64,000 nt of DNA from assembly GCA_012959435.1 (NCBI GenBank), contig DUDF01000113.1, positions 3,730 through 67,729 of the forward strand. The letters are read 5' to 3'. A program made the position numbers and the translations under genes. A model generated the notes under the pieces. It did no database searches and had not been told where the DNA came from. It saw only the letters and a program-made list of their open reading frames with translations. Positions 1 to 64,000 of the stretch are shown piece after piece. The stretch's first letter is position 1, and each line of letters starts with the position of its first letter. This DNA comes from Candidatus Poseidoniales archaeon. Its GTDB lineage: Archaea; Thermoplasmatota; Poseidoniia; Poseidoniales; Thalassarchaeaceae.

Positions 1-1256
1 CAATCGTTGGCTGGTTCTGCAAGAATTAGCATATCTTCGCTTGCATAAACTTCAACCCAAGAGGATGAAATATGGTCTAGTTCGTATTCAACCATGTCGC
101 CAAACAATTCAATGGTCATGATAGTTGTAAATCCGCGTCCTACCGAATCTGCTGCTGCAGAAAATTCTTCACAAGTTGCGCTTACTGTTGATTGTTCAAC
201 AACTGTTCCGTCAGCCATTCGCTCATGCATTCTTGGAGAGAAATCTGCTAATGTCAGACCAGCAATTACCTCAAGATTGTACGCAATTGCTTCATCAACG
301 CTCGTATTCCAGACATCTTGTCGGTCTGGGTCATCGTAGTCAATATCCCAGTAAGTATCAGGAAGGGTTGGGTAAGTACGCAATCCCTGTAGTTGCGCGT
401 ATGAATGTGTCACTGCTCGAAGTGTACCATCAACAAGCCTTGAGGTCTGGTAGGAGCCATCAAGGTAGAGTTCACGGTCAATTTGTGGGTCTGAACGGTT
501 GGTGATGTTCATGACTGTAAATTTCACCTTGTTGCTGTATCGATAGTATGAGTATAGGCTGTCACCATCAGCTGTATCTGCCATCATAGCAACTCGAACT
601 GGATCATCAGAAGGTAGATTCCAGTAAGAAACATAAGAGATGATTACGAGTTGATTTCCATTCACAAGCATCTGCATTGGAGAGCCCTCCAATGTCATGT
701 TTGATTCAAGGGTCACGTTTCCAAACTCAGGAACACCCAATATCACTAACTGGCCGTTGTTAATCATGTAGATATGGTAACCATCGGTCTTGAGGAAATC
801 TGCTTCATCAACACCCTCTTCTTGATTATTTGTCTCTGAATATTCGCCTTCTCGGTCTCCTGACCCAGAACTGCTTGGAGGGGATGAACTATCCATTGCT
901 TGGTTGCTATCCCCATCACCAGCCATTTCAGCTACTGCGCCATCCATCACCATGTCATCTTCCATCATACCACCACGGAATCCCCAGGAATTCCAATGCC
1001 AGTAAGATGCTTGGTCAAGTCCAACCATCATCTCTTCCGCAAGAGAATTGCGTAAATCTTCTTCAAGTTCCGCACAGCCATCATAGTGGTTCAATACCGG
1101 AGATGAACGGACACGATTACCGAGTAGTAACTCTGGAGATATCCACTCCATATTTTCTTCATCCTCATCATTAATTGGGTTTTTTATTGTACCAAGACAG
1201 CCCGCTAAAAGCATCGAAGCGAGCACAATCAGAACCATCACAGGTGTTCTTGCCAT
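1..1256 (-). CDS. Secreted lipoprotein, partial (C-terminus runs off the window start); Met-rich, possible beta-propeller-domain family
   Basis: Manual reverse-strand translation from ATG at 1254-1256 gives MARTPVMVLIVLASMLLAGCLGT... (signal peptide plus LAGC lipobox) and an open frame to position 1. It is absent from the ORF track because it has no stop inside the window. A Met/Asp-rich segment recalls the archaeal beta-propeller-like secreted proteins; the family call is weak. Confidence 0.6.
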   Translation of the reverse strand, partial: MARTPVMVLIVLASMLLAGCLGTIKNPINDEDEENMEWISPELLLGNRVRSSPVLNHYDGCAELEEDLRNSLAEEMMVGLDQASYWHWNSWGFRGGMMEDDMVMDGAVAEMAGDGDSNQAMDSSSPPSSSGSGDREGEYSETNNQEEGVDEADFLKTDGYHIYMINNGQLVILGVPEFGNVTLESNMTLEGSPMQMLVNGNQLVIISYVSYWNLPSDDPVRVAMMADTADGDSLYSYYRYSNKVKFTVMNITNRSDPQIDRELYLDGSYQTSRLVDGTLRAVTHSYAQLQGLRTYPTLPDTYWDIDYDDPDRQDVWNTSVDEAIAYNLEVIAGLTLADFSPRMHERMADGTVVEQSTVSATCEEFSAAADSVGRGFTTIMTIELFGDMVEYELDHISSSWVEVYASEDMLILAEPAND

Positions 1257-1371
1257 GATTCTCCCATGGCACACCCTACATTAAGAGACTTGGTTCATTG
1301 ATTTTACCTTTAGAAATGAATATTTCACTGTAGATGGAGAACAGAGTGGAATAAATTGAATCTAATTATGA

Positions 1372-3108
1372 CTATTTGATGGAGTCATTCCAATAAGAAT
1401 CCTCAACAGATGAAGATGATTGCTGAGCAAGAAGTTGACCTTTCTTTAGTATTTCATTACGCTTTTTCTTACCATTAGAATAAATTAAACTTGACAAGAA
1501 AATCGCCCCTCCTCCTGTGAAAACAATTCCAAATGGATCGGGGCCGATTGGTAGTTCTTGGATATCATCAATATTGGTCCCCTCTCCCTCATTTTCATCC
1601 ACAACAATCATCTCAACTTGAGAGCCTAAATTGATGGTATCTCCTCGTGCATCTTGAATTTCTAATGACACATTGTGCATTCCTGTTTCAAAGAACTCAT
1701 GCACGAAAGACTGGTTTGTTGATGTCGTACCATCAGCAAATTGCCATTCGTAAGAGTAAGGTGCCAGCCCACCCCAAACCTCGATTGTGAAATGTACTGC
1801 ACCTACCGCATCAGTCGATAGAGGCTCAAGTTGACTTGAATGAGAAATATATCCTGCAAGTGACAGATTAACCGTAATCATCTCTTCCTGACAATTCTCT
1901 GGGCCACTGATGAATTGAACACAAATTGTCACATTAGTTGTTCCACCAGTAGGTACGCTGGTGTATGTATGCTCAACTTCGGCACCATTGACAATTATTC
2001 CAACAAAGCCCCAAGATATTGTAGCACCACCATAGTAATCCCACCCATCAGTCAAGGTTGCATTAGCAGAAAATGTAGCAGGAGTATCTACAGAAACTTG
2101 GCTGGGAATTTGATACGTGAAATTACACATCGGGCAAGAGGGAGGGATCGGTGGAGGATACTCACAACTACCATCATCATCGGTTGCATCCGGATCAAAA
2201 TTGGTGGCCGTTATATCCGTACAACCTAAAATTATTACAGGTTCAGAAGGGGTATCAGGAATTTCTTGTACGATGGTATAATTAATTTCAAAATTTGTCT
2301 CATTACTCTGCCAACCATCAGAGCTGACATTAATTTGTACTGAAACTGAACCATTCGGTATTTTCATGCTTAGATTCCAATCACTGGGCTCCAAAGTAAA
2401 GTTAGTTGTAGAACCATTTCCCATGATTGATGGATCTTCTACATTGATTTCAAACACTATTCCAGCATCTTGATGTTGAGTCAAAATATATGCTGGTACG
2501 ACCCTTACAGCATTATTATTCTGAGCAGTGCATTGAAGGACGAAAGTTTGGTCTCTGTATACTAAACGTGTCTCGTTTTGTGTGATTTGCCAACCCTCAT
2601 CACATGAAATTTCAAGATTCGCTAAGGTTGGGTCTGGTTCTACCTTAGGAGTTTTACCTACTGTAAAAGAATATGATACCGTATCAATTAATTGAAAATC
2701 ATCTTCGCCTGATTCCCTTTCTAACAATTCAGCAAAAATAGAATAATTTGTATTGTTGAACCATTCTGAAGACAAATTAGAGAGTGAAATTGAGATATCA
2801 AGATTATTGTAAATTGCAGAGTTAACCCTGTTATCAACCCCATAGATATCATATTCCTCATAAAGTGATATTTTGATTTGATACGAGTCACTCTCATTGG
2901 TATCGTGGGCACTGATTTCAAAACGCACTGATTGTTGAAGTGTAACATTATCAGAAACATCGTAATATTCCTGCTGTGGCGTGACTACCATCTCAACATA
3001 AGGGTCTGAATCTGCAGACACATTCATCCAAGGCATTGACAGTAATATGAAGCAAATCACTAACAATTTACTAGCCGCGATTCTGGGGGTCTCCGAATTC
3101 CAAGCCAT
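1372..3108 (-). CDS. Secreted surface protein with PKD-like domain and C-terminal TM/PGF-CTERM-like anchor
   Basis: 578 aa. N-terminal signal peptide. PKD-type signature (...YSYEWQFADGTTSTNQSFVHEFFETGMHNVSLEIQDARGDT). C-terminal PFGIVFTGGGAIFLSSLIY followed by KKKR. Confidence 0.75.
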   Translation of the reverse strand: MAWNSETPRIAASKLLVICFILLSMPWMNVSADSDPYVEMVVTPQQEYYDVSDNVTLQQSVRFEISAHDTNESDSYQIKISLYEEYDIYGVDNRVNSAIYNNLDISISLSNLSSEWFNNTNYSIFAELLERESGEDDFQLIDTVSYSFTVGKTPKVEPDPTLANLEISCDEGWQITQNETRLVYRDQTFVLQCTAQNNNAVRVVPAYILTQHQDAGIVFEINVEDPSIMGNGSTTNFTLEPSDWNLSMKIPNGSVSVQINVSSDGWQSNETNFEINYTIVQEIPDTPSEPVIILGCTDITATNFDPDATDDDGSCEYPPPIPPSCPMCNFTYQIPSQVSVDTPATFSANATLTDGWDYYGGATISWGFVGIIVNGAEVEHTYTSVPTGGTTNVTICVQFISGPENCQEEMITVNLSLAGYISHSSQLEPLSTDAVGAVHFTIEVWGGLAPYSYEWQFADGTTSTNQSFVHEFFETGMHNVSLEIQDARGDTINLGSQVEMIVVDENEGEGTNIDDIQELPIGPDPFGIVFTGGGAIFLSSLIYSNGKKKRNEILKKGQLLAQQSSSSVEDSYWNDSIK

Positions 3109-3140
3109 ACTGACGCGTCAAAGGGGGGCCTTATCACATA

Positions 3141-4058
3141 TCACGATAACGCCGATTCACGAACTGCAGAGAGTTGTCCATGACCAAGAACAGAAAGTTG
3201 CCAAGTCGCTTTACGACCCTTTCCCTCCTTATCGATTAACTCTCGTTCTTGCAATTGCTTCAAGTGATAAGCCATCAATTGTTTTGACGCTTCCAATTTT
3301 GTTCTGATTTCAACAGTTGAAATCCCCAAATCCCCTGCACCAGATAGCACCTCCAGAATCGCTCTTTGCATTCCTGTCACCGGGCTCTCCAACTCATACA
3401 GTTTCTTTGGGTCTGTGCCTGAAACAGCATATCTTCTACGCCTACCATCTTGCCAAGAAATCAATTCACCAGCCTTTTCCAATTGATGTAAATGATGGGC
3501 AGTAACGCCATTTGCTAGTGTGAGAGCATCGCGAAGTGCCGAGAAATGTATTCCAGGGTGTGCCTCAACATAACCCTCAATTCGCCCGCGTGTCTGAACA
3601 TCCTTTTCTTTACCGTGAAGTTTCGCTAATAGTGGTCCGGCTAAAGCCAAAACAAGACCTGTCTTGACACCCTCGCTGACGAGTACTCCTACTCCAAGTG
3701 AACCGACCAAACCAACGGTTACAAGGGCTAAAAGTAGTGCTGCAATGATTGAAGTGAAACCCACAGGGGCTATTCCACCTGCTTCGTCCCCAGCAACCGG
3801 ATCATCATTTCTAGAATCCGCTGATTCTGGTGCAGCGCCACTGCTATCATCTGCATCACCGCCATCATCTGCTGCCGTCATTTCTGCTGCGAAATTATCT
3901 TCTTCATTGACTGGTTGCTCCTCCTCAGGAGTGAAATAATCAATCAGAAGGGCGCTATTGTAAGCCGTTACTACAACGCCTAACACCGCTACAAGCGCTA
4001 ACAACCGGTAGCCAACAACTCGGTTCATGTCGTCTCCTGAGAACAGGATTGCACCCAT
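3141..4058 (-). CDS. Membrane-tethered transcription regulator with two winged-helix (ArsR/MarR-like) domains
   Basis: 305 aa. N-terminal TM, then an acidic ~70-aa segment, then 1-2 TM helices, then two wHTH units (HPGIHFSALRDALTLANGVTAHHLHQLEKAGELISWQDGRRRRY; MQRAILEVLSGAGDLGISTVEIRTKLEASKQLMAYHLKQLQERELI). Confidence 0.7.
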   Translation of the reverse strand: MGAILFSGDDMNRVVGYRLLALVAVLGVVVTAYNSALLIDYFTPEEEQPVNEEDNFAAEMTAADDGGDADDSSGAAPESADSRNDDPVAGDEAGGIAPVGFTSIIAALLLALVTVGLVGSLGVGVLVSEGVKTGLVLALAGPLLAKLHGKEKDVQTRGRIEGYVEAHPGIHFSALRDALTLANGVTAHHLHQLEKAGELISWQDGRRRRYAVSGTDPKKLYELESPVTGMQRAILEVLSGAGDLGISTVEIRTKLEASKQLMAYHLKQLQERELIDKEGKGRKATWQLSVLGHGQLSAVRESALS

Positions 4059-4147
4059 AACCGAGTTGGTTCAATGATTTTACCAACTATCAAGCAGAAT
4101 TGTTTCCTGATGTTATGGATAAATCGTTATCCATCATCAAGATTTTC

Positions 4148-6163
4148 TTAGTTTAATCGGTAAGAAAGGATTGACTGTGACCCGTTTTCGTCTTCATTCA
4201 AAATTGGCTTTTCTGCCTTTCCTTTCTTCTCAGATACATTTGCTGTGGTGCTCTGTGTATTCGCTAAAACCAAAACTAAAATTATCAACAATAATGGCAC
4301 TGTATAGGTGATTATATCAGCGCCACCTGTGGATGCAAATGGCTCGTTATTATTGTTAGAACCGTCGCTTGTGATGTCTTTATTTTGCAAACTACAATCC
4401 ATTTCATCAAGGACTTGCTCGGAAAAGAACACATTACACTGAATTCTCTCAATCTCCGTATTTCTGAGGATAATATCGGCTAATGTTGTACTATTGATTT
4501 GGTCTTGAATGTCCGCCAATTCTGAAAATTCTGAGCCGTAATAGAGGCGGTCACCATCTCTCAATCTCCCGAATTGCTCCTTAATGATGACATGCATCGT
4601 TTCACCGAGGGCTGAATTTTCAACGTGGTCTTCTGCCAACATGCCGATGAATGCGTCAACACTGTCAACATCTGGATATGTGCTGTTTAATGCTTCAATA
4701 GTGGCATTATCACTTGTGAAATCGCTCCAATCAGTATATCTTGCTAAACCAAATGCCTCACGAACAGTATTGAAATCTGGAACCCCATGGTCTCGACCTC
4801 GCTGAATGTCAATAGCACACAAATCCATCCCGCCTGCTCCAGGTGGGCCAAACATCTGATTTCGTAAATCTTCAACGAACATCAAATCATTTTCTGGTTG
4901 TACATTGTAGGCAAGACCACGTAATATAGGTCCAATTCCACCCCCTTCAGTAATTGGGCTAACATCAAAGAATCCCTCTCTAAGAGTAAGGTGGCCCTGA
5001 GAAGAAGGCATTCTTGTCTCATTCAGTCTGAACATCGTACTTCCAATTTGGCTGTGCCCCATACGGAATGCAACTGTAGCAAACTCATTGGAAATTGTCG
5101 GATCAATTGTTGGATTATATCCATTGTATGGGTCTAATTCAATCCCTAGAGATGGCAAAAATTCATTGTAAGTAATTGACTCAATCAATCCAATGTTTAT
5201 GTGCCTCGCATATTGGTAAATCTGTTCATCTGACCAGTCTGGATTTCTATCTAGAATTTCACCAGCTAAACGGTTGTGTTCCCGAACAAACAGAGTTTGC
5301 ATAGAAAGTAATGCAACGTGCTCATTCGCTCTGCCATCTCCTGCAACGAATGAATTTGAGAAATTGAAGCCAGCAAATGACATGCCCGGAGTAGTTGGGT
5401 CTTCAGCATAGTTTGCTTGGGGAAGCAAGTCACCTTCCTCAAAGTCACTAACCTTCATCCTACCATCGCGGTTTTCACGTAACCAATCTGCCCTTGCTGC
5501 ATCACTACCGTAAACCACTGAACCATCGATCCAAGTTGTAATGGTGTTAGGGTGTTCTCTTTGATTTAGGGGGTCGCCATTGCCGGTGCCGTTAACCACC
5601 AACGAGCGGAAAAATCTCATTTGTAACCCACCAGGGTATCCCATCCATTCATCATCTTCGGAAATTGGAATATATGCTGTATCAGGTTGGTCTTGGTCTG
5701 GTGTTCTACCATCTTGAGTAGTCGTATGGTCAATCTCATGGGTGATGAACTGCCCCCATAACCAGTTGTAGTCAGACAACCCTTGTGAATCGGGATGAGG
5801 TTGATCTTCTTGACATAATGAATTACTAATTCCACGTGGATTAGGAACGTCTGAGCGGTCCCAAAAGGTTAGATTTACACCATCAGTTGTGTTATATCTT
5901 TCAGAAAATCGCGAAATTTGCGACCCTGCTTCACCGTATCCGGGATGGCCGATATTTACTCCTGAGCCATCATATCCATACTGAGTTGCAGAATTCATTG
6001 CTGACTCATCAACTGAGGCATAGGTCGTAGCACCATCCTCCTTCTCAATAGTTGAAGCCGAAACTGCTGCTAATCCTGAAAGCATGAAAAGTGTCACCGT
6101 CAATAGAGCAAATCTACTACGGTTTAGTTCTGAATTAATTGATTCAAAATTTCTTGGCATCAT
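4148..6163 (-). CDS. Animal-type heme peroxidase (peroxidase-cyclooxygenase superfamily), secreted, C-terminal TM anchor; catalytically competent copy
   Basis: 671 aa. Signal peptide. Distal-His motif WLWGQFITHEIDHT (matches WGQLLDHD). Ca-binding TWIDGSVVYGSD. AGDGRANEHVALLSMQTLFVREHNRLA (matches GDTRSSE...TSMHTLLLREHNRLA). Proximal-His motif AFRMGHSQI. DIQRGRDHGVPDFN. GMLAEDH. C-terminal hydrophobic helix. Confidence 0.88.
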   Translation of the reverse strand: MMPRNFESINSELNRSRFALLTVTLFMLSGLAAVSASTIEKEDGATTYASVDESAMNSATQYGYDGSGVNIGHPGYGEAGSQISRFSERYNTTDGVNLTFWDRSDVPNPRGISNSLCQEDQPHPDSQGLSDYNWLWGQFITHEIDHTTTQDGRTPDQDQPDTAYIPISEDDEWMGYPGGLQMRFFRSLVVNGTGNGDPLNQREHPNTITTWIDGSVVYGSDAARADWLRENRDGRMKVSDFEEGDLLPQANYAEDPTTPGMSFAGFNFSNSFVAGDGRANEHVALLSMQTLFVREHNRLAGEILDRNPDWSDEQIYQYARHINIGLIESITYNEFLPSLGIELDPYNGYNPTIDPTISNEFATVAFRMGHSQIGSTMFRLNETRMPSSQGHLTLREGFFDVSPITEGGGIGPILRGLAYNVQPENDLMFVEDLRNQMFGPPGAGGMDLCAIDIQRGRDHGVPDFNTVREAFGLARYTDWSDFTSDNATIEALNSTYPDVDSVDAFIGMLAEDHVENSALGETMHVIIKEQFGRLRDGDRLYYGSEFSELADIQDQINSTTLADIILRNTEIERIQCNVFFSEQVLDEMDCSLQNKDITSDGSNNNNEPFASTGGADIITYTVPLLLIILVLVLANTQSTTANVSEKKGKAEKPILNEDENGSQSILSYRLN

Positions 6164-8091
6164 TCTTCCTCCTTGATTTCTTTTGCTTCTGGGTTTACTG
6201 ATTCTTTTCTTGATAATGTTGCTACTGCTATCAGAATTAATACTATCACTGCACCAATATAGGTACTCATATCAGTTGATGTTTCTCCGGCACCCCCTCC
6301 GGAAATTTGTATCACCTCTAGGTTGGCAAGGTTGCATTGAAAACTGTTCGCATCACTTTCAGCCATGAATACTTCGCATTGAATTGATTCAACTTCTGTA
6401 TTTCTAAGAATAATATCAGACAACCGAAGGGAATTTAATTCAGTGGTTAACGAGTTTAATTCTGCATCATTCTCATACCAAAACCGATCTCCATCTCGAA
6501 TCCTTTGAAACTGATTCAAAACCAACATCTGTTGGGTTTCACCATAGATTGATGATGCTAGTCTGTCTTCAGCCATTACACCAATATATGCATCAATGCT
6601 ATCAACATCTGAATACGCCAAAGCTAGTTTTTGTTGTGCATCAACATCTGAACTAATATCACTAAAATCCGTGACTCTTTCAAGCCCAAGACCTTCTCTC
6701 AATGAATTGTAATCTGTGAGACCGCGGTCACGACCGCGTTGGATATCCATCGCACAATCATCCATCCAGCCACCCCACATTGCCCCACTCATCAAGTTAC
6801 GAAGACTTGGAATAACTGCCACATCCATTTCTCTTTGAGTATCGTATGCAGCACCACGAATTGTAGAATCTATTCCACCAGCCTCAATTAACGAGGATGT
6901 CGTCCAAAAGCCATCTCTCAAATCCAAATGGCCATTCGATGTTTCGTTGAGTCCTTCATCAAATTGCAACCAACCATCAGCCATCTGACTACCTGTTGCA
7001 AATGCTGCTAACAAGATATATTCATTACTTAATTGTGGATTAATAGTTGAATTATAACCGGAATAATTATCCAAATCAATTCCAATTGACGGAAGATACT
7101 CGTTGTATGTAATTGCCTGAATTTCAGCCTGAACTAGTTTCTTAGCGCGCTGAAATATCTGCTCATCATTCCAATCAGAATGGCGCTCGCTCAAACCATC
7201 TGCTAGCCGGTTGTGTTCTCTAATGAATAATACTTGAAGGGAAGTGAGACCAATATTCTCAAGGTTTCTTGAATCACCTGTGAAAAATTGGAGATTTGGA
7301 TTATCCCCCGTAGTACTCTCTACGTATTCTGTCACGCGCCCTGGAACCATGTCCCAACCATCAACATCTGTCACTTTAAGATGCCCTCCTTCACCACTGC
7401 GGAGATAATCTTGAAACTCTACACTAGAAGAATAAATTGAACCACCATCAATCCAACTACTCACCTCATTTGGATATTCTCTAGGGTTCTCTTCACTATC
7501 GCCAGTACTAGAAATAAATTCAGTTCGTAAATATTTGATTCGTGAATCTTCTACGCTACCGGGATTCATGATTTCATCATCAATCGGAATCGAAATATGT
7601 GCCTCTTCCATGCCGCCTTCATGTGAAGAATCTTGATGAGATGTGAGTTGTATATCGTTGTTAATGAATTCAGACCAAAGTACATTCATGTTTGAAAGAC
7701 CAAGTGAACTTGGTGTTGCAATAGATTCCACACATACTTGATTGGATATAATTCGTGGATTTTCGTATTCGGGATGGGCCATTTCTGAGATACTATCATT
7801 GAAAGATTGTGGAGTTAATCGATTGATTTGGCTGTTAATCGCACCCCAATCACTGTTGGCAATATTATTGCCACTACCGTCATTATTTCGAATTACTTGT
7901 GGTGCCATTTCCTCATCGGATGCAAATACACTCGACTCTTCTTTGGCGACTGGTGTTGCTGCTGATGGAAGAGAAATCGAGACTGACAAAAGCAAGAATG
8001 CAGCCACCTGCACAAAGAGGCGGGTTGCAGTGAAACCGCTCACACTCTTTTGGAAACCAATTGGTGGATGCATATCTCTACCGATTCTCAC
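6160..8091 (-). CDS. Animal-heme-peroxidase paralog lacking both heme-ligating histidines (probable pseudo-peroxidase partner)
   Basis: 643 aa. Same fold motifs as the downstream gene (SWIDGGSIYSSS; TGDSRNLENIGLTSLQVLFIREHNRLA; DIQRGRDRGLTDYN; GVMAEDR). The distal region reads WSEFINNDIQLT (His replaced by Asn, Gln replaced by Glu). The proximal region reads AAFATGSQM (His deleted). 4-nt ATGA overlap with the downstream peroxidase. Confidence 0.82.
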   Translation of the reverse strand: MRIGRDMHPPIGFQKSVSGFTATRLFVQVAAFLLLSVSISLPSAATPVAKEESSVFASDEEMAPQVIRNNDGSGNNIANSDWGAINSQINRLTPQSFNDSISEMAHPEYENPRIISNQVCVESIATPSSLGLSNMNVLWSEFINNDIQLTSHQDSSHEGGMEEAHISIPIDDEIMNPGSVEDSRIKYLRTEFISSTGDSEENPREYPNEVSSWIDGGSIYSSSVEFQDYLRSGEGGHLKVTDVDGWDMVPGRVTEYVESTTGDNPNLQFFTGDSRNLENIGLTSLQVLFIREHNRLADGLSERHSDWNDEQIFQRAKKLVQAEIQAITYNEYLPSIGIDLDNYSGYNSTINPQLSNEYILLAAFATGSQMADGWLQFDEGLNETSNGHLDLRDGFWTTSSLIEAGGIDSTIRGAAYDTQREMDVAVIPSLRNLMSGAMWGGWMDDCAMDIQRGRDRGLTDYNSLREGLGLERVTDFSDISSDVDAQQKLALAYSDVDSIDAYIGVMAEDRLASSIYGETQQMLVLNQFQRIRDGDRFWYENDAELNSLTTELNSLRLSDIILRNTEVESIQCEVFMAESDANSFQCNLANLEVIQISGGGAGETSTDMSTYIGAVIVLILIAVATLSRKESVNPEAKEIKEEE

Positions 8092-8218
8092 GAATCCTAT
8101 TTGTCGTTAGAACTTTGTTCTAAAGAAGTGGCTTAAATTTAATCTAGTTCGTTGATTAAAATTTCGCCGTATATTTCATAGGTGAAACCAATGTGCGTCG
8201 TACTGAAGGGATGTATCA
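8092..8218. promoter_or_regulatory. Divergent intergenic region between peroxidase operon and FG-GAP gene; AT-rich TATA-like elements
   Basis: ttaaatttaatcta, gattaaaattt and tatattt boxes sit between divergent starts 8091(-) and 8219(+). Confidence 0.4.
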
Positions 8219-10504
8219 TTGGAGGCGAGTGATGTGGCAACAAATCAAATTAAAAAATCTAAAAAAATTGCAATAATTCTTGCGATGTTGACTATTACAA
8301 CTCTTCTCTCAGCACTACCATCTCCTGTACTTGCGCATTCACAAGGTGTACAAACGGAAACGATGGTAACCTTCACTGATGTTTCCGAAGCAAGTGGCAT
8401 GAGTATTGTTAACACCGGCCCACTAACAAATTGGGCTAGTTATGGTCCGGGAATTTCGGTAGATGATTGTGACCAAGATGGTGATATGGATGTCATGATA
8501 ACAGCAAGATTTGACCATCTTTCTTACGAAAATTTAGAATTTGAATCTGGTTCAATTCAATTCATGTTAAACAATGGAGATGGCACCTTCACTGATTGGT
8601 CCGAAGAATCTGGATTGAATTTACAAAATACAACTGTAATAGGATCATCTTGGGCTGATTACGATAATGATGGTGACAAAGATGTTTATCTCAGCGCTTT
8701 TGGTGAATCTAATGTCGAAAACTTAGATTCTGGAGAGAGAAATATTCTCTTCAAAAATAATGGGAATTGCCAGTTTACTGATGTCACTGCAAAAACAGGC
8801 GCTGGTCAAGATGCTCAGGCTAATGCCGTAGTGGTCAATGGAATCATCACCGAAGTCGTAATGCAAAACAGCGGCTCAGGCTATGCAACAACTGGTGGAC
8901 TTGCTCCAGCGATTTATTTCCGTGATATCAACGGAAATGGTGCGATGGCTGAAGTTATCGTCACCGTTGATGGTGAAATTTCATCTGTCAGTATTACCAA
9001 TGGAGGAGAAGGTTACGACGATGGAAATCCTCCTGAAGTGATTTTTGTCAGCGGAGTAGCGAATTATGGCCACAGCACAACTGCAATTTGGGCTGACTAT
9101 GACCATGACGGCGATGTTGACCTGTACTCAATGAATCTAGGAATTGTTGACGAGGAATTATACTGGGCGCGCACAGAAACCAACTTTCTCTATCGTAATG
9201 ATGGAGATGTTGATGGAGACGGAGAAATAGAATTCAGTGATGTCACGAAAATCGCTGGTGTTAGCGGCCAAAGTGAAGTCTCAGATTCACCAAATCAATT
9301 TTTCCTTTCGGGGCTGTACAGAATGGACCAACCTAGCCCATCAAACCCATCAACAATGGCACTTATCGCTTCAGCAGATCACCGAGGGACGGGGTTATCC
9401 TTTGCTGGAGTATGGTTTGACTATGATGGCGATGGCTGGGAAGATCTCTACATCGCTTCTGACTTCGGGATGTCACCAATATATCACAACAATCACGACG
9501 GTACTTTCACTGTGATGACAAAAGAACTGGGCATGGACCTACCAGGTACTGGTATGGGGGCGCACGCGGGTGATTGGGATGGAGATGGGGACCTTGACCT
9601 ATGTCACTCAAACTTTGGGCCAAACTACCTTTGGGAAAACGAAGATGGGAATTCATTCAGTGAGAGAAGCCGTGACCTAGGGTTCCGTGATGAGGGCTCA
9701 GCTGGCTCATTCGTTGCTGTAAATTGGGCATGTCAATTCTTTGACTACGACCTTGATGGTGATTTAGACATATTCTTTGGTGTTGGGAGAATCAACCGTT
9801 TTACTGCCTACAACAATAACACATTATATCGAAATGATGGTGATACCGATGGTGATGGTTTTGCCAATTTTGTAGACATTAGTGGTGAAATCGGCTTAAG
9901 GACTGGAACTAATGGTAACAAAACAATGGGTGTCTCAATCTTTGATTACGATGGTGATGGTGACTTAGATATCATGCTTGGGCACTCCGACCGTGCCCCA
10001 CAATTATTCTCAAACAACGCTGTTGAAGAAACTGGGCGCCATTGGCTCAAAGTTCAACTTGAAGGGCGACAAACTGATGTTAGTACATCGCAAGGCTTTG
10101 GGCAGCGTGATTATTCTAACAGTTATGGAACTGGATGCTTAGTCATAGTGACCCTTGAAGATGGTCATGAATTACGTCAGCATGTGTATGCTGGAAGCGG
10201 GTTCCTTGGTAGTAACGAGCCAACAGTTCACTTTGGTTTGGATGCTGATGATTCAGTCAAATCAGTTGAAGTTGTTTGGTCAACAGGAATTACTCAAATT
10301 GAAAGAAATGTTGAAGCAGACCAGACTCTAATGATGGAAGAACCAACAAGTTTGTTCTTCACACTATTCGGAATCGGCTTACATCAAAACATCAATACGG
10401 CGCTCTATCTGTTATTTACTATCATCTTTATTGGTGGGGCATTCAAACTTTACAACAAAGAAAATGATTTGACCACTGATAATAAAAACTCAGAAGAAGA
10501 GTAA
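8219..10504 (+). CDS. CRTAC1-like FG-GAP/VCBS repeat protein with ASPIC/UnbV C-terminal domain, secreted, TM-anchored
   Basis: 761 aa. Signal peptide. Repeated DxDxDGDxD propeller-blade Ca motifs (WADYDNDGDKDVY, WADYDHDGDVDLY, FDYDGDGWEDLY, FDYDLDGDLDIF, FDYDGDGDLDIM). UnbV_ASPIC-like tail (RHWLKVQLEGRQ...HFGLD...VEVVWSTG). C-terminal TM. Confidence 0.8.
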   Translation: MEASDVATNQIKKSKKIAIILAMLTITTLLSALPSPVLAHSQGVQTETMVTFTDVSEASGMSIVNTGPLTNWASYGPGISVDDCDQDGDMDVMITARFDHLSYENLEFESGSIQFMLNNGDGTFTDWSEESGLNLQNTTVIGSSWADYDNDGDKDVYLSAFGESNVENLDSGERNILFKNNGNCQFTDVTAKTGAGQDAQANAVVVNGIITEVVMQNSGSGYATTGGLAPAIYFRDINGNGAMAEVIVTVDGEISSVSITNGGEGYDDGNPPEVIFVSGVANYGHSTTAIWADYDHDGDVDLYSMNLGIVDEELYWARTETNFLYRNDGDVDGDGEIEFSDVTKIAGVSGQSEVSDSPNQFFLSGLYRMDQPSPSNPSTMALIASADHRGTGLSFAGVWFDYDGDGWEDLYIASDFGMSPIYHNNHDGTFTVMTKELGMDLPGTGMGAHAGDWDGDGDLDLCHSNFGPNYLWENEDGNSFSERSRDLGFRDEGSAGSFVAVNWACQFFDYDLDGDLDIFFGVGRINRFTAYNNNTLYRNDGDTDGDGFANFVDISGEIGLRTGTNGNKTMGVSIFDYDGDGDLDIMLGHSDRAPQLFSNNAVEETGRHWLKVQLEGRQTDVSTSQGFGQRDYSNSYGTGCLVIVTLEDGHELRQHVYAGSGFLGSNEPTVHFGLDADDSVKSVEVVWSTGITQIERNVEADQTLMMEEPTSLFFTLFGIGLHQNINTALYLLFTIIFIGGAFKLYNKENDLTTDNKNSEEE

Positions 10505-10506
10505 TA

Positions 10507-11586
10507 ATGGGCGAGTTGAAACAAACCATTGGGGCGAGTATGGCTGACAAGAAATCAACAGCAAGTGAGGACGATGGAAGTCCCAAACTTGATGATGATA
10601 AATTAGAAAAAAAACTGCGAGCATCGGCTCGCACTGTTGTCAGAACTTGTATGCAAATGCGCTCTTATGAAAATACCCTAATTATCACCGACCCACATAC
10701 TGCCCAAATAGGTCAAGCAATTTACGAGCAAGCCTCACTAATCTCTGAAAGAGTCCTTCTCCTAATGATGCCATCTAGCCATCAACATGGAGATGAACCA
10801 CCTGGTGCGGTATCAGAATTGATGCGCAAACAACAGGTTGTAATCGCTCCAACAAGATTTTCGTTAACGCACACACGAGCAACACGCTTCGCTCGTAATG
10901 AGGGAGCTAGAATCGCTACTCTACCTGGAATTACATTAGACATCTTTACTGAAGGAGGCATGACAGCGGACTTTGACCGCCTCCGAGAAGAAATTACAAG
11001 GATAGGAAGCAATCTCAAACGCCGGCGACAAATCAAGATAACTAGCGAGGCTGGAACCGATGTTGAATTTGAAGTTGAACATCGGCGTTGGAAACTAGAA
11101 GACAATGGAATCTGCAATCGACCTAGTCACGTAACTAACCTGCCTGCTGGTAAAATATTCACCAGACCAAAGAAAGACACGATGAATGGTAAATTAGTGA
11201 TTGATGGTTCATGGGATTCCACACTACTTGAAGAGCCTCTGACCTTTACTATCAAAGATGGGCTTGTAACTTCTGTAAAAGGTGGAAGTATGGCTGAACT
11301 CATTGAAGAGACATACGAAAGAGCATCTGAAAGACTGAAACCAAAGGACAAAGATCTAGTTTGGACTGTTGCAGAATTTGGTTTTGGAATGAATCCAAAA
11401 GCGCGCCTGATTGGCAATGTATTGGAGGATGAGAAGGTCAAAGGAACCTGTTACCTAGGATTTGGAGATAACACCGCTCTGGGGGGTTCGGCAAATGTTG
11501 GTATACATCACACGGGAGTGATGCTTGAGCCTACAATCCACCTCGATGAAATGGTTCTCCTACAAGCTGGTGAAGTTCTTGAGTGA
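10507..11586 (+). CDS. M29 (AmpS/aminopeptidase T)-like aminopeptidase
   Basis: 359 aa. NLPAGKIFTRP and EFGFGMNP motifs resemble M29 N[IL]P.GE[VI]FT.P and E.G.G.NP. The conserved Glu in the first motif appears as Lys. The N-terminal region is AmpS-like. Confidence 0.5.
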   Translation: MGELKQTIGASMADKKSTASEDDGSPKLDDDKLEKKLRASARTVVRTCMQMRSYENTLIITDPHTAQIGQAIYEQASLISERVLLLMMPSSHQHGDEPPGAVSELMRKQQVVIAPTRFSLTHTRATRFARNEGARIATLPGITLDIFTEGGMTADFDRLREEITRIGSNLKRRRQIKITSEAGTDVEFEVEHRRWKLEDNGICNRPSHVTNLPAGKIFTRPKKDTMNGKLVIDGSWDSTLLEEPLTFTIKDGLVTSVKGGSMAELIEETYERASERLKPKDKDLVWTVAEFGFGMNPKARLIGNVLEDEKVKGTCYLGFGDNTALGGSANVGIHHTGVMLEPTIHLDEMVLLQAGEVLE

Positions 11587-11594
11587 ATGTTAAT

Positions 11595-12965
11595 TCACAA
11601 ATCCCCATTACAGACTGGGCAATACTGCCAACTTTGTTCTACACCAATCCCACAGCGAGAGCAATTCTTGCCGGACTGAATGTTGTGGTGTATTGGTTGT
11701 GCTGGTGCACGAGGAGCATGAGGGCCACCACTTACCAAATCTGAAACCGAATTAAGAGCTGATTGCTCGGGTGGACTTGAGGGGCCTGCTGGCCAACCAG
11801 TATCCGGCATCTGTGGCGGTTCTTGAGTTGGCCATCCTGTTGTCGGAGTTGGTGGACCACTTGGTGCGATTGGAGCACGCTTTGGTGTGACTGCTTGAGG
11901 TGTTTGTTGCACGACTGGCTCTGGCTCCACTGGCTCTGTCGGTGCCGGTGATGATACAATTTGTGACTCTACAACAGGCTGGGGCTGTTCCACTACTGGA
12001 GGCGTGATTGGTAGGGGTACTGAAATGGGCTCTGCTTCAACCGGTGCAACTGGAGCATCAATTTCTGCAGCAGCAGAGAACTGAGAGGCAAATGCATCAC
12101 TGGCTGCGACCTGCTGGTCTTCAGTTGGTAGATTCTGTTTGACTTCAACTGTCGGCTCCCTTACAATAACCACTGGCTCAACGAATGGTTGTTCAGTTGG
12201 CTCTTGAGACACTACATCAACCGGTTGAGGTGATGTTGGGGCTGGAGTGAGCACCGGCACTGGCGCAGGTGCGAGAACTGCTGGAGCAGGTTGTGGTGAG
12301 GGAGGAACTGGTGCTGGAGCAGGCGCTGGGGCGAGAACTGCTGGAGCAGGTTGTGGTGACTGGGTTGCATGGGTTGGTGCTCCAAGACATGAAATTGGAG
12401 TCACAGAACCAGACTTCGCCTGCTCGATAGCGGTATTCAATTCTTGAGATAAATGTAACAACGTTACTTTGTTAGCAGCGGATGACGCTACCAATGCCGC
12501 ATATTGTGACACATAATGACCGAGTAATGGTAATCCACCGATTAGATGTCCGAGTCCAAACATTTTGAGAAGAGAAAAGATATCAGTTAGTGATTCAAGT
12601 GCATTCATCTCATGTTCGGGAAAACCCGGGTGGGCCCCTATGTTACCCTGTGAATCCTCGCCTCCAAGGTACAATCTTAGTGGATCACTGAGTGAAACCA
12701 ATCCAAACGGTCCGGTCAGAAGATAGTATATCTCACCACCCTCACAACCAAGTCTCTGTGCGGCTTCTTCAAAATCAAATTCTGGTTGTAAAACCAAGTC
12801 AATAGCAATAGAGTAAAACTCCCCCATTCCGTTTATTGGGTCGGTCTCATTGAGATGCAAAATAATGTCAGCCGAATCAGTCACACCGAAGTATGCTGCA
12901 GCCTCATCCACAGCAATCCCTTGAGGCATTGAGGCTCCTTCAACCTCATTTTCGCTTGGATTCAT
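11595..12965 (-). CDS. Hypothetical protein, Pro/Ala/Val-rich low-complexity middle with tandem repeat, C-terminal zinc ribbon
   Basis: 456 aa. Repeats PQPAPAVLAPAP. C-terminal CSRCG...CPVCNG (CxxC x2). Confidence 0.6.
   Translation of the reverse strand: MNPSENEVEGASMPQGIAVDEAAAYFGVTDSADIILHLNETDPINGMGEFYSIAIDLVLQPEFDFEEAAQRLGCEGGEIYYLLTGPFGLVSLSDPLRLYLGGEDSQGNIGAHPGFPEHEMNALESLTDIFSLLKMFGLGHLIGGLPLLGHYVSQYAALVASSAANKVTLLHLSQELNTAIEQAKSGSVTPISCLGAPTHATQSPQPAPAVLAPAPAPAPVPPSPQPAPAVLAPAPVPVLTPAPTSPQPVDVVSQEPTEQPFVEPVVIVREPTVEVKQNLPTEDQQVAASDAFASQFSAAAEIDAPVAPVEAEPISVPLPITPPVVEQPQPVVESQIVSSPAPTEPVEPEPVVQQTPQAVTPKRAPIAPSGPPTPTTGWPTQEPPQMPDTGWPAGPSSPPEQSALNSVSDLVSGGPHAPRAPAQPIHHNIQSGKNCSRCGIGVEQSWQYCPVCNGDL
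12262..12362. repeat. Tandem ~63-nt direct duplication inside Pro-rich CDS
   Basis: gcgagaactgctggagcaggttgtggtga occurs twice (about 12271-12299 and 12334-12362). Encodes SPQPAPAVLAPAP twice. Confidence 0.8.
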
Positions 12966-12991
12966 TCGTCATTCTCTCCTAATTGATTCGC

Positions 12992-15900
12992 TCAATTTAA
13001 GCCGGCTTCATTGACAATATATCTTGATTGTTTGGCATTCCAGCCACCGGTTTGCAACTGACGAAGGATGTTTCTCTCAGATTCTCCTGAGCCGATTGAT
13101 GCACGAGCTTCACCAAGTGATTTCTCGTAATTTGCAGAATCTATAGGGGTGAAAAGGTCCTCCCATTTGCTTGGTGCTTTGGGTTGTTTCTTTTGCGTAT
13201 TTCCGGGTTCTGCTTTGTTCCCGCCCTGCGTCTTTCGAGTTGACCTTGTCTTGACATTCTCGGGTGTTGGTGCACCCGTAACCTTGCGAACTTTGCGAGA
13301 TGGTGCATTAGCAGGTGGTGCATCATCCGAAACTACTGCCCGTCGAGTCTTCTTGGCTCGCGGGGCATTGCTGGGCGGGCTACCTCCTGCACGACCTGGT
13401 GGGCCACTTGAGCCACCCGGACGACTTGGACCACCTCCTCCTCTAGGCCTTCTTGAAGGGGCACCTCCACCTGCACGGCTTGGAGGACCTGCTTGGCCTG
13501 CAGGGCCACCCCTACTAGGTTGATTATCCTCTAGTCCGGAAAATTTCTGCCTCGCGGCAGGCGCATTCCATCCACCTTGGGATTGTGATGCGAATATATC
13601 ATCATCATCCTCTTCAAATTCATCATACACATCATCATCATCTTCATCCCACTCATCTCCACCACGAATGAGCCTAATTACAAACAAAGAGATGATGACT
13701 AGAACTAGTAAAGCTCCAACACCGATGCCAATCATTTTCAAAGGTAAGGTTGAAGATTCGCTTGAACCATACCACTCATTGTACCAATCACATGATTGAT
13801 ATTCATCGGGAACTATCATCCCGGGACTTAAAGTTGGATTGTAAAAATCCTCCCATTTTGTACACTCATCTACGACGTTACCATCGGCACCAGTTGTTGC
13901 AGGGCAACCAACCCCTTGAACGCCATCTTTTACTCCTGCTGAAAGTGGGCATTCATCCCCTTCAAAACCAGTAATATTGTCCCCAAACCCATCACCATCA
14001 TTGTCCTTCCATTGAGTTGGGTCATTGATGAAAGCATCACCCCCTTCGTCAACACCCCATCCTGCAACGGGGTCAGACCAACCATCACCGTCTGTATCTG
14101 GGCAGCCCCAACGGTCACCATTTGGTGAACCTGTTGAATTACCAGCAACATTTGTACAACTATCACCCTGGAAACCACTTAATTCGTTACCAAAGCCATC
14201 AAAATCTAAGTCAAGCCACTGGGTTGGCTCAATTGGGAAATCGTCTACATCATCAAAGAAACCGTCTCCGTCAGTGTCAATATCATTTCGTGGGCAACCT
14301 ACTTCATCGACTACTGCACCATCAGTAGTCCCAGAACATTCATCAAGGGCGTTTGAAACACCATCGTTATCCTCATCAAGTTGATTTCGAGCACATCCAG
14401 TTACATTATCAAAATACTCATCGATTTGGAGCGTGTCTGTATTTGGGCATTCATCCTCAATGTCAGGGACACCATCTACATCGGTATCAAGTGTCAATTG
14501 GTCTTGACTACAACCATTTACATCAACCTCTGCAAGTGCAGTAGTATTAGCACAACGGTCTAGTGAATTTGAGACTCCATCACCGTCGTCATCCTTTTGA
14601 TTTTCAGAGCAACCCAGCCATTGACCTGAGGTATCAACTACCTCACCCGTCGTTGTGTTGCCACACACATCATCATCATCGATAATACCATCAGCATCAG
14701 AATCCTCTCCAGGAAGAGGACATCCGCGGCCTCCATCTCCATTAGAATAGCCAAATTGTTCAGGGCAAAAATCTCCATTTATACGATTTGTAAAATCTCC
14801 AAAACCATCACCATCAGTATCTCTCCACTGGTCTGCGTTTGAGCTATTTGAGTCAGCGTTTCCATTTGGGTGTGCACTTTCTGAAGAGTCAGGGTTAGAC
14901 CAGCCATCACCATCTTCATCTTGACATCCAAATCTATCAACGCTTGAATTACCCCAATTCACTGGACAAGAGTCAGGAGTAGTACCTGTGGGGTTGTCAC
15001 CAAAACCATCCAAGTCGGTGTCATTCCACTGGCTTGGGTCCTCGTTAAAAGCATCTTGCCGCCAAGCATTTGGAGTGGTATTATCCCCGTAATTATCTCC
15101 ATCTTTATCATGCCATTGTTGAGAACAGTTCGCGATACTGCCGCATGCTTCACCTGAATTGCCGTTTCCGCCAGGCCAATTATCAGCACATCCGTTACGG
15201 CCATCGGAATCTATTGCATTACATTGGCTACGATTGTATACCCAAGTAGATTCTTGGGCATTTTGAGATATGTGAGGGTCGGACCAACCATCTCCATCGG
15301 TATCTAGGCACCCTCCACGATCACTCGCTGAAAAACCTTGGAATTCGGGACATTGGTCACCTGTCCAATCAATATTGAACCAATCGGGGTCGCCATCACC
15401 ATCTGTGTCATGGCCATTGAATAAGCGAAGGGTTTCATTGGCATATTGGAAATTATGATTATCTCCCCAGCCATCATTATCCAAATCCTCCCATTGGTTA
15501 CCATTTAATGGATAAATATCGCTTGAAGAACCTCCACAGCAATCAGAGCCGTGGTTATCATAATGGCCATCTCCATCTGTATCTCTCTGTTGATACCAAT
15601 TCACTGGGTTTTGGTCAGCATCTGTACTCCAACCATCTCCATCTGAGTCTTCACAACCTTTCCTATCAACCCATGAATCCCCCCTAGTATTTTGGCAAAT
15701 ATCAACAGCGTCTGCCCATCCATCTAAATCTTGGTCACTACAACCAAAGTAACCCCATCTGCTCCCTCTATCAAGTAAATCAGTTCCACTGTTAATGCAT
15801 TGGTCGGCTGTAGGGCCGCCAGGATTATCTCCGTAGCCATCAGCATCAGCATCATTCCATTGGCCTCCAACAAAAGGAACTTCGTCCCAAGGATCGGGGA

Positions 15901-18900
15901 CAAAATCACGGTCCCAGTCACTGTAAATGCGGTAACTTGTCAAACGATTATTTGAATTTAAATCAAAGTGGCAAGCGACAACTCTGATTACACCAGTGGC
16001 ATCAGTTTCCATATCAACGCCGCAAATATCACCTGCTGTTGTTGCGGTATACACCGGTTCAACCGTTGAATCATGAATGATTGCCAATGTCATTCGCTCT
16101 ACTCCAGGGCCGCCATCAAAGGCTATCCAAGGAACCCCATCTCCGGTACTCCCTGCGCTAAACAAATCGCTCGAAAAATAACCAATTGACAAATCCACAC
16201 AATTCGCTGTACTAATGGTACATAATTTTGCATCGGAAGTTTGGGTTTGTTCGGTAAACAACACCATGTTTTGATTCATAATATGTGCCGTGATATCATA
16301 TGTTGGAGTCAATGACGTCATCATCAATGATGTGATGTTGCTACCATTTACTGACAATACTTCCCCCATACCGGAATTATTTACAAGGGCAACCTGCAAG
16401 GTACCATCACTTAGGCAAGCAACATCATTGTCACCTTGATATCCCCAAATTGAGAAGGTAGTAACACTTCCATTCGCATCTATGTAATTTAGGATTGTTT
16501 GGTTTGTAGTTACAACAGAACTAACTAATACACCTGTGCCATTATCAAGTTGACAACCAGAACTAGCGCCATATTCTTCAGAACCGTTTGAATTTGTACC
16601 ACTAATATTCCAACTATTACCTAAACTCGGTAATTGATGAGTTAGCGAGAATGCACTTGAAATTCCAGCACCAAGGGAACTATTGGTTACTACTGTAGAA
16701 GTCAAGAAGCCAGAATCTGTTTCCGCCCTCAATTCAACATCCGATACCGTGGCATTTTGGTAAGATGTTGTGTAAATTAAACTCTGCTCGTTATCAATAA
16801 CCAAATCAATATCCATTCGATTGTGTGTCGCAAGAGGGTGCTGCGTTGTCAGAATCGTGTGAGCTGCTTGCTCAACAAAATTATTGCTGTCATCAAGTAC
16901 AATCGTCTTTCCAGACCTAGTTACAACCATTGATGAAATCGCGGAATAGGATATTCCTTGCCATTCCTCAGCAGCATTTGTAATCGCATTTGGCCGTTCT
17001 AAATGGCGTGTTTGATTTAGTATACCTGATTTCACAAATAAGTGAAACCTGCCAGAATCATCCAAATAAAGATCAACAACATCAATGGGAGCGCCCGCCA
17101 TCACCATCGGAATATCAGAATATTCATTATTTCGCTTTTCAATTTGAATTACAGCACCTGCGGAGTTACCATCCATGTCCTTGTCAAGAGAGGTGACGAT
17201 AATCTCAAACTGGCCATCACCATCTACATCACCTCCACCATATATTGTGCGGCCAAGATGTTGCCCACTCACTCCTTCAATGAGAATTGAGTTTACCCCT
17301 TTCCGCAATAATTGTGTATTGTCAGCGAAGAAGTACTCAACTTTCCCAGCACCTACGCTGTTAATTCCAATTGATGAAATCGCGATTTCAGAAAGGCCGT
17401 CATCGTTAATGTCACCAATTGTTGACATTGCACTTCCAAATGCTTGGCTTGATTCCGTACCAATCAACTCGAGTGCTGGATTGTCAGGTAGTCCATTTGC
17501 TGAACCGCGTAGAACTGTAACTTTTCCTAAAGCCAAATTGTCGTACAGAGGTTCGCTATATGCAAAATCGTCATAACCATCTTGATTGACATCACCAATC
17601 CCAAGAACGGAATAGCCGAGCAGTGTGTTGGTTGTTGTCGTTGTCCAGTAATTATCAATTGACATCGCCCCTGCTTGTGATCCTGTGTATACCTCAACCC
17701 TACCATTACCCGTAAGGTCTGAAAACGAACCTGCAGCACCCAAAGCAATATCATCAAAACCATCACCATTGATGTCGCCTATTCCAGCCATAGACCAGCC
17801 TTGAATTACATTCTGCCAATATCCACGAGTATACCAATCGTAATCTATACTCGGCCCAGTTGCTGAACCTAAATACAGGTAGACTTTACCATCACCACCT
17901 GTTTGACCTGATTGTGTGAAACCAGTGGCAGCAACTAAAATATCGGCGTAACTATCGTTATTGACATCTCCAGCTGATGAAACGGTACCACCGAATTTAT
18001 CTCCACCTCCTTCACCTGAGACAGACCAATTTGCAGCCGAATAAGTACGATTACCACCGTAGAATATGTAAGAAACTCCCGTTGCAAATCCCAAACTGTT
18101 AGTTGCGCCGGTTGCCCCTATTAGAAGGTCAGAACATCCATCACCATTGACATCCCCTGCATTTGCCATTGCTGAACCAAATCTATCTCCGCCAGCACTT
18201 CCGGTCAGATTGTAATCTGGAGTAGATGAAAGGCCCATTCCTGTACCCCAAAAGATGCCAACAGCACCCGTTTCAGAATTTGCAGCCGGCCTGCTGACAA
18301 TTAAATCATCAATACCATCACAATCAAAGTCAAGGTCATTGATAGCTTGAGTTGCATACTCATCACTCACGGCACCGGTTGTCAAAGTGTCAATTGAAGG
18401 TGAAAGGCGGCCATTCTCTTGCCCTGTCAAGTCACGTACAACGGTTAACTCTGTAGAATTTGAAGAACCGTAAACATACTGAATATTTCCTGTTGATGGA
18501 TCCTTAGCAAACGACATGGCTGGCCCAATACCTTGGCCTGCAGTTAAAGTTGTGAGCGTCCAATTACCATCTGTACCTAAAATTCCATGAATCATTTGTG
18601 TCGTGTCTAAATTTTGATAGAATATATTCAGCGAATCATCAGCGTCAAGGTATGCGTCGTATTGGGCACCAACCCTTGTACCTACTAACAATTCTTGATG
18701 AGTCCACCAAGTACCGTATGAGGACAAATGAAGTCCATTGTTGGAATCTAGCCAAAGCACATTTTCAGCACCATCTGAGTCAAGTAAGAGGGTGATTTTT
18801 GAGACTTGAGTCGCATTTTCAATAGTCCTCATGTTCCAGAGTCCACTTGCTCTCTGATATGCCACCCTAAGGAATCCAGACTCATTTGTGTAAGCAATAT

Positions 18901-19366
18901 GCAATAGTTCTCGCTCATCAACAATGATTGAGCATTTCTTCCCAAGTTCTACGCCTCCAGCATCAATCTGAGTAAGACTAGTAGCGCCACCAAATTCGAG
19001 TGTGGCAATCCACACACCCCCTATATCCTGGTGTAAACACCCTCTAGCCCTACCTCTATCATCTCTTGAAAGTTCTATTTCATCAAAAGTGAGGGATGTG
19101 TTGAGAGTAGTTGTTTGCCAAATATCCATTCCCCGAGTAGAATCAACTATCCAATCTGTTGCGTTGAGAATCATGGTTTGACCAGCAAATTGTTCACCAC
19201 TGCCATTTGAAAACGAAGTGCTGGGAGAAACCACTTGATTTTGCTCAAGAATTGTTTCATCACTTGGTGAAATTGAGAGTATTGGAGTCACTACTGAAAC
19301 TAACAATAAAAGTATCAAGGCTGAAGGTAAGAACAACTCTCTGCTTGCTGCTCGTTCGGCCCCCAT
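12992..19366 (-). CDS. Giant surface protein: integrin-alpha-like FG-GAP propeller repeats plus long array of thrombospondin type-3 Ca-binding repeats, TM helix, ~270-aa cytoplasmic tail
   Basis: 2124 aa. Signal peptide. FG-GAP motifs (GDVNGDGCSDLLIGA, GDVNNDSYADILVAA, GDINGDGFDDIALGA, GDVNQDGYDDFAY, GDVDGDGQFEIIV). More than 20 DxDxDGxxDxxD TSP3 repeats (DTDGDGWSDP, DLDNDGWGDN...). TM IGIGVGALLVLVIISLFVIRLI. Acidic then Gly/Pro/Arg-rich tail. Confidence 0.88.
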   Translation of the reverse strand: MGAERAASRELFLPSALILLLLVSVVTPILSISPSDETILEQNQVVSPSTSFSNGSGEQFAGQTMILNATDWIVDSTRGMDIWQTTTLNTSLTFDEIELSRDDRGRARGCLHQDIGGVWIATLEFGGATSLTQIDAGGVELGKKCSIIVDERELLHIAYTNESGFLRVAYQRASGLWNMRTIENATQVSKITLLLDSDGAENVLWLDSNNGLHLSSYGTWWTHQELLVGTRVGAQYDAYLDADDSLNIFYQNLDTTQMIHGILGTDGNWTLTTLTAGQGIGPAMSFAKDPSTGNIQYVYGSSNSTELTVVRDLTGQENGRLSPSIDTLTTGAVSDEYATQAINDLDFDCDGIDDLIVSRPAANSETGAVGIFWGTGMGLSSTPDYNLTGSAGGDRFGSAMANAGDVNGDGCSDLLIGATGATNSLGFATGVSYIFYGGNRTYSAANWSVSGEGGGDKFGGTVSSAGDVNNDSYADILVAATGFTQSGQTGGDGKVYLYLGSATGPSIDYDWYTRGYWQNVIQGWSMAGIGDINGDGFDDIALGAAGSFSDLTGNGRVEVYTGSQAGAMSIDNYWTTTTTNTLLGYSVLGIGDVNQDGYDDFAYSEPLYDNLALGKVTVLRGSANGLPDNPALELIGTESSQAFGSAMSTIGDINDDGLSEIAISSIGINSVGAGKVEYFFADNTQLLRKGVNSILIEGVSGQHLGRTIYGGGDVDGDGQFEIIVTSLDKDMDGNSAGAVIQIEKRNNEYSDIPMVMAGAPIDVVDLYLDDSGRFHLFVKSGILNQTRHLERPNAITNAAEEWQGISYSAISSMVVTRSGKTIVLDDSNNFVEQAAHTILTTQHPLATHNRMDIDLVIDNEQSLIYTTSYQNATVSDVELRAETDSGFLTSTVVTNSSLGAGISSAFSLTHQLPSLGNSWNISGTNSNGSEEYGASSGCQLDNGTGVLVSSVVTTNQTILNYIDANGSVTTFSIWGYQGDNDVACLSDGTLQVALVNNSGMGEVLSVNGSNITSLMMTSLTPTYDITAHIMNQNMVLFTEQTQTSDAKLCTISTANCVDLSIGYFSSDLFSAGSTGDGVPWIAFDGGPGVERMTLAIIHDSTVEPVYTATTAGDICGVDMETDATGVIRVVACHFDLNSNNRLTSYRIYSDWDRDFVPDPWDEVPFVGGQWNDADADGYGDNPGGPTADQCINSGTDLLDRGSRWGYFGCSDQDLDGWADAVDICQNTRGDSWVDRKGCEDSDGDGWSTDADQNPVNWYQQRDTDGDGHYDNHGSDCCGGSSSDIYPLNGNQWEDLDNDGWGDNHNFQYANETLRLFNGHDTDGDGDPDWFNIDWTGDQCPEFQGFSASDRGGCLDTDGDGWSDPHISQNAQESTWVYNRSQCNAIDSDGRNGCADNWPGGNGNSGEACGSIANCSQQWHDKDGDNYGDNTTPNAWRQDAFNEDPSQWNDTDLDGFGDNPTGTTPDSCPVNWGNSSVDRFGCQDEDGDGWSNPDSSESAHPNGNADSNSSNADQWRDTDGDGFGDFTNRINGDFCPEQFGYSNGDGGRGCPLPGEDSDADGIIDDDDVCGNTTTGEVVDTSGQWLGCSENQKDDDGDGVSNSLDRCANTTALAEVDVNGCSQDQLTLDTDVDGVPDIEDECPNTDTLQIDEYFDNVTGCARNQLDEDNDGVSNALDECSGTTDGAVVDEVGCPRNDIDTDGDGFFDDVDDFPIEPTQWLDLDFDGFGNELSGFQGDSCTNVAGNSTGSPNGDRWGCPDTDGDGWSDPVAGWGVDEGGDAFINDPTQWKDNDGDGFGDNITGFEGDECPLSAGVKDGVQGVGCPATTGADGNVVDECTKWEDFYNPTLSPGMIVPDEYQSCDWYNEWYGSSESSTLPLKMIGIGVGALLVLVIISLFVIRLIRGGDEWDEDDDDVYDEFEEDDDDIFASQSQGGWNAPAARQKFSGLEDNQPSRGGPAGQAGPPSRAGGGAPSRRPRGGGGPSRPGGSSGPPGRAGGSPPSNAPRAKKTRRAVVSDDAPPANAPSRKVRKVTGAPTPENVKTRSTRKTQGGNKAEPGNTQKKQPKAPSKWEDLFTPIDSANYEKSLGEARASIGSGESERNILRQLQTGGWNAKQSRYIVNEAGLN

Positions 19367-19464
19367 GGGGCCGATGGAAACACTGTTCCTGTAAAAGGGT
19401 AGTCAATTGCTGTGGCGACCTTTAGACTAGCAAAACGAATAAGATAGCAGCCACTAGGGTAATC

Positions 19465-20094
19465 GTGGAACTAGATGTGACTCTGCTAATTGCGGCGGGG
19501 CAAATTAGTGATGTGGCCGTCCTAACCACAGCTTGTGAAGCGGCTACAAGAGTGATTGCAGTTGATGGCGGAGTACAGCATCTAAGACATCTGAATATAG
19601 CACCTAATATCATTATCGGCGACCTTGATTCAGCAAGTGATAGTGACCTTGTTTGGGGACAAGAAAATGGCTCTGAAATCATACGCCTAAAAGAACAGGA
19701 TTCAAGTGACCTTGCAAAAGCACTCAACCTGTGTAATGAACGCCAATGGCCACACATCCAAATCATCGGAATTGAGGGGGGGAGACTGGACCACCAACTA
19801 GGTAGTCTTGCATCTATTTCGGATGCCCCTAACGACCTGAATATCAAAGCAGAACTTTCTGATACAACATTGATCAGACTTACCGCCAACCAGAATCATA
19901 AACAAAAATTTTCTGGTATATTTTCGCTCTTCAGTTTTGGTCAATCTGTCGTCACTTTGACAGGTGCAGAATGGAACCTTGAGAATGATATTGTGACCTT
20001 CTCAACCAAAGGACTCTCAAATCAGTGTGATGACATCATAAACATCGTGGTTCATTCTGGTGATTCGCTCATTCTTCTAACCAACAAAAAATGA
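19465..20094 (+). CDS. Thiamine pyrophosphokinase
   Basis: 209 aa. IIIGDLDSASDSDLV (GDxDS motif) and QDSSDLAKAL (TD..KAL motif) are typical of the TPK catalytic domain. Confidence 0.7.
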   Translation: MELDVTLLIAAGQISDVAVLTTACEAATRVIAVDGGVQHLRHLNIAPNIIIGDLDSASDSDLVWGQENGSEIIRLKEQDSSDLAKALNLCNERQWPHIQIIGIEGGRLDHQLGSLASISDAPNDLNIKAELSDTTLIRLTANQNHKQKFSGIFSLFSFGQSVVTLTGAEWNLENDIVTFSTKGLSNQCDDIINIVVHSGDSLILLTNKK

Positions 20095-20112
20095 AAGTTG
20101 TTAGCCAATCAA

Positions 20113-20541
20113 TCATTTCCAGATTGCAGAATCAGCCCATGGTAATCCAAGGGCAATTCCAACCAATTCTAAAATAATGTAATTCCAAATGAAATAAATA
20201 ACGAAAGTGGCAGTCAATACCGCCAAAGTCGTATTGATTATTCGTCGCCTTTCCTTCTTTGCTTGGTCAAGAGTACAGACTCCACGACTGCGAAAATGAA
20301 TTACTAAGCCAGTACCAACCATGGCGATAGCAATGACGTAAATGATTGGGCGGACAATTCCAAAATAGAGGTTATTTGACAATTGGTCAGCTGCGATAAT
20401 AGCAGACGAGCCTGCAAAGAGAACCCAAACCACGCTGGGAAGACAACACATGGAGGCGGTCACGGCCCCAAGACCGATGACTTTCCACAACGATTTTGTT
20501 TCCGAAAGTATGTCATCATCCGGTATTGAATCTTGACTCAT
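20113..20541 (-). CDS. Small integral membrane protein (about 4 TM), unknown function
   Basis: 142 aa, highly hydrophobic segments. Confidence 0.5.
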   Translation of the reverse strand: MSQDSIPDDDILSETKSLWKVIGLGAVTASMCCLPSVVWVLFAGSSAIIAADQLSNNLYFGIVRPIIYVIAIAMVGTGLVIHFRSRGVCTLDQAKKERRRIINTTLAVLTATFVIYFIWNYIILELVGIALGLPWADSAIWK

Positions 20542-20611
20542 CTCACAAATACCTGCCCAATTCTCTCATTTTCATCCCATAATTAAGTGAGGTCTCTGTA
20601 TTGATTCGATC

Positions 20612-21985
20612 CTATAATTCGGAATAAGATACCCATTGTCCAGAAACTTGATCAAACCAGTCAACAGCACCATCAGGATGTTGCCGCCAGTGAACGCCGG
20701 TTGGGTCTACGTAAGATGGTAAACCATCAGAATCGGGGTCTAATTCCATGGCATTAACATCACCAAATGCTATTTCTTCCTCGCCGCGGCGATTCCACAT
20801 CGTACCACCAAACAATCCCAACAAAATTGAGACCGCTATTCCAATGATTAGAACAACTATCTGGGCTACAATTATTGATTCTCCGAAGAATGGTGTTGGT
20901 TCATATTCTTCACCAAGGGAACGGTCTGGCCACATATTTTCAGGCCCTGCCGCTTCTAAAACCTCAGCGGATACTTCGCCAATAGGTGGTAAGCGAACTA
21001 AGTTGAATGCACCTCGAGTGGATTGACCTTCTGGCGAAGTCACTGTGACCCTCACCTTACTGAATCCAACTTGCCAAAGACGACAATCAACTGTTGAAAA
21101 ACCAGGGACGAGCACATCTTCTCCTCGAGGGTCAGTAATTTCCCATTCAACAGCCATCAGTGCCATTACAGTTCCAATTGACGGTTCAATAGCAACAGTA
21201 CATGGCGAGCCAACTTCATCATTATTGCCAGACACATTGAGTGTGAATACTGGTGGAGGCAGTGTGTGAATAGTGAAATCTTTAGTTGTTGAAGTGGAGA
21301 ATCCAAGGGTATTCCGGTAAAACATTTCCAAGTGATAATCTCGAGCTGGCCAAGTTGAACAATCAATATCAGAAAGGTCACTAGGGACAAGCCATGGTGT
21401 ACCACTTAGGGAGATTACACCCGTTGCGCCATAGAGGTCACCAATCTCATCAAGAAACACTCTTTCAACTACACAATCATCACCCAAGAAAATGGTAGGT
21501 GCTGCTTCTAAATCAAATCTCAAGTATGGAGCAGCGAGACTGGCCATCAATTCATATTCACCAAAATCTTCTGAGAAAACTATCATGTTAGACTCAGCAT
21601 CCCATACCTTCAATCTAACAGTAAAAGTACCATCACCCCAAGCCTGAACATCTGTTGAACCGAAATAAGGGGTCGTACGGTTGAATGTGAGATTATCCCA
21701 GAAAGTTAGTGTCATTCCTGCATGTTCCACATCAACTTGAACTGCTGCCTCAGCATAGTGTGAAGTGGTATTGAGCAGATAGACGACTCTGATGGTATCT
21801 CGATCACCATCATTGTCTAAATCTAGCCTGTCAGCTCTTGAACTATCAACCCCAATGTGCGGGGCATCTTGGGCTGAAATGGCTGGTGCGAAAAGCGGTA
21901 CTAATAGAATAATAAGCGCCAAAAATGCAATACTCTGTTTACTCAAGGATTTCACCCCCATCCTCTTTGCGTAAAGCCGTAACAA
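20612..21985 (-). CDS. Secreted surface protein with C-terminal TM and acidic/Trp cytoplasmic tail
   Basis: 457 aa. Signal peptide. TM IIVAQIVVLIIGIAVSILLGLFGG. Tail WNRRGEEE...DWFDQVSGQW. Likely start at the internal Met (about 21961); 23-47 nt overlap with the upstream gene. Confidence 0.6.
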   Translation of the reverse strand: MLRLYAKRMGVKSLSKQSIAFLALIILLVPLFAPAISAQDAPHIGVDSSRADRLDLDNDGDRDTIRVVYLLNTTSHYAEAAVQVDVEHAGMTLTFWDNLTFNRTTPYFGSTDVQAWGDGTFTVRLKVWDAESNMIVFSEDFGEYELMASLAAPYLRFDLEAAPTIFLGDDCVVERVFLDEIGDLYGATGVISLSGTPWLVPSDLSDIDCSTWPARDYHLEMFYRNTLGFSTSTTKDFTIHTLPPPVFTLNVSGNNDEVGSPCTVAIEPSIGTVMALMAVEWEITDPRGEDVLVPGFSTVDCRLWQVGFSKVRVTVTSPEGQSTRGAFNLVRLPPIGEVSAEVLEAAGPENMWPDRSLGEEYEPTPFFGESIIVAQIVVLIIGIAVSILLGLFGGTMWNRRGEEEIAFGDVNAMELDPDSDGLPSYVDPTGVHWRQHPDGAVDWFDQVSGQWVSYSEL

Positions 21986-24299
21986 AAAGGAATGTTAAGA
22001 CGAAAATAATAATCGGTGGTAAGAATGTGAAAATTGAGGAAGAGGGATTTTCTGACATCAATGAAATGTGGGCATTAATGGTACCGTATGAGTCACTGAA
22101 ACCATCGCTATTGGAATCGGGACAACCTTGTAAATCAATGGACGAGGTGCCTGCCTCAGTAGGGCAGTCATCCCTTAGGCTTCCCATAGCGTTGTCACCA
22201 TAGCCATCACCATCTTGGTCGGACCATTGAAGGCGATTTTTAGGGAATGCATCTGCTTCCCCCTCTGGATTTGCCAACCATGTTTCATCAGCATCTGAAT
22301 AGCCATCTCGGTCTATATCTGGGCATCCTAGGCGGTCAATCAGTGAAACTCCAAGGCTAACTTCCTCAAATGGGCAAGCATCAGATTGATGGCCAAAACT
22401 GTTGTCTCCAAACCCATCGCCATCAGAATCTGCCCATTGGCTAGGGTCATACGGGAATCGGTCACCCATGTCACTATACCCATCATTGTCCGAATCTGTG
22501 CAACCATGACGGTCTTCTCGGCTAGTCCCAGGTGTTTCCTTGCATCGGTCTGGACTTGTTGCACCTGCTGCCTGATTATCACCAAAACCATCTCCATCAA
22601 TATCTTCCCACTGAGTTGGGTCATTGATGAAAGCATCAGCCTCACCAAATGGATTTGCTAACCAACCAAGTTCAGGCTGAGCATCCGAAGAGCCATCACC
22701 ATCTGTATCTGGGCAACCCCAACGGTCGCGATAAGATTTGCCAAAGGTCGCAACACATGAGTCTGATTGCCAAGCCTCAATTTCTTGATTATCACCAAAC
22801 CCATCTCCATCAACATCATGCCATTGAGTTATTTCTTCAGGGAATGCATCACCAAATCCAGAGGGGTGTGCTAACCAAGTACCATCAGCGTTTGAATATC
22901 CATCACCATCTGAATCTGGACAGCCATAACGGTCATGATGACTACTTCCAATCCTATTGATACAAGAATCTGGCTCAGAACCTGAAAGGTTGTCGCCATA
23001 CCCATCGCCATCTAAATCAGCCCACTGGGTTGGCTCATCAGAAAAATTGTCAGCCTGCCAAGCACCAGATGCAGTGTTATCACCATAACCATCTCCATCT
23101 GTGTCAAGCCACTGAGTTGGATTGTCTGGGAAAGCATCTGGGTCTGTACCAAGTGGATTATCACCAAAGCCATCTAAATCCCGGTCAGCCCATTGAGTAG
23201 GATCATTGGGGAAAGCGTCTGCACAGTGGGTTTCGTCGCTCTGACAACGAACTGGGTCGTATGTCCAGTTCATGTCCGGATTAGACCAGCCATCGCCATC
23301 GCCATCCACACAACCAAATCGGTCTTCTGTGGAATTACCCCATTCTGTTGGGCAAAAATCTGGCCGGGTTGCATTTTCAACAAATACTCCAATCCCTGTG
23401 CCATTTCGCATTACCCCCCAACTCATATCTGCCCAATTATCACCAAACTGGTCAGAATCGGTATCATGCCATTGAGTATTATCTTGGAAAAATGCGTCTG
23501 CACCATCAGAAATATACCACGGTAAATCTGACCAGAGTGAATTTGGGTCTGGGTCAGACCAGCCATCAGCATCACTGTCTGTGCAGCCGTTTCGGTCCTG
23601 CGTTGAATGACCGTAGAAATCAGGACAGCCATCAGGATTTGTAGCTGGTGCAGGATTGTCACCAAAGTCATCACCATCTGAATCAAGCCATTGAGTATTA
23701 TCGCTAGGGAAAGCATCTGCTCCTTGAGCCACAGACCAACCTGAACCAGGGTCACTATATCCATCCCCATCGGAGTCTGGGCAACCATTTCTATCAGATG
23801 TTGAATCACCTGCTACGGTGTCACAATCATCGTCATTATCGGTAAATCCATCATCATCAGTATCTCGGTATCCGGTCTGAAGTTGTGGAGTTACATCATA
23901 ATCGAATTGACTAGAAAACCATCCATCTGGTACTGCCTTAATGCGGAAAAAATACCAGTCATGGGATGTTGCAGTAGCCGCAATATTTCTAGTCCCGTCA
24001 TTGGCGAAACTCGTTGAAGTTAATTCATTCCCACCTGAATCGTAAATACCCATTTGTCCATCATAACCATCAAAGGTTCCATGGCAACATGTGCTCACAC
24101 TGAGGCTCACTGAATCTCCAGTCCAGGCTTCTATTTTCCACCAATCAGTAGTATCACCATCTGCGTCTACAGAACCACTGCTAGTCGCGCCGTCTGTAAG
24201 TACAGCAGCAGTAGCCATTGTGTCGTCAGCAGAAACGGTAGGAATCGGGATGAGTGCGAGGGCAATGAAAATCGCAATTGCACGTAGCCCGGCTCGCAT
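21939..24299 (-). CDS. Thrombospondin type-3 repeat surface protein with N-terminal pre-peptidase-C-like domain and C-terminal TM
   Basis: 786 aa. Signal peptide. TDWWKIEAWTGDSVSLSVS (PPC-like). Dense DxDxDGxxDxxD repeats. C-terminal TM. Confidence 0.82.
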   Translation of the reverse strand: MRAGLRAIAIFIALALIPIPTVSADDTMATAAVLTDGATSSGSVDADGDTTDWWKIEAWTGDSVSLSVSTCCHGTFDGYDGQMGIYDSGGNELTSTSFANDGTRNIAATATSHDWYFFRIKAVPDGWFSSQFDYDVTPQLQTGYRDTDDDGFTDNDDDCDTVAGDSTSDRNGCPDSDGDGYSDPGSGWSVAQGADAFPSDNTQWLDSDGDDFGDNPAPATNPDGCPDFYGHSTQDRNGCTDSDADGWSDPDPNSLWSDLPWYISDGADAFFQDNTQWHDTDSDQFGDNWADMSWGVMRNGTGIGVFVENATRPDFCPTEWGNSTEDRFGCVDGDGDGWSNPDMNWTYDPVRCQSDETHCADAFPNDPTQWADRDLDGFGDNPLGTDPDAFPDNPTQWLDTDGDGYGDNTASGAWQADNFSDEPTQWADLDGDGYGDNLSGSEPDSCINRIGSSHHDRYGCPDSDGDGYSNADGTWLAHPSGFGDAFPEEITQWHDVDGDGFGDNQEIEAWQSDSCVATFGKSYRDRWGCPDTDGDGSSDAQPELGWLANPFGEADAFINDPTQWEDIDGDGFGDNQAAGATSPDRCKETPGTSREDRHGCTDSDNDGYSDMGDRFPYDPSQWADSDGDGFGDNSFGHQSDACPFEEVSLGVSLIDRLGCPDIDRDGYSDADETWLANPEGEADAFPKNRLQWSDQDGDGYGDNAMGSLRDDCPTEAGTSSIDLQGCPDSNSDGFSDSYGTINAHISLMSENPSSSIFTFLPPIIIFVLTFLFVTALRKEDGGEILE

Positions 24300-24383
24300 T
24301 GGATGCCTTAGGCATCCCTCATAGTCATAATCACTTTGCAGGCATGATGAAGAAAAATTTACCCAATTAATGAACAGATAATC

Positions 24384-25655
24384 TCATTCCGAGTAAAAAA
24401 TTGCATATTTTTCCGCATTTAGACGATAGGTGTATTCCTCAGCCACTCTTTTTCGCCCATTCGCCACCAACTCCGGAATATTTTCAGGATTACCAAGCAG
24501 ATTGTTGACCGTTTCAGCGAGTGAAGAGGGATTCCCTACCTCAAACAAACCCCCCACAGTTTCATCAACCATTTCCGGAAGTGGACCATCATTTACAGTA
24601 GCACAAGGAGTACCAGATGCCATTGATTCCAATGGGATTAATCCTTGACCTTCGTATAGCGAAGGATAGACACTCAAATCAGCAGACCTGAATAATTGAG
24701 CCAAGTCAGAAAATGACATTCCAGACTCTATTGTTACTGCATCTTGAATCCCTAATTTTTTGGCCTGCTTCAATAGAGTTTTGCGCATGTGTCCGCGACC
24801 AACAATTACCAAATGTGCACCGCTATTTTCTGCCAATATTTCAGGCATCCCTCTAAGTAAAGTACGGAATCCTTTACGGCCTGCTAAGCGGCCAACTGCG
24901 AGTAAAAGTGGGGTTTTTGTCCCTGGTGACCCTCGCAATGCATTTTCATCAGGATTACCGTATCTTCTTCGCATTTTTTCATGTGCTAATTGTGAATCTT
25001 CATCATCATGATTTTGCGGATAGAACATATCGGTATCAACACCCCAACGTACTACTTCGACACGCCAATTTTGTGGTGGGTTATACCGCTCTTCAAAATC
25101 TCGTTTCGTGGCCTCAGAATTAGCCACGCAAACGGTTGAACCACGTACCGCTGCGCGTTCGTATTTTGCATAATGTTTGGCTGACAAAAGAATCGCCAAA
25201 TCATTAGGATTCTTCCACGTGGCGGATTCACCATATTTTGCTGCCCGCAGCATTCCATCTCTCTCACCAAGCCATGAACCATGCAAAGTTGTCGTCACAT
25301 TACCTATTTCAGCCCGTACTTGGGCAAATTGCTTCTCTGTCCAAGAAATCATCGGCGCATGCACATGCACCGCATCAACAGGGTCAACCTTGTGTAGTCG
25401 CAACAATTCTTTGAGCGCATGACGGCCATACGAACGTGTGAACGCCATAGGAATTTTCGCCCATTTAACCATCAGAACATTTACGCCATCTAGTTTAGGA
25501 ATCAAAGATGGATTCTTTATTGCCTTGGAATCACGGCGCGTTATTACCGTCACTTTATGACCCATTTTTGCTAATGCACTTGAAAGATGGAACACAGTAG
25601 AACCCATCCCACCCCAGCGGGGCGGATACTCGCCAGACAACATCGCCACGTGCAT
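24384..25655 (-). CDS. Glycosyltransferase family 4
   Basis: 423 aa. N-terminal GT4 fold (MLSGEYPPRWGGMGSTVFHLSSALAKMGHKV). C-terminal EGQGLIPLESMASGTP motif. Confidence 0.8.
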   Translation of the reverse strand: MHVAMLSGEYPPRWGGMGSTVFHLSSALAKMGHKVTVITRRDSKAIKNPSLIPKLDGVNVLMVKWAKIPMAFTRSYGRHALKELLRLHKVDPVDAVHVHAPMISWTEKQFAQVRAEIGNVTTTLHGSWLGERDGMLRAAKYGESATWKNPNDLAILLSAKHYAKYERAAVRGSTVCVANSEATKRDFEERYNPPQNWRVEVVRWGVDTDMFYPQNHDDEDSQLAHEKMRRRYGNPDENALRGSPGTKTPLLLAVGRLAGRKGFRTLLRGMPEILAENSGAHLVIVGRGHMRKTLLKQAKKLGIQDAVTIESGMSFSDLAQLFRSADLSVYPSLYEGQGLIPLESMASGTPCATVNDGPLPEMVDETVGGLFEVGNPSSLAETVNNLLGNPENIPELVANGRKRVAEEYTYRLNAEKYAIFYSE

Positions 25656-25719
25656 TTTTCCACCCCCTCTGCCAATTCAGGCATTACGGCCACTTAGGCC
25701 ATCGTTTTCAAGCGATTCC

Positions 25720-26517
25720 TTGAGAGTTCATCCAATAGAGCCTTTCAAGAGAGATGGGTTAGTCGGCAGTTCGGTGACTGAGATGTCTGATACACTACCA
25801 GTGCATGTGACTGTGGTTATACCGACCCGTAATGAAGAGGCTGCAATAGTTGATACTATTCGGTCTGTACCATCTGATGGGTGGTGTGAAAAACTTGATT
25901 TTCTAATAATTGATGGAAATTCAACTGATAAAACCAGAGAACTCGCAGAGCAAGAGGGCGCACAAGTATATCTTGAGCCACGCAAGGGTTACGGTAGAGC
26001 CTACCGAACAGGGTTTGCTATGGCACCAGGCGATATTATTGTAACAATGGACGCTGACTGCACATATCCTGGTGAAGAAGTACCGGGATTAGTACGAAAA
26101 CTGATTGAAGAAAAATTGGAATTTATCACCTGTGATCGTCTAAAAAGAGCTGAAGAAGGTAGCATGTCAGGCATGCATGGTTTTGGTAACTGGGCTCTAT
26201 CATTCACTGCTCGTATGTTGTTCTGGTATGGTATTCATGACTCCCAATCAGGGATGTGGGTATTTTACAAGCGTATCATGGATAACCCGAAAATGAGGCC
26301 TACCAACGATGGGATGCCACTTTCTGAAGAGATGAAAATCAATGCGCGCCGCTGTTTTGGTAAGAAAAAGGCAATTGAAATTTCAGTGCCATACCGCTCA
26401 AGAGTCGGAGATGCTGAAATCAACACATGGACTGATGGCCGCAAAAATCTAATCTTCCTATATCTCAAGCGATTTGGACTAAATCGGACCCGTTCACCTT
26501 GGGGACCTGAAGAATAA
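25720..26517 (+). CDS. Glycosyltransferase family 2 (Dpm1/dolichyl-phosphate sugar synthase-like)
   Basis: 265 aa. VTVVIPTRNEE...DGNSTD...DADCTYP (DxD) motifs. Start possibly at the internal Met (25783). Confidence 0.8.
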   Translation: MRVHPIEPFKRDGLVGSSVTEMSDTLPVHVTVVIPTRNEEAAIVDTIRSVPSDGWCEKLDFLIIDGNSTDKTRELAEQEGAQVYLEPRKGYGRAYRTGFAMAPGDIIVTMDADCTYPGEEVPGLVRKLIEEKLEFITCDRLKRAEEGSMSGMHGFGNWALSFTARMLFWYGIHDSQSGMWVFYKRIMDNPKMRPTNDGMPLSEEMKINARRCFGKKKAIEISVPYRSRVGDAEINTWTDGRKNLIFLYLKRFGLNRTRSPWGPEE

Positions 26518-26615
26518 GACGCAAATATTCGGTGTTGCTCACAACACCTCCTGTTAGCGTAGTCACTCATAGGTTCAATTACTACACAGTAGTAATACAA
26601 TTCGGGTAGAGGGTT

Positions 26616-28271
26616 TTGGCTGTAAGTAAATCCAATGTTGCGGTTCTTGCTGAAGAGCCAATAAGAATTGGTTCTGGTGGGGGTTTTTGGGGTGACCGAC
26701 CGCTTGCACCAGTGGACCTCCTCAAAAGCGATGATTTGGATTATATGATGATTGATTACCTCGCTGAATTAACTCTCTCCATCATGGCCAAACAGAAGCG
26801 TCGTGACCCAAGTTCTGGCTGGGCTACCGATCTTGAAATATGGCTTGCAGCAGGTGGAATTGATGCACTACGGAAAAAATCGGTGAAGTTGGTTACTAAC
26901 GGAGGCGGTGCAAATCCCGAATCCTGTGCAAGGATGGTTCTAGAACAAGCGGCAAAAATAGGTTGGCATGAATGCAAGGTGGCGGTGATATCAGGTGACG
27001 ATATACTTCCAAGACTTGATTATCTATTGAAAAATGGAGAAGAATTAACTCATTTTGAGAGTGGAGAAACAATATCTGATAATGGGGCCGAGATGATGTC
27101 TGCAAACGCCTATCTCGGCGCCGGCCCAATCGCATCAGCACTGGAAATCGGTGCTGATATCATTATCACGGGACGAGTTGCTGATGCGAGTCTTCTAGTC
27201 GGTTGTATGTTACATTCAGCAGGATGGGCCTACAACGCCTTCCAACTCGGTTTGACTCGAGAATCACCAGTCGTAGATTGGGCACCAAAGCATATCACAA
27301 ATCCTCTCGATATTCTAGCACAATGGACCATCGCAGGACATTTGATAGAATGCGGCGCTCAGGTTTGTGGTGGAAATTATTCTAACTGGGATGAAGTACC
27401 AAACCTTGCAGCCCTAACTCTACCGATAGCTGAAATCTATCTCAATAGTGATGTGAAAATCACTCGAGGGAAGGGCGGAGGTGGTATGGTGAATAGAAAA
27501 ATAGTTTCTGAACAATTGATCTATGAAATTGGAGACCCTGAAGCATATATCACACCTGATGTTGTAGTTGATATGCGAAATATCACTATTGAAGATGAAT
27601 CTGAGGATGTGGTGATTGTCACAGGTGCTATTGGCAAACCTGAACCTAAATCTCTGAAAGTCAGTGCCGCCATAGAAGGTGGTTGGTTTGCATCATCCTC
27701 ACTTCTCATTAGTGGGCCAAATGCCTTAGCAAGAGCAACTGCTTGTGATCTCGCTCTGAGAGCGCGGCTTTCTGCCTTAGAAGAATTAGAGATTTACACC
27801 GAATTCATCGGAGGTGGCGTTACATTGCCCAAAAATATCCGCCAGCAATTGTCGCCCATACTAAATCCACCAGAAGTCTTACTACGGTGGGCAGCCACAA
27901 GTCCTAATCGCCGAAATATCACTGATTTTACCCGAGAAGTTGCTCCCCTCGTACTAACTGGACCTGCTGGAGTAGGTGGATATGGAGCTCGAACTAAACC
28001 ACGGCGTCAACTACAATTTTGGCCCACCCTAATCTCAAGAAAGTCTGTCGAGTCATTGGTGAAAATTGAACATCTCACCCACCTTCACATCACACCAGAA
28101 AGTGAACGATTCCATTTCATTCGCAAGCGCACTAGAGGATTCATCTCCCGACTCCAAGATGAACTTGATGAGCGAGAGTGGACCCGCCCAATAGTGAAGA
28201 AACTCGGATGGGAAAGAAATGACTCTATTGCCGACCTAACAATTCTAAAAGAAAAAGAGGTGGAAATTTGA
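26616..28271 (+). CDS. DUF1446 (AtuA-like) protein
   Basis: 551 aa. IRIGSGGGFWGD N-terminal motif. Apparent TTG start. Confidence 0.65.
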   Translation: MAVSKSNVAVLAEEPIRIGSGGGFWGDRPLAPVDLLKSDDLDYMMIDYLAELTLSIMAKQKRRDPSSGWATDLEIWLAAGGIDALRKKSVKLVTNGGGANPESCARMVLEQAAKIGWHECKVAVISGDDILPRLDYLLKNGEELTHFESGETISDNGAEMMSANAYLGAGPIASALEIGADIIITGRVADASLLVGCMLHSAGWAYNAFQLGLTRESPVVDWAPKHITNPLDILAQWTIAGHLIECGAQVCGGNYSNWDEVPNLAALTLPIAEIYLNSDVKITRGKGGGGMVNRKIVSEQLIYEIGDPEAYITPDVVVDMRNITIEDESEDVVIVTGAIGKPEPKSLKVSAAIEGGWFASSSLLISGPNALARATACDLALRARLSALEELEIYTEFIGGGVTLPKNIRQQLSPILNPPEVLLRWAATSPNRRNITDFTREVAPLVLTGPAGVGGYGARTKPRRQLQFWPTLISRKSVESLVKIEHLTHLHITPESERFHFIRKRTRGFISRLQDELDEREWTRPIVKKLGWERNDSIADLTILKEKEVEI

Positions 28272-28669
28272 GCGAAATAGTTTGGATTCCCCTTTCAGAT
28301 TTAGCTCATGGAAGATCCGGTGACAAAGGTGACTCATTCAACATCGGACTTATCGCACACAAAAAAAAGTGGCTAGAAATTCTCGAGGTTTCTGTAACCC
28401 CAAAACTGCTAGACGAGTGGTATGGTGATTCTGTGACTGGTTTAATTTCGGTCTGGTCAATGCCTGGAATTGGGGCGATTAACTGCCTTTTGCGAGGAGG
28501 TTTAGGCGGCGGTGCTACGACTTCCCTGATGCTTGATGCGCAAGGAAAGATATGGGGTCAATCTATTCTAAGGATGCGCGTTCCAGTAAACAGAAAACTG
28601 GCTTCTGAGTTAGGTGTATCGCTAAATAATCAATCTGAAAACCAATGGGATATGTCCCACATCATTTGA
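28268..28669 (+). CDS. DUF4387-like small protein, partner of the DUF1446 protein
   Basis: 133 aa. AHGRSGDKGD motif. Overlaps the upstream stop by 4 nt. Confidence 0.55.
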   Translation: MSEIVWIPLSDLAHGRSGDKGDSFNIGLIAHKKKWLEILEVSVTPKLLDEWYGDSVTGLISVWSMPGIGAINCLLRGGLGGGATTSLMLDAQGKIWGQSILRMRVPVNRKLASELGVSLNNQSENQWDMSHII

Positions 28670-28688
28670 TAGAATTTTAAAACAAACC

Positions 28689-31600
28689 TCAATCAAGTTC
28701 TACCATAGATGGTATATCATCATTTGATATTACTTCGGCATCTACTTCTTCCGTGAAATCAAGCGGTTCTTCATCTCCTACTGGGCCTGCAGAATCATCT
28801 TCTTCATCAAATTCTGAATCTTCATCATCACCAAATCCACCGACACCCCATGATTCAATCATTTGCAAATCAGCAGCAAGGCGGCGTTTACGGGAAAAGG
28901 TGTAGAACACGCCGCCACCAACAGCCAATCCAAGAAGACCAAGGATGATAGCAACTGTACTATCCATGATGACATCAAAGAATGATGATTGCTGCGAAGC
29001 ACCTTCAACCCTGATGGTAGATGACAGACGGTTTGAAAGGTGCGGCTCTTCTTCCGGTCCATCACGGCAAATTACCTCAATGTTCACCCATCCATCACGA
29101 CCTGGTGTCATCTTCACCTGTCCTGTCCACGTACTGTCAATAGCAACACCATCTGGTTCTACACCATCATCGGAAAGTGAAAATTCGATCTCAATTCCAC
29201 CCTGGGATGCCCAGCCAACACATTCCCAAGTAGTCATATCTGCATCAAGTACGAAAGCCCGCGTAGTAATTATCGATTCAACGCCAACAGTCAATGTGCC
29301 CGGCTCTACTAACAAATCATCCAATACCGGCCATGAATCTTCAACAGTAATGTTAGCGAAAGCCCAAGTTGAAGCACCTCTACTATCTTTCACCTGAAGT
29401 GAAATTAGATGTATTCCCGGCGCCAAAGTCTGATTGGCCATCTCTGTCTCATTCAACAATACAGCAGATGCACCTTGGCCAAGGTACCAACGATAGAGAA
29501 TTATATCTTCATCGGCATCCCATGATTCGTTCGCATTTAGCAAAATGTTTGCACCGGGTGAAATTGTTTCTCCCTCTTGAGGTGAGGAAATAATAGCCAT
29601 CGGCGGAGATGCGAGAACCTTCAAAGAGCGTGTCTCATTTCTACTCATTCCAGTTTCATCTGTAACAGTGAAAGTTAGTATGTGGTCACCCGATGGAACG
29701 TACCTTGAGTACCAGAAATTTGGATTTACAGCATCAAGTACTGGCTCGGAAAGCAAGTTAGAAGTAACTGAAAAAGTAAAGTTATCACCATCAGGATCCC
29801 ATGATTGTTGAGGGTCAAAAAGTACCACTTCATTGCTGATAACTTCAATTCCATCGTCTGGCGAGGAAAGCACTAGAATCGGGGCACTGGTAGATACTTC
29901 AATGGTCATAGAATCGGTTACAGGAGAATTTACCCCATCTGAAACGGTGAGAGTTACTACATTGGTCCCACTGGGTAAACGAGCCTCTACCTGCCAATCA
30001 CCACCGAATGGGTCACTCAGTAAGTCGCTAGTCCATTCCGGAGTTACTGTATCAGGCATCGAAGGAGTACCGGGGTTACACAACCACCCTGTTGACATTT
30101 CAGGGAAGGCTTCAGCGCATGGTGCATCCCAATCACCTGAGCCAAATGCTGAGAAAAGAACAAGGTCGGCTGATTCAATGCTATCGCTCGGCGTCGGTAA
30201 TTCTATGTGGGCTAGAGGAGGAGAATTGAGGACCTCCACCTCAACTTCGAATGGTGTTGACCACTGATTGATATGGTATGAATCATCATCTGAAAGCCGT
30301 AATTGAATGGTGTGGGTACCCTGGCTGAGATGTCCTGTCCACATAAGGGGGGTTGACATTGAGGTATTCAAGTCACCATCAAGGTCAGAATTCCACCATG
30401 CAAAAACCATATCCCCTTCAGGGTCAAACGATGTTGAGCCGTCGAGTATGACGACTGACTGGGAGAGATTGGAGTCACGGCTAACAATGAACGAAGGGTG
30501 GGGGTACTCATTCTGAACCTCCACTGAGAGGTTGTAGTAAATCGTCGGGTTAAGGCCGTCAGAGAAAACTATCGTGTAGGTGAACTCCCTGCCGGGTGCT
30601 AGCTCAAACGTCCTATTCCATTCAAGCGGGTAAGTCGCTGAAACTTGAATTCCTGCCTGCTCATAATCAGTCCACTCACCTGTCTGAATCAAGTCACCCT
30701 CTGCGTCAGTGGTATCGCTAGCGTTAACATGCAGATTTTCAGTGTAGTTGAGGCGTAATACCCCATCCCAGTCTAAAGGAGGGGTTGTCGTTAAGATGAC
30801 CGAGGGTGGCAGATTAACGAACTCGATTGTTCGTGTCTCGTAAGCACAATTTCCTTGGTCGTCACACACTTCTAGAGTGATTTGGTGAATTCCATCAGTA
30901 AGCGTACAGTTCGTGTACCCACTACCCCCTTGGCCTTGACCAGCATTCGGCCCATTGACCAACAAGTCTCCAGGCACACCCCCGCTGCCGCCATTACAGA
31001 AGAAACTGGTATCGCCATCAATATCACTCGCCCATTGGAAAGTTATTGGGTCGTTGTCCAAATCCCAAGAGTTGCTGGCATTGAACCAGATTTCCGCGCC
31101 TGAACTAGTCACTGTCCCGTTGAGCGGTTCATCCCAGATAATTAGCGGTGGCTGATTGACAAGAGTAATTGTACACAAGTGCATCATCAAATCTTGATTT
31201 AGTGCATCTGGACCAGTTGTTCCCTGAGTATTATCATACCAACATTCTGTGGAAAAATCAGTCACCGCAGATGCGCCTGTTAGTGTATGTCTTTGTCCAA
31301 CAAAAGGTCCAAGAATTTTGTTACCTCCGTAAGGTACTGCAGTAGAGAAATCACTCTCAAACTGTGAAAATGATGTGTTTACAATCGCATATGGCAAACC
31401 ATGACCAAACTGATTTACAATCCACAAATCAACAAACCACATTTCATCGAAGGTCACACTGGGTGCCAATGTTGGAATTGTCACTTGACTTGAAATTGCA
31501 CGAACATAACTCTGCCCAGTAATTGAAAATGGCACACTACCTTGAATGTAATCTGTTAGATTTAGATCGCTTCCTGAAATTGATACGCTACCAGTACATC

Positions 31601-33584
31601 CCGAAACATCCAAGCCCCAAGTGTCCAGTTTAGGAAGATTTGAAATTGATAAACAATTATTTCCAGTCAGCGTACTGTTACCTAACTTTGAATCAAGAGT
31701 TCTCCCAGTCCATTGTATCCCAGAGTGGACCCCATACAGATTGATTCCCTCTAGTCTTGCATCAGTGTCATCAAGCAAAATGGCTGGGGCTGTAGCTGAT
31801 AGATTCACATAGATTTCAGCACCATCAATATCAACCCAGCCATTCCAATTCATGTTTGAATCGTCGATGACTATCGCTGACTGTCCTTGAACTACATTAG
31901 GGTCATGCACTTCCAAATCAACAAATTGGATATCAACTGAATCCTCAACCCTTACAGCCCCCCAATTATCATCAATTGATGTACACTGAGAACACTGCAC
32001 ATTGGTTCCAGCAAACATACCATACTGATTACTTTCAACAAAAACCATTCCTGCTCCATTCTGAGCACTAGGGGCCGAATATCCATTGTGGCGGGATTCA
32101 AAATTTTGCAAATCTAATCGATTTGAGTTACTAACACGCAACCCAGAATAGCCGTTATTTTGAGATAAAACGTCCGAAACCGAGGGGAATGCATCCTGAA
32201 TAAGTAATCCTTCGTTACCGTTATTTTGAGTGGTCCACCCTGAACCACTAACATCCCCCTTAGATACAAAAATACCAACACCAGGTGATTCAGAAACGGT
32301 TAGATTTTGTATTGATGGGCCACCATTATTACTACTCCGCATGAAGAATCCTGCACGCTCATTTGTACCTCCTATGAGTGCACCTGAATTCCTAATTGTG
32401 GTGTTAATAAAACTCGTAGATGGATCAGTCATGTACATTTTCACACCATTGATTGTATTGTCGTGGATATTCACATCTTCAAACCAACCACCACTAGTAT
32501 TGAGGAAAACAGTACCATATGCCAAGCCAGGTGATGATGCATTGGGCCCACCTGTTCCAAACACTTCCAAATTATGGAAACGCCCCATCATGTAGGTTGA
32601 ATAGTTGAAACGGTCCGATTTAGTCATCATTACTGCTGAATATTGTGAATCCCCCACTACTACATCTCTGAATACAGGACGGGTAATCAGGGTATCAGTC
32701 GCATGAAGAACATAAATCCCATTATCACATTTTGAAATGATGACATCTTCAATCAGCGGCAAAGAGTCTTCAACAAATATTGCAGCTGAAATATTCATTG
32801 TCGCTCCACCAACATTAGTGATGTTTACACCGCGAATGACGCCACCACTATTGCCCCAATATGAAATTGCACGAGTGATTTGATTAGTGAAATTAACATC
32901 TTCAATAAATGGTGCTGAACTAGCGCCGATGGAGAGGCCAATTCCATAGCGCCAATTGGTCATGCTTCCATGCACATCTTGACCACCTCCAGCGAAGGTG
33001 GTTCGACGAATTACAGGATTCGCCCAATCAAACAAATCAATTGCAACTAAATCCACATTGTTGAATAAAGAGTCTTCAATAACTGGATCACTGTTGTATA
33101 TCGTAATGCCAAATTGTGCGTCATTGATGGTGACATTTCGGAGAGATGAGCCTCTATTACGACTAGTTGAATTGAATTGAAAACCATTGTGCCAAGTAAA
33201 TCCTGATTGAACTCCTACTATAATCGGGTCAACCGCAGTACCATCTGCTACAATTTTACCCTCAACATAAATTCTGACCCCTGGGCCCAATTGTAGGATT
33301 GTACCAGCATATATTCGTAATTCATCACCAGCAGCAACAGTGAAATCATTGTTGATATCCATTGTGCCTGACCAAATTATTAGTGCCTTTGAAGAAGTGG
33401 GCAACGAATCATCATTAGAGTCTAATTGAGAATTTTCAACAACGGAAAAAACAGATACAAGCGAGGAGAGCGTCATCATCAGAGTGAAGATAATCGCAGT
33501 TCTCACACCCCTGACCATACTAATACCACGCCACGCACACCATGTTTGATGATTCCCCTCTTCTGTATCGGTCATGAATCCCAA
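28689..33584 (-). CDS. Giant adhesin-like surface protein with right-handed beta-helix (PbH1) repeats and PKD/Ig-like domains, C-terminal TM and acidic tail
   Basis: 1631 aa. Probable true start at the internal Met (about 33518, MVRGVRTAIIFTLMM signal). NVTINDAQFGITIYNSDPVIEDSLFNNVDLVAIDL-type repeats. TM VAIILGLLGLAVGGGVFYTF. Tail SRKRR...WGVGGFGDDEDSEFDEEDD. Confidence 0.82.
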   Translation of the reverse strand: MGFMTDTEEGNHQTWCAWRGISMVRGVRTAIIFTLMMTLSSLVSVFSVVENSQLDSNDDSLPTSSKALIIWSGTMDINNDFTVAAGDELRIYAGTILQLGPGVRIYVEGKIVADGTAVDPIIVGVQSGFTWHNGFQFNSTSRNRGSSLRNVTINDAQFGITIYNSDPVIEDSLFNNVDLVAIDLFDWANPVIRRTTFAGGGQDVHGSMTNWRYGIGLSIGASSAPFIEDVNFTNQITRAISYWGNSGGVIRGVNITNVGGATMNISAAIFVEDSLPLIEDVIISKCDNGIYVLHATDTLITRPVFRDVVVGDSQYSAVMMTKSDRFNYSTYMMGRFHNLEVFGTGGPNASSPGLAYGTVFLNTSGGWFEDVNIHDNTINGVKMYMTDPSTSFINTTIRNSGALIGGTNERAGFFMRSSNNGGPSIQNLTVSESPGVGIFVSKGDVSGSGWTTQNNGNEGLLIQDAFPSVSDVLSQNNGYSGLRVSNSNRLDLQNFESRHNGYSAPSAQNGAGMVFVESNQYGMFAGTNVQCSQCTSIDDNWGAVRVEDSVDIQFVDLEVHDPNVVQGQSAIVIDDSNMNWNGWVDIDGAEIYVNLSATAPAILLDDTDARLEGINLYGVHSGIQWTGRTLDSKLGNSTLTGNNCLSISNLPKLDTWGLDVSGCTGSVSISGSDLNLTDYIQGSVPFSITGQSYVRAISSQVTIPTLAPSVTFDEMWFVDLWIVNQFGHGLPYAIVNTSFSQFESDFSTAVPYGGNKILGPFVGQRHTLTGASAVTDFSTECWYDNTQGTTGPDALNQDLMMHLCTITLVNQPPLIIWDEPLNGTVTSSGAEIWFNASNSWDLDNDPITFQWASDIDGDTSFFCNGGSGGVPGDLLVNGPNAGQGQGGSGYTNCTLTDGIHQITLEVCDDQGNCAYETRTIEFVNLPPSVILTTTPPLDWDGVLRLNYTENLHVNASDTTDAEGDLIQTGEWTDYEQAGIQVSATYPLEWNRTFELAPGREFTYTIVFSDGLNPTIYYNLSVEVQNEYPHPSFIVSRDSNLSQSVVILDGSTSFDPEGDMVFAWWNSDLDGDLNTSMSTPLMWTGHLSQGTHTIQLRLSDDDSYHINQWSTPFEVEVEVLNSPPLAHIELPTPSDSIESADLVLFSAFGSGDWDAPCAEAFPEMSTGWLCNPGTPSMPDTVTPEWTSDLLSDPFGGDWQVEARLPSGTNVVTLTVSDGVNSPVTDSMTIEVSTSAPILVLSSPDDGIEVISNEVVLFDPQQSWDPDGDNFTFSVTSNLLSEPVLDAVNPNFWYSRYVPSGDHILTFTVTDETGMSRNETRSLKVLASPPMAIISSPQEGETISPGANILLNANESWDADEDIILYRWYLGQGASAVLLNETEMANQTLAPGIHLISLQVKDSRGASTWAFANITVEDSWPVLDDLLVEPGTLTVGVESIITTRAFVLDADMTTWECVGWASQGGIEIEFSLSDDGVEPDGVAIDSTWTGQVKMTPGRDGWVNIEVICRDGPEEEPHLSNRLSSTIRVEGASQQSSFFDVIMDSTVAIILGLLGLAVGGGVFYTFSRKRRLAADLQMIESWGVGGFGDDEDSEFDEEDDSAGPVGDEEPLDFTEEVDAEVISNDDIPSMVELD

Positions 33585-33671
33585 TAATATAGGGTCAGTC
33601 CACCTTATTTTTAATTAAAATAGTGAAAGGGAATATCATGTGGTAGCAAATGATTTACTGAAAATAGTTAC

Positions 33672-34181
33672 CTAATCTACTTCAACTACTGTGAAAGGAA
33701 TTCCACGTTCCTCTACCATCTCAATAACAACTCGAGTCCACTTACTTGTAGGTGAAGGAAAAGCGATGACATGGGTTGCTGCATCAAGCAAACGATGTGT
33801 TAGAGATGTGGGTGCTTCGTGACGACCTGAATCCTCCAATCCCTTTCTTGGCACACCCCATTCTTCATTGAACACTGCATGTGGAACATTGTTATTCTCA
33901 GCCCATCGTTCACCTAGATAATCTACCCCACTCGCGCCACCTGTGATTACTAAATCCGGGTGTGCTTCCTTCTGGGTCCATTTTTCAATCGCTTCTTCCA
34001 CTACAGAGAAATCATAAAATCTGCTTGAACCTACTATTACGAGATTAATTATTCTGCCATCTTCGTTCAAATCCTTGCCACCGAGGCGGCCAAGGACATC
34101 GCGCCCCGATTCTCCCATCATATTGACAGATAGAGGCATGAGGAAATAAACCCATGCATATATCAAGGTGATTCTGGACAA
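33672..34181 (-). CDS. DUF2493/SLOG-family protein
   Basis: About 150 aa if started at MMGESG (about 34121). LVITGGASGVDYLGERWA...EWGVPRKGLEDSGRHEAPTSLTHRLLDAATHVIAF matches the DUF2493 pattern (GGAxGaD...dW...G..AG..RN). Confidence 0.6.
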   Translation of the reverse strand: MSRITLIYAWVYFLMPLSVNMMGESGRDVLGRLGGKDLNEDGRIINLVIVGSSRFYDFSVVEEAIEKWTQKEAHPDLVITGGASGVDYLGERWAENNNVPHAVFNEEWGVPRKGLEDSGRHEAPTSLTHRLLDAATHVIAFPSPTSKWTRVVIEMVEERGIPFTVVEVD

Positions 34182-34250
34182 AAACCGTTCTCAAAAGGCA
34201 ACTTCTGTTAACAGATGAGATTATGATGGGGTGGTCAGTCGGCGGCAAAC

Positions 34251-34484
34251 ATGGAGACGGCTTTCATCCTTCTAAAAACTGAGCCGGCTCGTGAAAGAGA
34301 AGTTTATTCAGCCCTCGTTGATGTTCCTCAAGTGGTTGAAACTCACGCCCTCTATGGAGAATATGATTTACTTGCAATTGTGAAATGTGAGACCTCAAAA
34401 AAATTGACATCTATTCTTATGAAACAATTACGCCAAATTGAAGGTGTACGTGAAACTGAAACCCTAATTGCAGTGGATTATTGA
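34251..34484 (+). CDS. Stand-alone Lrp/AsnC C-terminal (RAM) ligand-binding domain protein
   Basis: 77 aa. AFILLKTEP...YSALVDVPQVVETHALYGEYDLLAIVK...EGVRETETLIAV, a classic RAM fold with no HTH. Confidence 0.72.
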   Translation: METAFILLKTEPAREREVYSALVDVPQVVETHALYGEYDLLAIVKCETSKKLTSILMKQLRQIEGVRETETLIAVDY

Positions 34485-34493
34485 GGTGATAAG

Positions 34494-34727
34494 ATGGCTG
34501 TAGGATTTGTTCTAATTGTGACAAAAGCAGGGTTTGAGCGAAATGTTCGCTCATCCCTTGACAGTATCAAACTCGTCACTGGGCGCTGGGGCGTCTTTGG
34601 TGAATTTGACATCATCACCAAAGTTGAAGCGGAAGATGATGCGGCTCTTACCCGCTGTATTGTAGAAGAAATTAGAACCATTGAGGGAATTACCGAAACT
34701 CGCACCCTCATTGGTGCAGAAATCTAA
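34494..34727 (+). CDS. Stand-alone Lrp/AsnC RAM domain protein (paralog of upstream gene)
   Basis: 77 aa. GFVLIVTKAGFERNV...VTGRWGVFGEFDIITKVEAED...EGITETRTLI. Confidence 0.72.
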   Translation: MAVGFVLIVTKAGFERNVRSSLDSIKLVTGRWGVFGEFDIITKVEAEDDAALTRCIVEEIRTIEGITETRTLIGAEI

Positions 34728-36505
34728 GAATCATGCAAATGGCTATGGATTCTTTGCGCTAATTCCTTTCCAATTCCTGGGACTTGGCGGAGATCAAGCA
34801 CGCTAGCATGGTCTATCCCTTTTCGTCCCCCAAAATTCCTTAGAAGGGCCTGCAATTTTTTTGCGCCTAACCCTTCAACCTCTTCTAATGGGTCAAGTAA
34901 AGCGGTTTTCCCTCTTCTTTTCCTGTGAAACTTATTGACAAAACGGTGAGCCTCATCACGAGCATAGACCAGTAACCTACCCCGCTTATCCAGTACTATT
35001 GGAGAATGGCCATTGCGGTACAATGTCTCTTCTTTTTTAGCTAGAGCAGCAAGTGGGATACGCTCTTTCAAACCATGTTTTTCAAGTAGGTCAGAAATTG
35101 TTGAAAGATGAGTTTCACCCCCGTCAATTAATAGCAAGTCAGGCCATTCTTCTTGCCGTTTCAACCACCTCTCAACTACCTCCCTCATCATTCTGAGGTC
35201 ATCGAATACTTCACCTCTAACACGGTATGTCCGGTATTCCTTTTTATCCGGTCTACCACCACGCAGTGTCACACATGCACCTACTTTTTCCGACCCTTGA
35301 AGTTGCGCCATATCAAAGCAAACTACAGTATCCAATGATTCCATCCCTAGATACTCTGCTGCTTCCACTGCCGAGCGATTTTCAAGATTTCCAGCAGCTC
35401 GTTTGTCAACGACTCTTTGAGCCTGCATCTCTGCATTTTGGTCGGCTAATGCCCTGAGAATTGCCAACTCACCACGGTGTGGAACTCTGACTTCAACTGC
35501 ACCATTCCGACGCTCTTTCAGCCATTCATCTAGTTGCTGTCCGATAGGTGTAGGCGTGAGAATTTTGGCTGGTGGACGACGCGAATGATAGTGTTCTGAT
35601 AATATGAGACTGATGGATTCTGAAATATCCCCTCTGTGCAAGAGTGGATAATGGGTTTTCCCTGTGACTACTCCTTGTTTTGCATGCAGAAACACTACGG
35701 CACCAATATCGCCACGACTGCCAAAACCGATGGCATCTACATCTTGATAAAACCTGCTAGAAACCACTTTTTGTGAAAGGGTTCGCTGTACTGAAGCAAT
35801 TAAATCACGACTTCTTGCCGCCTCTTCAAATTGCATTTGTTCACTTGCCAAATCCATTTCTTCTTGCAATGTGGCTAGAAGTAATTCAGCATTTCCTTCC
35901 ATCACTTGAGTAACAGCCTCAACTTGTTGGCCATAACCTGTTGCATCAATACAGGGTGCGGAACACAATCCAATGTGCATTGCCAAACAACCCTGTGGAA
36001 GCAGACTAGGACAATCTCTGACTCCGAATTGGCGCCTTAATAGTTGGATAACTCGTTTAGCAGCTCCTGCATCGGGAAATGGCCCCCACAGCCTCGCATT
36101 TTCAGGCGGATGGCGTGTGTATATGATTCGGGGGACATCTTCATCTGTGATAGCGATGAATGGATATGACTTATCATCTGTCATCAATGAATTGTATTTT
36201 GGTTTGTGGCTACGAATTAGTTCACGCTCTAGAGTTAACGCTTCGCGCGGATTTGGGGTCACAATGCAATCAACATGGTCTGCCTCTCCAACCATTTTCG
36301 GAATCATATTGCGGTCAGGATTATTTGAAAAATAAGATTTAACCCGTTCTTTCAAAACGGTTGCTTTACCAACATATAGAACCCTTCCATCGTCACGCTT
36401 GAAGAGGTATACACCCGGCTTTGAGGGCAGATGCAACTTCGATGCATCCACTGACATAAGACAAACGGAGAAGGTGAAGGGAAAAGAACCCACGCCTCGC
36501 CTCAC
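34724..36505 (-). CDS. uvrC: Excinuclease ABC subunit C
   Basis: GIY-YIG N-terminus (GVYLFKRDDGRVLYVGKATVLKERVKSYF). UvrC RNase-H-like and HhH regions (RDEAHRFVNKFHRKRR...LGAKKLQALL). Probable true start at the internal Met (about 36457). Confidence 0.88.
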   Translation of the reverse strand: MRRGVGSFPFTFSVCLMSVDASKLHLPSKPGVYLFKRDDGRVLYVGKATVLKERVKSYFSNNPDRNMIPKMVGEADHVDCIVTPNPREALTLERELIRSHKPKYNSLMTDDKSYPFIAITDEDVPRIIYTRHPPENARLWGPFPDAGAAKRVIQLLRRQFGVRDCPSLLPQGCLAMHIGLCSAPCIDATGYGQQVEAVTQVMEGNAELLLATLQEEMDLASEQMQFEEAARSRDLIASVQRTLSQKVVSSRFYQDVDAIGFGSRGDIGAVVFLHAKQGVVTGKTHYPLLHRGDISESISLILSEHYHSRRPPAKILTPTPIGQQLDEWLKERRNGAVEVRVPHRGELAILRALADQNAEMQAQRVVDKRAAGNLENRSAVEAAEYLGMESLDTVVCFDMAQLQGSEKVGACVTLRGGRPDKKEYRTYRVRGEVFDDLRMMREVVERWLKRQEEWPDLLLIDGGETHLSTISDLLEKHGLKERIPLAALAKKEETLYRNGHSPIVLDKRGRLLVYARDEAHRFVNKFHRKRRGKTALLDPLEEVEGLGAKKLQALLRNFGGRKGIDHASVLDLRQVPGIGKELAQRIHSHLHDS

Positions 36506-36510
36506 ACTAC

Positions 36511-38703
36511 ATGCTCAGCGAGGCGCAGACCAGACTTCTGCGACTTCTGTCCACCTTCCCTGACACATTGGAGGATGCTTGGGATGTGCCTCGTGAACTC
36601 TCTCTTCCCGGTTTAGCAGACCGTTTAGGAGTTGTACGCTCAGCACTAAACCCACCTATTTCTTCACTTGAGAAAGATGAACTCGTGCACACTCGGAAAG
36701 CCCATGTGATAGGCGGCGGGCATCGGAAACGAACAGTTATTCACATTACTGAAAAGGGCCGAAACATTGCTGCAGGATTTGAACCAGAAGATAAGATTGA
36801 GACAGGCGGAGAAATTCAGGGGGAAATGCCAGCACTCACACATATTCACGGTAGAGAAGAATTGCTTCTTGAAGTTATGAATGAACTAGAAAACGGTGCT
36901 ACAATACAAGTTGTAGGACTTCCAGGAATAGGTAAAACCTCACTGCTAAGAGTATTAGCGGAAAATGCACTTTCTGAAGGATGGAATGTAAATTGGATTA
37001 CTGTACAATCCTTCCATGATGTAGGGAAATTATCGTCAGACCTATTGGCCCTAGGAGATGGGCCTAAGGACATTGAAGCAGCGCTTTCAGGCGTGCTTGA
37101 TATCGCTGAGAAAACATTGTTTGTAATTGATGAATTACAGGCAGTGCATGAGCGTCACAAAGCCGAAGTTATGGCATTAGTAGAGGCGTTGGCAGAGAGT
37201 AATGACATTACCATCGCTATCGGTTGTCGGGCACCTTCACCGATCGAAACTGGAACTGTTTTCAAAATAGATGAAATCTCAGAAGATGATGCTAGAAAGT
37301 TACTTCCTGAAGGATTGGAAGATTCTATTTTCCAACAAGTGATTAGTGGTTTAGGGGGCCACCCTTTAGCACTGAAACTTTGGCAACCAGGTCATTCTCT
37401 CCCGCAGGCAGATGACCGAATTCAAGAATTTATTCGTACTGATGTTGTGGAAAAACTACCTATTGAAGAAATTACAACTTTAGATGAATTGGCTGCCTCT
37501 CCATTACCCGTTTTAGCCGACCAAATGTCCAATGATGAGGGGGTTGAACCTCTAGACGAGGCTGCATTGTTGCGCTGGAGTGGAGAAGAACTTGAACTTC
37601 AACACCTAGTTAGGAATGTTCGTCGCACCATGTGGAGTGATGATGAAGCAAGGGAAATTCACTCTTTAGCAGCAACATACTGGGCTCAAAGAATTGAACC
37701 AGAAGCAAGAATACATGAGGCTCACCACAGAGTTCAAGCAGCAAATTCAGAATCTTCTGATGAAGTTTCTAACTCTCTTGAGGATGGTATTCAAGATATG
37801 TTGACAATTGATTCCGCTGCAGCGGCTGCAATAATTTCAGATGCTATCCGAATCCTTCCTGATGCCCATCGTTTACGCCTACTATCTGCCAAAGTTGCAA
37901 TCGAGCGGGGTGAAGGTGAACTCGCAGAAAAGGAGTTGAGCCAATGCGATAAAGACCTACAAAAAGAGATGCAATGGCGGTTGCTTAGCGCCCGTACCAA
38001 GAGATTACGGGGGGAATTCGATGAAGCAAACAAAGAAGAGAATTTAGTTCTCGAAGAAGCAGACCCAACTCTAGCTTCAAAAATCAGACTCAATCGTTTA
38101 ATCCTTGGACTAGAAGATAGACTACCAGGTAAAACCGAAGAAAAAACCCGTGATGCTGTTGAAAAAGGGATTTCAGAAGTTGACCTCTCGGCTTTGACTG
38201 CGAACAATCGCAAAGCGGCTTTAGTCACGATTGCTGCTATCCGCCACTCATTAGCCTTAGAAGCAGGAAACCCTGAAGTGGCAGCAAAAATACGCACTGA
38301 TTTGGCGACTACTGCTAGCCCTAATGACCCTGTAATTGAGGAAATGTCTGCCCGCGCAGCCTTGGTCTTTGGAAGCGACCCAACTCGTGTCAGGAGTCTT
38401 ATTTCAAGAACCAGTAACCCACTCAGAAGATGTGCACTTGGGCTTCTCTTGGTCAACCATGCCCACCAACAAAATAACTCAGATATTGCTGAAATTTTGG
38501 CCACCGTTGAACACCCCCCTGATATGGGTACGACCACCGCTAGACGTCTATCAGCACAACACTGGTATTGGCGGGGTCTAATTGATTCAAGGCAACGAGT
38601 GAAATGCTGGCAAGAAGCATTGCATCGTTTTGGTATGGCTGAATGTGCGAATGCTTACATCCAGTTACAACACAAACTGCATGATGCTATTCGTCTCATC
38701 TGA
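36511..38703 (+). CDS. wHTH / P-loop NTPase (AAA_16/STAND-like) / C-terminal helical-repeat protein
   Basis: 730 aa. N-terminal wHTH. Walker A VGLPGIGKTSLL. Walker B LFVIDELQ. About 400-aa alpha-helical repeat tail. Divergent from uvrC. Confidence 0.7.
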   Translation: MLSEAQTRLLRLLSTFPDTLEDAWDVPRELSLPGLADRLGVVRSALNPPISSLEKDELVHTRKAHVIGGGHRKRTVIHITEKGRNIAAGFEPEDKIETGGEIQGEMPALTHIHGREELLLEVMNELENGATIQVVGLPGIGKTSLLRVLAENALSEGWNVNWITVQSFHDVGKLSSDLLALGDGPKDIEAALSGVLDIAEKTLFVIDELQAVHERHKAEVMALVEALAESNDITIAIGCRAPSPIETGTVFKIDEISEDDARKLLPEGLEDSIFQQVISGLGGHPLALKLWQPGHSLPQADDRIQEFIRTDVVEKLPIEEITTLDELAASPLPVLADQMSNDEGVEPLDEAALLRWSGEELELQHLVRNVRRTMWSDDEAREIHSLAATYWAQRIEPEARIHEAHHRVQAANSESSDEVSNSLEDGIQDMLTIDSAAAAAIISDAIRILPDAHRLRLLSAKVAIERGEGELAEKELSQCDKDLQKEMQWRLLSARTKRLRGEFDEANKEENLVLEEADPTLASKIRLNRLILGLEDRLPGKTEEKTRDAVEKGISEVDLSALTANNRKAALVTIAAIRHSLALEAGNPEVAAKIRTDLATTASPNDPVIEEMSARAALVFGSDPTRVRSLISRTSNPLRRCALGLLLVNHAHQQNNSDIAEILATVEHPPDMGTTTARRLSAQHWYWRGLIDSRQRVKCWQEALHRFGMAECANAYIQLQHKLHDAIRLI

Positions 38704-38722
38704 TGAAAATCTTGTCTTCGAT

Positions 38723-41700
38723 TCACCAGTTGTCATCATCTAAATCAATGCCAGCCGACCAATCAATATCAGCACCACTCCCTGAGCCACCGCCTCCACC
38801 AACTGCACCCATTGGTGAAAGTCCTAACAACTCTCTCTCAACCTCATGAGTATTTGACTTAACTGACCGCACCTGAATTAGTTTCTCTTCTTTCGCTGCA
38901 CTCTTTTTCTTCTTACGCTTTGAGCGCAGGTAAAACAGTAAGAAAACAACTACTAGAAGGCCAATCAAATATGATAATAATTCTTGAATTAAAAAGCCGT
39001 AGCCAATTGTGAATTGGAAGCTGATTTCATCGCTTTGGTCAAATTCACAATTGTTGCTATCTTCACCAATGCAAAGTGGAATACGATACAAAATGTGCTG
39101 ACGATTACCATCAACGGTATCCTGCTCATCTCTCCCTAATGATGAGGTGAATTCCAACTCTAAACCTGTTGGCATGGTTAACTCAATAACCACTGCAGGT
39201 CGAATATCTAAATCTTGATCATTGTTTGGGTTTCCATCCATATCAGAGTCTGTTCCACTATCAATGTCCTCCACCATGAATATTGGCGGTACATTTTCAA
39301 TTATGGGCTCAGGCGGCAATGTAACCACACCATCAGATCCCTTTGCATCTCTAATATCAAATACATCTAACATTCCATTCATTAATGATGGAATTGCACC
39401 CTGGGCAGAGGCTGTGCTGACAGTAATTGCACCATCAAGATATTTTGCTCTGATAATGGTTCTATCCAATTGTAGCGTGAACTTAATTGGTTTATCGTCA
39501 TTGATGATTCCGTTATACGGCCTCTCCATTCTATCAACTGAAGCCGAAAAGTGAAGACTGGAAAGGTCAACACTCAATTGTTCATCAGATTGTTGTACGC
39601 TAGATATTTCATTATTTATCATATCAGCAAGCGAATTTGCAAATGCTTGTAAACCATCATTTGAAAGTTCAAGTTGGTGTGTTTCAGTTCCTAAGGGGAC
39701 TTCAATTGTTTTACCAACTAAGCCGTTGAGACCACCCTCCTGCTCATCACCATATGCAACTATATGGCGGATTAAATCTGATGGAATTGTTTTGATATCT
39801 ACACCAACATCTTCAATCAAAACTTGCGGGACTTCAATCCTATACAACTCAATTGATATCTGTCCCTCCACCACCAATTCAATTTCTTGACTCCACTCAT
39901 GTATCTCAAATTCCGGGAGATTGAACGCGGCATGAATTTGGATACATGAACGCCAATCAGATTTGCAAATCAAATCGGGGCTTGAGTCACTACATACTGC
40001 TGAAACATCACAAATCGGATTACTCCAACGACGATGATACGGATTAGGTCCCGTTATCGCCAAGGGAGCTCCCTCACCGCTTTCACTTGAAGCCATGAGA
40101 GTGATTGAATGTGGGTCACCTACATCAGAAGCAATCCAATCAGGCAGTAATACTCTGACCTCGATTTCGGTTGGTGGTAACCAATCTGGAAGGCTCTCAG
40201 AAATGAAAGAAGTGTCTAACTGATGCTGATAAACAAGCACAGAAAGTAATGCCGAGACATCTTTTTGGGGTATTGAAGTGACATTTTCTAGTCCTGCCTT
40301 ACCTGAAATAAGACTAGTCAACTTCTCTAAAGGGTCAGCCGAAAATGGTTTGCTTGAAGTGATCATGGTGACTGGGAAAGACCCATCCATCGCACTACCC
40401 CCACTCAGACAATGGGTGACTGGCACCAATTCAGCACAAGTAACACTAGGCGTATGGGTGAAGTTCAACCCTCCAGAAGCATCTGGTTGTTTCCAAGTCA
40501 CAGGGTTCATGACAATTTCTGTTTCAGAGGCGCTCAAAACTGCTGACTCAATATCCCTCAATGGAATCATATCAGAAAAGTCGTCTAAATCAAGTAACCC
40601 ATATTCATGGGCCATTCGGATTCCATCACTAGTAATCCAAGGCAATTCGATATTACCATTTCCAAGAGAAAATCCCCAATCATCTAATACTGATTCAGGT
40701 AGATAATGGATATCCATTTCAGCGCTAATACTGCTACGTGTTTCATCTCTAAGATCAACTTCTGCATATATTGAAATCCCATGGTCAACATTCGGGTCAA
40801 TAAATACTGAATTGGTTGTACCATTACGATATATGCTGGTGATTGAAGCGTTTGTCAGAGTATTTCCATCACCTTGGATACTAAATCCATCGGTAACCCA
40901 TGAGCCTGAATTGTATTGCACGCTCCCTTGCTGATGAGGTACCAAATTACCACCTCCGCCAACTGATGAGAGTGTAGCATAATTTGGTGGGATTAACTCA
41001 AATGTTGAGCGGTGGCCTGCTCTTGAAACTAAAGTGAAATTTGAGGTTACAGCCGCACCCATTGTAAGCAATCCTTGAAACGCCCTCTCCACATCAAGTT
41101 CTGAATCTGTAACTCCTAGAATATCTGAGCCAACTTGGATTTGTGCTACCGAACGTAAGCACAAAGGTGGATAGAATGCATTATTGGGTAATCCTAGAAC
41201 TTCGTCTATTGAATCTTCATTCATATCGTCAGTACATTGGATATTCTGACCTTCAATGGTCACCTGATTGACGATTTGGCTCTCTACTTCAGCAGAGCCG
41301 TCGTAGGTATCGTTCACCAAACCTTCTACAGCGGCTGAAAACTCATTGAGAATGAGTTGTCGCACCTGTAAACCTGAGTTAGTAGTATAACCGAGATAAT
41401 TACGAATGTAATCTACAGGTGCACCGCTGTTATTTCCATCAAAACCGCCCCCTAAATCCATATCTTGAAGACCAATCACTGAACGATTAAATTCGTGCAT
41501 TTCCCATTCAAGAGTCAAAGTAATAGTTGTTGTATTGTGCATCTCAAACTGATAATGAGAACGCACCCATTCACTGGACTGAGTCAAATCATGAGCAAAA
41601 TTGTAATCATCACAAATCCCTGTCCCATTACTCCAAGTTCCACAATAAGTGTTGGTTACATCAGGGGTGCCAGGAGGAGGGTCGGCAAGAACAGGAAGTG

Positions 41701-41779
41701 ATGAGAGCAATGGGACGATTAAAAGGGCGAATATCGCCTGTTTTCGGGAATTGCTAATCGACTTCACGGACCCCAACAC
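38723..41779 (-). CDS. Large secreted surface protein, C-terminal TM, Gly-rich acidic tail ending DDDNW
   Basis: 1018 aa. Signal peptide. TM LIGLLVVVFLLFYL plus RSKRKKKK. Tail GGGGGSGSGADIDWSAGIDLDDDNW. Confidence 0.7.
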   Translation of the reverse strand: MLGSVKSISNSRKQAIFALLIVPLLSSLPVLADPPPGTPDVTNTYCGTWSNGTGICDDYNFAHDLTQSSEWVRSHYQFEMHNTTTITLTLEWEMHEFNRSVIGLQDMDLGGGFDGNNSGAPVDYIRNYLGYTTNSGLQVRQLILNEFSAAVEGLVNDTYDGSAEVESQIVNQVTIEGQNIQCTDDMNEDSIDEVLGLPNNAFYPPLCLRSVAQIQVGSDILGVTDSELDVERAFQGLLTMGAAVTSNFTLVSRAGHRSTFELIPPNYATLSSVGGGGNLVPHQQGSVQYNSGSWVTDGFSIQGDGNTLTNASITSIYRNGTTNSVFIDPNVDHGISIYAEVDLRDETRSSISAEMDIHYLPESVLDDWGFSLGNGNIELPWITSDGIRMAHEYGLLDLDDFSDMIPLRDIESAVLSASETEIVMNPVTWKQPDASGGLNFTHTPSVTCAELVPVTHCLSGGSAMDGSFPVTMITSSKPFSADPLEKLTSLISGKAGLENVTSIPQKDVSALLSVLVYQHQLDTSFISESLPDWLPPTEIEVRVLLPDWIASDVGDPHSITLMASSESGEGAPLAITGPNPYHRRWSNPICDVSAVCSDSSPDLICKSDWRSCIQIHAAFNLPEFEIHEWSQEIELVVEGQISIELYRIEVPQVLIEDVGVDIKTIPSDLIRHIVAYGDEQEGGLNGLVGKTIEVPLGTETHQLELSNDGLQAFANSLADMINNEISSVQQSDEQLSVDLSSLHFSASVDRMERPYNGIINDDKPIKFTLQLDRTIIRAKYLDGAITVSTASAQGAIPSLMNGMLDVFDIRDAKGSDGVVTLPPEPIIENVPPIFMVEDIDSGTDSDMDGNPNNDQDLDIRPAVVIELTMPTGLELEFTSSLGRDEQDTVDGNRQHILYRIPLCIGEDSNNCEFDQSDEISFQFTIGYGFLIQELLSYLIGLLVVVFLLFYLRSKRKKKKSAAKEEKLIQVRSVKSNTHEVERELLGLSPMGAVGGGGGSGSGADIDWSAGIDLDDDNW

Positions 41780-41863
41780 CTCCCACCTGTAGTTGCATAG
41801 TCAGTCTCTATTCATTTAATTTGGTTCCCCCGCCACGGACTAAGCGAAGGAGGGTCTTTCAGG

Positions 41864-42760
41864 GTGTCAATGCGTGACAAAAAACAAACACCTCATTCCA
41901 AATTGCTGGATAGTTTAGGTGATTTCCTCGGAGAAAAAGGACGGGGAGGGGAACTACTCGAATCAGCGCCGTCAAAATGGGAAAAACATGGTGACCTTAT
42001 CTTACTTCCAACTGACTCTTTTAGTGGTTGGGATAACTTAGCAGGGACGGAACTATGGGAATTAGTTGCCAACTCACTAGGTGGAAAAAGACTAGGAATA
42101 AAAGGTGAGATATCTGGTTCTGAGCGCAGACCTGATGTAGAATTGCTATTGGGTAAAGAAGGATGGGTGACCCACAAGGAGTACGGGATTGAATATTCAT
42201 TTGATGTCAGAAAATCAATGTTTTCAGCAGGTAATTTGCCTGAAAGAGGTAGATTGGGTGAACTTGATTGTAAAGGTGAAATCATTCTAGATTTGTATGC
42301 TGGAATTGGATACTACACATTGCCGTTGTTAGCACGCGCTGAAGCGGCGCATGTACACGCCTGTGAATGGTCAGAAGATGCGGTTTTTGCTCTGAATCAT
42401 AATCTAATAGCAAATGGTGTTAGTGATAACTGTACAATTCATGCTGGTGACAATCAAGTTTCATTGAACACCGGCGGTAGTGCAGCAGCCGTAATTGGTA
42501 CATGTGACCGTGTAATTCTCGGCCTACTACCATCGTCAGAAAATGGTTGGAATCTAGCTCTTTCAGCTCTCAAACAAGAAGGTGGGATCCTACATCTTCA
42601 TGGAAATGCACAAGGTGGAAATGAAATTGAATGGGCTGAAGGAGTCGCATCCGATTTGGGAAATATGAGTGGCCGTAAAGCCACCGTGCAACATCTAGTC
42701 AAAGTAAAGTGGTACGCACCACATATACGCCATTGTGTTGCTGATATCAAAATCAGTTGA
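41864..42760 (+). CDS. Trm5/Taw2-family (Met-10+ like) SAM-dependent tRNA modification enzyme
   Basis: 298 aa. ILDLYAGIGYYTLPLL (motif I). ACEWSEDAVFALNHNLIANGV. GDN. Gap between motifs typical of Trm5/TYW2. Confidence 0.6.
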   Translation: MSMRDKKQTPHSKLLDSLGDFLGEKGRGGELLESAPSKWEKHGDLILLPTDSFSGWDNLAGTELWELVANSLGGKRLGIKGEISGSERRPDVELLLGKEGWVTHKEYGIEYSFDVRKSMFSAGNLPERGRLGELDCKGEIILDLYAGIGYYTLPLLARAEAAHVHACEWSEDAVFALNHNLIANGVSDNCTIHAGDNQVSLNTGGSAAAVIGTCDRVILGLLPSSENGWNLALSALKQEGGILHLHGNAQGGNEIEWAEGVASDLGNMSGRKATVQHLVKVKWYAPHIRHCVADIKIS

Positions 42761-42827
42761 TGGCTTACTACAATGTTCAAATTAGTCATGCGTTAGGCTC
42801 ATGGCATAGCCATGACTCCGGAATCCC

Positions 42828-44726
42828 ATGAGTGAGCCGTTGGATGCCGTTTTAGTCGGTCCTGCAGCCACTAATACATCTTACACGGAGAACGAGGCGG
42901 CTAACCGCGAAAAAAAACAGTTGAATATCGCTGTAGGTGCAACAACCATTGTCATAGTGATATTCATGGTGCTCGCATCAGTTTGGGGAACTGTCTCCTC
43001 AATAGGTGGAGGATATGGTCCAAACGGGCAATGGGAGTGGTGGGAAGTCCCCCTTGAGCACCGCCATACAATGAACCTGAATGTCACTGGTGAGCGCTCA
43101 GTACTACCTGAAGTGGGACCCTATAACTGGAGTGGCCCCACTGAATATTTTGTCGAAGTCGACCTCCCAGCTTCTGAACAAGATGCTGGTTTCCCAGGTC
43201 CAGCCCTGATGCACCTCGCACTTTGGATGCCTAATGTGCCAAACGGTACCAAAGTTCCTGTAATTGCAACTGTTCACCCCTACTATGACTTCGGAGGTGA
43301 AGGACTTCCAGGAGCCGGGGATGATTCTAACCCAAACACAGTTCCTGACGGAGGAATTGGTCAATGGGTTCTTGACCAATTTGTCCCTTATGGCTACGCA
43401 TTGGCTCAAATTTCCACCTTTGGAACTGGAAAATCAACTCATTGCCAAGACGTAAAAGGACTTGGTGAACAAACTGGAATTCAAGCCGCTGTCCACTGGT
43501 TAGGCGAGCAAGAATGGAGTAATGGAAATGTTGGCTTGATGGGTAAATCATACGCTGGCACCACTAATTGGGAAGCGGCCCAAAATCCATCCCCACACCT
43601 GAAAACTATCGTGCCAATTTCTGGCTCAATTGGAGTTCAACAAATGTTCTACCGGAATGGATCATCTGAATCAAGGGCAATGGCTTACGATGTACTGTAC
43701 GAAGGAGCAACCACAGATGCTACCGAAGATGATTTGCGAATGTGCAGTGATGATGTGATAGGCCCAATTTCACCCTTCACAACTTGGGTCGGGGCTGGCT
43801 TTGGTGGCGATGAATGGAATGATTATTGGGATGAACGCTACCACTTACAAGATGTGCTTGATAATTACCAAGGTAGTGTATATTTGGTATGGGGATTACA
43901 AGACTGGAATGTAGACCCATACCACGCCTATCCAGCATTTGAAAGGCTGAACGCGGCTGGGATTCACACCGCAGCAATTTCTGGCCAATGGGCCCACAAC
44001 TACCCAGACCAACCAGACAGACACTCAACATTGGAGAGTGGGTATGGAGCAGAAGCATTGCCTAACATGAGTCGGATGGATTGGGCGATTGAACTGTTCA
44101 ACTGGTTCAATTACTATCTCAAGGGTGTGGGAGATGAACCCGGAGCAGTAGTGCAAATTCAGACTAACGATGGACACTGGCACGTGGAGGATACTTGGCC
44201 ACCAGAAGATATCACTTGGAAGGAGTATGGCCTCTCTTCATGGGATGGGGGATTCCTCGGTACGGTTTCAGCCACCCAAAGCATGACTATTACCTCACCA
44301 CCATTAGAAAGTGATTTACATATTTCTGGCCTTGTGAAATTGCACTTTAATGTCCGAACTTCCGCTTGTAATGGCGGTCAAATGTTTGCAACTATGTATG
44401 ATGGAACCGATAATTTGCGCCTGGGTCATGCTACCATGGATGTGAGATATCGAGATGGTGGGTATGAATCTCAAGCGACTCTACCACTCAACGATTATCG
44501 GATGTTGATGGAATTCAATCCGATGGATGTTAGGATCCCTGCAGGTCACACAATTCAGTTGGTGATAACTGAATCAGGTGAGGACTACTTGCCTTCACCA
44601 TGTGCTGCGGTTGGCTTAGTGATTGTTGGTGGTAAAGAATTGCTAAGCTTACCTATTATTGACCGACCAGAAGGTGATTCACACTGGTTTACAGTGCCGC
44701 AACTTGACACTGAACAAGATATTTGA
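42828..44726 (+). CDS. CocE/NonD-family (peptidase S15, X-Pro dipeptidyl-peptidase-like) hydrolase, N-terminal membrane anchor
   Basis: 632 aa. N-terminal TM. LMGKSYAG nucleophile elbow. C-terminal beta-sandwich-like region. Confidence 0.72.
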   Translation: MSEPLDAVLVGPAATNTSYTENEAANREKKQLNIAVGATTIVIVIFMVLASVWGTVSSIGGGYGPNGQWEWWEVPLEHRHTMNLNVTGERSVLPEVGPYNWSGPTEYFVEVDLPASEQDAGFPGPALMHLALWMPNVPNGTKVPVIATVHPYYDFGGEGLPGAGDDSNPNTVPDGGIGQWVLDQFVPYGYALAQISTFGTGKSTHCQDVKGLGEQTGIQAAVHWLGEQEWSNGNVGLMGKSYAGTTNWEAAQNPSPHLKTIVPISGSIGVQQMFYRNGSSESRAMAYDVLYEGATTDATEDDLRMCSDDVIGPISPFTTWVGAGFGGDEWNDYWDERYHLQDVLDNYQGSVYLVWGLQDWNVDPYHAYPAFERLNAAGIHTAAISGQWAHNYPDQPDRHSTLESGYGAEALPNMSRMDWAIELFNWFNYYLKGVGDEPGAVVQIQTNDGHWHVEDTWPPEDITWKEYGLSSWDGGFLGTVSATQSMTITSPPLESDLHISGLVKLHFNVRTSACNGGQMFATMYDGTDNLRLGHATMDVRYRDGGYESQATLPLNDYRMLMEFNPMDVRIPAGHTIQLVITESGEDYLPSPCAAVGLVIVGGKELLSLPIIDRPEGDSHWFTVPQLDTEQDI

Positions 44727-45968
44727 TCAATTTTCGTATTGGAAAATCCCATCCCAGATTTCATCCAATCGTGACAATGTTTTATTGGGCTCTAATACAG
44801 ATATTTTCTCAAGACTACCCAGTGGTTCAGAATCGTTCTTACCCCCTTCACGGTTTAGTAACCCAAGTTCAAGCAATTTATTTAATGCATCATCAACCTC
44901 AAAATTAACTTCTACACCATGTTCAGCCAACCATTTTTCAATTCGTTCATCAAGGGAATTCATTGTGTATTGCTGTTCACTATCTAACAACAAAAATGAG
45001 TAAGCAAGCAACGCTTCCTTCACCTCTTGTTCCTCTGAAAAATCAATCACCATATTGATGACTGCCTGATTATTTGCTTGACCTTTGAAGTAAAGGTCTT
45101 TAGAAACTTGTGAAAGATATGCCTCTTTGGTCTTCATGTATTTAGTCCAAGACTTGAGAATATAAGTTGCCAGTGCCGAAATGATACCACCGATAAGTGC
45201 AAGCGAAGTCTCCCCAGACCCAAAGCCAAAGAGAAGCGGGCCGAATTTCATACCAAGGGTGGCTAGTCCACCTATCAATGGAGCCAATATTTTCACCTGG
45301 TCAATTCGTCTCATGTTAGGTGATGTATTTGGGAAAATGACCTCCAAATCAAGTTTTGGAATAGTTTTGAATAGTCTCAAGTGCAAGCCTTTTGCCTCAG
45401 TCCCAGGGTAATTCCCCAAGGTTTTGTTGTTCTCAAACCACGCTCGTTCACGAAATTGCATTACTTGAATGATACGCTCATACACCTCCACATCTACCTG
45501 TGTGGGCTCCTTTCTTAGGATGAGTTTAGCAAACAGTGAAGGGTCGCGAACATTTTTGATTGTTTTTTCACCAAGTTTGAAAGTTTTTAAGAGTTTGAAC
45601 TCGTCAAGCCTAACATCTAGGCTTATCGGAAATATATCCTCGCCATCCAATGCTGCTTGCATTTCTTTATCTGTAATTTCTAACCAGTTCCCATCAGTTA
45701 GGGCTTTGCTGAATTGGTTTACAAAAGTTGTTGAGTCAAAAATTTCAGTTATTTCATCCGTTGAATCGGGATCGAAATCTGAGTAAAGTTGTTTTAGAGA
45801 TTCTTGAGTAGAATGCATGCGATGGTGCCAAAGACCTTCCAATAAATTTGAAATTTCGGATAAATCATCTGAGTTTTCGCCGGCTTCTGCGAGTAAAAGC
45901 CGCTTTATTTCAGCGCGGCTAATAGGAATAAAATGCTGGCTTGACACACCCTGAACCATTGTGACCAC
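44727..45968 (-). CDS. Hypothetical membrane-associated protein
   Basis: 413 aa. Central hydrophobic pair ILAPLIGGLATLGMKFGPLLFGFGSGETSLALIGGIISALATYIL. Confidence 0.5.
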   Translation of the reverse strand: MVTMVQGVSSQHFIPISRAEIKRLLLAEAGENSDDLSEISNLLEGLWHHRMHSTQESLKQLYSDFDPDSTDEITEIFDSTTFVNQFSKALTDGNWLEITDKEMQAALDGEDIFPISLDVRLDEFKLLKTFKLGEKTIKNVRDPSLFAKLILRKEPTQVDVEVYERIIQVMQFRERAWFENNKTLGNYPGTEAKGLHLRLFKTIPKLDLEVIFPNTSPNMRRIDQVKILAPLIGGLATLGMKFGPLLFGFGSGETSLALIGGIISALATYILKSWTKYMKTKEAYLSQVSKDLYFKGQANNQAVINMVIDFSEEQEVKEALLAYSFLLLDSEQQYTMNSLDERIEKWLAEHGVEVNFEVDDALNKLLELGLLNREGGKNDSEPLGSLEKISVLEPNKTLSRLDEIWDGIFQYEN

Positions 45969-46077
45969 TTTTCCAACACTTATGATAACCTTTCAATACA
46001 CCCCATAACTTCAGTCTGTAAAAAGTGGTTATCACACCACGTTAAAACGAGTAAATCCATTCTAATTTATCAAAATG

Positions 46078-47013
46078 TTACTCTTCTTCAGTAGAGGTCT
46101 TTTTTCGGGTTGGACCATATTCCAAGAACCAGTCGTCATCAAGTTCATCCTCCTTTCTTTCAATGGCATTTCTCAAAATAATCCCATGATGTGTGTGTAA
46201 TTTTCTATCACGCATGGCAGAATTTATTTCTTTTTCAATTTCCCTGAGATCTTTTAATAAAGATACCTCGGAAATGGCGGCATCAAATAAACGGAAATTT
46301 TTAGTCCTAAAGAAACGTATGAAAGCGTATATTGGAATTAGTCCTATTGGAATGATTAGTTCAGATGAAAGAGCAGAAAAAAGCCATGAAAGAGACACCT
46401 CAAATCCTTCAATATGGTATTGATTTGTAAATCCTACACCTGGAACAAAGAAGAATCCTGAGGATGCCCCATACATTGTGAATGGTGTATCATCTTCGTC
46501 AAAAGTGTCACTACCTCTATCCTCTTCAATTAGGTCAGGCCAGCCATCATTGTCATCATCTAAATCAACAATATCTGGTATGGTATCAAAATCGCTATCC
46601 AGCGGGGTGCTAGAAGCATTGAATATGTCATATTTCATCAATGCGTTTGAAGAAGCCACTTCTAACTCGTTCGATATTCCATCACCATCAATGTCGTCAT
46701 CAAGAATATCTGGAATCCAATCTTGGTCAATATCTCTACACCCCATCATATGGATTCTACTTAACCCGTAAGTATTTGGACAATCATCAGAGATATTGGT
46801 ATTGGGCTGGTCTGCATATCCATCGCCATCACTATCTGACCACGCATCAGGGTGGTTTGGAAAATCATCATCAGAATCATTGTATCCATCATTATCAGAA
46901 TCAATAAAAGAAGGTTGAATTAATAGTTCAATACTGTTTATCTCTTGAGGGAAAGCAATCAATAAGGCAAAACTGACTACTAACGGGAGTAGCCATGCTC
47001 TCTTGAACATCAT
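46078..47013 (-). CDS. Small TSP3-repeat membrane protein with cytoplasmic tail
   Basis: 311 aa. Signal peptide. DSDNDGYNDSDDD and DSDGDGYADQ repeats. TM. Tail ...DDDWFLEYG. Confidence 0.7.
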   Translation of the reverse strand: MMFKRAWLLPLVVSFALLIAFPQEINSIELLIQPSFIDSDNDGYNDSDDDFPNHPDAWSDSDGDGYADQPNTNISDDCPNTYGLSRIHMMGCRDIDQDWIPDILDDDIDGDGISNELEVASSNALMKYDIFNASSTPLDSDFDTIPDIVDLDDDNDGWPDLIEEDRGSDTFDEDDTPFTMYGASSGFFFVPGVGFTNQYHIEGFEVSLSWLFSALSSELIIPIGLIPIYAFIRFFRTKNFRLFDAAISEVSLLKDLREIEKEINSAMRDRKLHTHHGIILRNAIERKEDELDDDWFLEYGPTRKKTSTEEE

Positions 47014-47101
47014 ATTTGCCGAGCGCTGTCTTGTTTATGAAATCGTATTACTTGTTTTAAGTTAGGAACAACGAAAAGGGTGACACCCTTCGTCACAATT
47101 A

Positions 47102-47644
47102 ATGAAGAGGTTGAGTTCTCAATTTTGCGCTGGCCTCTTGGCTCTAATTCTCCTTTTCCCAGGTTGCCTAGGCAACTCTTCAAATGATAGTGAAATGCTA
47201 ACGTTTCCTCAATTCACATCAATTGCAGACGATAATGTAACCTATTCTCTCTCAAATTTCTCGGGTGCCCCATTTATTGTACTATTCTCAGCAGAATGGT
47301 GTGATACACCTTGTCATATGACAATGCATGCCATTAACTCAGCATTAGATGAACCTGCTATGTTTGCAATGAGCACAGATCCTCAGGATAATCCTCAAGG
47401 AATCACCCTTCAAGACTGGCATGAAAAGGCTAGTGCACACGATGACGAGGAGGGAGATGTTGGTCAAACTCTTGGATTCCCATTCATGAAAGGAGTGGAA
47501 GCTGCAATACAATTGGAAATTGATGCTAGGCCAACAATCTTCTTCGTTGACAATGAGGGTTACATTATCAGTATACACGAAGGTGGTATCACTGATGGAG
47601 ATGACATACGAGGCTACTGGACTGCTGCCGGTGGTACAATTTGA
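47102..47644 (+). CDS. Thioredoxin-fold (TlpA/redoxin-like) lipoprotein with atypical CxxxC
   Basis: 180 aa. Lipobox LLFPGCLG. FIVLFSAEWCDTPCH. Confidence 0.5.
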   Translation: MKRLSSQFCAGLLALILLFPGCLGNSSNDSEMLTFPQFTSIADDNVTYSLSNFSGAPFIVLFSAEWCDTPCHMTMHAINSALDEPAMFAMSTDPQDNPQGITLQDWHEKASAHDDEEGDVGQTLGFPFMKGVEAAIQLEIDARPTIFFVDNEGYIISIHEGGITDGDDIRGYWTAAGGTI

Positions 47645-48009
47645 TGCGAGTTCTGGCATTCGAAGATTCCTACGATATTGAAGCATTACTAAGAACTGGT
47701 AATGTTGATACTAGCCAAATCACTATTGAACAGAAATGGAATTCTGAAGATGCTGTTACAGTCATCAAGGAATTTGCGCCTGACATTCTTCTTCTAGACC
47801 AATTCATGCCGCCATTCAAAGGATTAGAAGTTCTTAGAATGCTAAATGATGCTGTCAGTGCAGAAGAAGTAAAACGGCCTAACAAAATCATCGGGATTAG
47901 TTCTGCAGGGTTTGCAAATCGAGCTATGCTCAATGCCGGCGCAGACCAAGCAATTTTGAAATTCGAAGTCGCAAGTCTCAATGTTTGGGCAAAGAATTCT
48001 GATAAATGA
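47641..48009 (+). CDS. Single-domain response regulator (CheY-like receiver)
   Basis: 122 aa, probable ATG start at 47644. Acidic pair VLAFEDS. Phosphoacceptor DILLLDQFMP. S/T in IIGISSAG. Lys in GADQAILKF. Confidence 0.6.
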   Translation: MMRVLAFEDSYDIEALLRTGNVDTSQITIEQKWNSEDAVTVIKEFAPDILLLDQFMPPFKGLEVLRMLNDAVSAEEVKRPNKIIGISSAGFANRAMLNAGADQAILKFEVASLNVWAKNSDK

Positions 48010-48014
48010 ATGGA

Positions 48015-48722
48015 TTATTTACCGGGATACCAATCGTCTTGGCCGGGTTCTCTGAACCACCAAGCCCCATTATCATCCCGCCACCATTCGACATTATCAT
48101 CATCAACATAGTAATCTTCTTCTTCTTCTTCTTCTTCTTCTTCAGAATCAACATCGACACCTTGTTCTCTAAGAATATCTTTCTTGACTTCTGACGCTGT
48201 ATCCTCCACATTGTGGAAAACACGACCTGCTACTGGGTCTTGTGATTGCATTTGTTCGTGATCACCAGAAGCAATTGCTTCATCACTATCTTTGTAGAAT
48301 TCTTCAGCCATCTCACGCTTGTAGTCATCATACTCATCTGAACCCCAAGAACCTTGGAAAGTATCGCTGGGACCACGCATCAAATCATCAAGGTTCACTG
48401 GTCCACCCAATTCTAATTCGGGTGCATCTGGCATATTTTCATCATCATAGAATTCGTCGGATTCAGCTAATAATTTTGGAAATGTTCTGTCACCAGGATA
48501 AGCAGTCTCAATATCTTCAACCAATAGGTCATGCTCCTCTTCGTCTAGATTCTCTTGTTCGTACTCTCGTCTGACAATCTTAACAATCTTGGTCAACTCT
48601 TTACCCAATTCACCCTTCTTAGTTTTAGCAGCGGTTTTCTCAATATGCCGGCTTAAACGGTCATATGGTGTGCCTGTTAAGCCACCGAGAAAACCACCTA
48701 ACCCCTTCTTCTTACCCGCCAT
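48015..48722 (-). CDS. Extremely acidic hypothetical protein with poly-Glu tract and Trp-rich acidic C-terminus
   Basis: 235 aa. SEEEEEEEEEDYYVDDDNVEWWRDDNGAWWFREPGQDDWYPGK. Confidence 0.6.
   Translation of the reverse strand: MAGKKKGLGGFLGGLTGTPYDRLSRHIEKTAAKTKKGELGKELTKIVKIVRREYEQENLDEEEHDLLVEDIETAYPGDRTFPKLLAESDEFYDDENMPDAPELELGGPVNLDDLMRGPSDTFQGSWGSDEYDDYKREMAEEFYKDSDEAIASGDHEQMQSQDPVAGRVFHNVEDTASEVKKDILREQGVDVDSEEEEEEEEEDYYVDDDNVEWWRDDNGAWWFREPGQDDWYPGK
48115..48143. repeat. (TTC/GAA)n trinucleotide microsatellite, about 9.7 units, in-frame (poly-Glu) within CDS 48015-48722
   Basis: tcttcttcttcttcttcttcttcttcttc read directly from the sequence. Confidence 0.9.
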
Positions 48723-48746
48723 GGTATCGCCTGCGACACTGATGCA

Positions 48747-49538
48747 GTGCCAATCCTGTTAAGGATTCACCGCCGGAGCGTGTCCATGGTAGATGGTTGG
48801 CTAGCCCAAGCAATGGCAGCGTACAATGCCGAATCACTCGCCAATAAAGAGGGATATCGTGGCCTCGTTATGATGCCGGGTGAAACACTTGAACAAATCC
48901 TCCATTGGACATTAGAATCACTTCCAGACGAAATTCTAATTGGGTTAGATGCTGATAACAACCGACCTCATCGCCAAGAAGTTGATGAAATGTTTGAGGG
49001 TGGCGATCATGAAAATGGGTTGTTTGCTGGAGAGGGTTACATCTTAGGGGAGGCAACAATAGTGAATCGCGGTGACTCTTTCTCCGTCCACCATGTTCCT
49101 GAAGAATGGACTGACGGGATTTTTTCAGAAAGCCGCGGTCCAAGAGGTGGGAGGTTCGTACACTGGTTACACACCCATCCTAACGCAGTGGCTGTGCCAT
49201 CCAAACAAGATGCTGATGCGGCTCAGTACACTCTTGGCGTTGACATGATTTTAGGAATTGAATTCTCACCATCAGGGCCATTTGGTTGGTATGATGATAC
49301 AGATGGGGTGCGCAGAAAATTGCAACCTGAACAGGTCGCTCCTGTGCGCCAAAAGCGCGGTTGGGGTAGATGGAGAAATTCTCCTGAAAAACCAGTTTTG
49401 GGTGTTGCCCCAACAGGCCACAGTATTCACGGATTGGAATTGATTTCATTTCATAGGTCTGGCACTGCAGTCAATGTCATATTTGTTGATGAAGAAGGAT
49501 ACCCCTACGGTTGGGAAAAATTCCAATCATCAACTTGA
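48747..49538 (+). CDS. JAB/MPN (JAMM) metalloprotease-like protein
   Basis: HWLHTHPNAVAVPSKQDADAA gives an exact HxHx7Sx2D JAMM motif. Probable start at the internal Met (about 48786). Confidence 0.6.
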   Translation: MPILLRIHRRSVSMVDGWLAQAMAAYNAESLANKEGYRGLVMMPGETLEQILHWTLESLPDEILIGLDADNNRPHRQEVDEMFEGGDHENGLFAGEGYILGEATIVNRGDSFSVHHVPEEWTDGIFSESRGPRGGRFVHWLHTHPNAVAVPSKQDADAAQYTLGVDMILGIEFSPSGPFGWYDDTDGVRRKLQPEQVAPVRQKRGWGRWRNSPEKPVLGVAPTGHSIHGLELISFHRSGTAVNVIFVDEEGYPYGWEKFQSST

Positions 49539-49551
49539 TTGAATGAAAGCC

Positions 49552-50088
49552 TCAAGATTTGAATATTCTTTCTCGGTAATATGCCAATTCGGCTACGGAT
49601 TCAAGAATGTCATCAAGGGCACGATGACCTCCTGTTTTTTCCATTGAAGGAATTTCTGGATTCCATCTTTTTGCCAACTCCTTTACAGTTGATACATCAA
49701 TGCTACGATAATGAAAATGGGAATGTAACTCTGGCATATAGCGCCTCAGAAATCTTCGGTCTTGAGAAATTGTATTTCCACAAAGGGGTGAGGAACGAGG
49801 ATCGGTGTATTGGCGAACAAACTCTAGAGTCAGCCGTTCTGCCTCGGCGTCATCAATATCACTCTCTAGAACCTGCTCTACTAGCCCACTGTCGTTGTGG
49901 TGGGTTGTATTCCACTCGTCCATTCCTGCTAACAAATCTGCAGGCTGGTTAATCGCTAGGCATGGACCTTCAGCGATGATGTTCAATTCAGCATCTGTGA
50001 TGATTGTTGCAATCTCAATAATACGGTTTTCAGCAGGATCTAATCCTGTGAATTCGCAGTCAATCCACACCAAGTTGTCGCCTGTCAT
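49552..50088 (-). CDS. orn: Oligoribonuclease (DEDDh 3'-5' exonuclease)
   Basis: 178 aa, near-collinear with bacterial Orn. [84 protein letters not shown]. Confidence 0.9.
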
Positions 50089-50174
50089 TCGCTTAGCGGC
50101 GTAGTTAGTTGTTGAAGAGGCTTCGCCTGACTAATTGGGGCCATGTTGTTAGGTAAGAGGCTTCAGGAGAAGGC

Positions 50175-51449
50175 ATGCAAGAACAGGAGGTCGGTTTTAT
50201 TGAACTCCTACGAGTCAATTCGACGTTCCGAAAGTACTGGGTTGGGAATACAATTTCCATGCTTGGTGAATGGTTCAACACGGTCGCACTTTTTGTCCTA
50301 ATTGACCAACTTACCGGCTCCGAATTGGCTCTTGGTCTGCTGTTTGTTCTGCGAATGTTCTCCCTGGCTTTTCCACAAGTATTCACCGGCATGCTCGCTG
50401 ACAGATTTAGTCGTAAATGGCTGATGGTTGGAGCAAATTTTGCATCTGCTATAGCAGTTGCTGGATTTTTACTGATTGATTCAAAAGCTGATGTTTGGTT
50501 GGTATATTTCTTGTCAGCATTATTGATGCTGTTTCATGCAATCTATTTGCCGGCTGAAAATGCCACAATGCCAAATATCACCAAGCCGAATGAATTGCTG
50601 ACTGCAAATGCAATGAATTCAGCAACTTGGTCTGCATCTTTAGCAATTGGTTCTGCTGTTGGGGGTGCTGTGGTCGCAAGCCACGGCGTTCAAATCGCCT
50701 TCATTGTCAACTCAATTGCTTTCATTGTAGCAGGTTTAATCATTGCAAGCATGAATATTCCACAACAAAAAGTGAAAACCCCGGAAGGCAATTTCATTGC
50801 TTCAAGTCTGTCACAAGTGAAAGAAGGATTTCGAATCATCATTAGAACCCCGAGAATTTCACGAATCATTACCGCCAAAGCAGCTTGGGGATTATTTGGT
50901 GGTGGACTAGTCTACATGTTGATTCTAGTCGGTGCTGACATCGGATTGGGAGAAGTTGCCGCTGGAATCGGACTTCTATTCGCGGCTAGAGGAGTTGGTA
51001 CTGGATTAGGCCCAATCCTTGCAAGATATGCTTTCACCAACCGAGAAAACTGGCCACTATTAATCGGCCGGTTGATATCTGTTTGTGGTATTGGATACAT
51101 CGCTATGGGATGGCTTAGTTGGGGCTGGTGGGTAGCCCTTTTCGTAGTCTTTTCTCATGCTGCAAGTGGAGCAAATTGGGTCATATCAACCGTCCTTCTA
51201 CAAGAAAGGAGTGAGGATGAATGGCGCGGGCGAATGTTTTCCACCGACTTCCTATTGCTTACTATGGTAAATGGGATTTCCACCTTGGCAGCAAGCCTAA
51301 TTCTAGAGTATACAGATATCGGCCTGAGAGAATTAGTACAAATTTTCGCAGTTGGTCAACTGCTGTCTGGAATCTTATGGGTCGTGCTGATTGCACCCGG
51401 CGAGAAAAAATACCTCGCCATGAAAAGGGAAGAAGAAGCACAAAACTGA
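50175..51449 (+). CDS. MFS transporter
   Basis: 424 aa, 12 predicted TM. MFS-type motif GMLADRFSRK. Confidence 0.8.
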   Translation: MQEQEVGFIELLRVNSTFRKYWVGNTISMLGEWFNTVALFVLIDQLTGSELALGLLFVLRMFSLAFPQVFTGMLADRFSRKWLMVGANFASAIAVAGFLLIDSKADVWLVYFLSALLMLFHAIYLPAENATMPNITKPNELLTANAMNSATWSASLAIGSAVGGAVVASHGVQIAFIVNSIAFIVAGLIIASMNIPQQKVKTPEGNFIASSLSQVKEGFRIIIRTPRISRIITAKAAWGLFGGGLVYMLILVGADIGLGEVAAGIGLLFAARGVGTGLGPILARYAFTNRENWPLLIGRLISVCGIGYIAMGWLSWGWWVALFVVFSHAASGANWVISTVLLQERSEDEWRGRMFSTDFLLLTMVNGISTLAASLILEYTDIGLRELVQIFAVGQLLSGILWVVLIAPGEKKYLAMKREEEAQN

Positions 51450-51458
51450 GTTGAATGC

Positions 51459-52085
51459 ATGGACCCTACACGACTAGCAACTGATGTTTTTTCAGAATGG
51501 GCTGAACTAGGCCGTGATGCCGGTATGGAAAAGGGCCATTCTGCCTCCGTTTCAGAGATGCTAGAGGCGGCAATACCAAACTTACCACAGCCATTCTCAG
51601 CTATTGACATCGGCTGTGGTAACGGATGGGTTGTACGTAAATTTACAACCCTTGGCGCCAACAAAACAGACGGAGTTGATGGAGCAGAACAAATGGTACT
51701 GCGAGCCCGTGAAATTGACCCACAAGGAAATTATCATCTCGCGCAGTTGCCTGAATGGGCCCCCGAAAACCGGTTCGATTTGGTGCACACTATGGAATTT
51801 CTATACTACCTGAAAAGCCCCCAAGAAATGCTAACTAAAATCCATGATGTTTGGCTTGAAGATGGTGGTTGGTTAATCGCTGGAGTTGACCATTACCTTG
51901 AGCATGAGGAAAGTCTAGATTGGCCAGAAAAACTCAATGTCCACATGACAACAATGAGTATTGTCGAATGGAAAAATGCACTACAAAATGCAGGATTTCA
52001 GAATATAAGAATCTGGCAAGCCGCATCCTCAGATAAGTTCCCTGGCACCCTTGCAATGCTTGGCCAACGTGCGTTGAATTCATGA
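51459..52085 (+). CDS. Class I SAM-dependent methyltransferase
   Basis: AIDIGCGNGW motif I. Confidence 0.7.
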   Translation: MDPTRLATDVFSEWAELGRDAGMEKGHSASVSEMLEAAIPNLPQPFSAIDIGCGNGWVVRKFTTLGANKTDGVDGAEQMVLRAREIDPQGNYHLAQLPEWAPENRFDLVHTMEFLYYLKSPQEMLTKIHDVWLEDGGWLIAGVDHYLEHEESLDWPEKLNVHMTTMSIVEWKNALQNAGFQNIRIWQAASSDKFPGTLAMLGQRALNS

Positions 52086-52537
52086 AGTGCCCGCGATGCG
52101 GCCCGGGCATGAAAGACCTTGTTGACCAAATTGATGGCCGGGGGAAGGCAATGAGTCCAAGCCTTCCTGAAGGTTGTAAGAATTATCTCATCGACATTGA
52201 TGGAACTGTTTGCGAAGATATTCCCAACGAAGAGGCATGGAGAATGGCTGATGCAGAGGTCTTTGATGGCGTTGTTGAAGTCATCAACGGGTGGTTTGAC
52301 GAAGGGCACATCATCACTTTCTTCACTAGCCGAACTGATGAGCATGCCGAGGTGAGTGAGGCGTGGCTAGACAAAAACGGATTCAAGTATCACGGGGTTC
52401 TGTACAACAAGCCTCGTGGCGGAAACTACCACTGGGTTGACAATCACACTGTGCGGGCAACAAGATTCACCTCAAAGTTCACTGAGTTTGTCAAGAGATG
52501 GGCTGAGGTTGAAGTCTTTGATGATGATGAAATCTGA
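52082..52537 (+). CDS. Small HAD-superfamily hydrolase with N-terminal CxxC zinc-ribbon-like element
   Basis: CPRCG. YLIDIDGTV (DxDGT motif I). FFTSR (motif II). NKPRGG (Lys). WVDN. 4-nt overlap with the upstream methyltransferase. Confidence 0.55.
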   Translation: MKCPRCGPGMKDLVDQIDGRGKAMSPSLPEGCKNYLIDIDGTVCEDIPNEEAWRMADAEVFDGVVEVINGWFDEGHIITFFTSRTDEHAEVSEAWLDKNGFKYHGVLYNKPRGGNYHWVDNHTVRATRFTSKFTEFVKRWAEVEVFDDDEI

Positions 52538-52567
52538 GTTACCAGAAGTTGTAAAGTCCAACGAGGA

Positions 52568-53380
52568 CTACAATTGGGGCATTAGATAGATAATGAATAG
52601 TAACCACAATATTGGAAAAATACTCCAAAAGATGGTAGTTGCGATTTCTGAAATACCACGCTCTGTGATTTGTTTAAAGTGGGATTCTAATGTGTCATCA
52701 AATTTTCTTACTGCTGCATCAATCCCTTCCCTAACTAAAACAAGTGGGGCTTCCAAAATTGTATCGATTGCATCTAGAACATTTACTAGCACTTTTGCAC
52801 CTGGAATATTTGAGCCTTGGTCACTTTCTAATTTATCCTTAGCAGACTTTCTGATTGTTCTTTTTACTAGGCTTTTTCCAAGTTTAGCTAATCCTCTTTT
52901 CCACCCAACTAATATTGTAAGACCTGCACTAATGCTAATTTGAAATGTCTCTAATTTGGTTTCAAAATTAATGATTTTTTCAAGTAACTCATTGAGGAAT
53001 TGATTTGCACTCATTGAACGACGTATGTCTACTACCAACCAAAATATCAAGCCGGTGACTGTGACAATAGTGGTTAAAGAACCGAGTTCTTCTAACGAAA
53101 TTTCTCCAAAGGCAGTTTTCCAAAATATTATTGCCGCAAATAGGTAAGGAATTATGAGAAGTATGGTTTCCCTTAAAATGAATTCTTTCATCCCAGGAAT
53201 TTTCAAATTATTAATTTCTGTAATCGTATTTTTGACTTGTCCATGCAGATGTATTCTCGCCTTGTTCAATGGTGATGATAACATGTAAACTCTAACAAAT
53301 AATGGAATAATGAGCAATAAGAAAAAAATATCTCTTAGAGATGATGGGGGTATTGAAGGCAATATGCTAGTAAATGACAT
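52568..53380 (-). CDS. Membrane protein, unknown function (paralog of next gene)
   Basis: 270 aa. N- and C-terminal TM segments. Basic amphipathic middle. Confidence 0.5.
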   Translation of the reverse strand: MSFTSILPSIPPSSLRDIFFLLLIIPLFVRVYMLSSPLNKARIHLHGQVKNTITEINNLKIPGMKEFILRETILLIIPYLFAAIIFWKTAFGEISLEELGSLTTIVTVTGLIFWLVVDIRRSMSANQFLNELLEKIINFETKLETFQISISAGLTILVGWKRGLAKLGKSLVKRTIRKSAKDKLESDQGSNIPGAKVLVNVLDAIDTILEAPLVLVREGIDAAVRKFDDTLESHFKQITERGISEIATTIFWSIFPILWLLFIIYLMPQL

Positions 53381-53389
53381 TATTTCACC

Positions 53390-54211
53390 TCAAAAGAAAA
53401 ATTGGATACAATATAAGATGGATAAAGGCATTAAATTCAAGGCTAAACCCTTGCCAACCCTCTTCCATGAATGAATAGAAGCAAGCATGGAATCAAACTC
53501 CTTCTGTGCTCTTTCATCTATTTTTGCAGCAGCAATTTTAGCGGTTTCTTTAGTTACTTTTCTAACAGCCATTGCCTGGGGGACAAGTTTCAAAGCATTC
53601 TTAATTTTCTTCCCAACACCAACATCATCTGACTCTTCCCCCATCTCCGCAGGACTGTTAACAATTTCCATTTGTGATAAATTATCTAACTTCTCTCTTC
53701 CCCAGCCAAAAGTTTTCATCATATTTTTCACCATACCTGGATGTTTCAATGCATCATATAAAATATTTGAAGAGTGAAGTATAGCATTAACTGATCTTCT
53801 AGTTTTGATGATGTCACGGGTTTCAAAAAAAGACCAAATCGCGAATAATAATATGCAAGCAATCAAGAAATTTTGTGAAGTTGGCCAAGGAGATACAGGA
53901 GGGCCGATAAACAAACGCCCACTTAACGCAATTATACTAGGAAATATGAGCAATAATAATTCACCAAAAATTAATCCATAAACTCCTTTTAATCCCGTAG
54001 CCTTTACTATTCGCCGCAACTGAATCCACAGAGTTTTCTTATCTTTACCATACTTGGTCAACAAACCTTCGTAAGGCCCCCATAACATCAGAACTCTCAA
54101 GATAAAATGGAGTGCTAAAACGTATAGATATGCCATCCATAAATCTGAAGGTGGAAATGAAAGAACAAGAGGCCCGAAAGGAACGAGAAGAAATGGAGCA
54201 CCAAATGCCAT
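53390..54211 (-). CDS. Membrane protein, unknown function (paralog of previous gene)
   Basis: 273 aa. Similar architecture (ILRVLMLWGP vs FVRVYMLSSP; GWGREKL vs GWKRGLAKL). Confidence 0.5.
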   Translation of the reverse strand: MAFGAPFLLVPFGPLVLSFPPSDLWMAYLYVLALHFILRVLMLWGPYEGLLTKYGKDKKTLWIQLRRIVKATGLKGVYGLIFGELLLLIFPSIIALSGRLFIGPPVSPWPTSQNFLIACILLFAIWSFFETRDIIKTRRSVNAILHSSNILYDALKHPGMVKNMMKTFGWGREKLDNLSQMEIVNSPAEMGEESDDVGVGKKIKNALKLVPQAMAVRKVTKETAKIAAAKIDERAQKEFDSMLASIHSWKRVGKGLALNLMPLSILYCIQFFF

Positions 54212-54433
54212 GTTATCCCTCCGTGGGTATGCAGTTGATTAGCGCATCGGAGATAATCACCATACTGATTTACCTATGCTCATCAATAAAGTCTGCATCT
54301 GTGCTGATTACTTTGACATATTCTCCATCCTTTGTTTGATGGACATCATATCTTATCCCATCATAAAGAGAAGCACCAATGAATCCACCTACAATCCCGA
54401 AAATTATTGAGAAGAATGGATTTACCATCTTAT

Positions 54434-54631
54434 TCACTTCTCGAGTTCTGGCACAAATGCATTGTTAACAATAGAGCGGGCCTTATCTTCAAATGAATCA
54501 ATCAAGTTGCACGCGTTGCGTCCGAACTTTCTCCCAGTGGCATATGACATTCCTGCAGTACCACTAATTGTGATTGCTCTGACTGTCCAAATAGCCGTGC
54601 TAATTCCAATACCAGCAATCAAAGGAATCAC
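54434..54631 (-). CDS. Small membrane protein
   Basis: 65 aa, one TM. Start overlaps the upstream stop (ATGA). Confidence 0.35.
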   Translation of the reverse strand: MIPLIAGIGISTAIWTVRAITISGTAGMSYATGRKFGRNACNLIDSFEDKARSIVNNAFVPELEK

Positions 54632-54828
54632 TTCTTACCCCTCCTTGATTTCTTAGTCTCATCTTTCACAACTACTACCTCTTGAACTGAACCATCTCTA
54701 TTTCGTAGATCTTCTTCATCAGCATAACGGCGGAAATAATGACGGTAGCTACTATGAGCAACCCCCGCCACAAAAAAACCAGCCGCTGCTATTACCGTTC
54801 CTGCAAACATATTCTGTATCATTTTCAT
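54628..54828 (-). CDS. Small membrane protein with basic C-terminus
   Basis: 66 aa. TM AGTVIAAAGFFVAGVA. Tail KKSRRGKK. Confidence 0.4.
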   Translation of the reverse strand: MKMIQNMFAGTVIAAAGFFVAGVAHSSYRHYFRRYADEEDLRNRDGSVQEVVVVKDETKKSRRGKK

Positions 54829-55127
54829 TCACTCTCCATTTTTTCTTCATTTTCTTCTATGTCGGACTCTTTCCTAGCCTGGCCTGTTACAACTTTAGTA
54901 ACACTCGTACCAATAGTACCAACAACATTGCCAGCAGTCTCGATGCCTACCTTGGTAACCTCGCCTGTAACATCAATGACCGCGCTTATCACACGGCCAC
55001 CACCAACTGCTAGGTGAACGACTGTCTCTTCACCTGCATTGACCATTTCTTTTACTGCTGCAGTAAATTCATCAACCAAAGAGGTGAGACCTTTCGATAC
55101 CTTGTCAACCGGTTTTTTGCCCGTCAT
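54825..55127 (-). CDS. Small Gly/Val-rich protein
   Basis: Probable start MTGKKPVDK (ORF extends to 55241). VGGGRVISAVIDVTGEVTKVGIETAGNVVGTIGT. Confidence 0.4.
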   Translation of the reverse strand: MTGKKPVDKVSKGLTSLVDEFTAAVKEMVNAGEETVVHLAVGGGRVISAVIDVTGEVTKVGIETAGNVVGTIGTSVTKVVTGQARKESDIEENEEKMESE

Positions 55128-55191
55128 GAAACTGCGATAGCGGTTGGAGTAATATAGTGCGGAGAGGAAACTTAGGGGGTTAGTGGATCTC

Positions 55192-55599
55192 CTAAAATGG
55201 GTCTGATGGTAAATAGAAAAATGATTCGGGATAGTATTCACCGCGTTGACATAATTGGATTAAACGACCGATGTCAGAGCGCCACGTGCGCCCAACTGGA
55301 GTGATGTTAAAATGCAATTGTGGATGTCCACCCCGCCCCTTTTTACCTTCGTCAATACATTCAATTAGCCCCAAATCCGTGAGTTTTTCAAGGTGAATAC
55401 GCAATTCTTTACGATCTATTCCTGTTGCCCTCTCAATGCGCACAAGACGCCTTGAATCAAAATCCTCAGCTCGCATTCTCGAAAGATACAACAGAATGCG
55501 GTAAATTGAGACAGGTAAATCCCTCTGCTTCCTCATACTATCATTAATGGGGACTAGTGACCCCCTAATTTTGTTATCGGTAATGAACACAAGTATCAT
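55192..55599 (-). CDS. wHTH transcriptional regulator (PadR/ArsR-like)
   Basis: Probable start at the internal Met (about 55536). IYRILLYLSRMRAEDFDSRRLVRIERATGIDRKELRIHLEKLTDLGLIE. Confidence 0.55.
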   Translation of the reverse strand: MILVFITDNKIRGSLVPINDSMRKQRDLPVSIYRILLYLSRMRAEDFDSRRLVRIERATGIDRKELRIHLEKLTDLGLIECIDEGKKGRGGHPQLHFNITPVGRTWRSDIGRLIQLCQRGEYYPESFFYLPSDPF

Positions 55600-55987
55600 C
55601 CCCTATATGTGGGTGCAACAAGTAATGGCATTCAATCACAACTTATCAGATTGGCTCGGAATCTCAATTGATGATGAATGGTTAGAGGAAAATGTCCGCT
55701 GGAAGGACTTTGGAACCGGCGTAAGATTAGGACGACTGGCCCGCGAAGGTGATTGCTCACTAGTGTTGTACGACGCAGATTCCGATGTGGAGGTGGAGGC
55801 TTTTATGCCCCACATGCACCCAGGGGGAGAGGCTTATCTTGTCCTACGCGGAGAGGTCTACGATGAGGCTGGAACTTATCCACAAGGAACCCTCGTATGG
55901 ATGGACCCGGATACCACGCATAACCCAAAGACCCGCGAAAAAACCCTGATTCTAGTGCTTTGGCCAAAAGGCGTTAAAATTGTGTGA
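55547..55987 (+). CDS. Cupin domain protein
   Basis: FMPHMHPGGEAYLVLRGEV (G(x)5HxH(x)3-4E motif). Probable start at an internal Met (about 55607 or 55628). Confidence 0.6.
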   Translation: MGTSDPLILLSVMNTSIIPYMWVQQVMAFNHNLSDWLGISIDDEWLEENVRWKDFGTGVRLGRLAREGDCSLVLYDADSDVEVEAFMPHMHPGGEAYLVLRGEVYDEAGTYPQGTLVWMDPDTTHNPKTREKTLILVLWPKGVKIV

Positions 55988-55988
55988 A

Positions 55989-58547
55989 TTAACTACTTGA
56001 TTCACTGGTATCGTTTTCTAAACCACCAAACATGGTTAGTAGCGCCGGCAAGATGAACACACAAGCCGCCTGAGCGAGAACAACCATCGCAATCATCACT
56101 TTGCCAAACATGGTGAACATTGGCATGACCGAGAGCAAAAGCACTCCAAACCCAAGAATGTCGGTAAATCCTGAAGCGAACAACGCAGTACCCGTGTGCC
56201 CCATCATTCCTTGCACCCAACGCGCCATGCCCTCATCTGGCCGCCTCCTCTTCTGTTCCCGAATCGCTTGAGTTACGTGAATCGCGTAGTCTAACCCAAG
56301 CCCTATTGCTAAACTAGCCACCTGTAGTGTAACAAGATTGAGGCTTTGTCCAGCCAAGTTAATGCCAGCGTATAACCACAATGAAACAGCTACTACTGGA
56401 GTAATTGTTAGAAGACTAAGGCGTATATCTCTGAAAACTATGTAAAGCACAGCCAAACAAGCAACAATTGCAATGTAAATGCTGTTTTGGAATGAATTTG
56501 TCATCGCATTCACATAGGCATAACGTTGGTATGAATCACCGGTGATTGTGGCTTTTTCTCCGTTGGTGAAATTTAAATTTTCATCCATCAATTGTTCCAT
56601 ATCCACCTTGTACTGAGCCATCCAAGTCCAATCTTCTGCCTTCTCAACCTTGATGGGCAGTTTGAGCATTGTTAGCCGTCCCGATGTCCCATCAATTACA
56701 GCGACTGAAGCCACCCCTTCTACTGCCGTAGCCACCCCTTCTACTGCCGCGGTGAAGCGCGCGTCATTGGGGTTCATCGTTCCATTTGCACTAATATCAA
56801 CCAAGATTTTTTGCAACTCATTACTATCTTCGGGAATCCCAGTGGTTGCGTTTATTGTAGTTGCATTGTATCCACCTCCCCCTGCATTTACGAGGGCAAT
56901 TTGCCAACGGATTGCATCAATGATTGTTGGATCACCGTAAGTCCAATTATTAGCGCGGATATCAGCCATCAATCCATCAATTTGCACTAGAGTATCATAG
57001 TCGGCAAGGTCGCTTGCATCCCCTGCTTGAACTAGGATAAATCCTGGTTCCCCCTTATCAGACTCATCAAAAGCCAAAATAGAAGTGTCCAAAGATTGTA
57101 CCATTCGTGAATTGCCATCTAAATAATCGTGCACTTCAAAGTCCGAATTTGGTTGGCCTATTGCCACAGCACTTCCCGTCAACAAAAGTAATGCAATCAG
57201 GAATGGAATTGGTTTACGCACCTGCACAGCCCCAAGAGCGCGCATCCGATCTGCAAATCCTTTCTGAATCTCATCAGAATGAACAGCATTACCTGACCTC
57301 AAGACAACTGTGAATATACCTAGCAAAAGATATGCTTGCGGTATGAATATCGCCGCTAATCTCCCCCACTCTGCTAAATCTTGAATTGGCGAAAATGAAG
57401 CCGTTCCAAAGGCTATCATTGTAGTAACCGTAGCCAGTCCAAGTGCTGGACTCAACTCGCGGATACTAGTCCATGCTGCGGCCAAGCGCACCTCTTCATC
57501 GCCACCGCCTGTGTGAGCAATCGCCCGCCATCTTGCAAGCCCGTGAAACGAGAAATCTACACCGAGTGCAAGTAAGAGAATCGGTAGCATCGAAGATACC
57601 TGAGTCTGAGGATAACCAAGCCATGCTTGTGTTCCAACCATCCAACCCATCAACAATCCAAGACCTGATGAAGCCGCAAGGACATCACGCCAATCACGGA
57701 AAAACAAACCGAGGATTATCGCCATGAGGACAAAAGAAACCCCGATGAGAGGCATTGTTTTGTTGACCTCGTCATTAATTTCTGTATCAATTGCTAAAAA
57801 TGACCAAACATGAACCTCTTCACCTGTATCACCCATAGGTTTTGCATAAACTTCGTCAATGAGTAGTTCCCACTCCTCAAAAAACGGTTTTTCCATTCCC
57901 GGAGTCCTAGAGTACTCACCAAACAAACTTGACGAGTTTGCAATTCCAAAAATGAAGAAGGCCCGCCCATCCCATGAACCATCTTCTTGTTGTTCTAGAT
58001 AACTTACTGCCTGTAGGTAAGGTTTGCTTCCATCAGGTAGTTGGTAGGCAAAAATCCGAGATAGAACATCATCTAAATCTTCTTGAGTTGAAGAATTGAA
58101 ATCTGAGCCGTCCCAACCAATTTGTTGGCTGACTGGAGTTTCCTGATTCATCACTGCTCGTACTGTTTCAGCAAATCCCCACGGCCCGCTGATATGACCT
58201 TGCACTTGCCATCGATATATTGATTCAAAATGTTTTGAGATTTCTGAATTCGCCATCACTGTATCATGGCGCTCTGCTAATTCACGGAGAACTGGTAAAG
58301 CGAGGACGTTTCCTCCTTCATTATCCCATTCAGGTCCAATGAATAATGCGACATTGTGGTCCTTATATGGCATCTCAACATTTGCTAAAGCAGCTGCATC
58401 CCAAGTATCATTTCCAACCAAAGAAAAGGCTGTTCGGTCGGTTCCAGTTGGACCATAAACAAATCCTGAGAAAATGAAAATAGATGCTAATCCGAACGCC
58501 AATAGAGTCAGTCGGCGACGCTTGCGAAGTGAAGCTAGTTCACTCAT
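55989..58547 (-). CDS. RND/MMPL-family exporter
   Basis: 852 aa. 1+5 TM, large loop, 1+5 TM topology with two large extracytoplasmic loops. GVDFSFH and GLGLDYAIH RND-type motifs. Confidence 0.85.
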   Translation of the reverse strand: MSELASLRKRRRLTLLAFGLASIFIFSGFVYGPTGTDRTAFSLVGNDTWDAAALANVEMPYKDHNVALFIGPEWDNEGGNVLALPVLRELAERHDTVMANSEISKHFESIYRWQVQGHISGPWGFAETVRAVMNQETPVSQQIGWDGSDFNSSTQEDLDDVLSRIFAYQLPDGSKPYLQAVSYLEQQEDGSWDGRAFFIFGIANSSSLFGEYSRTPGMEKPFFEEWELLIDEVYAKPMGDTGEEVHVWSFLAIDTEINDEVNKTMPLIGVSFVLMAIILGLFFRDWRDVLAASSGLGLLMGWMVGTQAWLGYPQTQVSSMLPILLLALGVDFSFHGLARWRAIAHTGGGDEEVRLAAAWTSIRELSPALGLATVTTMIAFGTASFSPIQDLAEWGRLAAIFIPQAYLLLGIFTVVLRSGNAVHSDEIQKGFADRMRALGAVQVRKPIPFLIALLLLTGSAVAIGQPNSDFEVHDYLDGNSRMVQSLDTSILAFDESDKGEPGFILVQAGDASDLADYDTLVQIDGLMADIRANNWTYGDPTIIDAIRWQIALVNAGGGGYNATTINATTGIPEDSNELQKILVDISANGTMNPNDARFTAAVEGVATAVEGVASVAVIDGTSGRLTMLKLPIKVEKAEDWTWMAQYKVDMEQLMDENLNFTNGEKATITGDSYQRYAYVNAMTNSFQNSIYIAIVACLAVLYIVFRDIRLSLLTITPVVAVSLWLYAGINLAGQSLNLVTLQVASLAIGLGLDYAIHVTQAIREQKRRRPDEGMARWVQGMMGHTGTALFASGFTDILGFGVLLLSVMPMFTMFGKVMIAMVVLAQAACVFILPALLTMFGGLENDTSESSS

Positions 58548-58686
58548 TAATGCGGCCGAATAGACCCGCTATAATAAGAGGGCAGTCAATCTGTAATTAC
58601 CCAAAATCCCCATTTAACACACGTCAATAGAAATTGAAAGAAAAATCAACCTAAAAGGATTAAAGAAAATGCCATGACGGAAGTGT
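58548..58686. promoter_or_regulatory. Divergent intergenic region (RND exporter / pirin) with TATA-like box
   Basis: cgctataataagagg near 58568. Confidence 0.35.
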
Positions 58687-59544
58687 GTGAACAAGAGAGC
58701 AATTGCCCAGATTGTCCCAACCCACCGAATGCTAGAAGGTGGTGGATTTCCAGTCAGGAGGCCTGCTGCCCTAGGACGCCTCACAGACCCGTTCCTTTTG
58801 CTTGATGAAATGGGTCCCATAGACTGGCCACCCGGTGGCGCTATTGGAGCACCATCACATCCGCACAGAGGTTTTGAGACGGTCACATATCTTCTTGAGG
58901 GAATGGTTCAACACCAAGATTCTGCAGGCAATTCGGGGTTATTGACACCTGGTGATGTGCAGTGGATGACCGCAGGAAGAGGAGTCATACATTCAGAAAT
59001 GCCACCTCCAGATTTTCTAGAATCAGGAGGAGTGATGCACGGATTTCAAATATGGGTAAATTTACCTGCTGAAAATAAAATGATGCAACCTCGCTACCAA
59101 GATGTCCCTGCTGCTGAAATACCAACTGCAACATCCGATGATGGATTGGCCAAAGTAGTCGTTGTTGCCGGAGAAAGTTTAGGTGTTTCAGCGGTGATTG
59201 ATACGGTAATACCAATCACTTATCTCCATATTTCACTACTTCCAGGCGCGTCATTGAATCAAATATTGGAGAATGGTTTGAATGGCCTAGTGTACTGTTT
59301 TGGAGGGGCATTACAAGTTGGAGAGGCAAATGAGCAGGTTAGCGATGGGCAAATGGCGATTCTTACTGATGGTGATGAAGTCACGTTTTCAGTTCCAGAA
59401 GATGCTGATGAGGGGGCTGAATTACTGCTGTTAGCAGGTCAGCCACTCAATGAGCCAATTGCAAGGCATGGTCCATTCGTAATGAACACTGATGAGGAAA
59501 TACAGCAAGCATTCATTGATTATCAATCCGGAAATTTTGCTTGA
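58687..59544 (+). CDS. Pirin-family protein
   Basis: HPHRGFETVTYLLEG. GDVQWMTAGRGVIHSE. Bicupin length of 285 aa. Confidence 0.9.
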   Translation: MNKRAIAQIVPTHRMLEGGGFPVRRPAALGRLTDPFLLLDEMGPIDWPPGGAIGAPSHPHRGFETVTYLLEGMVQHQDSAGNSGLLTPGDVQWMTAGRGVIHSEMPPPDFLESGGVMHGFQIWVNLPAENKMMQPRYQDVPAAEIPTATSDDGLAKVVVVAGESLGVSAVIDTVIPITYLHISLLPGASLNQILENGLNGLVYCFGGALQVGEANEQVSDGQMAILTDGDEVTFSVPEDADEGAELLLLAGQPLNEPIARHGPFVMNTDEEIQQAFIDYQSGNFA

Positions 59545-59589
59545 ACAAAATGCTGAATTGAGGGCTTTCCTCAAACGGCGGGTTGAAGT

Positions 59590-60705
59590 TTGAGTGGTTA
59601 CTCGCCATTAGTACTACTGACACTGCCCCGCTGTGGAATCTGTTTGTCGGAGGTGCGCGTAATGACTGCAAAGGGAAGCCCACTTACATTGTATACCAGC
59701 GAGAGCAAAATTGAGCCAGAAATTGCTGTCACTCTCGCCAAACAATCTTACCAACTTGTTGGAGAACACGGTGGTGTCAAAGTATGCCACTGGACTAAAG
59801 AGGACCTCAAGAATGATCGTCACTGCTACAAAGGCACATTCTACGGAATCGAATCTTCTGGCTGCATGCAGATGGCACCAAACGTCGATACCTGTAATCT
59901 CGCCTGCACCTACTGCTGGAGAGAACCACACTCAGAAACTCTGAACAAAGTTGATGACGACCCGGAGCATCTTTTCTATGAGAGCGTTAGAGGCCATAGG
60001 AGACTGTTGACTGGATTCAAAGGTCACAAGGATGTGCCTTACGAAAAGTGGGAAGCTGCACAAAATCCGAAACACGTTGCAATCTCCCTTAACGGTGAGC
60101 CAACACTGTATTCTCGGCTCGCTGAATTTCTAGAAATCTGTCACGACCACGGCGTGTCTACTTTCCTAGTGACAAACGGTTCACTGCCGAAGGTGATTGA
60201 AAATCTCGACACACTCCCAACCCAACTTTACATCAGCGTTGATGCGCCCAACAAAAAACTCTTCAACAAACTCTGCAAACCAAAGTTCAACGACAATGCT
60301 TGGGAAAAACTTGAGGAAACCCTTGCACTGCTACCCTCTTTGGACACTAGAACCGTTTGTCGCCATACACTCCTCAAAGGTGAAAGTCTTGGTCATCACA
60401 ACGATTACGCAAGACTAGACAACATTGCAGACCCTGATTGGATTGAAGCGAAAGGTTACGTCCATGTAGGACATTCACAGAATAATCACACAATAGAAAA
60501 TATGCCATCTCACGATGATATCATGGAATTCTCAAACACTCTTGCACCTCTAGTTGGTCGAGAAGTTCTTTCAGACAGGAGAGAGAGCAGAGTTGCCCTA
60601 ATTGGCAAGGAAATTATTCCAGTTACTCTACCAATAGCAACTCGGCAAATCCCAGATGATTTGGGAATCGCACCACCACAAAATTACAAACTTCCACTCG
60701 CTTGA
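59590..60705 (+). CDS. taw1: tRNA 4-demethylwyosine synthase (radical SAM, TYW1/Taw1)
   Basis: Auxiliary cluster VCHWTKEDLKNDRHCYK...GIESSGCMQM. Radical-SAM CNLACTYCW (CxxxCxxC). Probable true start at the internal Met (about 59662). Confidence 0.8.
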   Translation: MSGYSPLVLLTLPRCGICLSEVRVMTAKGSPLTLYTSESKIEPEIAVTLAKQSYQLVGEHGGVKVCHWTKEDLKNDRHCYKGTFYGIESSGCMQMAPNVDTCNLACTYCWREPHSETLNKVDDDPEHLFYESVRGHRRLLTGFKGHKDVPYEKWEAAQNPKHVAISLNGEPTLYSRLAEFLEICHDHGVSTFLVTNGSLPKVIENLDTLPTQLYISVDAPNKKLFNKLCKPKFNDNAWEKLEETLALLPSLDTRTVCRHTLLKGESLGHHNDYARLDNIADPDWIEAKGYVHVGHSQNNHTIENMPSHDDIMEFSNTLAPLVGREVLSDRRESRVALIGKEIIPVTLPIATRQIPDDLGIAPPQNYKLPLA

Positions 60706-60711
60706 AATAAC

Positions 60712-62391
60712 TCAAGACTGAGGGCAATCCAAATTCTCATCCGTTAATTCAAGCGGTGATGAAACAATTGTCATCGGCGTAACTGCGGTTCCATCTGACC
60801 AATTTCCAAGGTCCGTCATTTCGCCCTCATTCATGAACCATGATTTTGCCACATCGGCTGCAACCATATCACCAACTGCTGAGGAAGCAACGAAATCTGC
60901 TTGCGCTTCAATTCGTGGATAATACGAATGGTCAGCCAAAGAATCCCTAACAAATCCTGAGGGCAGATAATGGGACGCCATTAGTCTAGGAAAGCCATGA
61001 TAATCTGATGGCACTTGCAAGAAAAGTACCTGATTTGACGATAATGGTGGGCTTTGGTCGCGAGCTGTTAATCGGGCGTGCTGCCAACGTCCAATGTCCT
61101 TTTCAACAACACAATCAGTCTCATACTCAACCACGTGAATTAGAGTATGGTCGGGTAACTGCGACATATTTCCCATCAAACCTTCCTGCGTAGCATGAAT
61201 CCATGGTGCCTCTAAATCAACCACTAATGATTGGCTTCCAAAACCTCTACTAAGCAGTTCACTCAGCACATAAAACGTGGTCCCAGCACCCATGCTATGA
61301 CCACCAATCCACATGTGATTTGTGTTCAGTTCAGTTGCTCCTAAAACTGCGCTAACAGAAGGGTCTGAATTAATGAATTCAAGACCAGCATCAACACCAT
61401 ACAACGCCATTGTGTACCTAGGCAAATGCTGAGGATGGTCTGAGCCACCTAGAGTATAATTCAACTCAAAGTCTGTTGGGATTGATGACAAATCCATATC
61501 GGAAACATATTGTGGAAAAATCGTCACTAGTCCTTGACCAGCAAGCGACATCATCGTATCGCGATAATATTCCACTTTTTCTCCCTGATAGCCGTGTAGT
61601 ACAACAGCCAAACCAACTGATTCGGAAGTCAAACCAACTGGCACAAAGACATGCACATTCCACTCTTGTTCATTTGCCCAATCATCCCACCAAGAGGTCA
61701 TATTATCAGGATAATCTGGAGTGAGAAAAAACTCCTCTACCTCGTAAGGCATATCTGCACTACCATAACCATCACTGGGTCGTTCAGGTGGACTCGGAAG
61801 AAGGCCAGCAACTGCAGCAAGATTTGGTAAAGTCAGTACTAATGAAACCAGCAAGGCCGTAAGAATTGGAATTTTTCGGATAACAGTAGTTGGTGTGATT
61901 TCACCTTTTGATTTGGATGCATTTATGGTCAAATTACCCGCAACCCCTGCTAACAAGACTGAACCAAACATAAAGGGAAGAATGGCGATTGAACCACGGA
62001 AAAATGCCATATCTAACAAGAAGTAAATTATGGCTCGTGAAAACCCCCAACCAATAACAAATGAGGTGAATAATTTGTACATCTGCCCTGCCTTTTCTGA
62101 ACGTAAATTGCGCCCAGTAATTGCTGCCATTCCAACTAAAATGATTGCGATAAAAGCAACCCATCCAACTAATCCACGAGCCGCCATTGCGTACTGGATA
62201 CTGGCAACAATGTAGACAAATAGGGCATTAAAGAGGCTATTACCATTCAACATCGGCCACCAAATAACCGAAAGACCAATTGTAAATCCAATTATCACCC
62301 AGAGAATTTGAGATTTGATTATTTTTTCCCAATCCAATTCATTCACCCAACATTGAATCCCATGCAGAAGCCATTTTTTTGCCCCAATCAT
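60712..62391 (-). CDS. Membrane-anchored alpha/beta hydrolase (lipase/esterase-like)
   Basis: 559 aa. N-terminal ~190 aa with about 5 TM. GHSMGAG nucleophile elbow. 53-nt overlap with the upstream GT4 gene unless started at the internal Met. Confidence 0.7.
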
Positions 62392-63388
62392 TGATTTGAA
62401 ATTTGGCGGCTCTTTCCAATGCTATTTGGTCTGCACCTGCAGGCTCACCGTTGCGTTCAACCCATACTGAATGTAGTCCTGTAATCGCTTTCACCCACTC
62501 AGCCTTATCTGAAGCAGGAAGTAGCATTGATGGGTCAACAACTTCATTGTGTGCTGGTAAATCACTTGCTAAGACTGAACAACCTGCAGCCATTGCTTCT
62601 AGAACTGGTAATCCAAACCCTTCCCCAGCTGATGGGAAAAGAAGCGCTTCAGCATGCTGATATGCAGCAATCAACTCTTCATCCGAGAGTTTGAGGTGAG
62701 AACCAACCTTCACAAGATTGAGGTCATTTCGAACCTCTTGAGGTAAGGCATCAACCACCCCATCAAGAAAATCTAGCCGCTTTCTCGGCTCATTACTTCC
62801 AACAGTCAATAAAACGAAGTTTCTCAGACTAATTTCGCCTTCAATTCGATAGGGTTCTGGATCAATTGCGTGGTGAACAATACTGACTGGTTTTTCTGGC
62901 CATAACTCCCCACACTCTTCAGCAGTGGTTTCTGAGATTGAAATTAACAAGTCAGCCCTCGCTAGACCGTTTCTCAAATGGCTGAGGTCTTTTCTACGCG
63001 TACTATTTGGTGAATGCTCCCCTACTTCAATTCCAATTACAGTCCGGGGTGAAAGATGAAACAGGTCATGAACCGTGACACTGCAAGGCACTGACTTAGT
63101 TTTTGGAACCAAATGAGCTTGCTCTTGGTCAGTTACATGTATGAGGTCAACAGAACCATTCTTCATGCCATCTAAGGCTTCCTTACTCACCTTCGCTGGA
63201 TGGCTCTTGCGTCTACGCCACCAACGCTGTAATGAATTTCCACCAGTTGGATGCTCAATCACACCAGCCAACTCGTAACCAGGGATTTGACCTGCTTTTA
63301 GCCGGTCAACTAACTCATGGTGGGCGCGGCCAAGACCACTTTGGCGAGGTAACTCCCCGCCGCGAACAAGCAAAACACGCCTCGCCAT
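62339..63388 (-). CDS. Glycosyltransferase family 4
   Basis: 349 aa. [21 protein letters not shown]. Confidence 0.75.
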
Positions 63389-63437
63389 TGCTCCCGCGAG
63401 CCCATGCCGATATTAAACAGGCAAGCGCACGAGAGCG

Positions 63438-64000
63438 CATGGGCGACTCATCGGGACCCTTGCCTAGCCTTCTGGTGGTGAAGGGTACTTTCGAGCAATT
63501 CGGTGGTGCAGAGCGCGACTTGCTGAATAATTTACCAGCATGGGCGCACCACTTTGAAATCACAGTAGCAACCCTAAATCTACCACAAAAAGCACGCGAA
63601 ACACTTGATGATTTAGGAATTAATTATCTCACACCAGTGAAACAATTTACTGTTCCGCGTGGCATTTGGGCTGAAGCAAGAGCGCTATCAAGCCGCCAAG
63701 CCACCCGACTTTGGATCTCAATGCTAGATTTGACTGAACAGGTTACTGGACTACGAGAAGTATTGATAAATTCCGATGCGATTCATGTAACAAGTGGAGT
63801 TGGTTCTCTAGAATTCACAGGCCTAGTACCAAATCATCTCCCCATGCACTACTACTGCCTTGAACCTCACCGCGGGCTATACGAAGATGTGTTACACCGA
63901 ACTATTGAAGGAACTCCAAAACGAAGTTTGTTCCTCACTTCACTGTTGCTAGGGAAACAAAGACGCCGCGACCAAAAATTTGTATCACGTTTAGAAAAAA
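63438..64000 (+). CDS. Glycosyltransferase family 4-like, partial (runs off window end)
   Basis: LVVKGTFEQFGGAERDLLNNL is a GT4 N-terminus. Open to 64000. Confidence 0.5.

Follow-up and report, generated by a model that had tools for sequence, protein, structure and literature searches.

Haem peroxidases of the peroxidase–cyclooxygenase superfamily are recognized by a small set of active-site motifs. The available parts of a 2015 superfamily review give the roles of the G-Q-x-x-D-H-D motif, the R-x-x-E motif and the proximal His ligand, and there Archaea are named only for the peroxidase–catalase superfamily (PMC4420034). The same parts describe the peroxidase-homology domain of DUOX as extracellular and membrane-tethered, with key haem residues mutated (PMC4420034). 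DdPoxA is the only characterized enzyme with a single haem ester and oxidizes bromide at only ~15 M−1 s−1 (PMC5787809). Peroxidasin (PXDN) needs HOBr for its sulfilimine cross-link (PMC6611989), and its paralogue PXDNL is retained without peroxidase activity, conserved active-site residues having been replaced (PMC8533639). CRTAC1 carries an EGF-like Ca-binding domain and an O-glycosylated C-terminal tail (PMC10477339), and no link between CRTAC1 and a peroxidase was reported in the literature that we searched. Here we show that a peroxidase of Poseidoniales archaea is evolutionarily tied to a CRTAC1-like propeller, the two having stayed linked through several rearrangements, a change of neighbourhood and fusions. 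The pairing is a variant on the known peroxidase and CRTAC1 families.

The locus lies in a 64,000-nt stretch of DNA from a Poseidoniales (Marine Group II) archaeon, which was analysed as a whole (the window). All of the open reading frames described in an earlier note on this DNA were found where it had placed them, and the features discussed here are the following.

1372–3108, minus strand: PKD-domain surface protein, 578 aa, with PKD_4 and PKD matches
3141–4058, minus strand: membrane-tethered double winged-helix (wHTH) protein, 305 aa, with HTH_HVO_0163_N, HTH_20 and MarR_2 matches
4148–6163, minus strand: PoxA, predicted haem peroxidase, 671 aa, An_peroxidase profile
6160–8091, minus strand: PoxB, paralogue of PoxA, 643 aa, An_peroxidase profile
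8107–8123, no strand: palindrome, candidate shared operator in the PoxB/CRTAC1-like divergent intergenic region
8219–10504, plus strand: CRTAC1-like protein, 761 aa, FG-GAP_3 and UnbV_ASPIC
10507–11586, plus strand: M29/NicX-like cytoplasmic metalloenzyme (putative), 359 aa, partial Peptidase_M29 match

PoxA and PoxB are assigned to the peroxidase–cyclooxygenase superfamily by full-length matches to the An_peroxidase profile (Pfam PF03098; 477 bits, E 7.9e-143, aa 64–579 for PoxA and 400 bits, E 1.8e-119 for PoxB, against a cut-off of 25). PF03098 is the sole Pfam family in either protein at E ≤ 0.01, with no match to the LRR, Ig-C2 or vWF-C domains of peroxidasin. The best solved relatives of PoxA are a cyanobacterial peroxidase (8s6c; E 7e-103) and DdPoxA (6erc), and LPO and MPO structures are also among the PDB matches. 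PoxA retains the distal GQFITH motif, RANE (R278, E281) and the proximal FRMGH (H370), and is predicted to be an active haem peroxidase. T141 replaces the ester-forming Asp, so the two-ester hallmark of LPO, EPO, LspPOX and peroxidasin, an Asp directly before the distal His, is absent. With every catalytic residue kept except this second-ester Asp, PoxA resembles the one-ester DdPoxA. The same pattern holds across 27 archaeal PoxA-type sequences: none has lost the Gln, His, Arg, Glu or proximal His, and the Asp-ester position is occupied by Thr or Ser in every one; in a wider sample, T-H was found in 105 archaeal-type motif matches versus D-H in 120 from non-archaeal relatives, counts in which some two-domain proteins appear twice.

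The archaeal enzymes share their fold, the Gln-His-Arg set, the Glu ester and the proximal His with DdPoxA and the cyanobacterial peroxidases (LspPOX-type, family 6 'peroxidockerins'), which are likewise extracellular. Whereas these relatives are secreted, the archaeal enzymes are anchored in the membrane at the C terminus: PoxA has a signal peptide (hydrophobic segment at aa 18–36) and a C-terminal transmembrane anchor (aa 615–633). DdPoxA also lacks the second-ester Asp, with Ile in place of the archaeal Thr or Ser; the same enzyme is the sole analogue behind the electron donor proposed below.

The peroxidase pair of the earlier note indeed comprises two full-length An_peroxidase genes, but only PoxA is catalytically intact. 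The PoxB gene lies upstream of PoxA with a 4-nt overlap, and its product has the same topology, with an N-terminal signal and a C-terminal anchor. Its distal motif reads SEFINN where GQFxxH is expected and its proximal motif FATGSQ where FRMGHS is expected, so that the distal Gln, the distal His and the proximal His are all lost; the Asp-ester position is Asn. Having neither the haem-ligating nor the catalytic histidines, PoxB is therefore a pseudo-peroxidase. The histidine losses recur in all six PoxB orthologues (the window, L001–L004 and L037), and a dN/dS of 0.13–0.14 at a dS of ~0.5–0.6 shows that the gene is under purifying selection. Translation probably starts at a conserved ATG at 8073 (637 aa) rather than at the GTG at 8091. 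PXDNL offers a parallel, although PoxB goes further in having also lost the haem-ligating proximal His. The DUOX peroxidase-homology domain scores relatively well against PoxB; DUOX, however, is fused to an H2O2-generating NADPH oxidase, whereas the archaeal loci have no linked oxidase domain or gene.

The protein encoded divergently from PoxB has the architecture of the CRTAC1/ASPIC family, as judged from its profile matches: an FG-GAP β-propeller (FG-GAP_3, E 9.6e-35, 119 bits) followed by UnbV_ASPIC (E 1.3e-17, 63.8 bits). Consistent with the CRTAC1-like identity proposed earlier, its sequence has a match in the structure of murine CRTAC1 (9etn; E 7.5e-16), and a fused homologue, ~48% identical to the window protein in its CRTAC1-like half, gave a model that aligns with 9etn over ~600 columns with a target TM-score of 0.73. 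Seven DxDxDGDxD blade motifs are present, and CRTAC1-like proteins of the window clade carry an extra insert of ~80 aa. This Ca-binding propeller followed by UnbV_ASPIC is shared with vertebrate CRTAC1 (ASPIC), which is also extracellular, and with the bacterial 'CRTAC1 family'/UnbV proteins. Unlike CRTAC1, the archaeal protein has neither an EGF-like domain (no Pfam match) nor the O-glycosylated tail, ending instead in a transmembrane helix with a short charged tail. PoxA, PoxB and the CRTAC1-like protein, which also begins with a signal peptide, each combine an N-terminal signal with a C-terminal transmembrane anchor and therefore face outwards.

A peroxidase of this superfamily combined with Ca-binding repeats recalls bacterial Ca-binding animal-haem-peroxidase homologues such as Erythrobacter MopA, a haem peroxidase able to oxidize Mn(II) (PMC6247904). 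A function in Mn(II) oxidation, or in extracellular superoxide, nevertheless seems very improbable to us, given that the closest relatives, both solved and in databases, are halogenating peroxidases of the cyanobacterial and DdPoxA types.

We then asked how far the neighbourhood is conserved. Among archaeal species representatives (n = 29), peroxidase and CRTAC1-like gene are never more than four genes apart on contigs long enough to judge; the pair is visible in 25 loci, and the contigs of the remaining 4 end too early. The two genes are fused in 8 loci, convergent in 8, tandem in 2, divergent in 5 (not counting the window, itself divergent) and three genes away in 2. Three genes separate them in L015, L028 and L083. 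Reverse look-ups from CRTAC1-like homologues found a peroxidase adjacent or three genes off in 4 of 5 cases; L082 has a CRTAC1-like gene with no peroxidase in 4.9 kb of contig downstream or 6 kb upstream. By comparison, no CRTAC1-like gene turned up within 10 kb in 50 bacterial peroxidase loci, and the pairing sets the archaeal enzymes apart from DdPoxA and the cyanobacterial peroxidases. The linkage of peroxidase and CRTAC1-like gene exceeds chance. In most clades adjacency is weak evidence by itself, because the pair sits inside a generally syntenic housekeeping block (riboflavin/RNase PH); the neighbourhood in the window clade is entirely different. Pairwise identities of peroxidase and partner correlate with r = 0.96, as would those of any two genes passed on together by vertical descent.

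The other three genes of the proposed module do not share this conservation. Transcription of all four minus-strand genes runs from 8091 to 1372, so the wHTH gene, which had been placed upstream of the peroxidases, is on their strand but 3′ of them, 89 nt downstream of PoxA. Its identity as a membrane-tethered double wHTH protein holds: hydrophobic segments at aa 14–32 and aa 104–122 accompany matches to HTH_HVO_0163_N (67.7 bits) and the MarR/HTH_20 winged helices. The PKD gene, last of the co-directional run, likewise encodes the PKD protein described, with an N-terminal hydrophobic segment. The M29-like ORF does begin 2 nt after the CRTAC1-like gene, but its label as an M29 aminopeptidase is uncertain because its sole PDB match is NicX, a 2,5-dihydroxypyridine dioxygenase (7cn3); the Peptidase_M29 match is partial (38.9 bits, profile positions 185–299 of 406). 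No signal peptide, transmembrane or hydrophobic segment was found in this protein, which is accordingly predicted to be cytoplasmic. The wHTH gene is linked in L001–L003 only and is missing from this position in L004 and in every locus more distant still; PKD orthologues occur only in L001 (the start alone, at the contig end), L002 and L003; and the M29-like gene adjoins the CRTAC1-like gene only in L001–L003 and L037, inverted in L003. In L004, PoxA is 74% identical to that of the window, yet all three linkages are gone. Outside close relatives, linkage of these genes does not exceed chance, and they are lineage-specific neighbours outside the conserved core. The six-gene module suggested earlier thus shrinks to PoxB, PoxA and the CRTAC1-like FG-GAP/UnbV_ASPIC gene.

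Further evidence for the tie comes from proteins in which both halves form one ORF of ~1,200 aa, found in 8 Poseidoniales species. In these, a short linker joins the two halves; a single N-terminal signal and a single C-terminal transmembrane helix remain, the internal anchor and signal having gone. The fused clusters have several members from independent assemblies, and their proteins remain fused at a divergence of 44–45% identity. In a neighbour-joining tree the fused forms group in one clade and may derive from a single event. In one further protein, P0293, the order is inverted, UnbV_ASPIC preceding An_peroxidase, and the gene sits on a contig of 62% GC with PRMT and Ank/WW neighbours; this contig is unrelated to the archaeal ones and probably eukaryotic, and the fusion arose independently. 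FG-GAP repeats are also carried by one Chloroflexota peroxidase.

These fusions bear on a simpler account, in which PoxA is an external H2O2 scavenger replacing KatG in MGIIb and its association with the CRTAC1-like protein reflects synteny or surface co-expression, with no mechanistic meaning. A published survey places katG/gpx mainly in MGIIa and 'PXDN' mainly in MGIIb (PMC10783094), 'PXDN' being a KEGG-style label of Marine Group II genes that is a best-hit name only. The syntenic block that holds the pair in most clades fits this account, as does the CRTAC1-like gene that persists with no peroxidase nearby. Chance adjacency, however, leaves unexplained the fusions kept over such divergence, the independent fusion in reverse order, the persistence of the pair in the different neighbourhood of the window clade and the retention of a haem-less paralogue, and a scavenging peroxidase would still require an electron donor. 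We therefore consider this account unlikely.

We favour, with slightly more confidence than doubt, a complex of peroxidase and propeller anchored in the membrane at the archaeal cell surface, in which PoxB serves as a non-catalytic subunit in the window lineage. The conserved unit would consist of two parts, or three in the window, assembled on the outside of the cell membrane. PoxA, exported by the Sec pathway and held by its transmembrane anchor, would use ambient H2O2 to oxidize either a small anion as donor or an organic substrate close by; by analogy with DdPoxA, the likeliest donor class would be iodide or thiocyanate. The Ca2+-binding propeller, anchored likewise, would be a dedicated partner, perhaps a subunit for docking or ligand binding that holds the peroxidase or its target in place, and not a bulk substrate. 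PoxB, a peroxidase duplicate retained after the loss of its haem ligands and translationally coupled to PoxA, would most likely contribute as a non-catalytic subunit. An AlphaFold2 model of the fused homologue (pTM 0.56) is poor in the peroxidase half and uninformative on the interface.

The role given to the propeller differs from that in the cross-linking model of the earlier note. Spelled out, that model would have the peroxidase join the CRTAC1-like protein and other surface proteins, such as the PKD protein and giant FG-GAP/TSP3 proteins, into a covalent matrix of the envelope by way of dityrosine or sulfilimine links, much as peroxidasin cross-links collagen IV. The proteins concerned are all extracellular and membrane-anchored, large surface proteins are plentiful in the window, the peroxidase is linked with the CRTAC1-like protein, and one-electron oxidation of tyrosine may be possible for any haem peroxidase of the superfamily. 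Peroxidasin, too, acts outside the cell and combines its peroxidase with accessory binding domains. The analogy is weak, however: its LRR, Ig and vWC domains are all absent here, the archaeal enzymes are missing the Asp ester, and no collagen IV-like substrate is known for them. Because of that missing ester and the slow bromide oxidation by DdPoxA, set against the need for HOBr, peroxidasin-style sulfilimine cross-linking by PoxA is disfavoured. Moreover, conservation of the neighbourhood does not extend to the PKD gene or to those of other surface proteins, and a 1:1 fusion of an enzyme with its bulk substrate would be unusual, fusions with targeting or partner domains probably being commoner. 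Surface cross-linking thus strikes us as improbable, and the peroxidase–propeller complex remains our preferred reading.

Finally, the intergenic region between PoxB and the CRTAC1-like gene contains a perfect palindrome, TTAGAAC-N3-GTTCTAA, whose sole match in the window is at 8107–8123. At least one match was also present in 21 of 100 shuffles, so a single occurrence is not statistically rare. The palindrome is kept in L001 and L002 despite diverged flanking bases, and partly in L003, and may be a shared operator of the two genes.

The six genes that an earlier note had joined into a cell-surface cross-linking module occupy both strands and were assigned by Pfam as follows. The window belongs to a Marine Group II archaeon, judging by the names of its closest homologues and loci, among them Candidatus Thalassarchaeaceae, Poseidoniales and 'Euryarchaeota archaeon'.

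Features of the proposed module in the window
1372–3108, minus strand: PKD protein, 578 aa
3141–4058, minus strand: transmembrane (TM) and double winged-helix (wHTH) protein, 305 aa
4148–6163, minus strand: PoxA, the predicted active haem peroxidase, 671 aa
6160–8091, minus strand: PoxB, its paralogue, 643 aa
8219–10504, plus strand: CRTAC1-like protein, 761 aa
10507–11586, plus strand: M29-like protein, 359 aa

Minus-strand transcription starts with PoxB, whose end overlaps PoxA (gap of −4 nt); the wHTH gene follows PoxA after 89 nt, and the PKD gene comes another 32 nt further on. The wHTH gene therefore lies 3′ (downstream) of the peroxidases, not directly upstream of them as had been proposed. 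PoxA, PoxB and the CRTAC1-like protein all begin with a hydrophobic signal that has a small-residue, Ala-x-Ala-like end and no twin arginine, and all close with a single TM helix and a short charged tail behind it. We take this to mean export through Sec and type I anchoring on the outside of the membrane. In this lineage the peroxidase unit lies at the edge of an island of surface proteins (12992–33584), a run of very large proteins. Among them are a 2,124-aa protein that combines FG-GAP and thrombospondin-type-3 repeats, a TM anchor and a long basic, proline-rich tail, a 786-aa protein paralogous to that repeat region, and a β-helix/PKD protein of 1,631 aa.

An archaeal peroxidase profile searched against the GTDB species representatives gave 79 loci, 29 archaeal (L001–L028 and L037) and 50 bacterial, at which gene arrangements were read from tBLASTn and ORF clustering.

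Arrangement of the peroxidase and CRTAC1-like (partner) genes in the window and at archaeal loci
Divergent: window, L001–L004, L037
Convergent, 3′ ends overlapping or abutting: L007, L010–L012, L014, L017–L019
Tandem, partner gene first: L020, L021
Three genes apart: L015, L028
Single fused ORF of 1,170–1,242 aa: L005, L006, L016, L022–L026
Contig ends before the arrangement can be read: L008, L009, L013, L027 (start of the three-apart layout visible in L009 and L013)

The wHTH and PKD genes are linked to the pair in only three of the 29 archaeal loci (L001–L003), and the M29-like gene only in L001–L003, where it is inverted in L003, and in L037. Already in L004, whose PoxA is 74% identical to that of the window, other genes stand in place of wHTH and PKD. 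These three genes are local neighbours, outside the conserved unit. The neighbourhood expected to be conserved is thus found for the peroxidase and CRTAC1-like genes, whether divergent, convergent, in tandem, three apart or fused, but not for wHTH, PKD or M29-like. The interpretation in the note is partly supported: what is left of the six-gene module is a real, conserved extracellular unit of PoxA (with PoxB in the window lineage) and the CRTAC1-like propeller only.

The name 'M29-like aminopeptidase' is itself uncertain: a Pfam M29 match exists but spans only a third of the profile, and the sole match among solved structures was the 2,5-dihydroxypyridine dioxygenase NicX (7cn3, E = 2.7 × 10−9), with no M29 peptidase structure matched among them. 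The protein has no hydrophobic segment and is therefore taken to be cytoplasmic. An NCBIfam scan returned nothing for the peroxidases or the CRTAC1-like, PKD and M29-like proteins, and only sub-threshold ArsR-type matches for the wHTH protein. Apart from this label, the position of the regulator and a second peroxidase that is dead, the original observation was largely correct.

Adjacency alone is weak evidence outside the window clade, because there the pair is embedded in a conserved block of housekeeping genes, with those for DHBP synthase, riboflavin synthase, lumazine synthase, thioredoxin reductase and AP endonuclease 2, as well as RNase PH, a MoaB/Mog-type protein, an ion channel and RPA. 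We rejected these neighbours as partners, attributing their presence to synteny among housekeeping genes; neither an oxidase that generates H2O2 nor a haem-handling gene was linked to the pair in the archaeal clade neighbourhoods. More weight is carried by a pairing that local rearrangements usually leave intact, by the wholly different context, rich in surface proteins, in which the window clade keeps it, by the design and divergence of the fused proteins, and by a fusion in the opposite order. Pairwise identities of peroxidase and partner correlated at r = 0.96 (mirror-tree, 17 taxa), which shows co-inheritance, not interaction.

Seen from the partner's side, the best 120 homologues of the window CRTAC1-like protein were all of the FG-GAP_3 and UnbV_ASPIC type, those with names being archaeal 'CRTAC1 family' proteins, and two had an added An_peroxidase domain. 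When the loci of five CRTAC1-like homologues were looked up, three were convergent to a peroxidase (the first two from near-identical contexts) and one lay three genes from a peroxidase. At L082 (GCA_034399495.1), no peroxidase was present in the 4.9 kb of contig downstream of the CRTAC1-like gene (6001–7983) or in the 6 kb shown upstream, and that gene still occupies the usual riboflavin/AP-endonuclease block; this locus truly contradicts obligate linkage, and its genome appears to have lost or relocated the peroxidase. At the bacterial loci, tBLASTn and an HMM built from archaeal partners found no CRTAC1-like gene within 10 kb of the peroxidase (0 of 50). In many Marine Group II (MGII) genomes the convergent 3′ ends overlap by about 40–47 nt (11799–11845 in L010; 9877–9923 in L080) in the region encoding the cytoplasmic tails, an overlap also obtained with an independent gene caller.

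Each fused archaeal ORF encodes a single signal peptide and a single C-terminal anchor, and a short linker, rich in Gly or acidic residues, joins the peroxidase to the mature N terminus of the CRTAC1-like partner; this predicted design is precisely the one required for both domains to stay outside the cell. Proteins down to 44–45% identity are still fused. Assembly artefact was rejected as an explanation because the fusions occur in eight independent species genomes and in multi-member clusters from independent assemblies, and have lost the internal signal and anchor cleanly. A fused query searched against 1.84 billion representative proteins found P0241 and P0243 as two representatives in peroxidase-first order (those members of the P0243 cluster that have names are archaeal), and one, P0293, in the opposite order, with FG-GAP_3 and UnbV_ASPIC followed by An_peroxidase. 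The contig of P0293 (80.8 kb, 62% GC) encodes a PRMT-type methyltransferase, an Ank/WW protein and a TIG protein nearby, and with this context its host is a probable eukaryote; the reversed domain order requires that this fusion arose independently. Its peroxidase has Thr at the Asp-ester position (T-H), as in the archaeal clade, and Ile instead of the ester-forming Glu. In a neighbour-joining tree the archaeal fusions form one group and may therefore all go back to one ancient fusion. For the P0293 fusion (L085, 7246–11309, Logan contig SRR23287145_11737), the signal peptide and the first blade are encoded by a separate ORF that lies upstream in a different reading frame, pointing to an intron or a frameshift. 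P0287, a Chloroflexota peroxidase, carries FG-GAP repeats without the UnbV domain.

We know of no established molecular function for the CRTAC1/UnbV family; vertebrate CRTAC1 is reportedly a plasma biomarker of osteoarthritis; our literature searches on CRTAC1 structure and mechanism found nothing useful. The window protein contains seven DxDxDGDxD blade motifs, matches the Pfam FG-GAP_3 and UnbV_ASPIC profiles and, at the sequence level, matches the murine CRTAC1 structure 9etn. An AlphaFold2 model of the fused homologue P0240, built from a 37-row mixed alignment, had a mean pLDDT of 70.7 and a pTM of 0.56. Its peroxidase half was largely below 50, making the model unusable for the domain interface; its CRTAC1-like half reached a pLDDT of about 90 and aligned to 9etn over 603 columns in Foldseek (target TM-score 0.73). 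Vertebrate CRTAC1 has an EGF-like domain and a glycosylated tail (PMC10477339), whereas in the window protein both are missing and a TM anchor takes their place. The window clade also has an insert of about 80 aa (residues ~205–285, about nt 8831–9073) with two G-x-G-Y...P-x-(I/V)-x-F repeats, which is absent from more distant orthologues and gave no match in a Pfam scan. The start of the CRTAC1-like gene may lie a few codons past the TTG at 8219.

The active site of PoxA bears on its chemistry. In the superfamily account of Zamocky et al. 2015 (PMC4420034), the motif G-Q-x-x-D-H-D comprises the halide-binding Gln, an ester-forming Asp, the distal His and a Ca-binding Asp, R-x-x-E holds the catalytic Arg and an ester-forming Glu, and the proximal His is the haem iron ligand. 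PoxA and all 26 other archaeal PoxA-type sequences have GQF-x-(T/S)-H-(D/E), R-x-x-E (mostly RANE) and FR(M/A)GHSQ, that is, the whole set except that the first Asp is replaced by Thr/Ser. In a wider sample, in which some two-domain proteins were counted twice, T-H occurred in 105 archaeal-type motif matches and D-H in 120 matches from non-archaeal relatives, which makes the absent Asp a signature of the archaeal clade. The only characterized enzyme without this Asp is Dictyostelium DdPoxA, which has Ile there, forms a single Glu ester bond, has a lower reduction potential, and oxidizes iodide and thiocyanate at >10^8 M−1 s−1, bromide at about 15 M−1 s−1 and chloride not at all (PMC5787809). 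Peroxidasin makes sulfilimine cross-links through HOBr (PMC6611989); given the shared loss of Asp and the slow bromide oxidation of DdPoxA, a peroxidasin-like bromide route would be unlikely in PoxA. Oxidative cross-linking by the unit is a hypothesis, its peroxidasin/sulfilimine version is disfavoured by this analogy, and one-electron chemistry, such as tyrosyl radical formation, is possible. MGII archaea are reported to be apparently haem-auxotrophic (preprint, bioRxiv 10.1101/2021.01.11.426183), and a Sec-type extracellular haem peroxidase (4148–8091) in such a group poses a puzzle of haem loading.

The other half of the 'peroxidase pair' is a peroxidase gene by descent, but its product is dead: PoxB reads SEFINN and FATGSQ at the distal and proximal sites, having lost the distal Gln, the distal His and the proximal His. 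The substitutions recur in L001–L004, and the histidines are also missing in L037. Its dN/dS of 0.13–0.14 against L001 and L002 (dS about 0.5–0.6), compared with 0.10 for PoxA and 0.10–0.11 for the CRTAC1-like partner in the same pairs, indicates a protein maintained under purifying selection rather than decaying. The nearest precedents are human PXDNL, the peroxidasin paralogue inactivated by active-site substitutions (PMC8533639), and the DUOX peroxidase-homology domain (PMC4420034); PoxB is a prokaryotic, haem-less parallel to them. A 4-nt overlap of the PoxB stop codon with the start of PoxA hints at translational coupling, and the start of PoxB itself is probably ATG 8073, conserved in L001 and L002, rather than the upstream GTG 8091 given by the ORF finder.

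MGII are among the most abundant surface-ocean archaea and are uncultured. The surface peroxidase–propeller unit offers a concrete hypothesis for how they handle or exploit ambient H2O2, and could also affect halogen (iodine) chemistry or particle and algal contact. A bolder proposal, which we consider improbable, is that the propeller together with the one-ester haem peroxidase is an extracellular oxidative machine of two components, ancient and recurrent. Its parts would have been joined in at least two independent fusions, in MGII archaea and in a probable marine eukaryote, and in the abundant MGIIb archaea it would act as a cell-surface iodide- or pseudohalide-oxidizing haloperoxidase run on seawater H2O2. 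Were it true, marine iodide oxidation would gain a microbial agent, and the CRTAC1 family, including vertebrate CRTAC1, a first biochemical context as a peroxidase partner. The presence of a peroxidase gene in MGII is not new, because a 2023 survey had counted 'PXDN' as an antioxidant gene, one that occurs chiefly in MGIIb, as katG does in MGIIa (PMC10783094), a split that the unit fits. Full-text literature searches found no paper linking UnbV, ASPIC or CRTAC1 to peroxidases, and the recurrent pairing with fusions in both orders provides the first genomic-context clue to CRTAC1/UnbV function. The CRTAC1-like propeller is also an added architecture among the partners of the peroxidase–cyclooxygenase superfamily, for which the review names dockerin, an integrin-binding motif, LRR/Ig and NADPH oxidase but no such propeller (PMC4420034).

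As for regulation, the PoxB/CRTAC1-like intergenic region contains a perfect palindrome, TTAGAAC-N3-GTTCTAA (8107–8123), which L001 and L002 have kept amid diverged bases on either side. The window holds no second match, and a single one is statistically unremarkable, since at least one turned up in 21 of 100 shuffles; the palindrome is only a candidate regulatory hint. Scans for sigma-70 promoters and intrinsic terminators, models ill-suited to an archaeon, gave counts equal to shuffle expectation, and literature searches on HVO_0163 found nothing useful. A different, 8-bp inverted repeat, ATGGATAA-CGAT-TTATCCAT (~4118–4137, minus strand), lies in the PoxA–wHTH gap about 60 nt upstream of the wHTH start and could be a hairpin or an operator.

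Follow-up and report, generated by a model that had tools for sequence, protein, structure and literature searches.

What lies behind the membrane helix of a very large archaeal adhesin, and what could it do inside the cell? The question is raised by a gene in the window, that is, the whole 64,000-nt stretch of DNA that was analyzed, whose source organism (Marine Group II, Poseidoniales) has its closest relatives in Thalassarchaeaceae. Its product ends in a long Gly/Pro/Arg-rich extension. Full-length orthologs from Poseidoniales MAGs have 2111–2150 aa. The features of the locus are collected in table 1.

Table 1. Features of the adhesin locus in window coordinates
Feature	Position	Strand	Basis or remark
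Complete gene, 2124-aa type I membrane adhesin	12992..19366	-	ORF list and translation; stop codon 12992-12994
Putative signal peptide, ~aa 1-32 (MGAERAASRELFLPSALILLLLVSVVTPILSIS)	19271..19366	-	read from the translation by eye
FG-GAP repeat region, ~aa 341-745	17132..18346	-	Pfam matches
TSP3-like calcium-binding repeat region, ~aa 1171-1840	13847..15856	-	20 DxDxDG motifs
Single transmembrane helix, aa 1878-1900 (MIGIGVGALLVLVIISLFVIRLI)	13667..13735	-	hydropathy and AF2
Juxtamembrane RGG and polyacidic block, aa 1901-1925, ends ...DDDDIF	13592..13666	-	net charge -15 (count)
Short motif GGW(N/K)AP(A/S)A(R/T)Q(D/K)FSG, aa 1926-1946, in disordered region	13529..13591	-	alignment
Gly/Pro/Ser/Arg-rich block, aa 1947-2000, degenerate PPSRGGG-type heptads, GC peak	13367..13528	-	composition
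Basic Thr/Ser-rich block, aa 2001-2066	13169..13366	-	net charge +13; conserved motifs
58-aa C-terminal three-helix domain (KWEDLFTP...ERNILRQLQTGGWNAKQSRYIVNEAGLN)	12995..13168	-	AF2; conservation
Antisense 124-aa ORF	13149..13523	+	ORF list; by-product of composition, not a gene
Downstream 456-aa gene: N-domain, Pro/Ala-rich linker, C-terminal zinc ribbon	11595..12965	-	candidate cytoplasmic partner

A sequence-only reading of the locus had named the product an integrin-like/TSP3 surface protein. The ORF, the FG-GAP repeats and the DxDxDG motifs agree with this name, but the Pfam TSP_3 model stays below its threshold (E=0.0097, 16 bits against a cut-off of 25). FG-GAP was matched in four stretches (E=4.7e-14, 52.3 bits, cut-off 22.1) and FG-GAP_3 was matched as well (E=2.1e-07, 31.8 bits, cut-off 26.9); this presumably propeller-type region is 70–92% identical to that of the orthologs. 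A motif count gave 22 DxDxDG motifs in the adhesin, 20 of which lie within aa 1172–1788. The NCBIfam model throspo3_MtsC was matched partially (7.5e-12, 44.9 bits against a cut-off of 350), and the adhesin seems to have this repeat type in common without being that equivalog.

The putative signal peptide begins with a charged n-region, followed by a hydrophobic core and a c-region of small residues. The transmembrane (TM) helix reaches a Kyte–Doolittle maximum of 3.0 and is helical in the AF2 model; it had been expected at ~13650–13720, and its presence holds while its coordinates are corrected as in table 1. In the ectodomain there are 34 N-glycosylation sequons (expected 21.3 ± 3.9) and 40 Cys, whereas the count over the translated tail gave zero of both. 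Given the putative signal peptide, the lone TM helix with RLIRGG on its inner side, and the restriction of sequons and Cys to the ectodomain, the tail is placed in the cytoplasm, as had been proposed. It comprises 224 aa (aa 1901–2124, window 12995–13666) and not the ~270 aa first estimated. A surface protein processed by the PGF-CTERM/archaeosortase route was rejected, as these 224 aa follow the TM helix and the NCBIfam search showed no PGF-CTERM match in the adhesin.

The DNA encoding the tail could raise the suspicion of an artefact or of foreign DNA, that is, a true stop just after the TM helix, a horizontal island or an antisense gene. No other 200-nt stretch of the 64 kb is as rich in GC as positions 13301–13500 (0.63; the mean is 0.44, sd 0.045; peak values 0.63–0.66 against 0.44), and several frames are open there. 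The composition computed along the gene showed that the peak is confined to codon positions 1 and 2: GC1/GC2 of the RGG block are 0.80/0.97, while GC3 is 0.20–0.35 (0.20 for the aa 1947–2000 block) against 0.315 in the ectodomain part of the gene. The peak is therefore due to the codons of Gly (GGN), Pro (CCN), Arg (CGN/AGR) and Ala (GCN). In 35% of the synonymous-codon shuffles the antisense strand stayed free of stops over 130 codons or more, 130 being the length observed, so the openness follows from the encoded amino-acid composition. Further frames are also open in the GC-rich stretch of the orthologs, and dS within the antisense ORF is not below that of the ectodomain. An overlapping antisense gene on the plus strand was thus rejected, and so was a horizontally acquired GC island, with GC3 unchanged and dS not depressed. 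The claim of a high-GC island with both strands open survives as regards the peak and the ORF, but not as an island in the evolutionary sense. The same frame is intact in 10 independently assembled species and in metagenome contigs by the dozen, with purifying selection acting in the adhesin frame, and the explanation by artefact or foreign DNA, to which we give next to no credence, is already refuted.

Orthologous tails are present in 10 species-representative Poseidoniales genomes with 50–81% identity. The same order of parts, that is, TM helix, polyacidic block with aromatic motif, Pro/Ser/Arg/Gly repeats, basic Thr/Ser motifs and 58-aa domain, is found in divergent relatives of ~2060–2174 aa (P0016, P0030, P0034, P0048, and P0052) and is kept down to ~30% identity. 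One cluster of these relatives is labelled Poseidoniaceae, so that the sample spans both families of the order. The tails are specific to this adhesin family. Two findings had been named beforehand as grounds for giving up the idea, a stop directly behind the TM helix and an unconserved tail; neither was observed.

Selection on the tail was estimated as dN/dS (NG86, dS 0.4–1.3), and no segment comes near 1. The values are 0.065–0.13 for the ectodomain and 0.11–0.25 for the disordered region; within the tail they are 0.04–0.18 for the acidic block with the motif next to it, 0.09–0.38 for the Gly/Pro/Ser/Arg-rich (RGG) block, 0.10–0.24 for the basic block and 0.03–0.11 for the C-terminal domain. 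Constraint is weaker in the disordered blocks than in the remainder of the protein. The alignments show the tail to be a real, translated module that selection maintains and whose parts keep a fixed order. A neutral low-complexity extension, in which slippage repeats drift and which serves at most as stop-transfer or spacer, would fit the variable repeat number, the 21-nt tandem array of ortholog L010 as recent slippage, and the highest dN/dS of the gene in the RGG block (up to 0.38). This explanation is nevertheless very improbable and already disfavored: the constraint in all segments, the persistent order of parts, the invariant short motifs and the highly constrained terminal domain stand against it.

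In the AF2 model of a 254-aa query, residues 31–196 have pLDDT <50. Disorder, which had been predicted, thus extends over ~165 aa, with folding limited to the last ~58 aa. The acidic and RGG/PGG strings quoted in the sequence-only reading were both found exactly in the translation. On the contrary, the extreme terminus is not Lys/Arg-rich as it had stated; the basic block precedes the near-neutral folded domain.

Each part of the disordered segment has its own conserved signature. The acidic block, of 13–22 D/E, is kept in the entire adhesin family and is closed by an aromatic motif of the (I/V/W)F type. Other surface proteins within the 64-kb window commonly have an acidic cytoplasmic tail too, and for this reason the block may be generic. 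The short motif that follows was taken from the alignment of the window protein with the nine orthologs covering the region. In the Gly/Pro/Ser/Arg-rich block (G17 P12 S8 R7 of 54 residues), the repeat copy number differs among the aligned orthologs. The basic block contains KxTRRxV, (S/T)RK(V/T)RKVxG and KTRST(R/K)K as invariant alignment columns, and the divergent relatives have the equivalent motifs PVRRTRRT / VRKTRKT. The net charge of aa 1947–2066 is about +19.

Such charge blocks, together with multivalent PSRG repeats, could by themselves cluster the tails or form a condensate under the membrane, which would raise avidity with no dedicated partner. The strong segregation of charge, conserved family-wide, and the disorder of the region are consistent with self-association, and a variable repeat copy number would tune valency. 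It would leave unexplained, however, both the specific short motifs that are conserved and the folded C-terminal domain, and we consider it doubtful.

The RGG character attributed to the tail is true of a part of the family. Di- and tri-RGG motifs are reportedly defined by a spacing of 0–4 residues. The repeat-block triplets of the window protein, at aa 1952 and 1975, are 20 residues apart, whereas ortholog L010 does have at least two triplets no more than 4 residues apart: it carries seven perfect GGGPPSR heptads (RGG-GPPS-RGG x7), encoded by 7.2 copies of the 21-nt repeat with 95% matches. Regularly spaced RGG (RGG-x4-RGG) characterizes the L008–L010 clade. RGG triplets are missing in many family members; for instance, the motif scan of divergent members showed none in P0030, P0034, and P0048. 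True RGG motifs are thus clade-specific, and the family-wide feature is a Pro/Ser/Arg(/Gly)-rich repeat. Eukaryotic RGG/RG proteins such as FUS, hnRNPs and nucleolin resemble the tail in their Gly/Arg-rich disordered sequence and, for L008–L010, in the regular RGG. In the adhesin, though, the repeats are Pro/Ser-rich and membrane-tethered and do not accompany RRM/RNA-binding domains.

The C-terminal domain is the most constrained element of the tail and had been overlooked. Its three-helix bundle is modelled with pLDDT ~91–93 over the last ~55 aa of the tail, and the domain modelled alone again gives three helices (pLDDT 85.9, pTM 0.70). Identity to the orthologs is 68–91%. An invariant LQxxGWxxxQS(R/K)xI runs from helix 2 over a Gly-Trp turn into helix 3, which bears the polar Q/S/R. 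The domain had no match in Pfam, NCBIfam or PDB. Among the matches inspected from 48 representatives (E<=1e-3), the genuine ones, that is, single stretches covering the domain, were all at the extreme C-terminus of the adhesin family. Two multi-stretch matches, P0013 and P0024, proved to be bacterial Ig-like repeats and not relatives of the domain. The domain belongs to no described family and, to judge from the matches inspected, is confined to this position in this adhesin family.

These features argue for a reading to which we give a probability of about 0.55: the region is the cytoplasmic tail of the adhesin, made of a flexible disordered tether and a C-terminal docking module for a cytoplasmic partner. 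The disordered segment would be a tether of variable length, whose Pro/Ser/Arg/Gly repeats expand and contract, with blocks of opposite charge (−15, then about +19) and short linear motifs. The three-helix domain is the likelier docking module and would couple the adhesin to the partner. As possible docking targets, the sequence-only reading had suggested nucleic acid, a cytoskeletal partner or a condensate.

The same parts could alternatively bind DNA or RNA through the RG/Pro repeats, the basic motifs of the form (R/K)(R/K)T(R/K)(R/K)T and an HTH-like domain. The tail would then hold nucleoid or mRNA to the membrane beneath the adhesin, or it would be freed by intramembrane proteolysis and act as a regulator, in a Notch-/anti-sigma-like manner. 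The positive charge of the repeat and basic blocks, the formal tri-RGG array of L010 and related species and the polar residues of the invariant helix 3 motif are compatible with this. Foldseek also placed DNA-binding three-helix domains among the fold neighbors at TM-score ~0.5–0.65 (query-length normalized), all with E>0.2. The best of these weak neighbors include the Mu transposase I-beta DNA-binding subdomain, RecX and a response-regulator HTH. Small phage proteins are found there too, and one of these carries a putative DNA-binding annotation. On the other hand, every fold match is non-significant, nothing being better than E=1.3 (PDB) or 0.24 (BFVD), and the three-helix fold is generic. 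The C-terminal domain is about neutral (net charge −1), and 24 family members matched neither HTH nor SAP nor any further nucleic-acid-binding family in Pfam/NCBIfam at E<=10. Many members of the family lack RGG triplets. No protease or regulator is linked to the gene in the Poseidoniales neighborhoods examined. On balance, a nucleic-acid tether or membrane-tethered regulator seems unlikely, if worth keeping in mind.

For the docking reading, the downstream gene provides the most obvious candidate partner. Its N-domain is conserved, and it adjoins the adhesin at each of the 10 orthologous loci and, judged by sequence, at the divergent locus L011. In L012 a co-directional gene, cut by the contig end, also lies 3′ of the adhesin. 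The gap of 26 nt contains a GGAG-like (SD-like) motif and no T-tract or terminator, and the two genes are apparently co-transcribed. TPK and M29 peptidase genes are likewise syntenic, and the adjacency may be due only to the generally conserved gene order of the region. The downstream protein has no Pfam or PDB match; in other lineages it includes an EF-hand pair, and such a partner could add a calcium-sensitive link inside to the calcium-binding ectodomain. The neighborhood showed no beta-integrin-like gene.

Carried further, the arrangement could represent an archaeal 'adhesome', in which the adhesin is wired through tether and docking domain to the zinc-ribbon effector for outside-in signaling, or its HTH-like end binds the nucleoid as a membrane-tethered regulator. 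This is speculative and rather improbable. If true, either version would be the first case of receptor-like signaling or anchoring via an adhesin tail in Archaea, and Poseidoniales are the most abundant planktonic archaeal order.

Comparable architectures exist elsewhere. FimV/HubP/TspA are polar hub proteins of Gammaproteobacteria, in which a small conserved C-terminal helical domain recruits partners. They resemble the adhesin in that an extracytoplasmic domain is joined by one TM helix to a long, highly acidic cytoplasmic stretch of low complexity, which contains repeats and is followed by a terminal helical domain; the top PDB fold match is in fact the FimV TPR3 C-terminal fragment 4mal (27% identity, non-significant at E=1.3). 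NCBIfam holds a model of the FimV C-terminal domain, but neither the tail nor the 24 domain sequences matched it at E<=10. The adhesin differs further in the absence of LysM (no Pfam match), its ~1870-aa FG-GAP/TSP3 ectodomain, the extra basic block and PSRG repeats, and its archaeal host.

Integrin alpha chains and cadherins share the type I topology, calcium-binding ectodomain repeats and, in the case of integrin alpha, FG-GAP, and for their cytoplasmic tails, as for this one, a link between adhesion and partners inside the cell is expected. In cadherins, too, the tail is disordered until it is bound. However, the leg domains of Integrin_alpha2 (thigh/calf) gave no Pfam match at E<=0.1, GFFKR is replaced after the TM helix by RLIRGGDEWDEDDDD, and the adhesin tail, with 224 aa, has other motifs and a folded domain at its end. 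To our knowledge, there are no catenin, talin or kindlin counterparts in these archaea. The resemblance to FimV/HubP, cadherin and integrin tails is one of architecture, without homology.

No family model or paper describing the cytoplasmic tail or the C-terminal domain was found in Pfam, NCBIfam or the literature. The thrombospondin type-3/FG-GAP 'adhesion' proteins of Poseidoniales are the same gene family as the window adhesin, and its members are labelled in databases as 'thrombospondin type 3 repeat-containing protein', 'integrin alpha' or 'hypothetical'. Thrombospondin genes have been reported as widespread in Poseidoniales and taken as a sign of adhesion (Rinke et al. 2019, PMC6461757).

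The adhesin, a protein of 2124 aa, ends in a cytoplasmic tail, the most important part of which is a previously undescribed three-helix domain at the C-terminus. The ectodomain contains 34 sequons, where 21.3 +/- 3.9 are expected, together with 40 Cys residues; the tail has neither, and its location is cytoplasmic. In the calcium-repeat region, Pfam TSP_3 remains below threshold (E=0.0097) and NCBIfam throspo3_MtsC matches partially (7.5e-12, 44.9 bits vs a cut-off of 350 bits). The acidic and RGG/PGG strings quoted in the sequence-only reading match the translation exactly. The long tail proposed there does exist, but it measures 224 aa instead of ~270 aa, and its terminus is a folded end of 58 aa (the terminal domain) rather than a Lys/Arg-rich stretch.

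Layout of the adhesin, its tail and the downstream protein
Feature	Window position	Strand	Description
Adhesin gene	12992..19366	minus	ORF encoding 2124 aa
Adhesin N-terminus			signal-peptide-like start, then ~300-aa unassigned region
FG-GAP repeats			Pfam FG-GAP E=4.7e-14, 4 stretches; FG-GAP_3 E=2.1e-07
Middle region, after FG-GAP repeats			~425 aa, unassigned
Calcium-repeat region			~670 aa; 20 DxDxDG calcium-binding motifs, out of 22 in the whole protein
Single TM helix	13667-13735		aa 1878-1900
Tail			aa 1901-2124, 224 aa
Tail, island 1			R(L/I)IRGG, directly past TM helix
Tail, island 2			DDWD(D/E)DDD...DIF
Tail, island 3			GGW(N/K)AP(A/S)A(R/T)QDFSG
Tail, heptads			PPSRGGG-like, copy number varies between orthologues
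Tail, island after heptads			KxTRRxV
Tail, next island			(S/T)RK(V/T)RKVxG
Tail, island before terminal domain			KTRST(R/K)K
Terminal domain			last 58 aa (2067-2124), almost invariant in alignment
Divergent tail, part 1			TM helix
Divergent tail, part 2			13-22 D/E within first 45 aa, end (I/V/W/F)F or WxPF
Divergent tail, part 3			Pro/Ser/Arg(/Gly)-rich repeats, e.g. SRGPP, GPSRGPSSGPGG
Divergent tail, part 4			basic motifs PVRRTRRT / VRKTRKT / KKVRKA
Divergent tail, part 5			terminal domain
Downstream gene	11595..12965	minus	456 aa, next to adhesin gene
Downstream protein, part 1			conserved N-domain, ~200 aa
Downstream protein, part 2			variable linker, Pro/Ala or Q/P
Downstream protein, part 3			C-terminal CxxC...CxxC zinc ribbon (HNIQSGKNCSRCGIGVEQSWQYCPVCN)

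A word-indexed search with the TM helix and tail as query returned only five close matches, all of them metagenome fragments. When one genome per GTDB species was scanned with a pattern, 10 loci came up, all from Poseidoniales and several labelled Thalassarchaeaceae. The orthologues at these loci are 2111-2150 aa long with 50-81% identity in the tail, where conserved islands are separated by a variable spacer. Identity to the window's sequence is as high in the terminal domain (68-91%) as in the FG-GAP repeats (70-92%), and reaches 47-80% in the repeat and basic blocks. The Nei-Gojobori dN/dS of seven pairs is 0.03-0.11 for the terminal domain, 0.065-0.13 for the ectodomain, 0.11-0.25 for the whole disordered part of the tail and 0.09-0.38 for its Gly/Pro/Ser/Arg-rich repeat block. 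The tail is selectively maintained, and neutral drift, for which the repeat block offers the highest ratios, is disfavoured, with a slim chance at best. Since the orthologous tails are conserved in 10 loci and dN/dS is low, with no stop right behind the TM helix, neither of the outcomes that would have overturned the sequence-only reading (a sequencing or frameshift artefact, or an unconserved tail) was found.

AlphaFold2 on the TM helix and tail (alignment of 6 sequences) gave the helix, then ~165 residues at pLDDT <50, as the earlier claim of intrinsic disorder had it, and finally a three-helix bundle at pLDDT ~91; the models thus show a tail predicted to be disordered over ~165 aa and folded at its end. 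The terminal domain alone (24 sequences) was modelled with a mean pLDDT of 85.9 and a pTM of 0.70, with a short DLF helix and helices of 19, 10 and 13 residues. Invariant throughout the family are the F of DLF and the L, Q, G, W, Q and I of LQxxGWxxxQSxxI.

The domain profile was run exhaustively with HMMER against 1.84 billion cluster representatives and retrieved 48 proteins at E<=1e-3. In all single-stretch matches inspected, the domain lies at the extreme C-terminus, and the complete proteins have 2061-2174 aa. In the tails of divergent relatives, the order of parts is retained at ~30% identity. The multi-stretch matches inspected (the proteins P0013 and P0024) are spurious, being Ig-like repeats of bacteria ('TFTPTDTANYN'). 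Among the names of the matched clusters are 'thrombospondin type 3 repeat-containing protein [Candidatus Poseidoniaceae archaeon]', 'integrin alpha' and 'hypothetical protein'; as one label is Poseidoniaceae, the adhesin family spans both families of Marine Group II. Within the window, phmmer with filters off detected the domain in no other ORF, and an 'APSKWE' string in ORF 41864..42760 is a coincidence. The tail is specific to this adhesin family.

Searches of Pfam and NCBIfam with the whole tail, and with 24 terminal-domain sequences at E<=10, gave nothing consistent; VpsR (5 of the 24, E>=0.03) and MDY2_C (3 of the 24) were taken as noise. A sequence profile search of PDB found no relative (best E=0.19, spurious), and Foldseek with whole-tail and domain-only models against PDB and BFVD found nothing at E<=0.001. 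The weak Foldseek neighbours, FimV TPR3, COMMD HN, RecX, Mu I-beta and small phage proteins, are three-helix modules of a generic type; the four named ones and the PEX14 N-terminal domain are retained as analogies, none reaching E<=0.001. The terminal domain is a new small domain family of 58 aa.

The high-GC island noticed earlier is present as a peak, 13301-13500 being the stretch of 200 nt with the highest GC in the 64 kb (0.63 vs a mean of 0.44, sd 0.045), but its status as an island does not hold. In the Gly/Pro/Arg/Ala block, GC1 is 0.80 and GC2 0.97 with a GC3 of only 0.20-0.35, compared with 0.315 in the ectodomain-coding part. The peak is therefore set by the amino acids, and the synonymous positions retain the AT-rich signature of the genome, so the DNA is not foreign and a horizontal-transfer island is ruled out. 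The next-ranking stretches (about 11750-12450) fall in the downstream gene, inside its Pro/Ala-rich linker, which indicates the same composition effect. Both strands are open at the peak, as had been noted; the plus-strand ORF is 13149..13523, and its openness is expected from composition: in 2000 synonymous-codon shuffles of the tail, at least 130 antisense codons stayed open in 35%. Further frames are also open in every orthologue, and the block shows no reduction of dS (0.42-1.13) relative to the ectodomain (0.39-1.02). By these three results an overlapping antisense gene is ruled out. That the tail region is an artefact, an island or an overlapping gene, as the GC peak and the open frame might suggest, is disfavoured or refuted and extremely improbable. 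The GC aspect is ordinary; in AT-rich genomes, a local GC peak where both strands are open can result from amino-acid composition alone and should not be taken for an island or an overlapping gene.

RGG triplets vary from eight in the tail of the relative L010 to three in the window's adhesin and none in several relatives. From the earlier description of an RGG-like disordered tail, the conserved cytoplasmic disorder stands; the RGG character is clade-specific and does not define the family. In L010, positions 9481-9631 consist of 7.2 copies of the 21-nt unit GAGGAGGTGGCCCACCAAGTA (encoding GGGPPSR; 95% matches), which points to a recent slippage-driven expansion, and the orthologous repeat in the window is degenerate. 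Binding of nucleic acid by the tail, as its RGG triplets might suggest, seems unlikely given their patchy presence. The charge blocks of the tail (-15, then +6 and +13) could also let tails cluster with one another, which we consider somewhat less probable still.

The reading of the tail as a docking tether on the adhesin is partly supported, its function being what we infer. The disordered part would serve as a flexible tether whose length can be tuned, carrying charge blocks of opposite sign and short linear motifs, and the terminal domain as its docking element. The downstream zinc-ribbon protein would be the first candidate partner. Its gene follows the adhesin gene after 26 nt, with a GGAG-like motif and no T-tract, and adjoins it co-directionally in all 10 orthologous loci. 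L011 is a divergent locus, and the gene that comes after its adhesin shares the N-domain and zinc ribbon; in L012, a co-directional gene, cut by the contig end and known from its position, comes after the adhesin as well. Wider synteny is likewise conserved (TPK upstream, M29 peptidase downstream), so adjacency alone is weak evidence for an interaction. By eye the protein has no signal peptide and is presumably cytoplasmic. Its N-domain had no match in Pfam or PDB, its only homologues being six unannotated metagenome fragments. The protein of L007, L009, L010 and L011 contains an EF-hand pair, which is absent in the window's clade.

In bacterial FimV/HubP hubs, an extracytoplasmic domain and one TM helix are combined with a long cytoplasmic region that is acidic and repetitive, and a small, conserved helical domain at the C-terminus serves recruitment. 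They are the closest architectural analogue known to us, but the adhesin lacks the LysM and FimV C-terminal domains that define them. A membrane adhesin equipped with a tether and a docking module in the cytoplasm would be of a kind already known and new for Archaea. Poseidoniales are uncultured and, to our knowledge, gene content is the only basis for inferring their attachment to particles or phytoplankton. They are the dominant archaea of the surface ocean (Rinke et al. 2019, PMC6461757), and their widespread thrombospondin genes point to adhesion; the literature searches yielded this general remark (PMC6461757) and no description of the tail. The ~2100-aa FG-GAP/TSP3 adhesin carries a cytoplasmic module conserved order-wide. 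Its 58-aa domain, its 224-aa tail and the unannotated 456-aa neighbour could be expressed to ask whether adhesion in archaea is linked to the inside of the cell.

Other surface proteins are encoded in the window. The product of 8219-10504 (+), 761 aa with FG-GAP_3 (E=9.6e-35), ASPIC/UnbV, a C-terminal TM helix and an acidic tail, is a second FG-GAP surface protein near the adhesin. That of 21939-24299 (-), 786 aa with TSP3-like DxDGDG(Y/F)GDN repeats and a C-terminal TM helix without long tail, looks like a paralogue of the calcium-repeat region; Pfam gave nothing for it at E<=0.01. Two large surface proteins, of 1631 aa with beta-helix and PKD domains (28689-33584, -) and of 1018 aa (38723-41779, -), each possess one TM helix, near the C-terminus, and behind it an acidic tail in the cytoplasm; such tails seem general in type I membrane proteins of this organism. 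Trp-rich acidic C-termini of the ORFs 48015-48722 (-) (EWWRDDNGAWWFREPGQDDWYPGK) and 20612-21985 (-) (HWRQHPDGAVDWFDQVSGQWVSY) appear WW-like by eye, and were rejected as partners of the Pro-rich repeats, having no Pfam match at E<=10. A 155-aa TTG-start ORF (19422-19889, -) overlaps almost entirely the opposite-strand thiamin pyrophosphokinase gene (19465-20094, +; TPK_catalytic E=5e-23) and is most likely spurious. Finally, 4148-6163 (-) and 6160-8091 (-), two paralogues in tandem, belong to the animal haem peroxidases (Pfam An_peroxidase, E=7.9e-143 and 1.8e-119, respectively), an unusual enzyme family in an archaeon. Both are hydrophobic at the N-terminus and carry a TM anchor at the other end, and judging from ORF sizes the pair is kept at the syntenic loci L003 and L007.

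Follow-up and report, generated by a model that had tools for sequence, protein, structure and literature searches.

Near the middle of the window, the whole 64,000-nucleotide stretch of the Poseidoniales contig that we analysed, a gene for a 730-amino-acid protein lies head to head with uvrC, separated from it by a short spacer that holds a conserved block, and two small RAM-domain genes lie beyond the other end of uvrC. The features, with the evidence for each, are as follows.

34251..34484, + strand: stand-alone RAM (Lrp/AsnC ligand-binding) domain protein 1, 77 aa (PF01037, 56.2 bits)
34494..34727, + strand: stand-alone RAM domain protein 2, 77 aa (PF01037, 38.9 bits)
34724..36457, - strand: uvrC, 577 aa (Pfam UvrC domains)
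36458..36510, no strand: spacer of 53 nt that separates the two divergent starts, those of uvrC and of the STAND gene (sequence)
36471..36498, + strand: conserved 28-nt block, AAGGTGAAGGGAAAAGAACCCACGCCTC (fixed distance, conservation, uniqueness)
36511..38703, + strand: gene for a wHTH-STAND-helical-sensor protein, 730 aa (open reading frame and translation, homologues, AlphaFold2 model)
36511..36780, + strand: N-terminal winged helix-turn-helix (wHTH), aa 1-90, presumed effector/DNA-binding domain (model topology, conservation, weak profile matches)
36841..37305, + strand: nucleotide-binding domain (NBD), aa 111-265 (invariant residues, profile alignment to PH0952)
36916-36939, + strand: Walker A, GLPGIGKT, aa 136-143 (motif coordinates)
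37117-37140, + strand: Walker B, LFVIDELQ, aa 203-210 (motif coordinates)
37222-37242, + strand: sensor-1-like GCRAPSP (invariant R240)
37306..37638, + strand: helical domain (HD) and STAND winged-helix domain (WHD) (alignment to PH0952, invariant residues)
37354-37374, + strand: GGHPLAL, the GxP motif of the helical domain (GHPLAL aligns with GHPLML of PH0952)
37597-37626, + strand: LQHLVRNVRR of the WHD, with invariant His365 (QHL aligns with VHD of PH0952)
37639..38700, + strand: arm and helical-repeat sensor, aa 377-730 (AlphaFold2 model, Foldseek alignment to PH0952)
38542-38655, + strand: terminal invariant motif of the sensor, RRLxAxxWYWRG...WxE...R...AEC (invariant columns, 31 homologues)

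The STAND gene is real: its full-length homologues number more than 500 (35-99% identity). The AlphaFold2 model of its product has a mean pLDDT of 90.3. In close relatives the protein is 739 aa long and starts at an in-frame ATG 27 nt further upstream. In the window, AAG (36484-36486) stands in its place and a TGA occurs at 36475-36477, which leaves 36511 as the first start that can be used. The uvrC product has a UvrC_RNaseH_dom (E 1e-33) together with GIY-YIG, UVR, and HHH domains, and the alignment of its homologues begins at the Met of position 36457 rather than at the GTG of position 36505, which sets the spacer at 53 nt. The first-pass annotation had described a 730-aa protein, divergent from uvrC and starting about 50 nt from the probable uvrC start on the opposite strand, and both points hold. 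The gene for RAM protein 2 is convergent with uvrC and overlaps its stop. Both RAM proteins score above the PF01037 cut-off of 25 bits, and neither has an HTH domain; both are thus RAM proteins of the stand-alone kind.

In the AlphaFold2 model, the N-terminal winged helix has the secondary structure order a-a-b-a-a-b-b-a, with GVVRSAL as the recognition helix and HVIGGGxRxR as the wing. It is the most conserved of the domains (column conservation 0.72), and the residues of both the recognition helix and the wing are near-invariant across the homologues, which argues for sequence-specific DNA binding. Its profile matches in the PDB are weak and are all to ArsR/MarR-type regulators (NolR at E 0.002, then MarR, SmtB, and SlyA), and its Pfam matches, to MarR/HTH_34, fall under the cut-off. 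Among 31 diverse homologues, down to 35% identity, the invariant residues include G136, G139, G141, K142, D207, and R240 in the NBD and G283, H284, P285, L286, A287, and H365 in the two domains that follow, while E208 of Walker B is at least 90% conserved. R240 of GCRAPSP aligns with the TTR motif of PH0952. The WHD spans aa 301-376 in the model, and its His365, which is MHD/LHD-like, would contact ADP. The sensor is all-helical in the model at aa 377-729, with about 19 helices, and by sequence it has a weak TPR_19 match only. The winged helix and the two Walker motifs reported at first pass are confirmed, and the TPR-like helices are present as an all-helical C-terminal half, although they extend over about 350 aa and not about 400.

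All the hallmarks of the STAND class are found in the protein: Walker A GxxxxGK[ST], Walker B hhhhD[DE], the sensor-1 Arg, GxP, and the WHD His. The best match in a PDB profile search was PH0952 of Pyrococcus horikoshii (6mfv; E 1.7e-12, covering NBD-HD-WHD), and Foldseek with the AlphaFold2 model also placed 6mfv first (E 4e-14 over 701 columns), followed by Apaf-1, CED-4, and NLRs. Remote relatives at E ~1e-36 are archaeal wHTH-NB-ARC-TPR proteins that themselves score above the NB-ARC cut-off. In Pfam, only generic AAA and AAA_30 exceed their cut-offs on the NTPase, and none of the curated STAND profiles does (nSTAND1, 26.6 bits against 27.1; nSTAND6, 25.0 against 27.7), nor do AAA_16 (23.1 against 32.6) and NACHT (17.5 against 26.7). 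Judged by sequence and by the predicted model, the NTPase is a genuine STAND domain with an intact NBD-HD-WHD nucleotide switch, and the wHTH / P-loop / helical-repeat architecture proposed at first pass as STAND-like stands. The same annotation had named an ordinary Orc1/Cdc6 or another housekeeping AAA+ protein as an identity that would undo this assignment. The protein is not Orc1/Cdc6: matches to that class are weak by fold (Foldseek, E 1.6e-4 or worse, with 2qby at 1.6e-4, against 4e-14 for PH0952) and P-loop-centred by PDB profile (ORC1 at E 1.6e-3 to 2.6e-3), and an Orc1/Cdc6-specific family appears neither in the Pfam matches nor among the NCBIfam matches listed (best 25 of 28).

PH0952 shares the domain order of our protein, wHTH followed by NBD-HD-WHD, an arm, and a helical-repeat (TPR) sensor, and membership in the PH0952-like clade is meant here as best match by sequence profile and fold. 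The two proteins differ in that they are only ~14% identical, that TPRs cannot be recognised in the sequence of the Poseidoniales sensor, whose end is an invariant motif rich in W, R, and C and specific to the family, and that the Poseidoniales family is locked to uvrC and mostly also to two RAM-domain genes. MalT of E. coli likewise combines a STAND switch, a TPR-like sensor, and a DNA-binding effector; its inducer lifts autoinhibition by the arm and sensor, ATP binds, and an oligomer forms on repeated asymmetric sites, and we presume the same for the Poseidoniales protein. The HTH of MalT is C-terminal and LuxR-type, whereas ours is an N-terminal winged helix, and Pfam gave no LuxR/GerE match at the C-terminus. 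AfsR/SARP-type and other bacterial regulators begin, at the N-terminus, with a DNA-binding winged helix and continue with an NB-ARC-like NTPase and TPRs, the same order of winged helix, NTPase, and helical repeats as in our protein. SARPs carry an OmpR-type wHTH and a BTAD domain, neither of which was detected by Pfam in the STAND protein. For the master-switch reading discussed below, a functional analogy can also be drawn with Orc1-2 of Sulfolobus, an AAA+/winged-helix regulator of the archaeal DNA-damage response, in that an ATPase is joined to a winged helix and may control archaeal DNA-damage genes, but Orc1-2 belongs to another ATPase class (Orc1/Cdc6 AAA+) and its winged helix is C-terminal. 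[quoted passage not shown] The wHTH-STAND-helical architecture itself is already known from these PH0952-like archaeal STANDs (PMC6468293).

This family of STAND proteins occurs in Poseidoniales only, at one conserved locus in 352 species genomes. Distances between STAND proteins correlate with those between the UvrC proteins (r = 0.92), and the surroundings of the locus are housekeeping genes; the STAND gene is a vertically inherited core gene. The first-pass annotation asked whether the adjacency to uvrC is conserved, and it is, order-wide: the two genes are neighbours in 76 of 76 assessable loci, divergent in 74 and tandem in two (L040, with a 63-nt gap, and L080, where TGAcGTG leaves 1 nt from stop to start). 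The two most divergent members of the family also have uvrC in divergent orientation. Other neighbours are reshuffled around the pair, and the two small RAM genes travel with it, RAM protein 1 being near it in about 58 of 83 loci. Synteny is nevertheless weak evidence for regulation, because the same loci conserve an unrelated divergent control pair nearby, TRM5 and a 1018-aa ORF, just as well.

The spacer is 50-56 nt long in 59 of 68 sequences (67 related loci and the window) and 91-94 nt in the other nine. Within it, the order-wide core of the block is AGGT[GC]AA-N5-A[T/A]GAAC, and 67 of the 68 have GGT[GC]AA at -38/-37 relative to the conserved Met. In the clade of the window, the block is 94% conserved, compared with 53-58% at third codon positions. 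This is a nucleotide-constrained element in a short shared control region. The distance from the block to the STAND start is fixed, while that to the uvrC start varies (13-19 nt or 53-56 nt), and the motif is kept in L040, where uvrC is not upstream. Only one locus, L074, lacks the motif, and it alone among the 67 has an altered wing, GSPRRKK. A shared palindromic operator had been proposed for 36458-36510; we looked for one in the spacer and found none, and the element that is conserved there is non-palindromic and has no conserved RNA fold. It is single-copy, with no second occurrence in 971 kb, and thus no regulon can be defined from it.

The role of the block is ambiguous because it also reads as a ribosome-binding site and the upstream ATG of the relatives. 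It is quite possible, if somewhat short of probable, that this element is a translation-initiation region only (a Shine-Dalgarno, the ancestral ATG, and the first codons, MNPRL...) and not a protein-binding operator, an alternative that concerns the spacer element and not the protein. AGGTGA lies 6 nt ahead of the ATG, an arrangement seen in the same form at other genes of the window (for example GAGGTGAAATAatg and GAGGTGATAAGatg), and GGA or GA usually stands ahead of the GGTCAA variants, so that a GGAGGT core is regained. In 31 of the 68 sequences the ATG is open and in frame, and it is the start that gene callers choose for the 739-aa products. However, the block is kept where the ATG cannot be the start: it is out of frame in 17 sequences, is followed by an in-frame stop (ATG AAC TGA) in eight, and is replaced by AAG or ATT in ten. 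In the clade of the window, the third positions of codons 2-5 (AAC CCA CGC CTC) are nearly invariant, compared with 53-58% at synonymous sites elsewhere, and the length of the spacer to uvrC is likewise constrained, at 50-56 nt.

The explanation that we favour, with slightly less than even confidence, is that the product of the gene is a STAND transcription factor of the PH0952/MalT type, specific to Poseidoniales, which would co-control its own gene and uvrC. By analogy with MalT, APAF1, and PH0952, the resting protein would be a monomer, bound to ADP and held closed by a clamp of arm and sensor. A signal, perhaps relayed by the two RAM-domain proteins, would bind the helical sensor, the NOD would open, ADP would be exchanged for ATP, and the protein would oligomerise, so that clustered wHTH domains could bind DNA. 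From position, the first target would be the compact divergent control region that the gene shares with uvrC, so that uvrC and its regulator would come under joint control; light, UV, or DNA damage are plausible triggers. A DNA-damage-responsive regulator of uvrC, as proposed at first pass, is plausible on the basis of synteny, a feature that the nearby control pair shares. A stronger form of this idea, which we consider rather unlikely, is that the protein is the master switch of the UV/DNA-damage response in marine group II archaea, binding the block and turning on uvrC, itself, and perhaps further repair genes, with the RAM proteins as possible co-sensors. In a published metatranscriptome, uvrC transcripts decreased in dark bottles (log2FC -3.5, adjusted p 0.10), as did those of most genes; the STAND gene is not among the entries of the table for that MAG that the analysis covered.

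Alternatively, the protein may be a STAND transcription factor whose targets are unrelated to uvrC, the adjacency being a frozen arrangement that persists because two genes cannot easily be parted when they share a head-to-head control region of 53 nt. We regard this as possible, if on the unlikely side. In its favour are the equal conservation of the TRM5/1018-aa ORF pair and the behaviour of the block, which keeps its distance to the STAND start rather than to uvrC and survives in L040. There is also a precedent in uvrY-uvrC of E. coli, which shows that linkage to uvrC can persist for a regulator that does not control repair. On the other hand, the adjacency outlasts a change of orientation, into a tight tandem in L080, holds in the most divergent members, and is broken in no locus.

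A direct part in nucleotide excision repair, in which the protein would be a scaffold, bound to DNA and switched by ATP, for recruiting or licensing UvrC, seems improbable to us. The strict co-inheritance and adjacency with uvrC, including the operon-like tandem form, would suit it, as would the modelled combination of a DNA-binding wHTH and a protein-binding helical-repeat domain, but we know of no STAND protein that acts as a repair scaffold. The conservation of the recognition helix and wing favours binding to a specific sequence, and the nearest HTH-bearing relatives are transcription factors (PMC6468293). The NLR-like defence reading offered at first pass, in which the protein is an NLR/Avs-like anti-virus sensor, is very improbable: it has in its favour the STAND fold and the presence of Avs4 and AVAST5 among distant Foldseek matches (E 6e-5 to 1.5e-4), but PADLOC matched the protein to no known defence family beyond the level of the P-loop (best mad8, 5e-5 over 56 residues), the sole effector-like domain is the HTH, and the gene is a core gene at one locus, diverging in step with UvrC among housekeeping neighbours.

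In the sunlit ocean, Poseidoniales belong to the most abundant archaea; to our knowledge none has been cultured, and their gene regulation and UV response are almost entirely undescribed. The suggestion at first pass that such a protein was undescribed for this lineage appears correct, in that we found no paper on the gene. A core, order-wide, putatively signal-gated transcription factor that is locked to uvrC offers a definite starting point for tests: its control region is defined (53 nt), a block of 28 nt in it is conserved, and two proteins are candidate partners. Should the master-switch reading be true, the protein would be the first damage-response regulator of the STAND family, and its regulon the first for repair to be described in this abundant uncultured lineage; should the two genes be neighbours for historical reasons only, it would be an ordinary lineage-specific regulator. 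The family also adds a large, well-sampled group to the little-studied PH0952-like STAND clade, and its assignment as STAND corrects its database annotation. Members are currently labelled 'AAA ATPase', 'MoxR-like', or 'CcmA-type ABC ATPase', and in a published MAG annotation the gene is called a 'putative adenylyl-sulfate kinase'.

We read the gene divergent from uvrC, tentatively, as encoding an ATP-gated transcription factor similar to PH0952 and MalT, with a control region in common with uvrC, a reading that includes putative regulation of uvrC itself. The genes discussed are:

12992-19366, reverse strand, 2124-aa ORF
28689-33584, reverse strand, beta-helix/PKD protein of 1631 aa, probably a surface protein
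33672-34181, reverse strand, YspA-like SLOG-domain protein of 169 aa
34251-34484, forward strand, stand-alone RAM (Lrp/AsnC ligand-binding) gene 1, 77 aa
34494-34727, forward strand, stand-alone RAM (Lrp/AsnC ligand-binding) gene 2, 77 aa
34724-36457, reverse strand, uvrC, with GIY-YIG, UVR, two RNase H-like and HHH domains
36511-38703, forward strand, STAND gene, 730-aa ORF
38723-41779, reverse strand, 1018-aa ORF with no Pfam match, divergent from TRM5/TYW2
41864-42760, forward strand, TRM5/TYW2 methyltransferase gene, divergent from the 1018-aa ORF

In the STAND protein, Walker A (aa 136-143) and Walker B (aa 203-210) are where the first-pass annotation had placed them. Classification by profile search, which it had also proposed, succeeded in part: the generic Pfam models AAA and AAA_30 were above cut-off, but nSTAND1, nSTAND3, nSTAND6, AAA_16 and NACHT all fell slightly below. 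Among the matches listed, NCBIfam and PADLOC returned nothing above P-loop-level noise, and on the PADLOC result we rejected membership in a known defence family. With the curated profiles marginal, we took an alignment of 31 homologues, with identity reaching down to 35%, as the decisive evidence for the predicted STAND class. Invariant in this alignment are G136, G139, G141 and K142 of Walker A, D207 of Walker B, the Arg of GCRAPSP (31/31), GGHPLAL, and His365 (LQHLVRNVRR).

The best match of the family profile was PH0952 (PDB 6mfv), a solved STAND protein of Pyrococcus, with an E-value of 1.7e-12 across NBD-HD-WHD; GHPLML and VHD of PH0952 align with GHPLAL and QHL of our protein. An AlphaFold2 model (pLDDT 90.3, pTM 0.81) begins with a wHTH (aa 1-90), continues with a Rossmann-like NBD and then helical and winged-helix domains, and ends in an all-helical region (aa 377-729); the domain order is identical to that of PH0952. 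Foldseek likewise ranked 6mfv first (E 4e-14, 701 columns), followed by Apaf-1, CED-4, SAMD9, plant NLRs and Avs4, with Orc1/Cdc6 at only ~1e-4. The Pfam, profile-versus-PDB and Foldseek results led us to reject an Orc1/Cdc6 or housekeeping AAA+ identity. A profile of the N-terminal region matched solely ArsR/MarR-type regulators, and weakly. The invariant motifs and the profile and fold matches to PH0952 thus support the STAND, transcription-factor-like architecture originally suggested for this protein.

An exhaustive profile search found full-length family members in ~40 clusters at 50% identity, all with E < 1e-97, and beyond family fragments the next proteins matched only from ~1e-39. Past this gap are archaeal wHTH-NB-ARC-TPR proteins that score above the NB-ARC cut-off; one of these remote relatives (L081) does not adjoin uvrC. 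Relatives occur in 352 GTDB species-representative genomes, essentially all Poseidoniales, and homologue records name their source as marine group II archaeon (Candidatus Poseidoniales). Pairwise distances among the STAND proteins correlate with those among the UvrC proteins (r = 0.92), with STAND evolving at ~1.5x the rate of UvrC; of the STAND domains, the wHTH shows the highest conservation. The STAND gene is a core gene, inherited vertically, and lacks the patchy pattern of defence genes. This descent, together with the lack of a meaningful PADLOC match, does not support the idea that the protein is a defence sensor. In the two most divergent members, L082 (P0155) and L083 (P0152), the Walker A lysine is replaced (GIGL, GIGR) and the wHTH wing is altered, while uvrC is still the divergent neighbour; these may be degenerate, nucleotide-independent versions.

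Linkage to uvrC, the conservation of which the first-pass annotation had proposed to check, was found in all assessable loci (76/76). In 79 genome loci, wherever upstream DNA was present, uvrC was divergent from the STAND gene with the sole exception of L040, and the divergent arrangement extends to L082 and L083. Two Poseidoniaceae loci have a tandem STAND-uvrC order: in L040 (2260-2326) uvrC is downstream on the same strand after a 63-nt gap, and in L080 (10146-10152), also on the same strand, 1 nt separates the STAND stop from the uvrC start (TGAcGTG). UvrC and STAND sequences occur together in one protein cluster at 90% identity, probably because of this tandem arrangement. Around the uvrC-STAND pair, the positions of the beta-helix gene, the 1018-aa ORF and TRM5 are reshuffled. 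As a synteny control that calls for caution, the divergent TRM5/1018-aa pair is as conserved across loci as uvrC-STAND. The E. coli uvrY-uvrC pair illustrates that linkage to uvrC need not imply regulation of repair.

The RAM genes, both of which are missed by an 80-aa ORF filter, accompany the uvrC-STAND pair in ~58/83 loci, but the side changes. In the window's clade they are immediately downstream of uvrC, with the SLOG gene beyond them, ~540 nt downstream of uvrC. Most other clades, as well as L082 and L083, have the RAM genes immediately downstream of the STAND gene and convergent with it.

The Met at 36457 is where alignments of UvrC homologues begin, which makes the spacer between the divergent genes 53 nt (36458-36510). 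It contains no inverted repeat, so the shared palindromic operator anticipated there was not found. The sole nearby inverted pair, CGCCTCGC / GCGAGGCG (36493-36500 and 36518-36525), flanks the start codon and is not conserved in other clades, e.g. at the related locus L006. What is conserved, in a comparison of 68 sequences (67 loci and the window), is a block in which GGT[GC]AA is exactly -38 or -37 from the conserved Met in 67/68 sequences and is followed by N5-A[T/A]GAAC; it keeps this position in spacers of 50-56 nt and of 91-94 nt alike. Conservation over the 28 nt at -40..-13 is 94% within the window's clade, where third codon positions show 53-58%. One copy of the pattern is present in the window, and a PWM scan of 971 kb gave high scores at this site alone, so a general promoter motif was rejected. 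A STAND TATA box inside the uvrC PGVY codons was also rejected, as the third positions of Val and Tyr vary freely. RNAalifold predicted zero conserved pairs around the start in 37 diverse sequences, and Rfam had no matches in the window.

The block could serve translation initiation, act as a bidirectional core promoter for both genes, or be an (auto)operator, and these readings may overlap. It also fits SD (AGGTGA), 6 nt, ATG, a form used by other genes here. The block ATG is in frame and open in 31/68 sequences, giving 739-aa proteins, out of frame in 17/68, followed by an in-frame stop in 8/68, and replaced by AAG or ATT in 10/68, including the window. At 36484-36486 the window has AAG where close relatives with a 739-aa product, one of them 99% identical, have an in-frame ATG, so either the window's STAND gene must start at 36511, with no SD in front, or the AAG is an assembly error. 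A hint of protein recognition of the block comes from L074 (5945-6000), the sole locus of the 67 divergent-pair loci without the block at -38, whose wHTH wing, GSPRRKK instead of GGGxRxR, is the only altered wing among the same 67. No covariation of GGTGAA versus GGTCAA with recognition-helix residues was seen; the helix is invariant.

Our literature search found no published description of this STAND family. In a published MGII MAG the gene carries the label 'putative adenylyl-sulfate kinase', is assigned to no orthologous group and stands between the two RAM genes and uvrC. In the metatranscriptome of the same study, dark incubation gave a log2FC of -3.5 for uvrC (adjusted p 0.10) and -2.9 for uvrA. 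These values are uninformative, since most genes fall in those dark bottles and the STAND gene is absent from the examined part of the MAG expression table.

At L080, carotenoid genes (phytoene desaturase-like amino oxidase and phytoene synthase, 1-2021) are a few kb upstream of STAND-uvrC. Elsewhere in the window, two adjacent genes on the reverse strand, 4148-6163 and 6160-8091, encode animal-type haem peroxidases (PF03098, E 8e-143 and 2e-119), which are unusual for archaea and may have been acquired horizontally.
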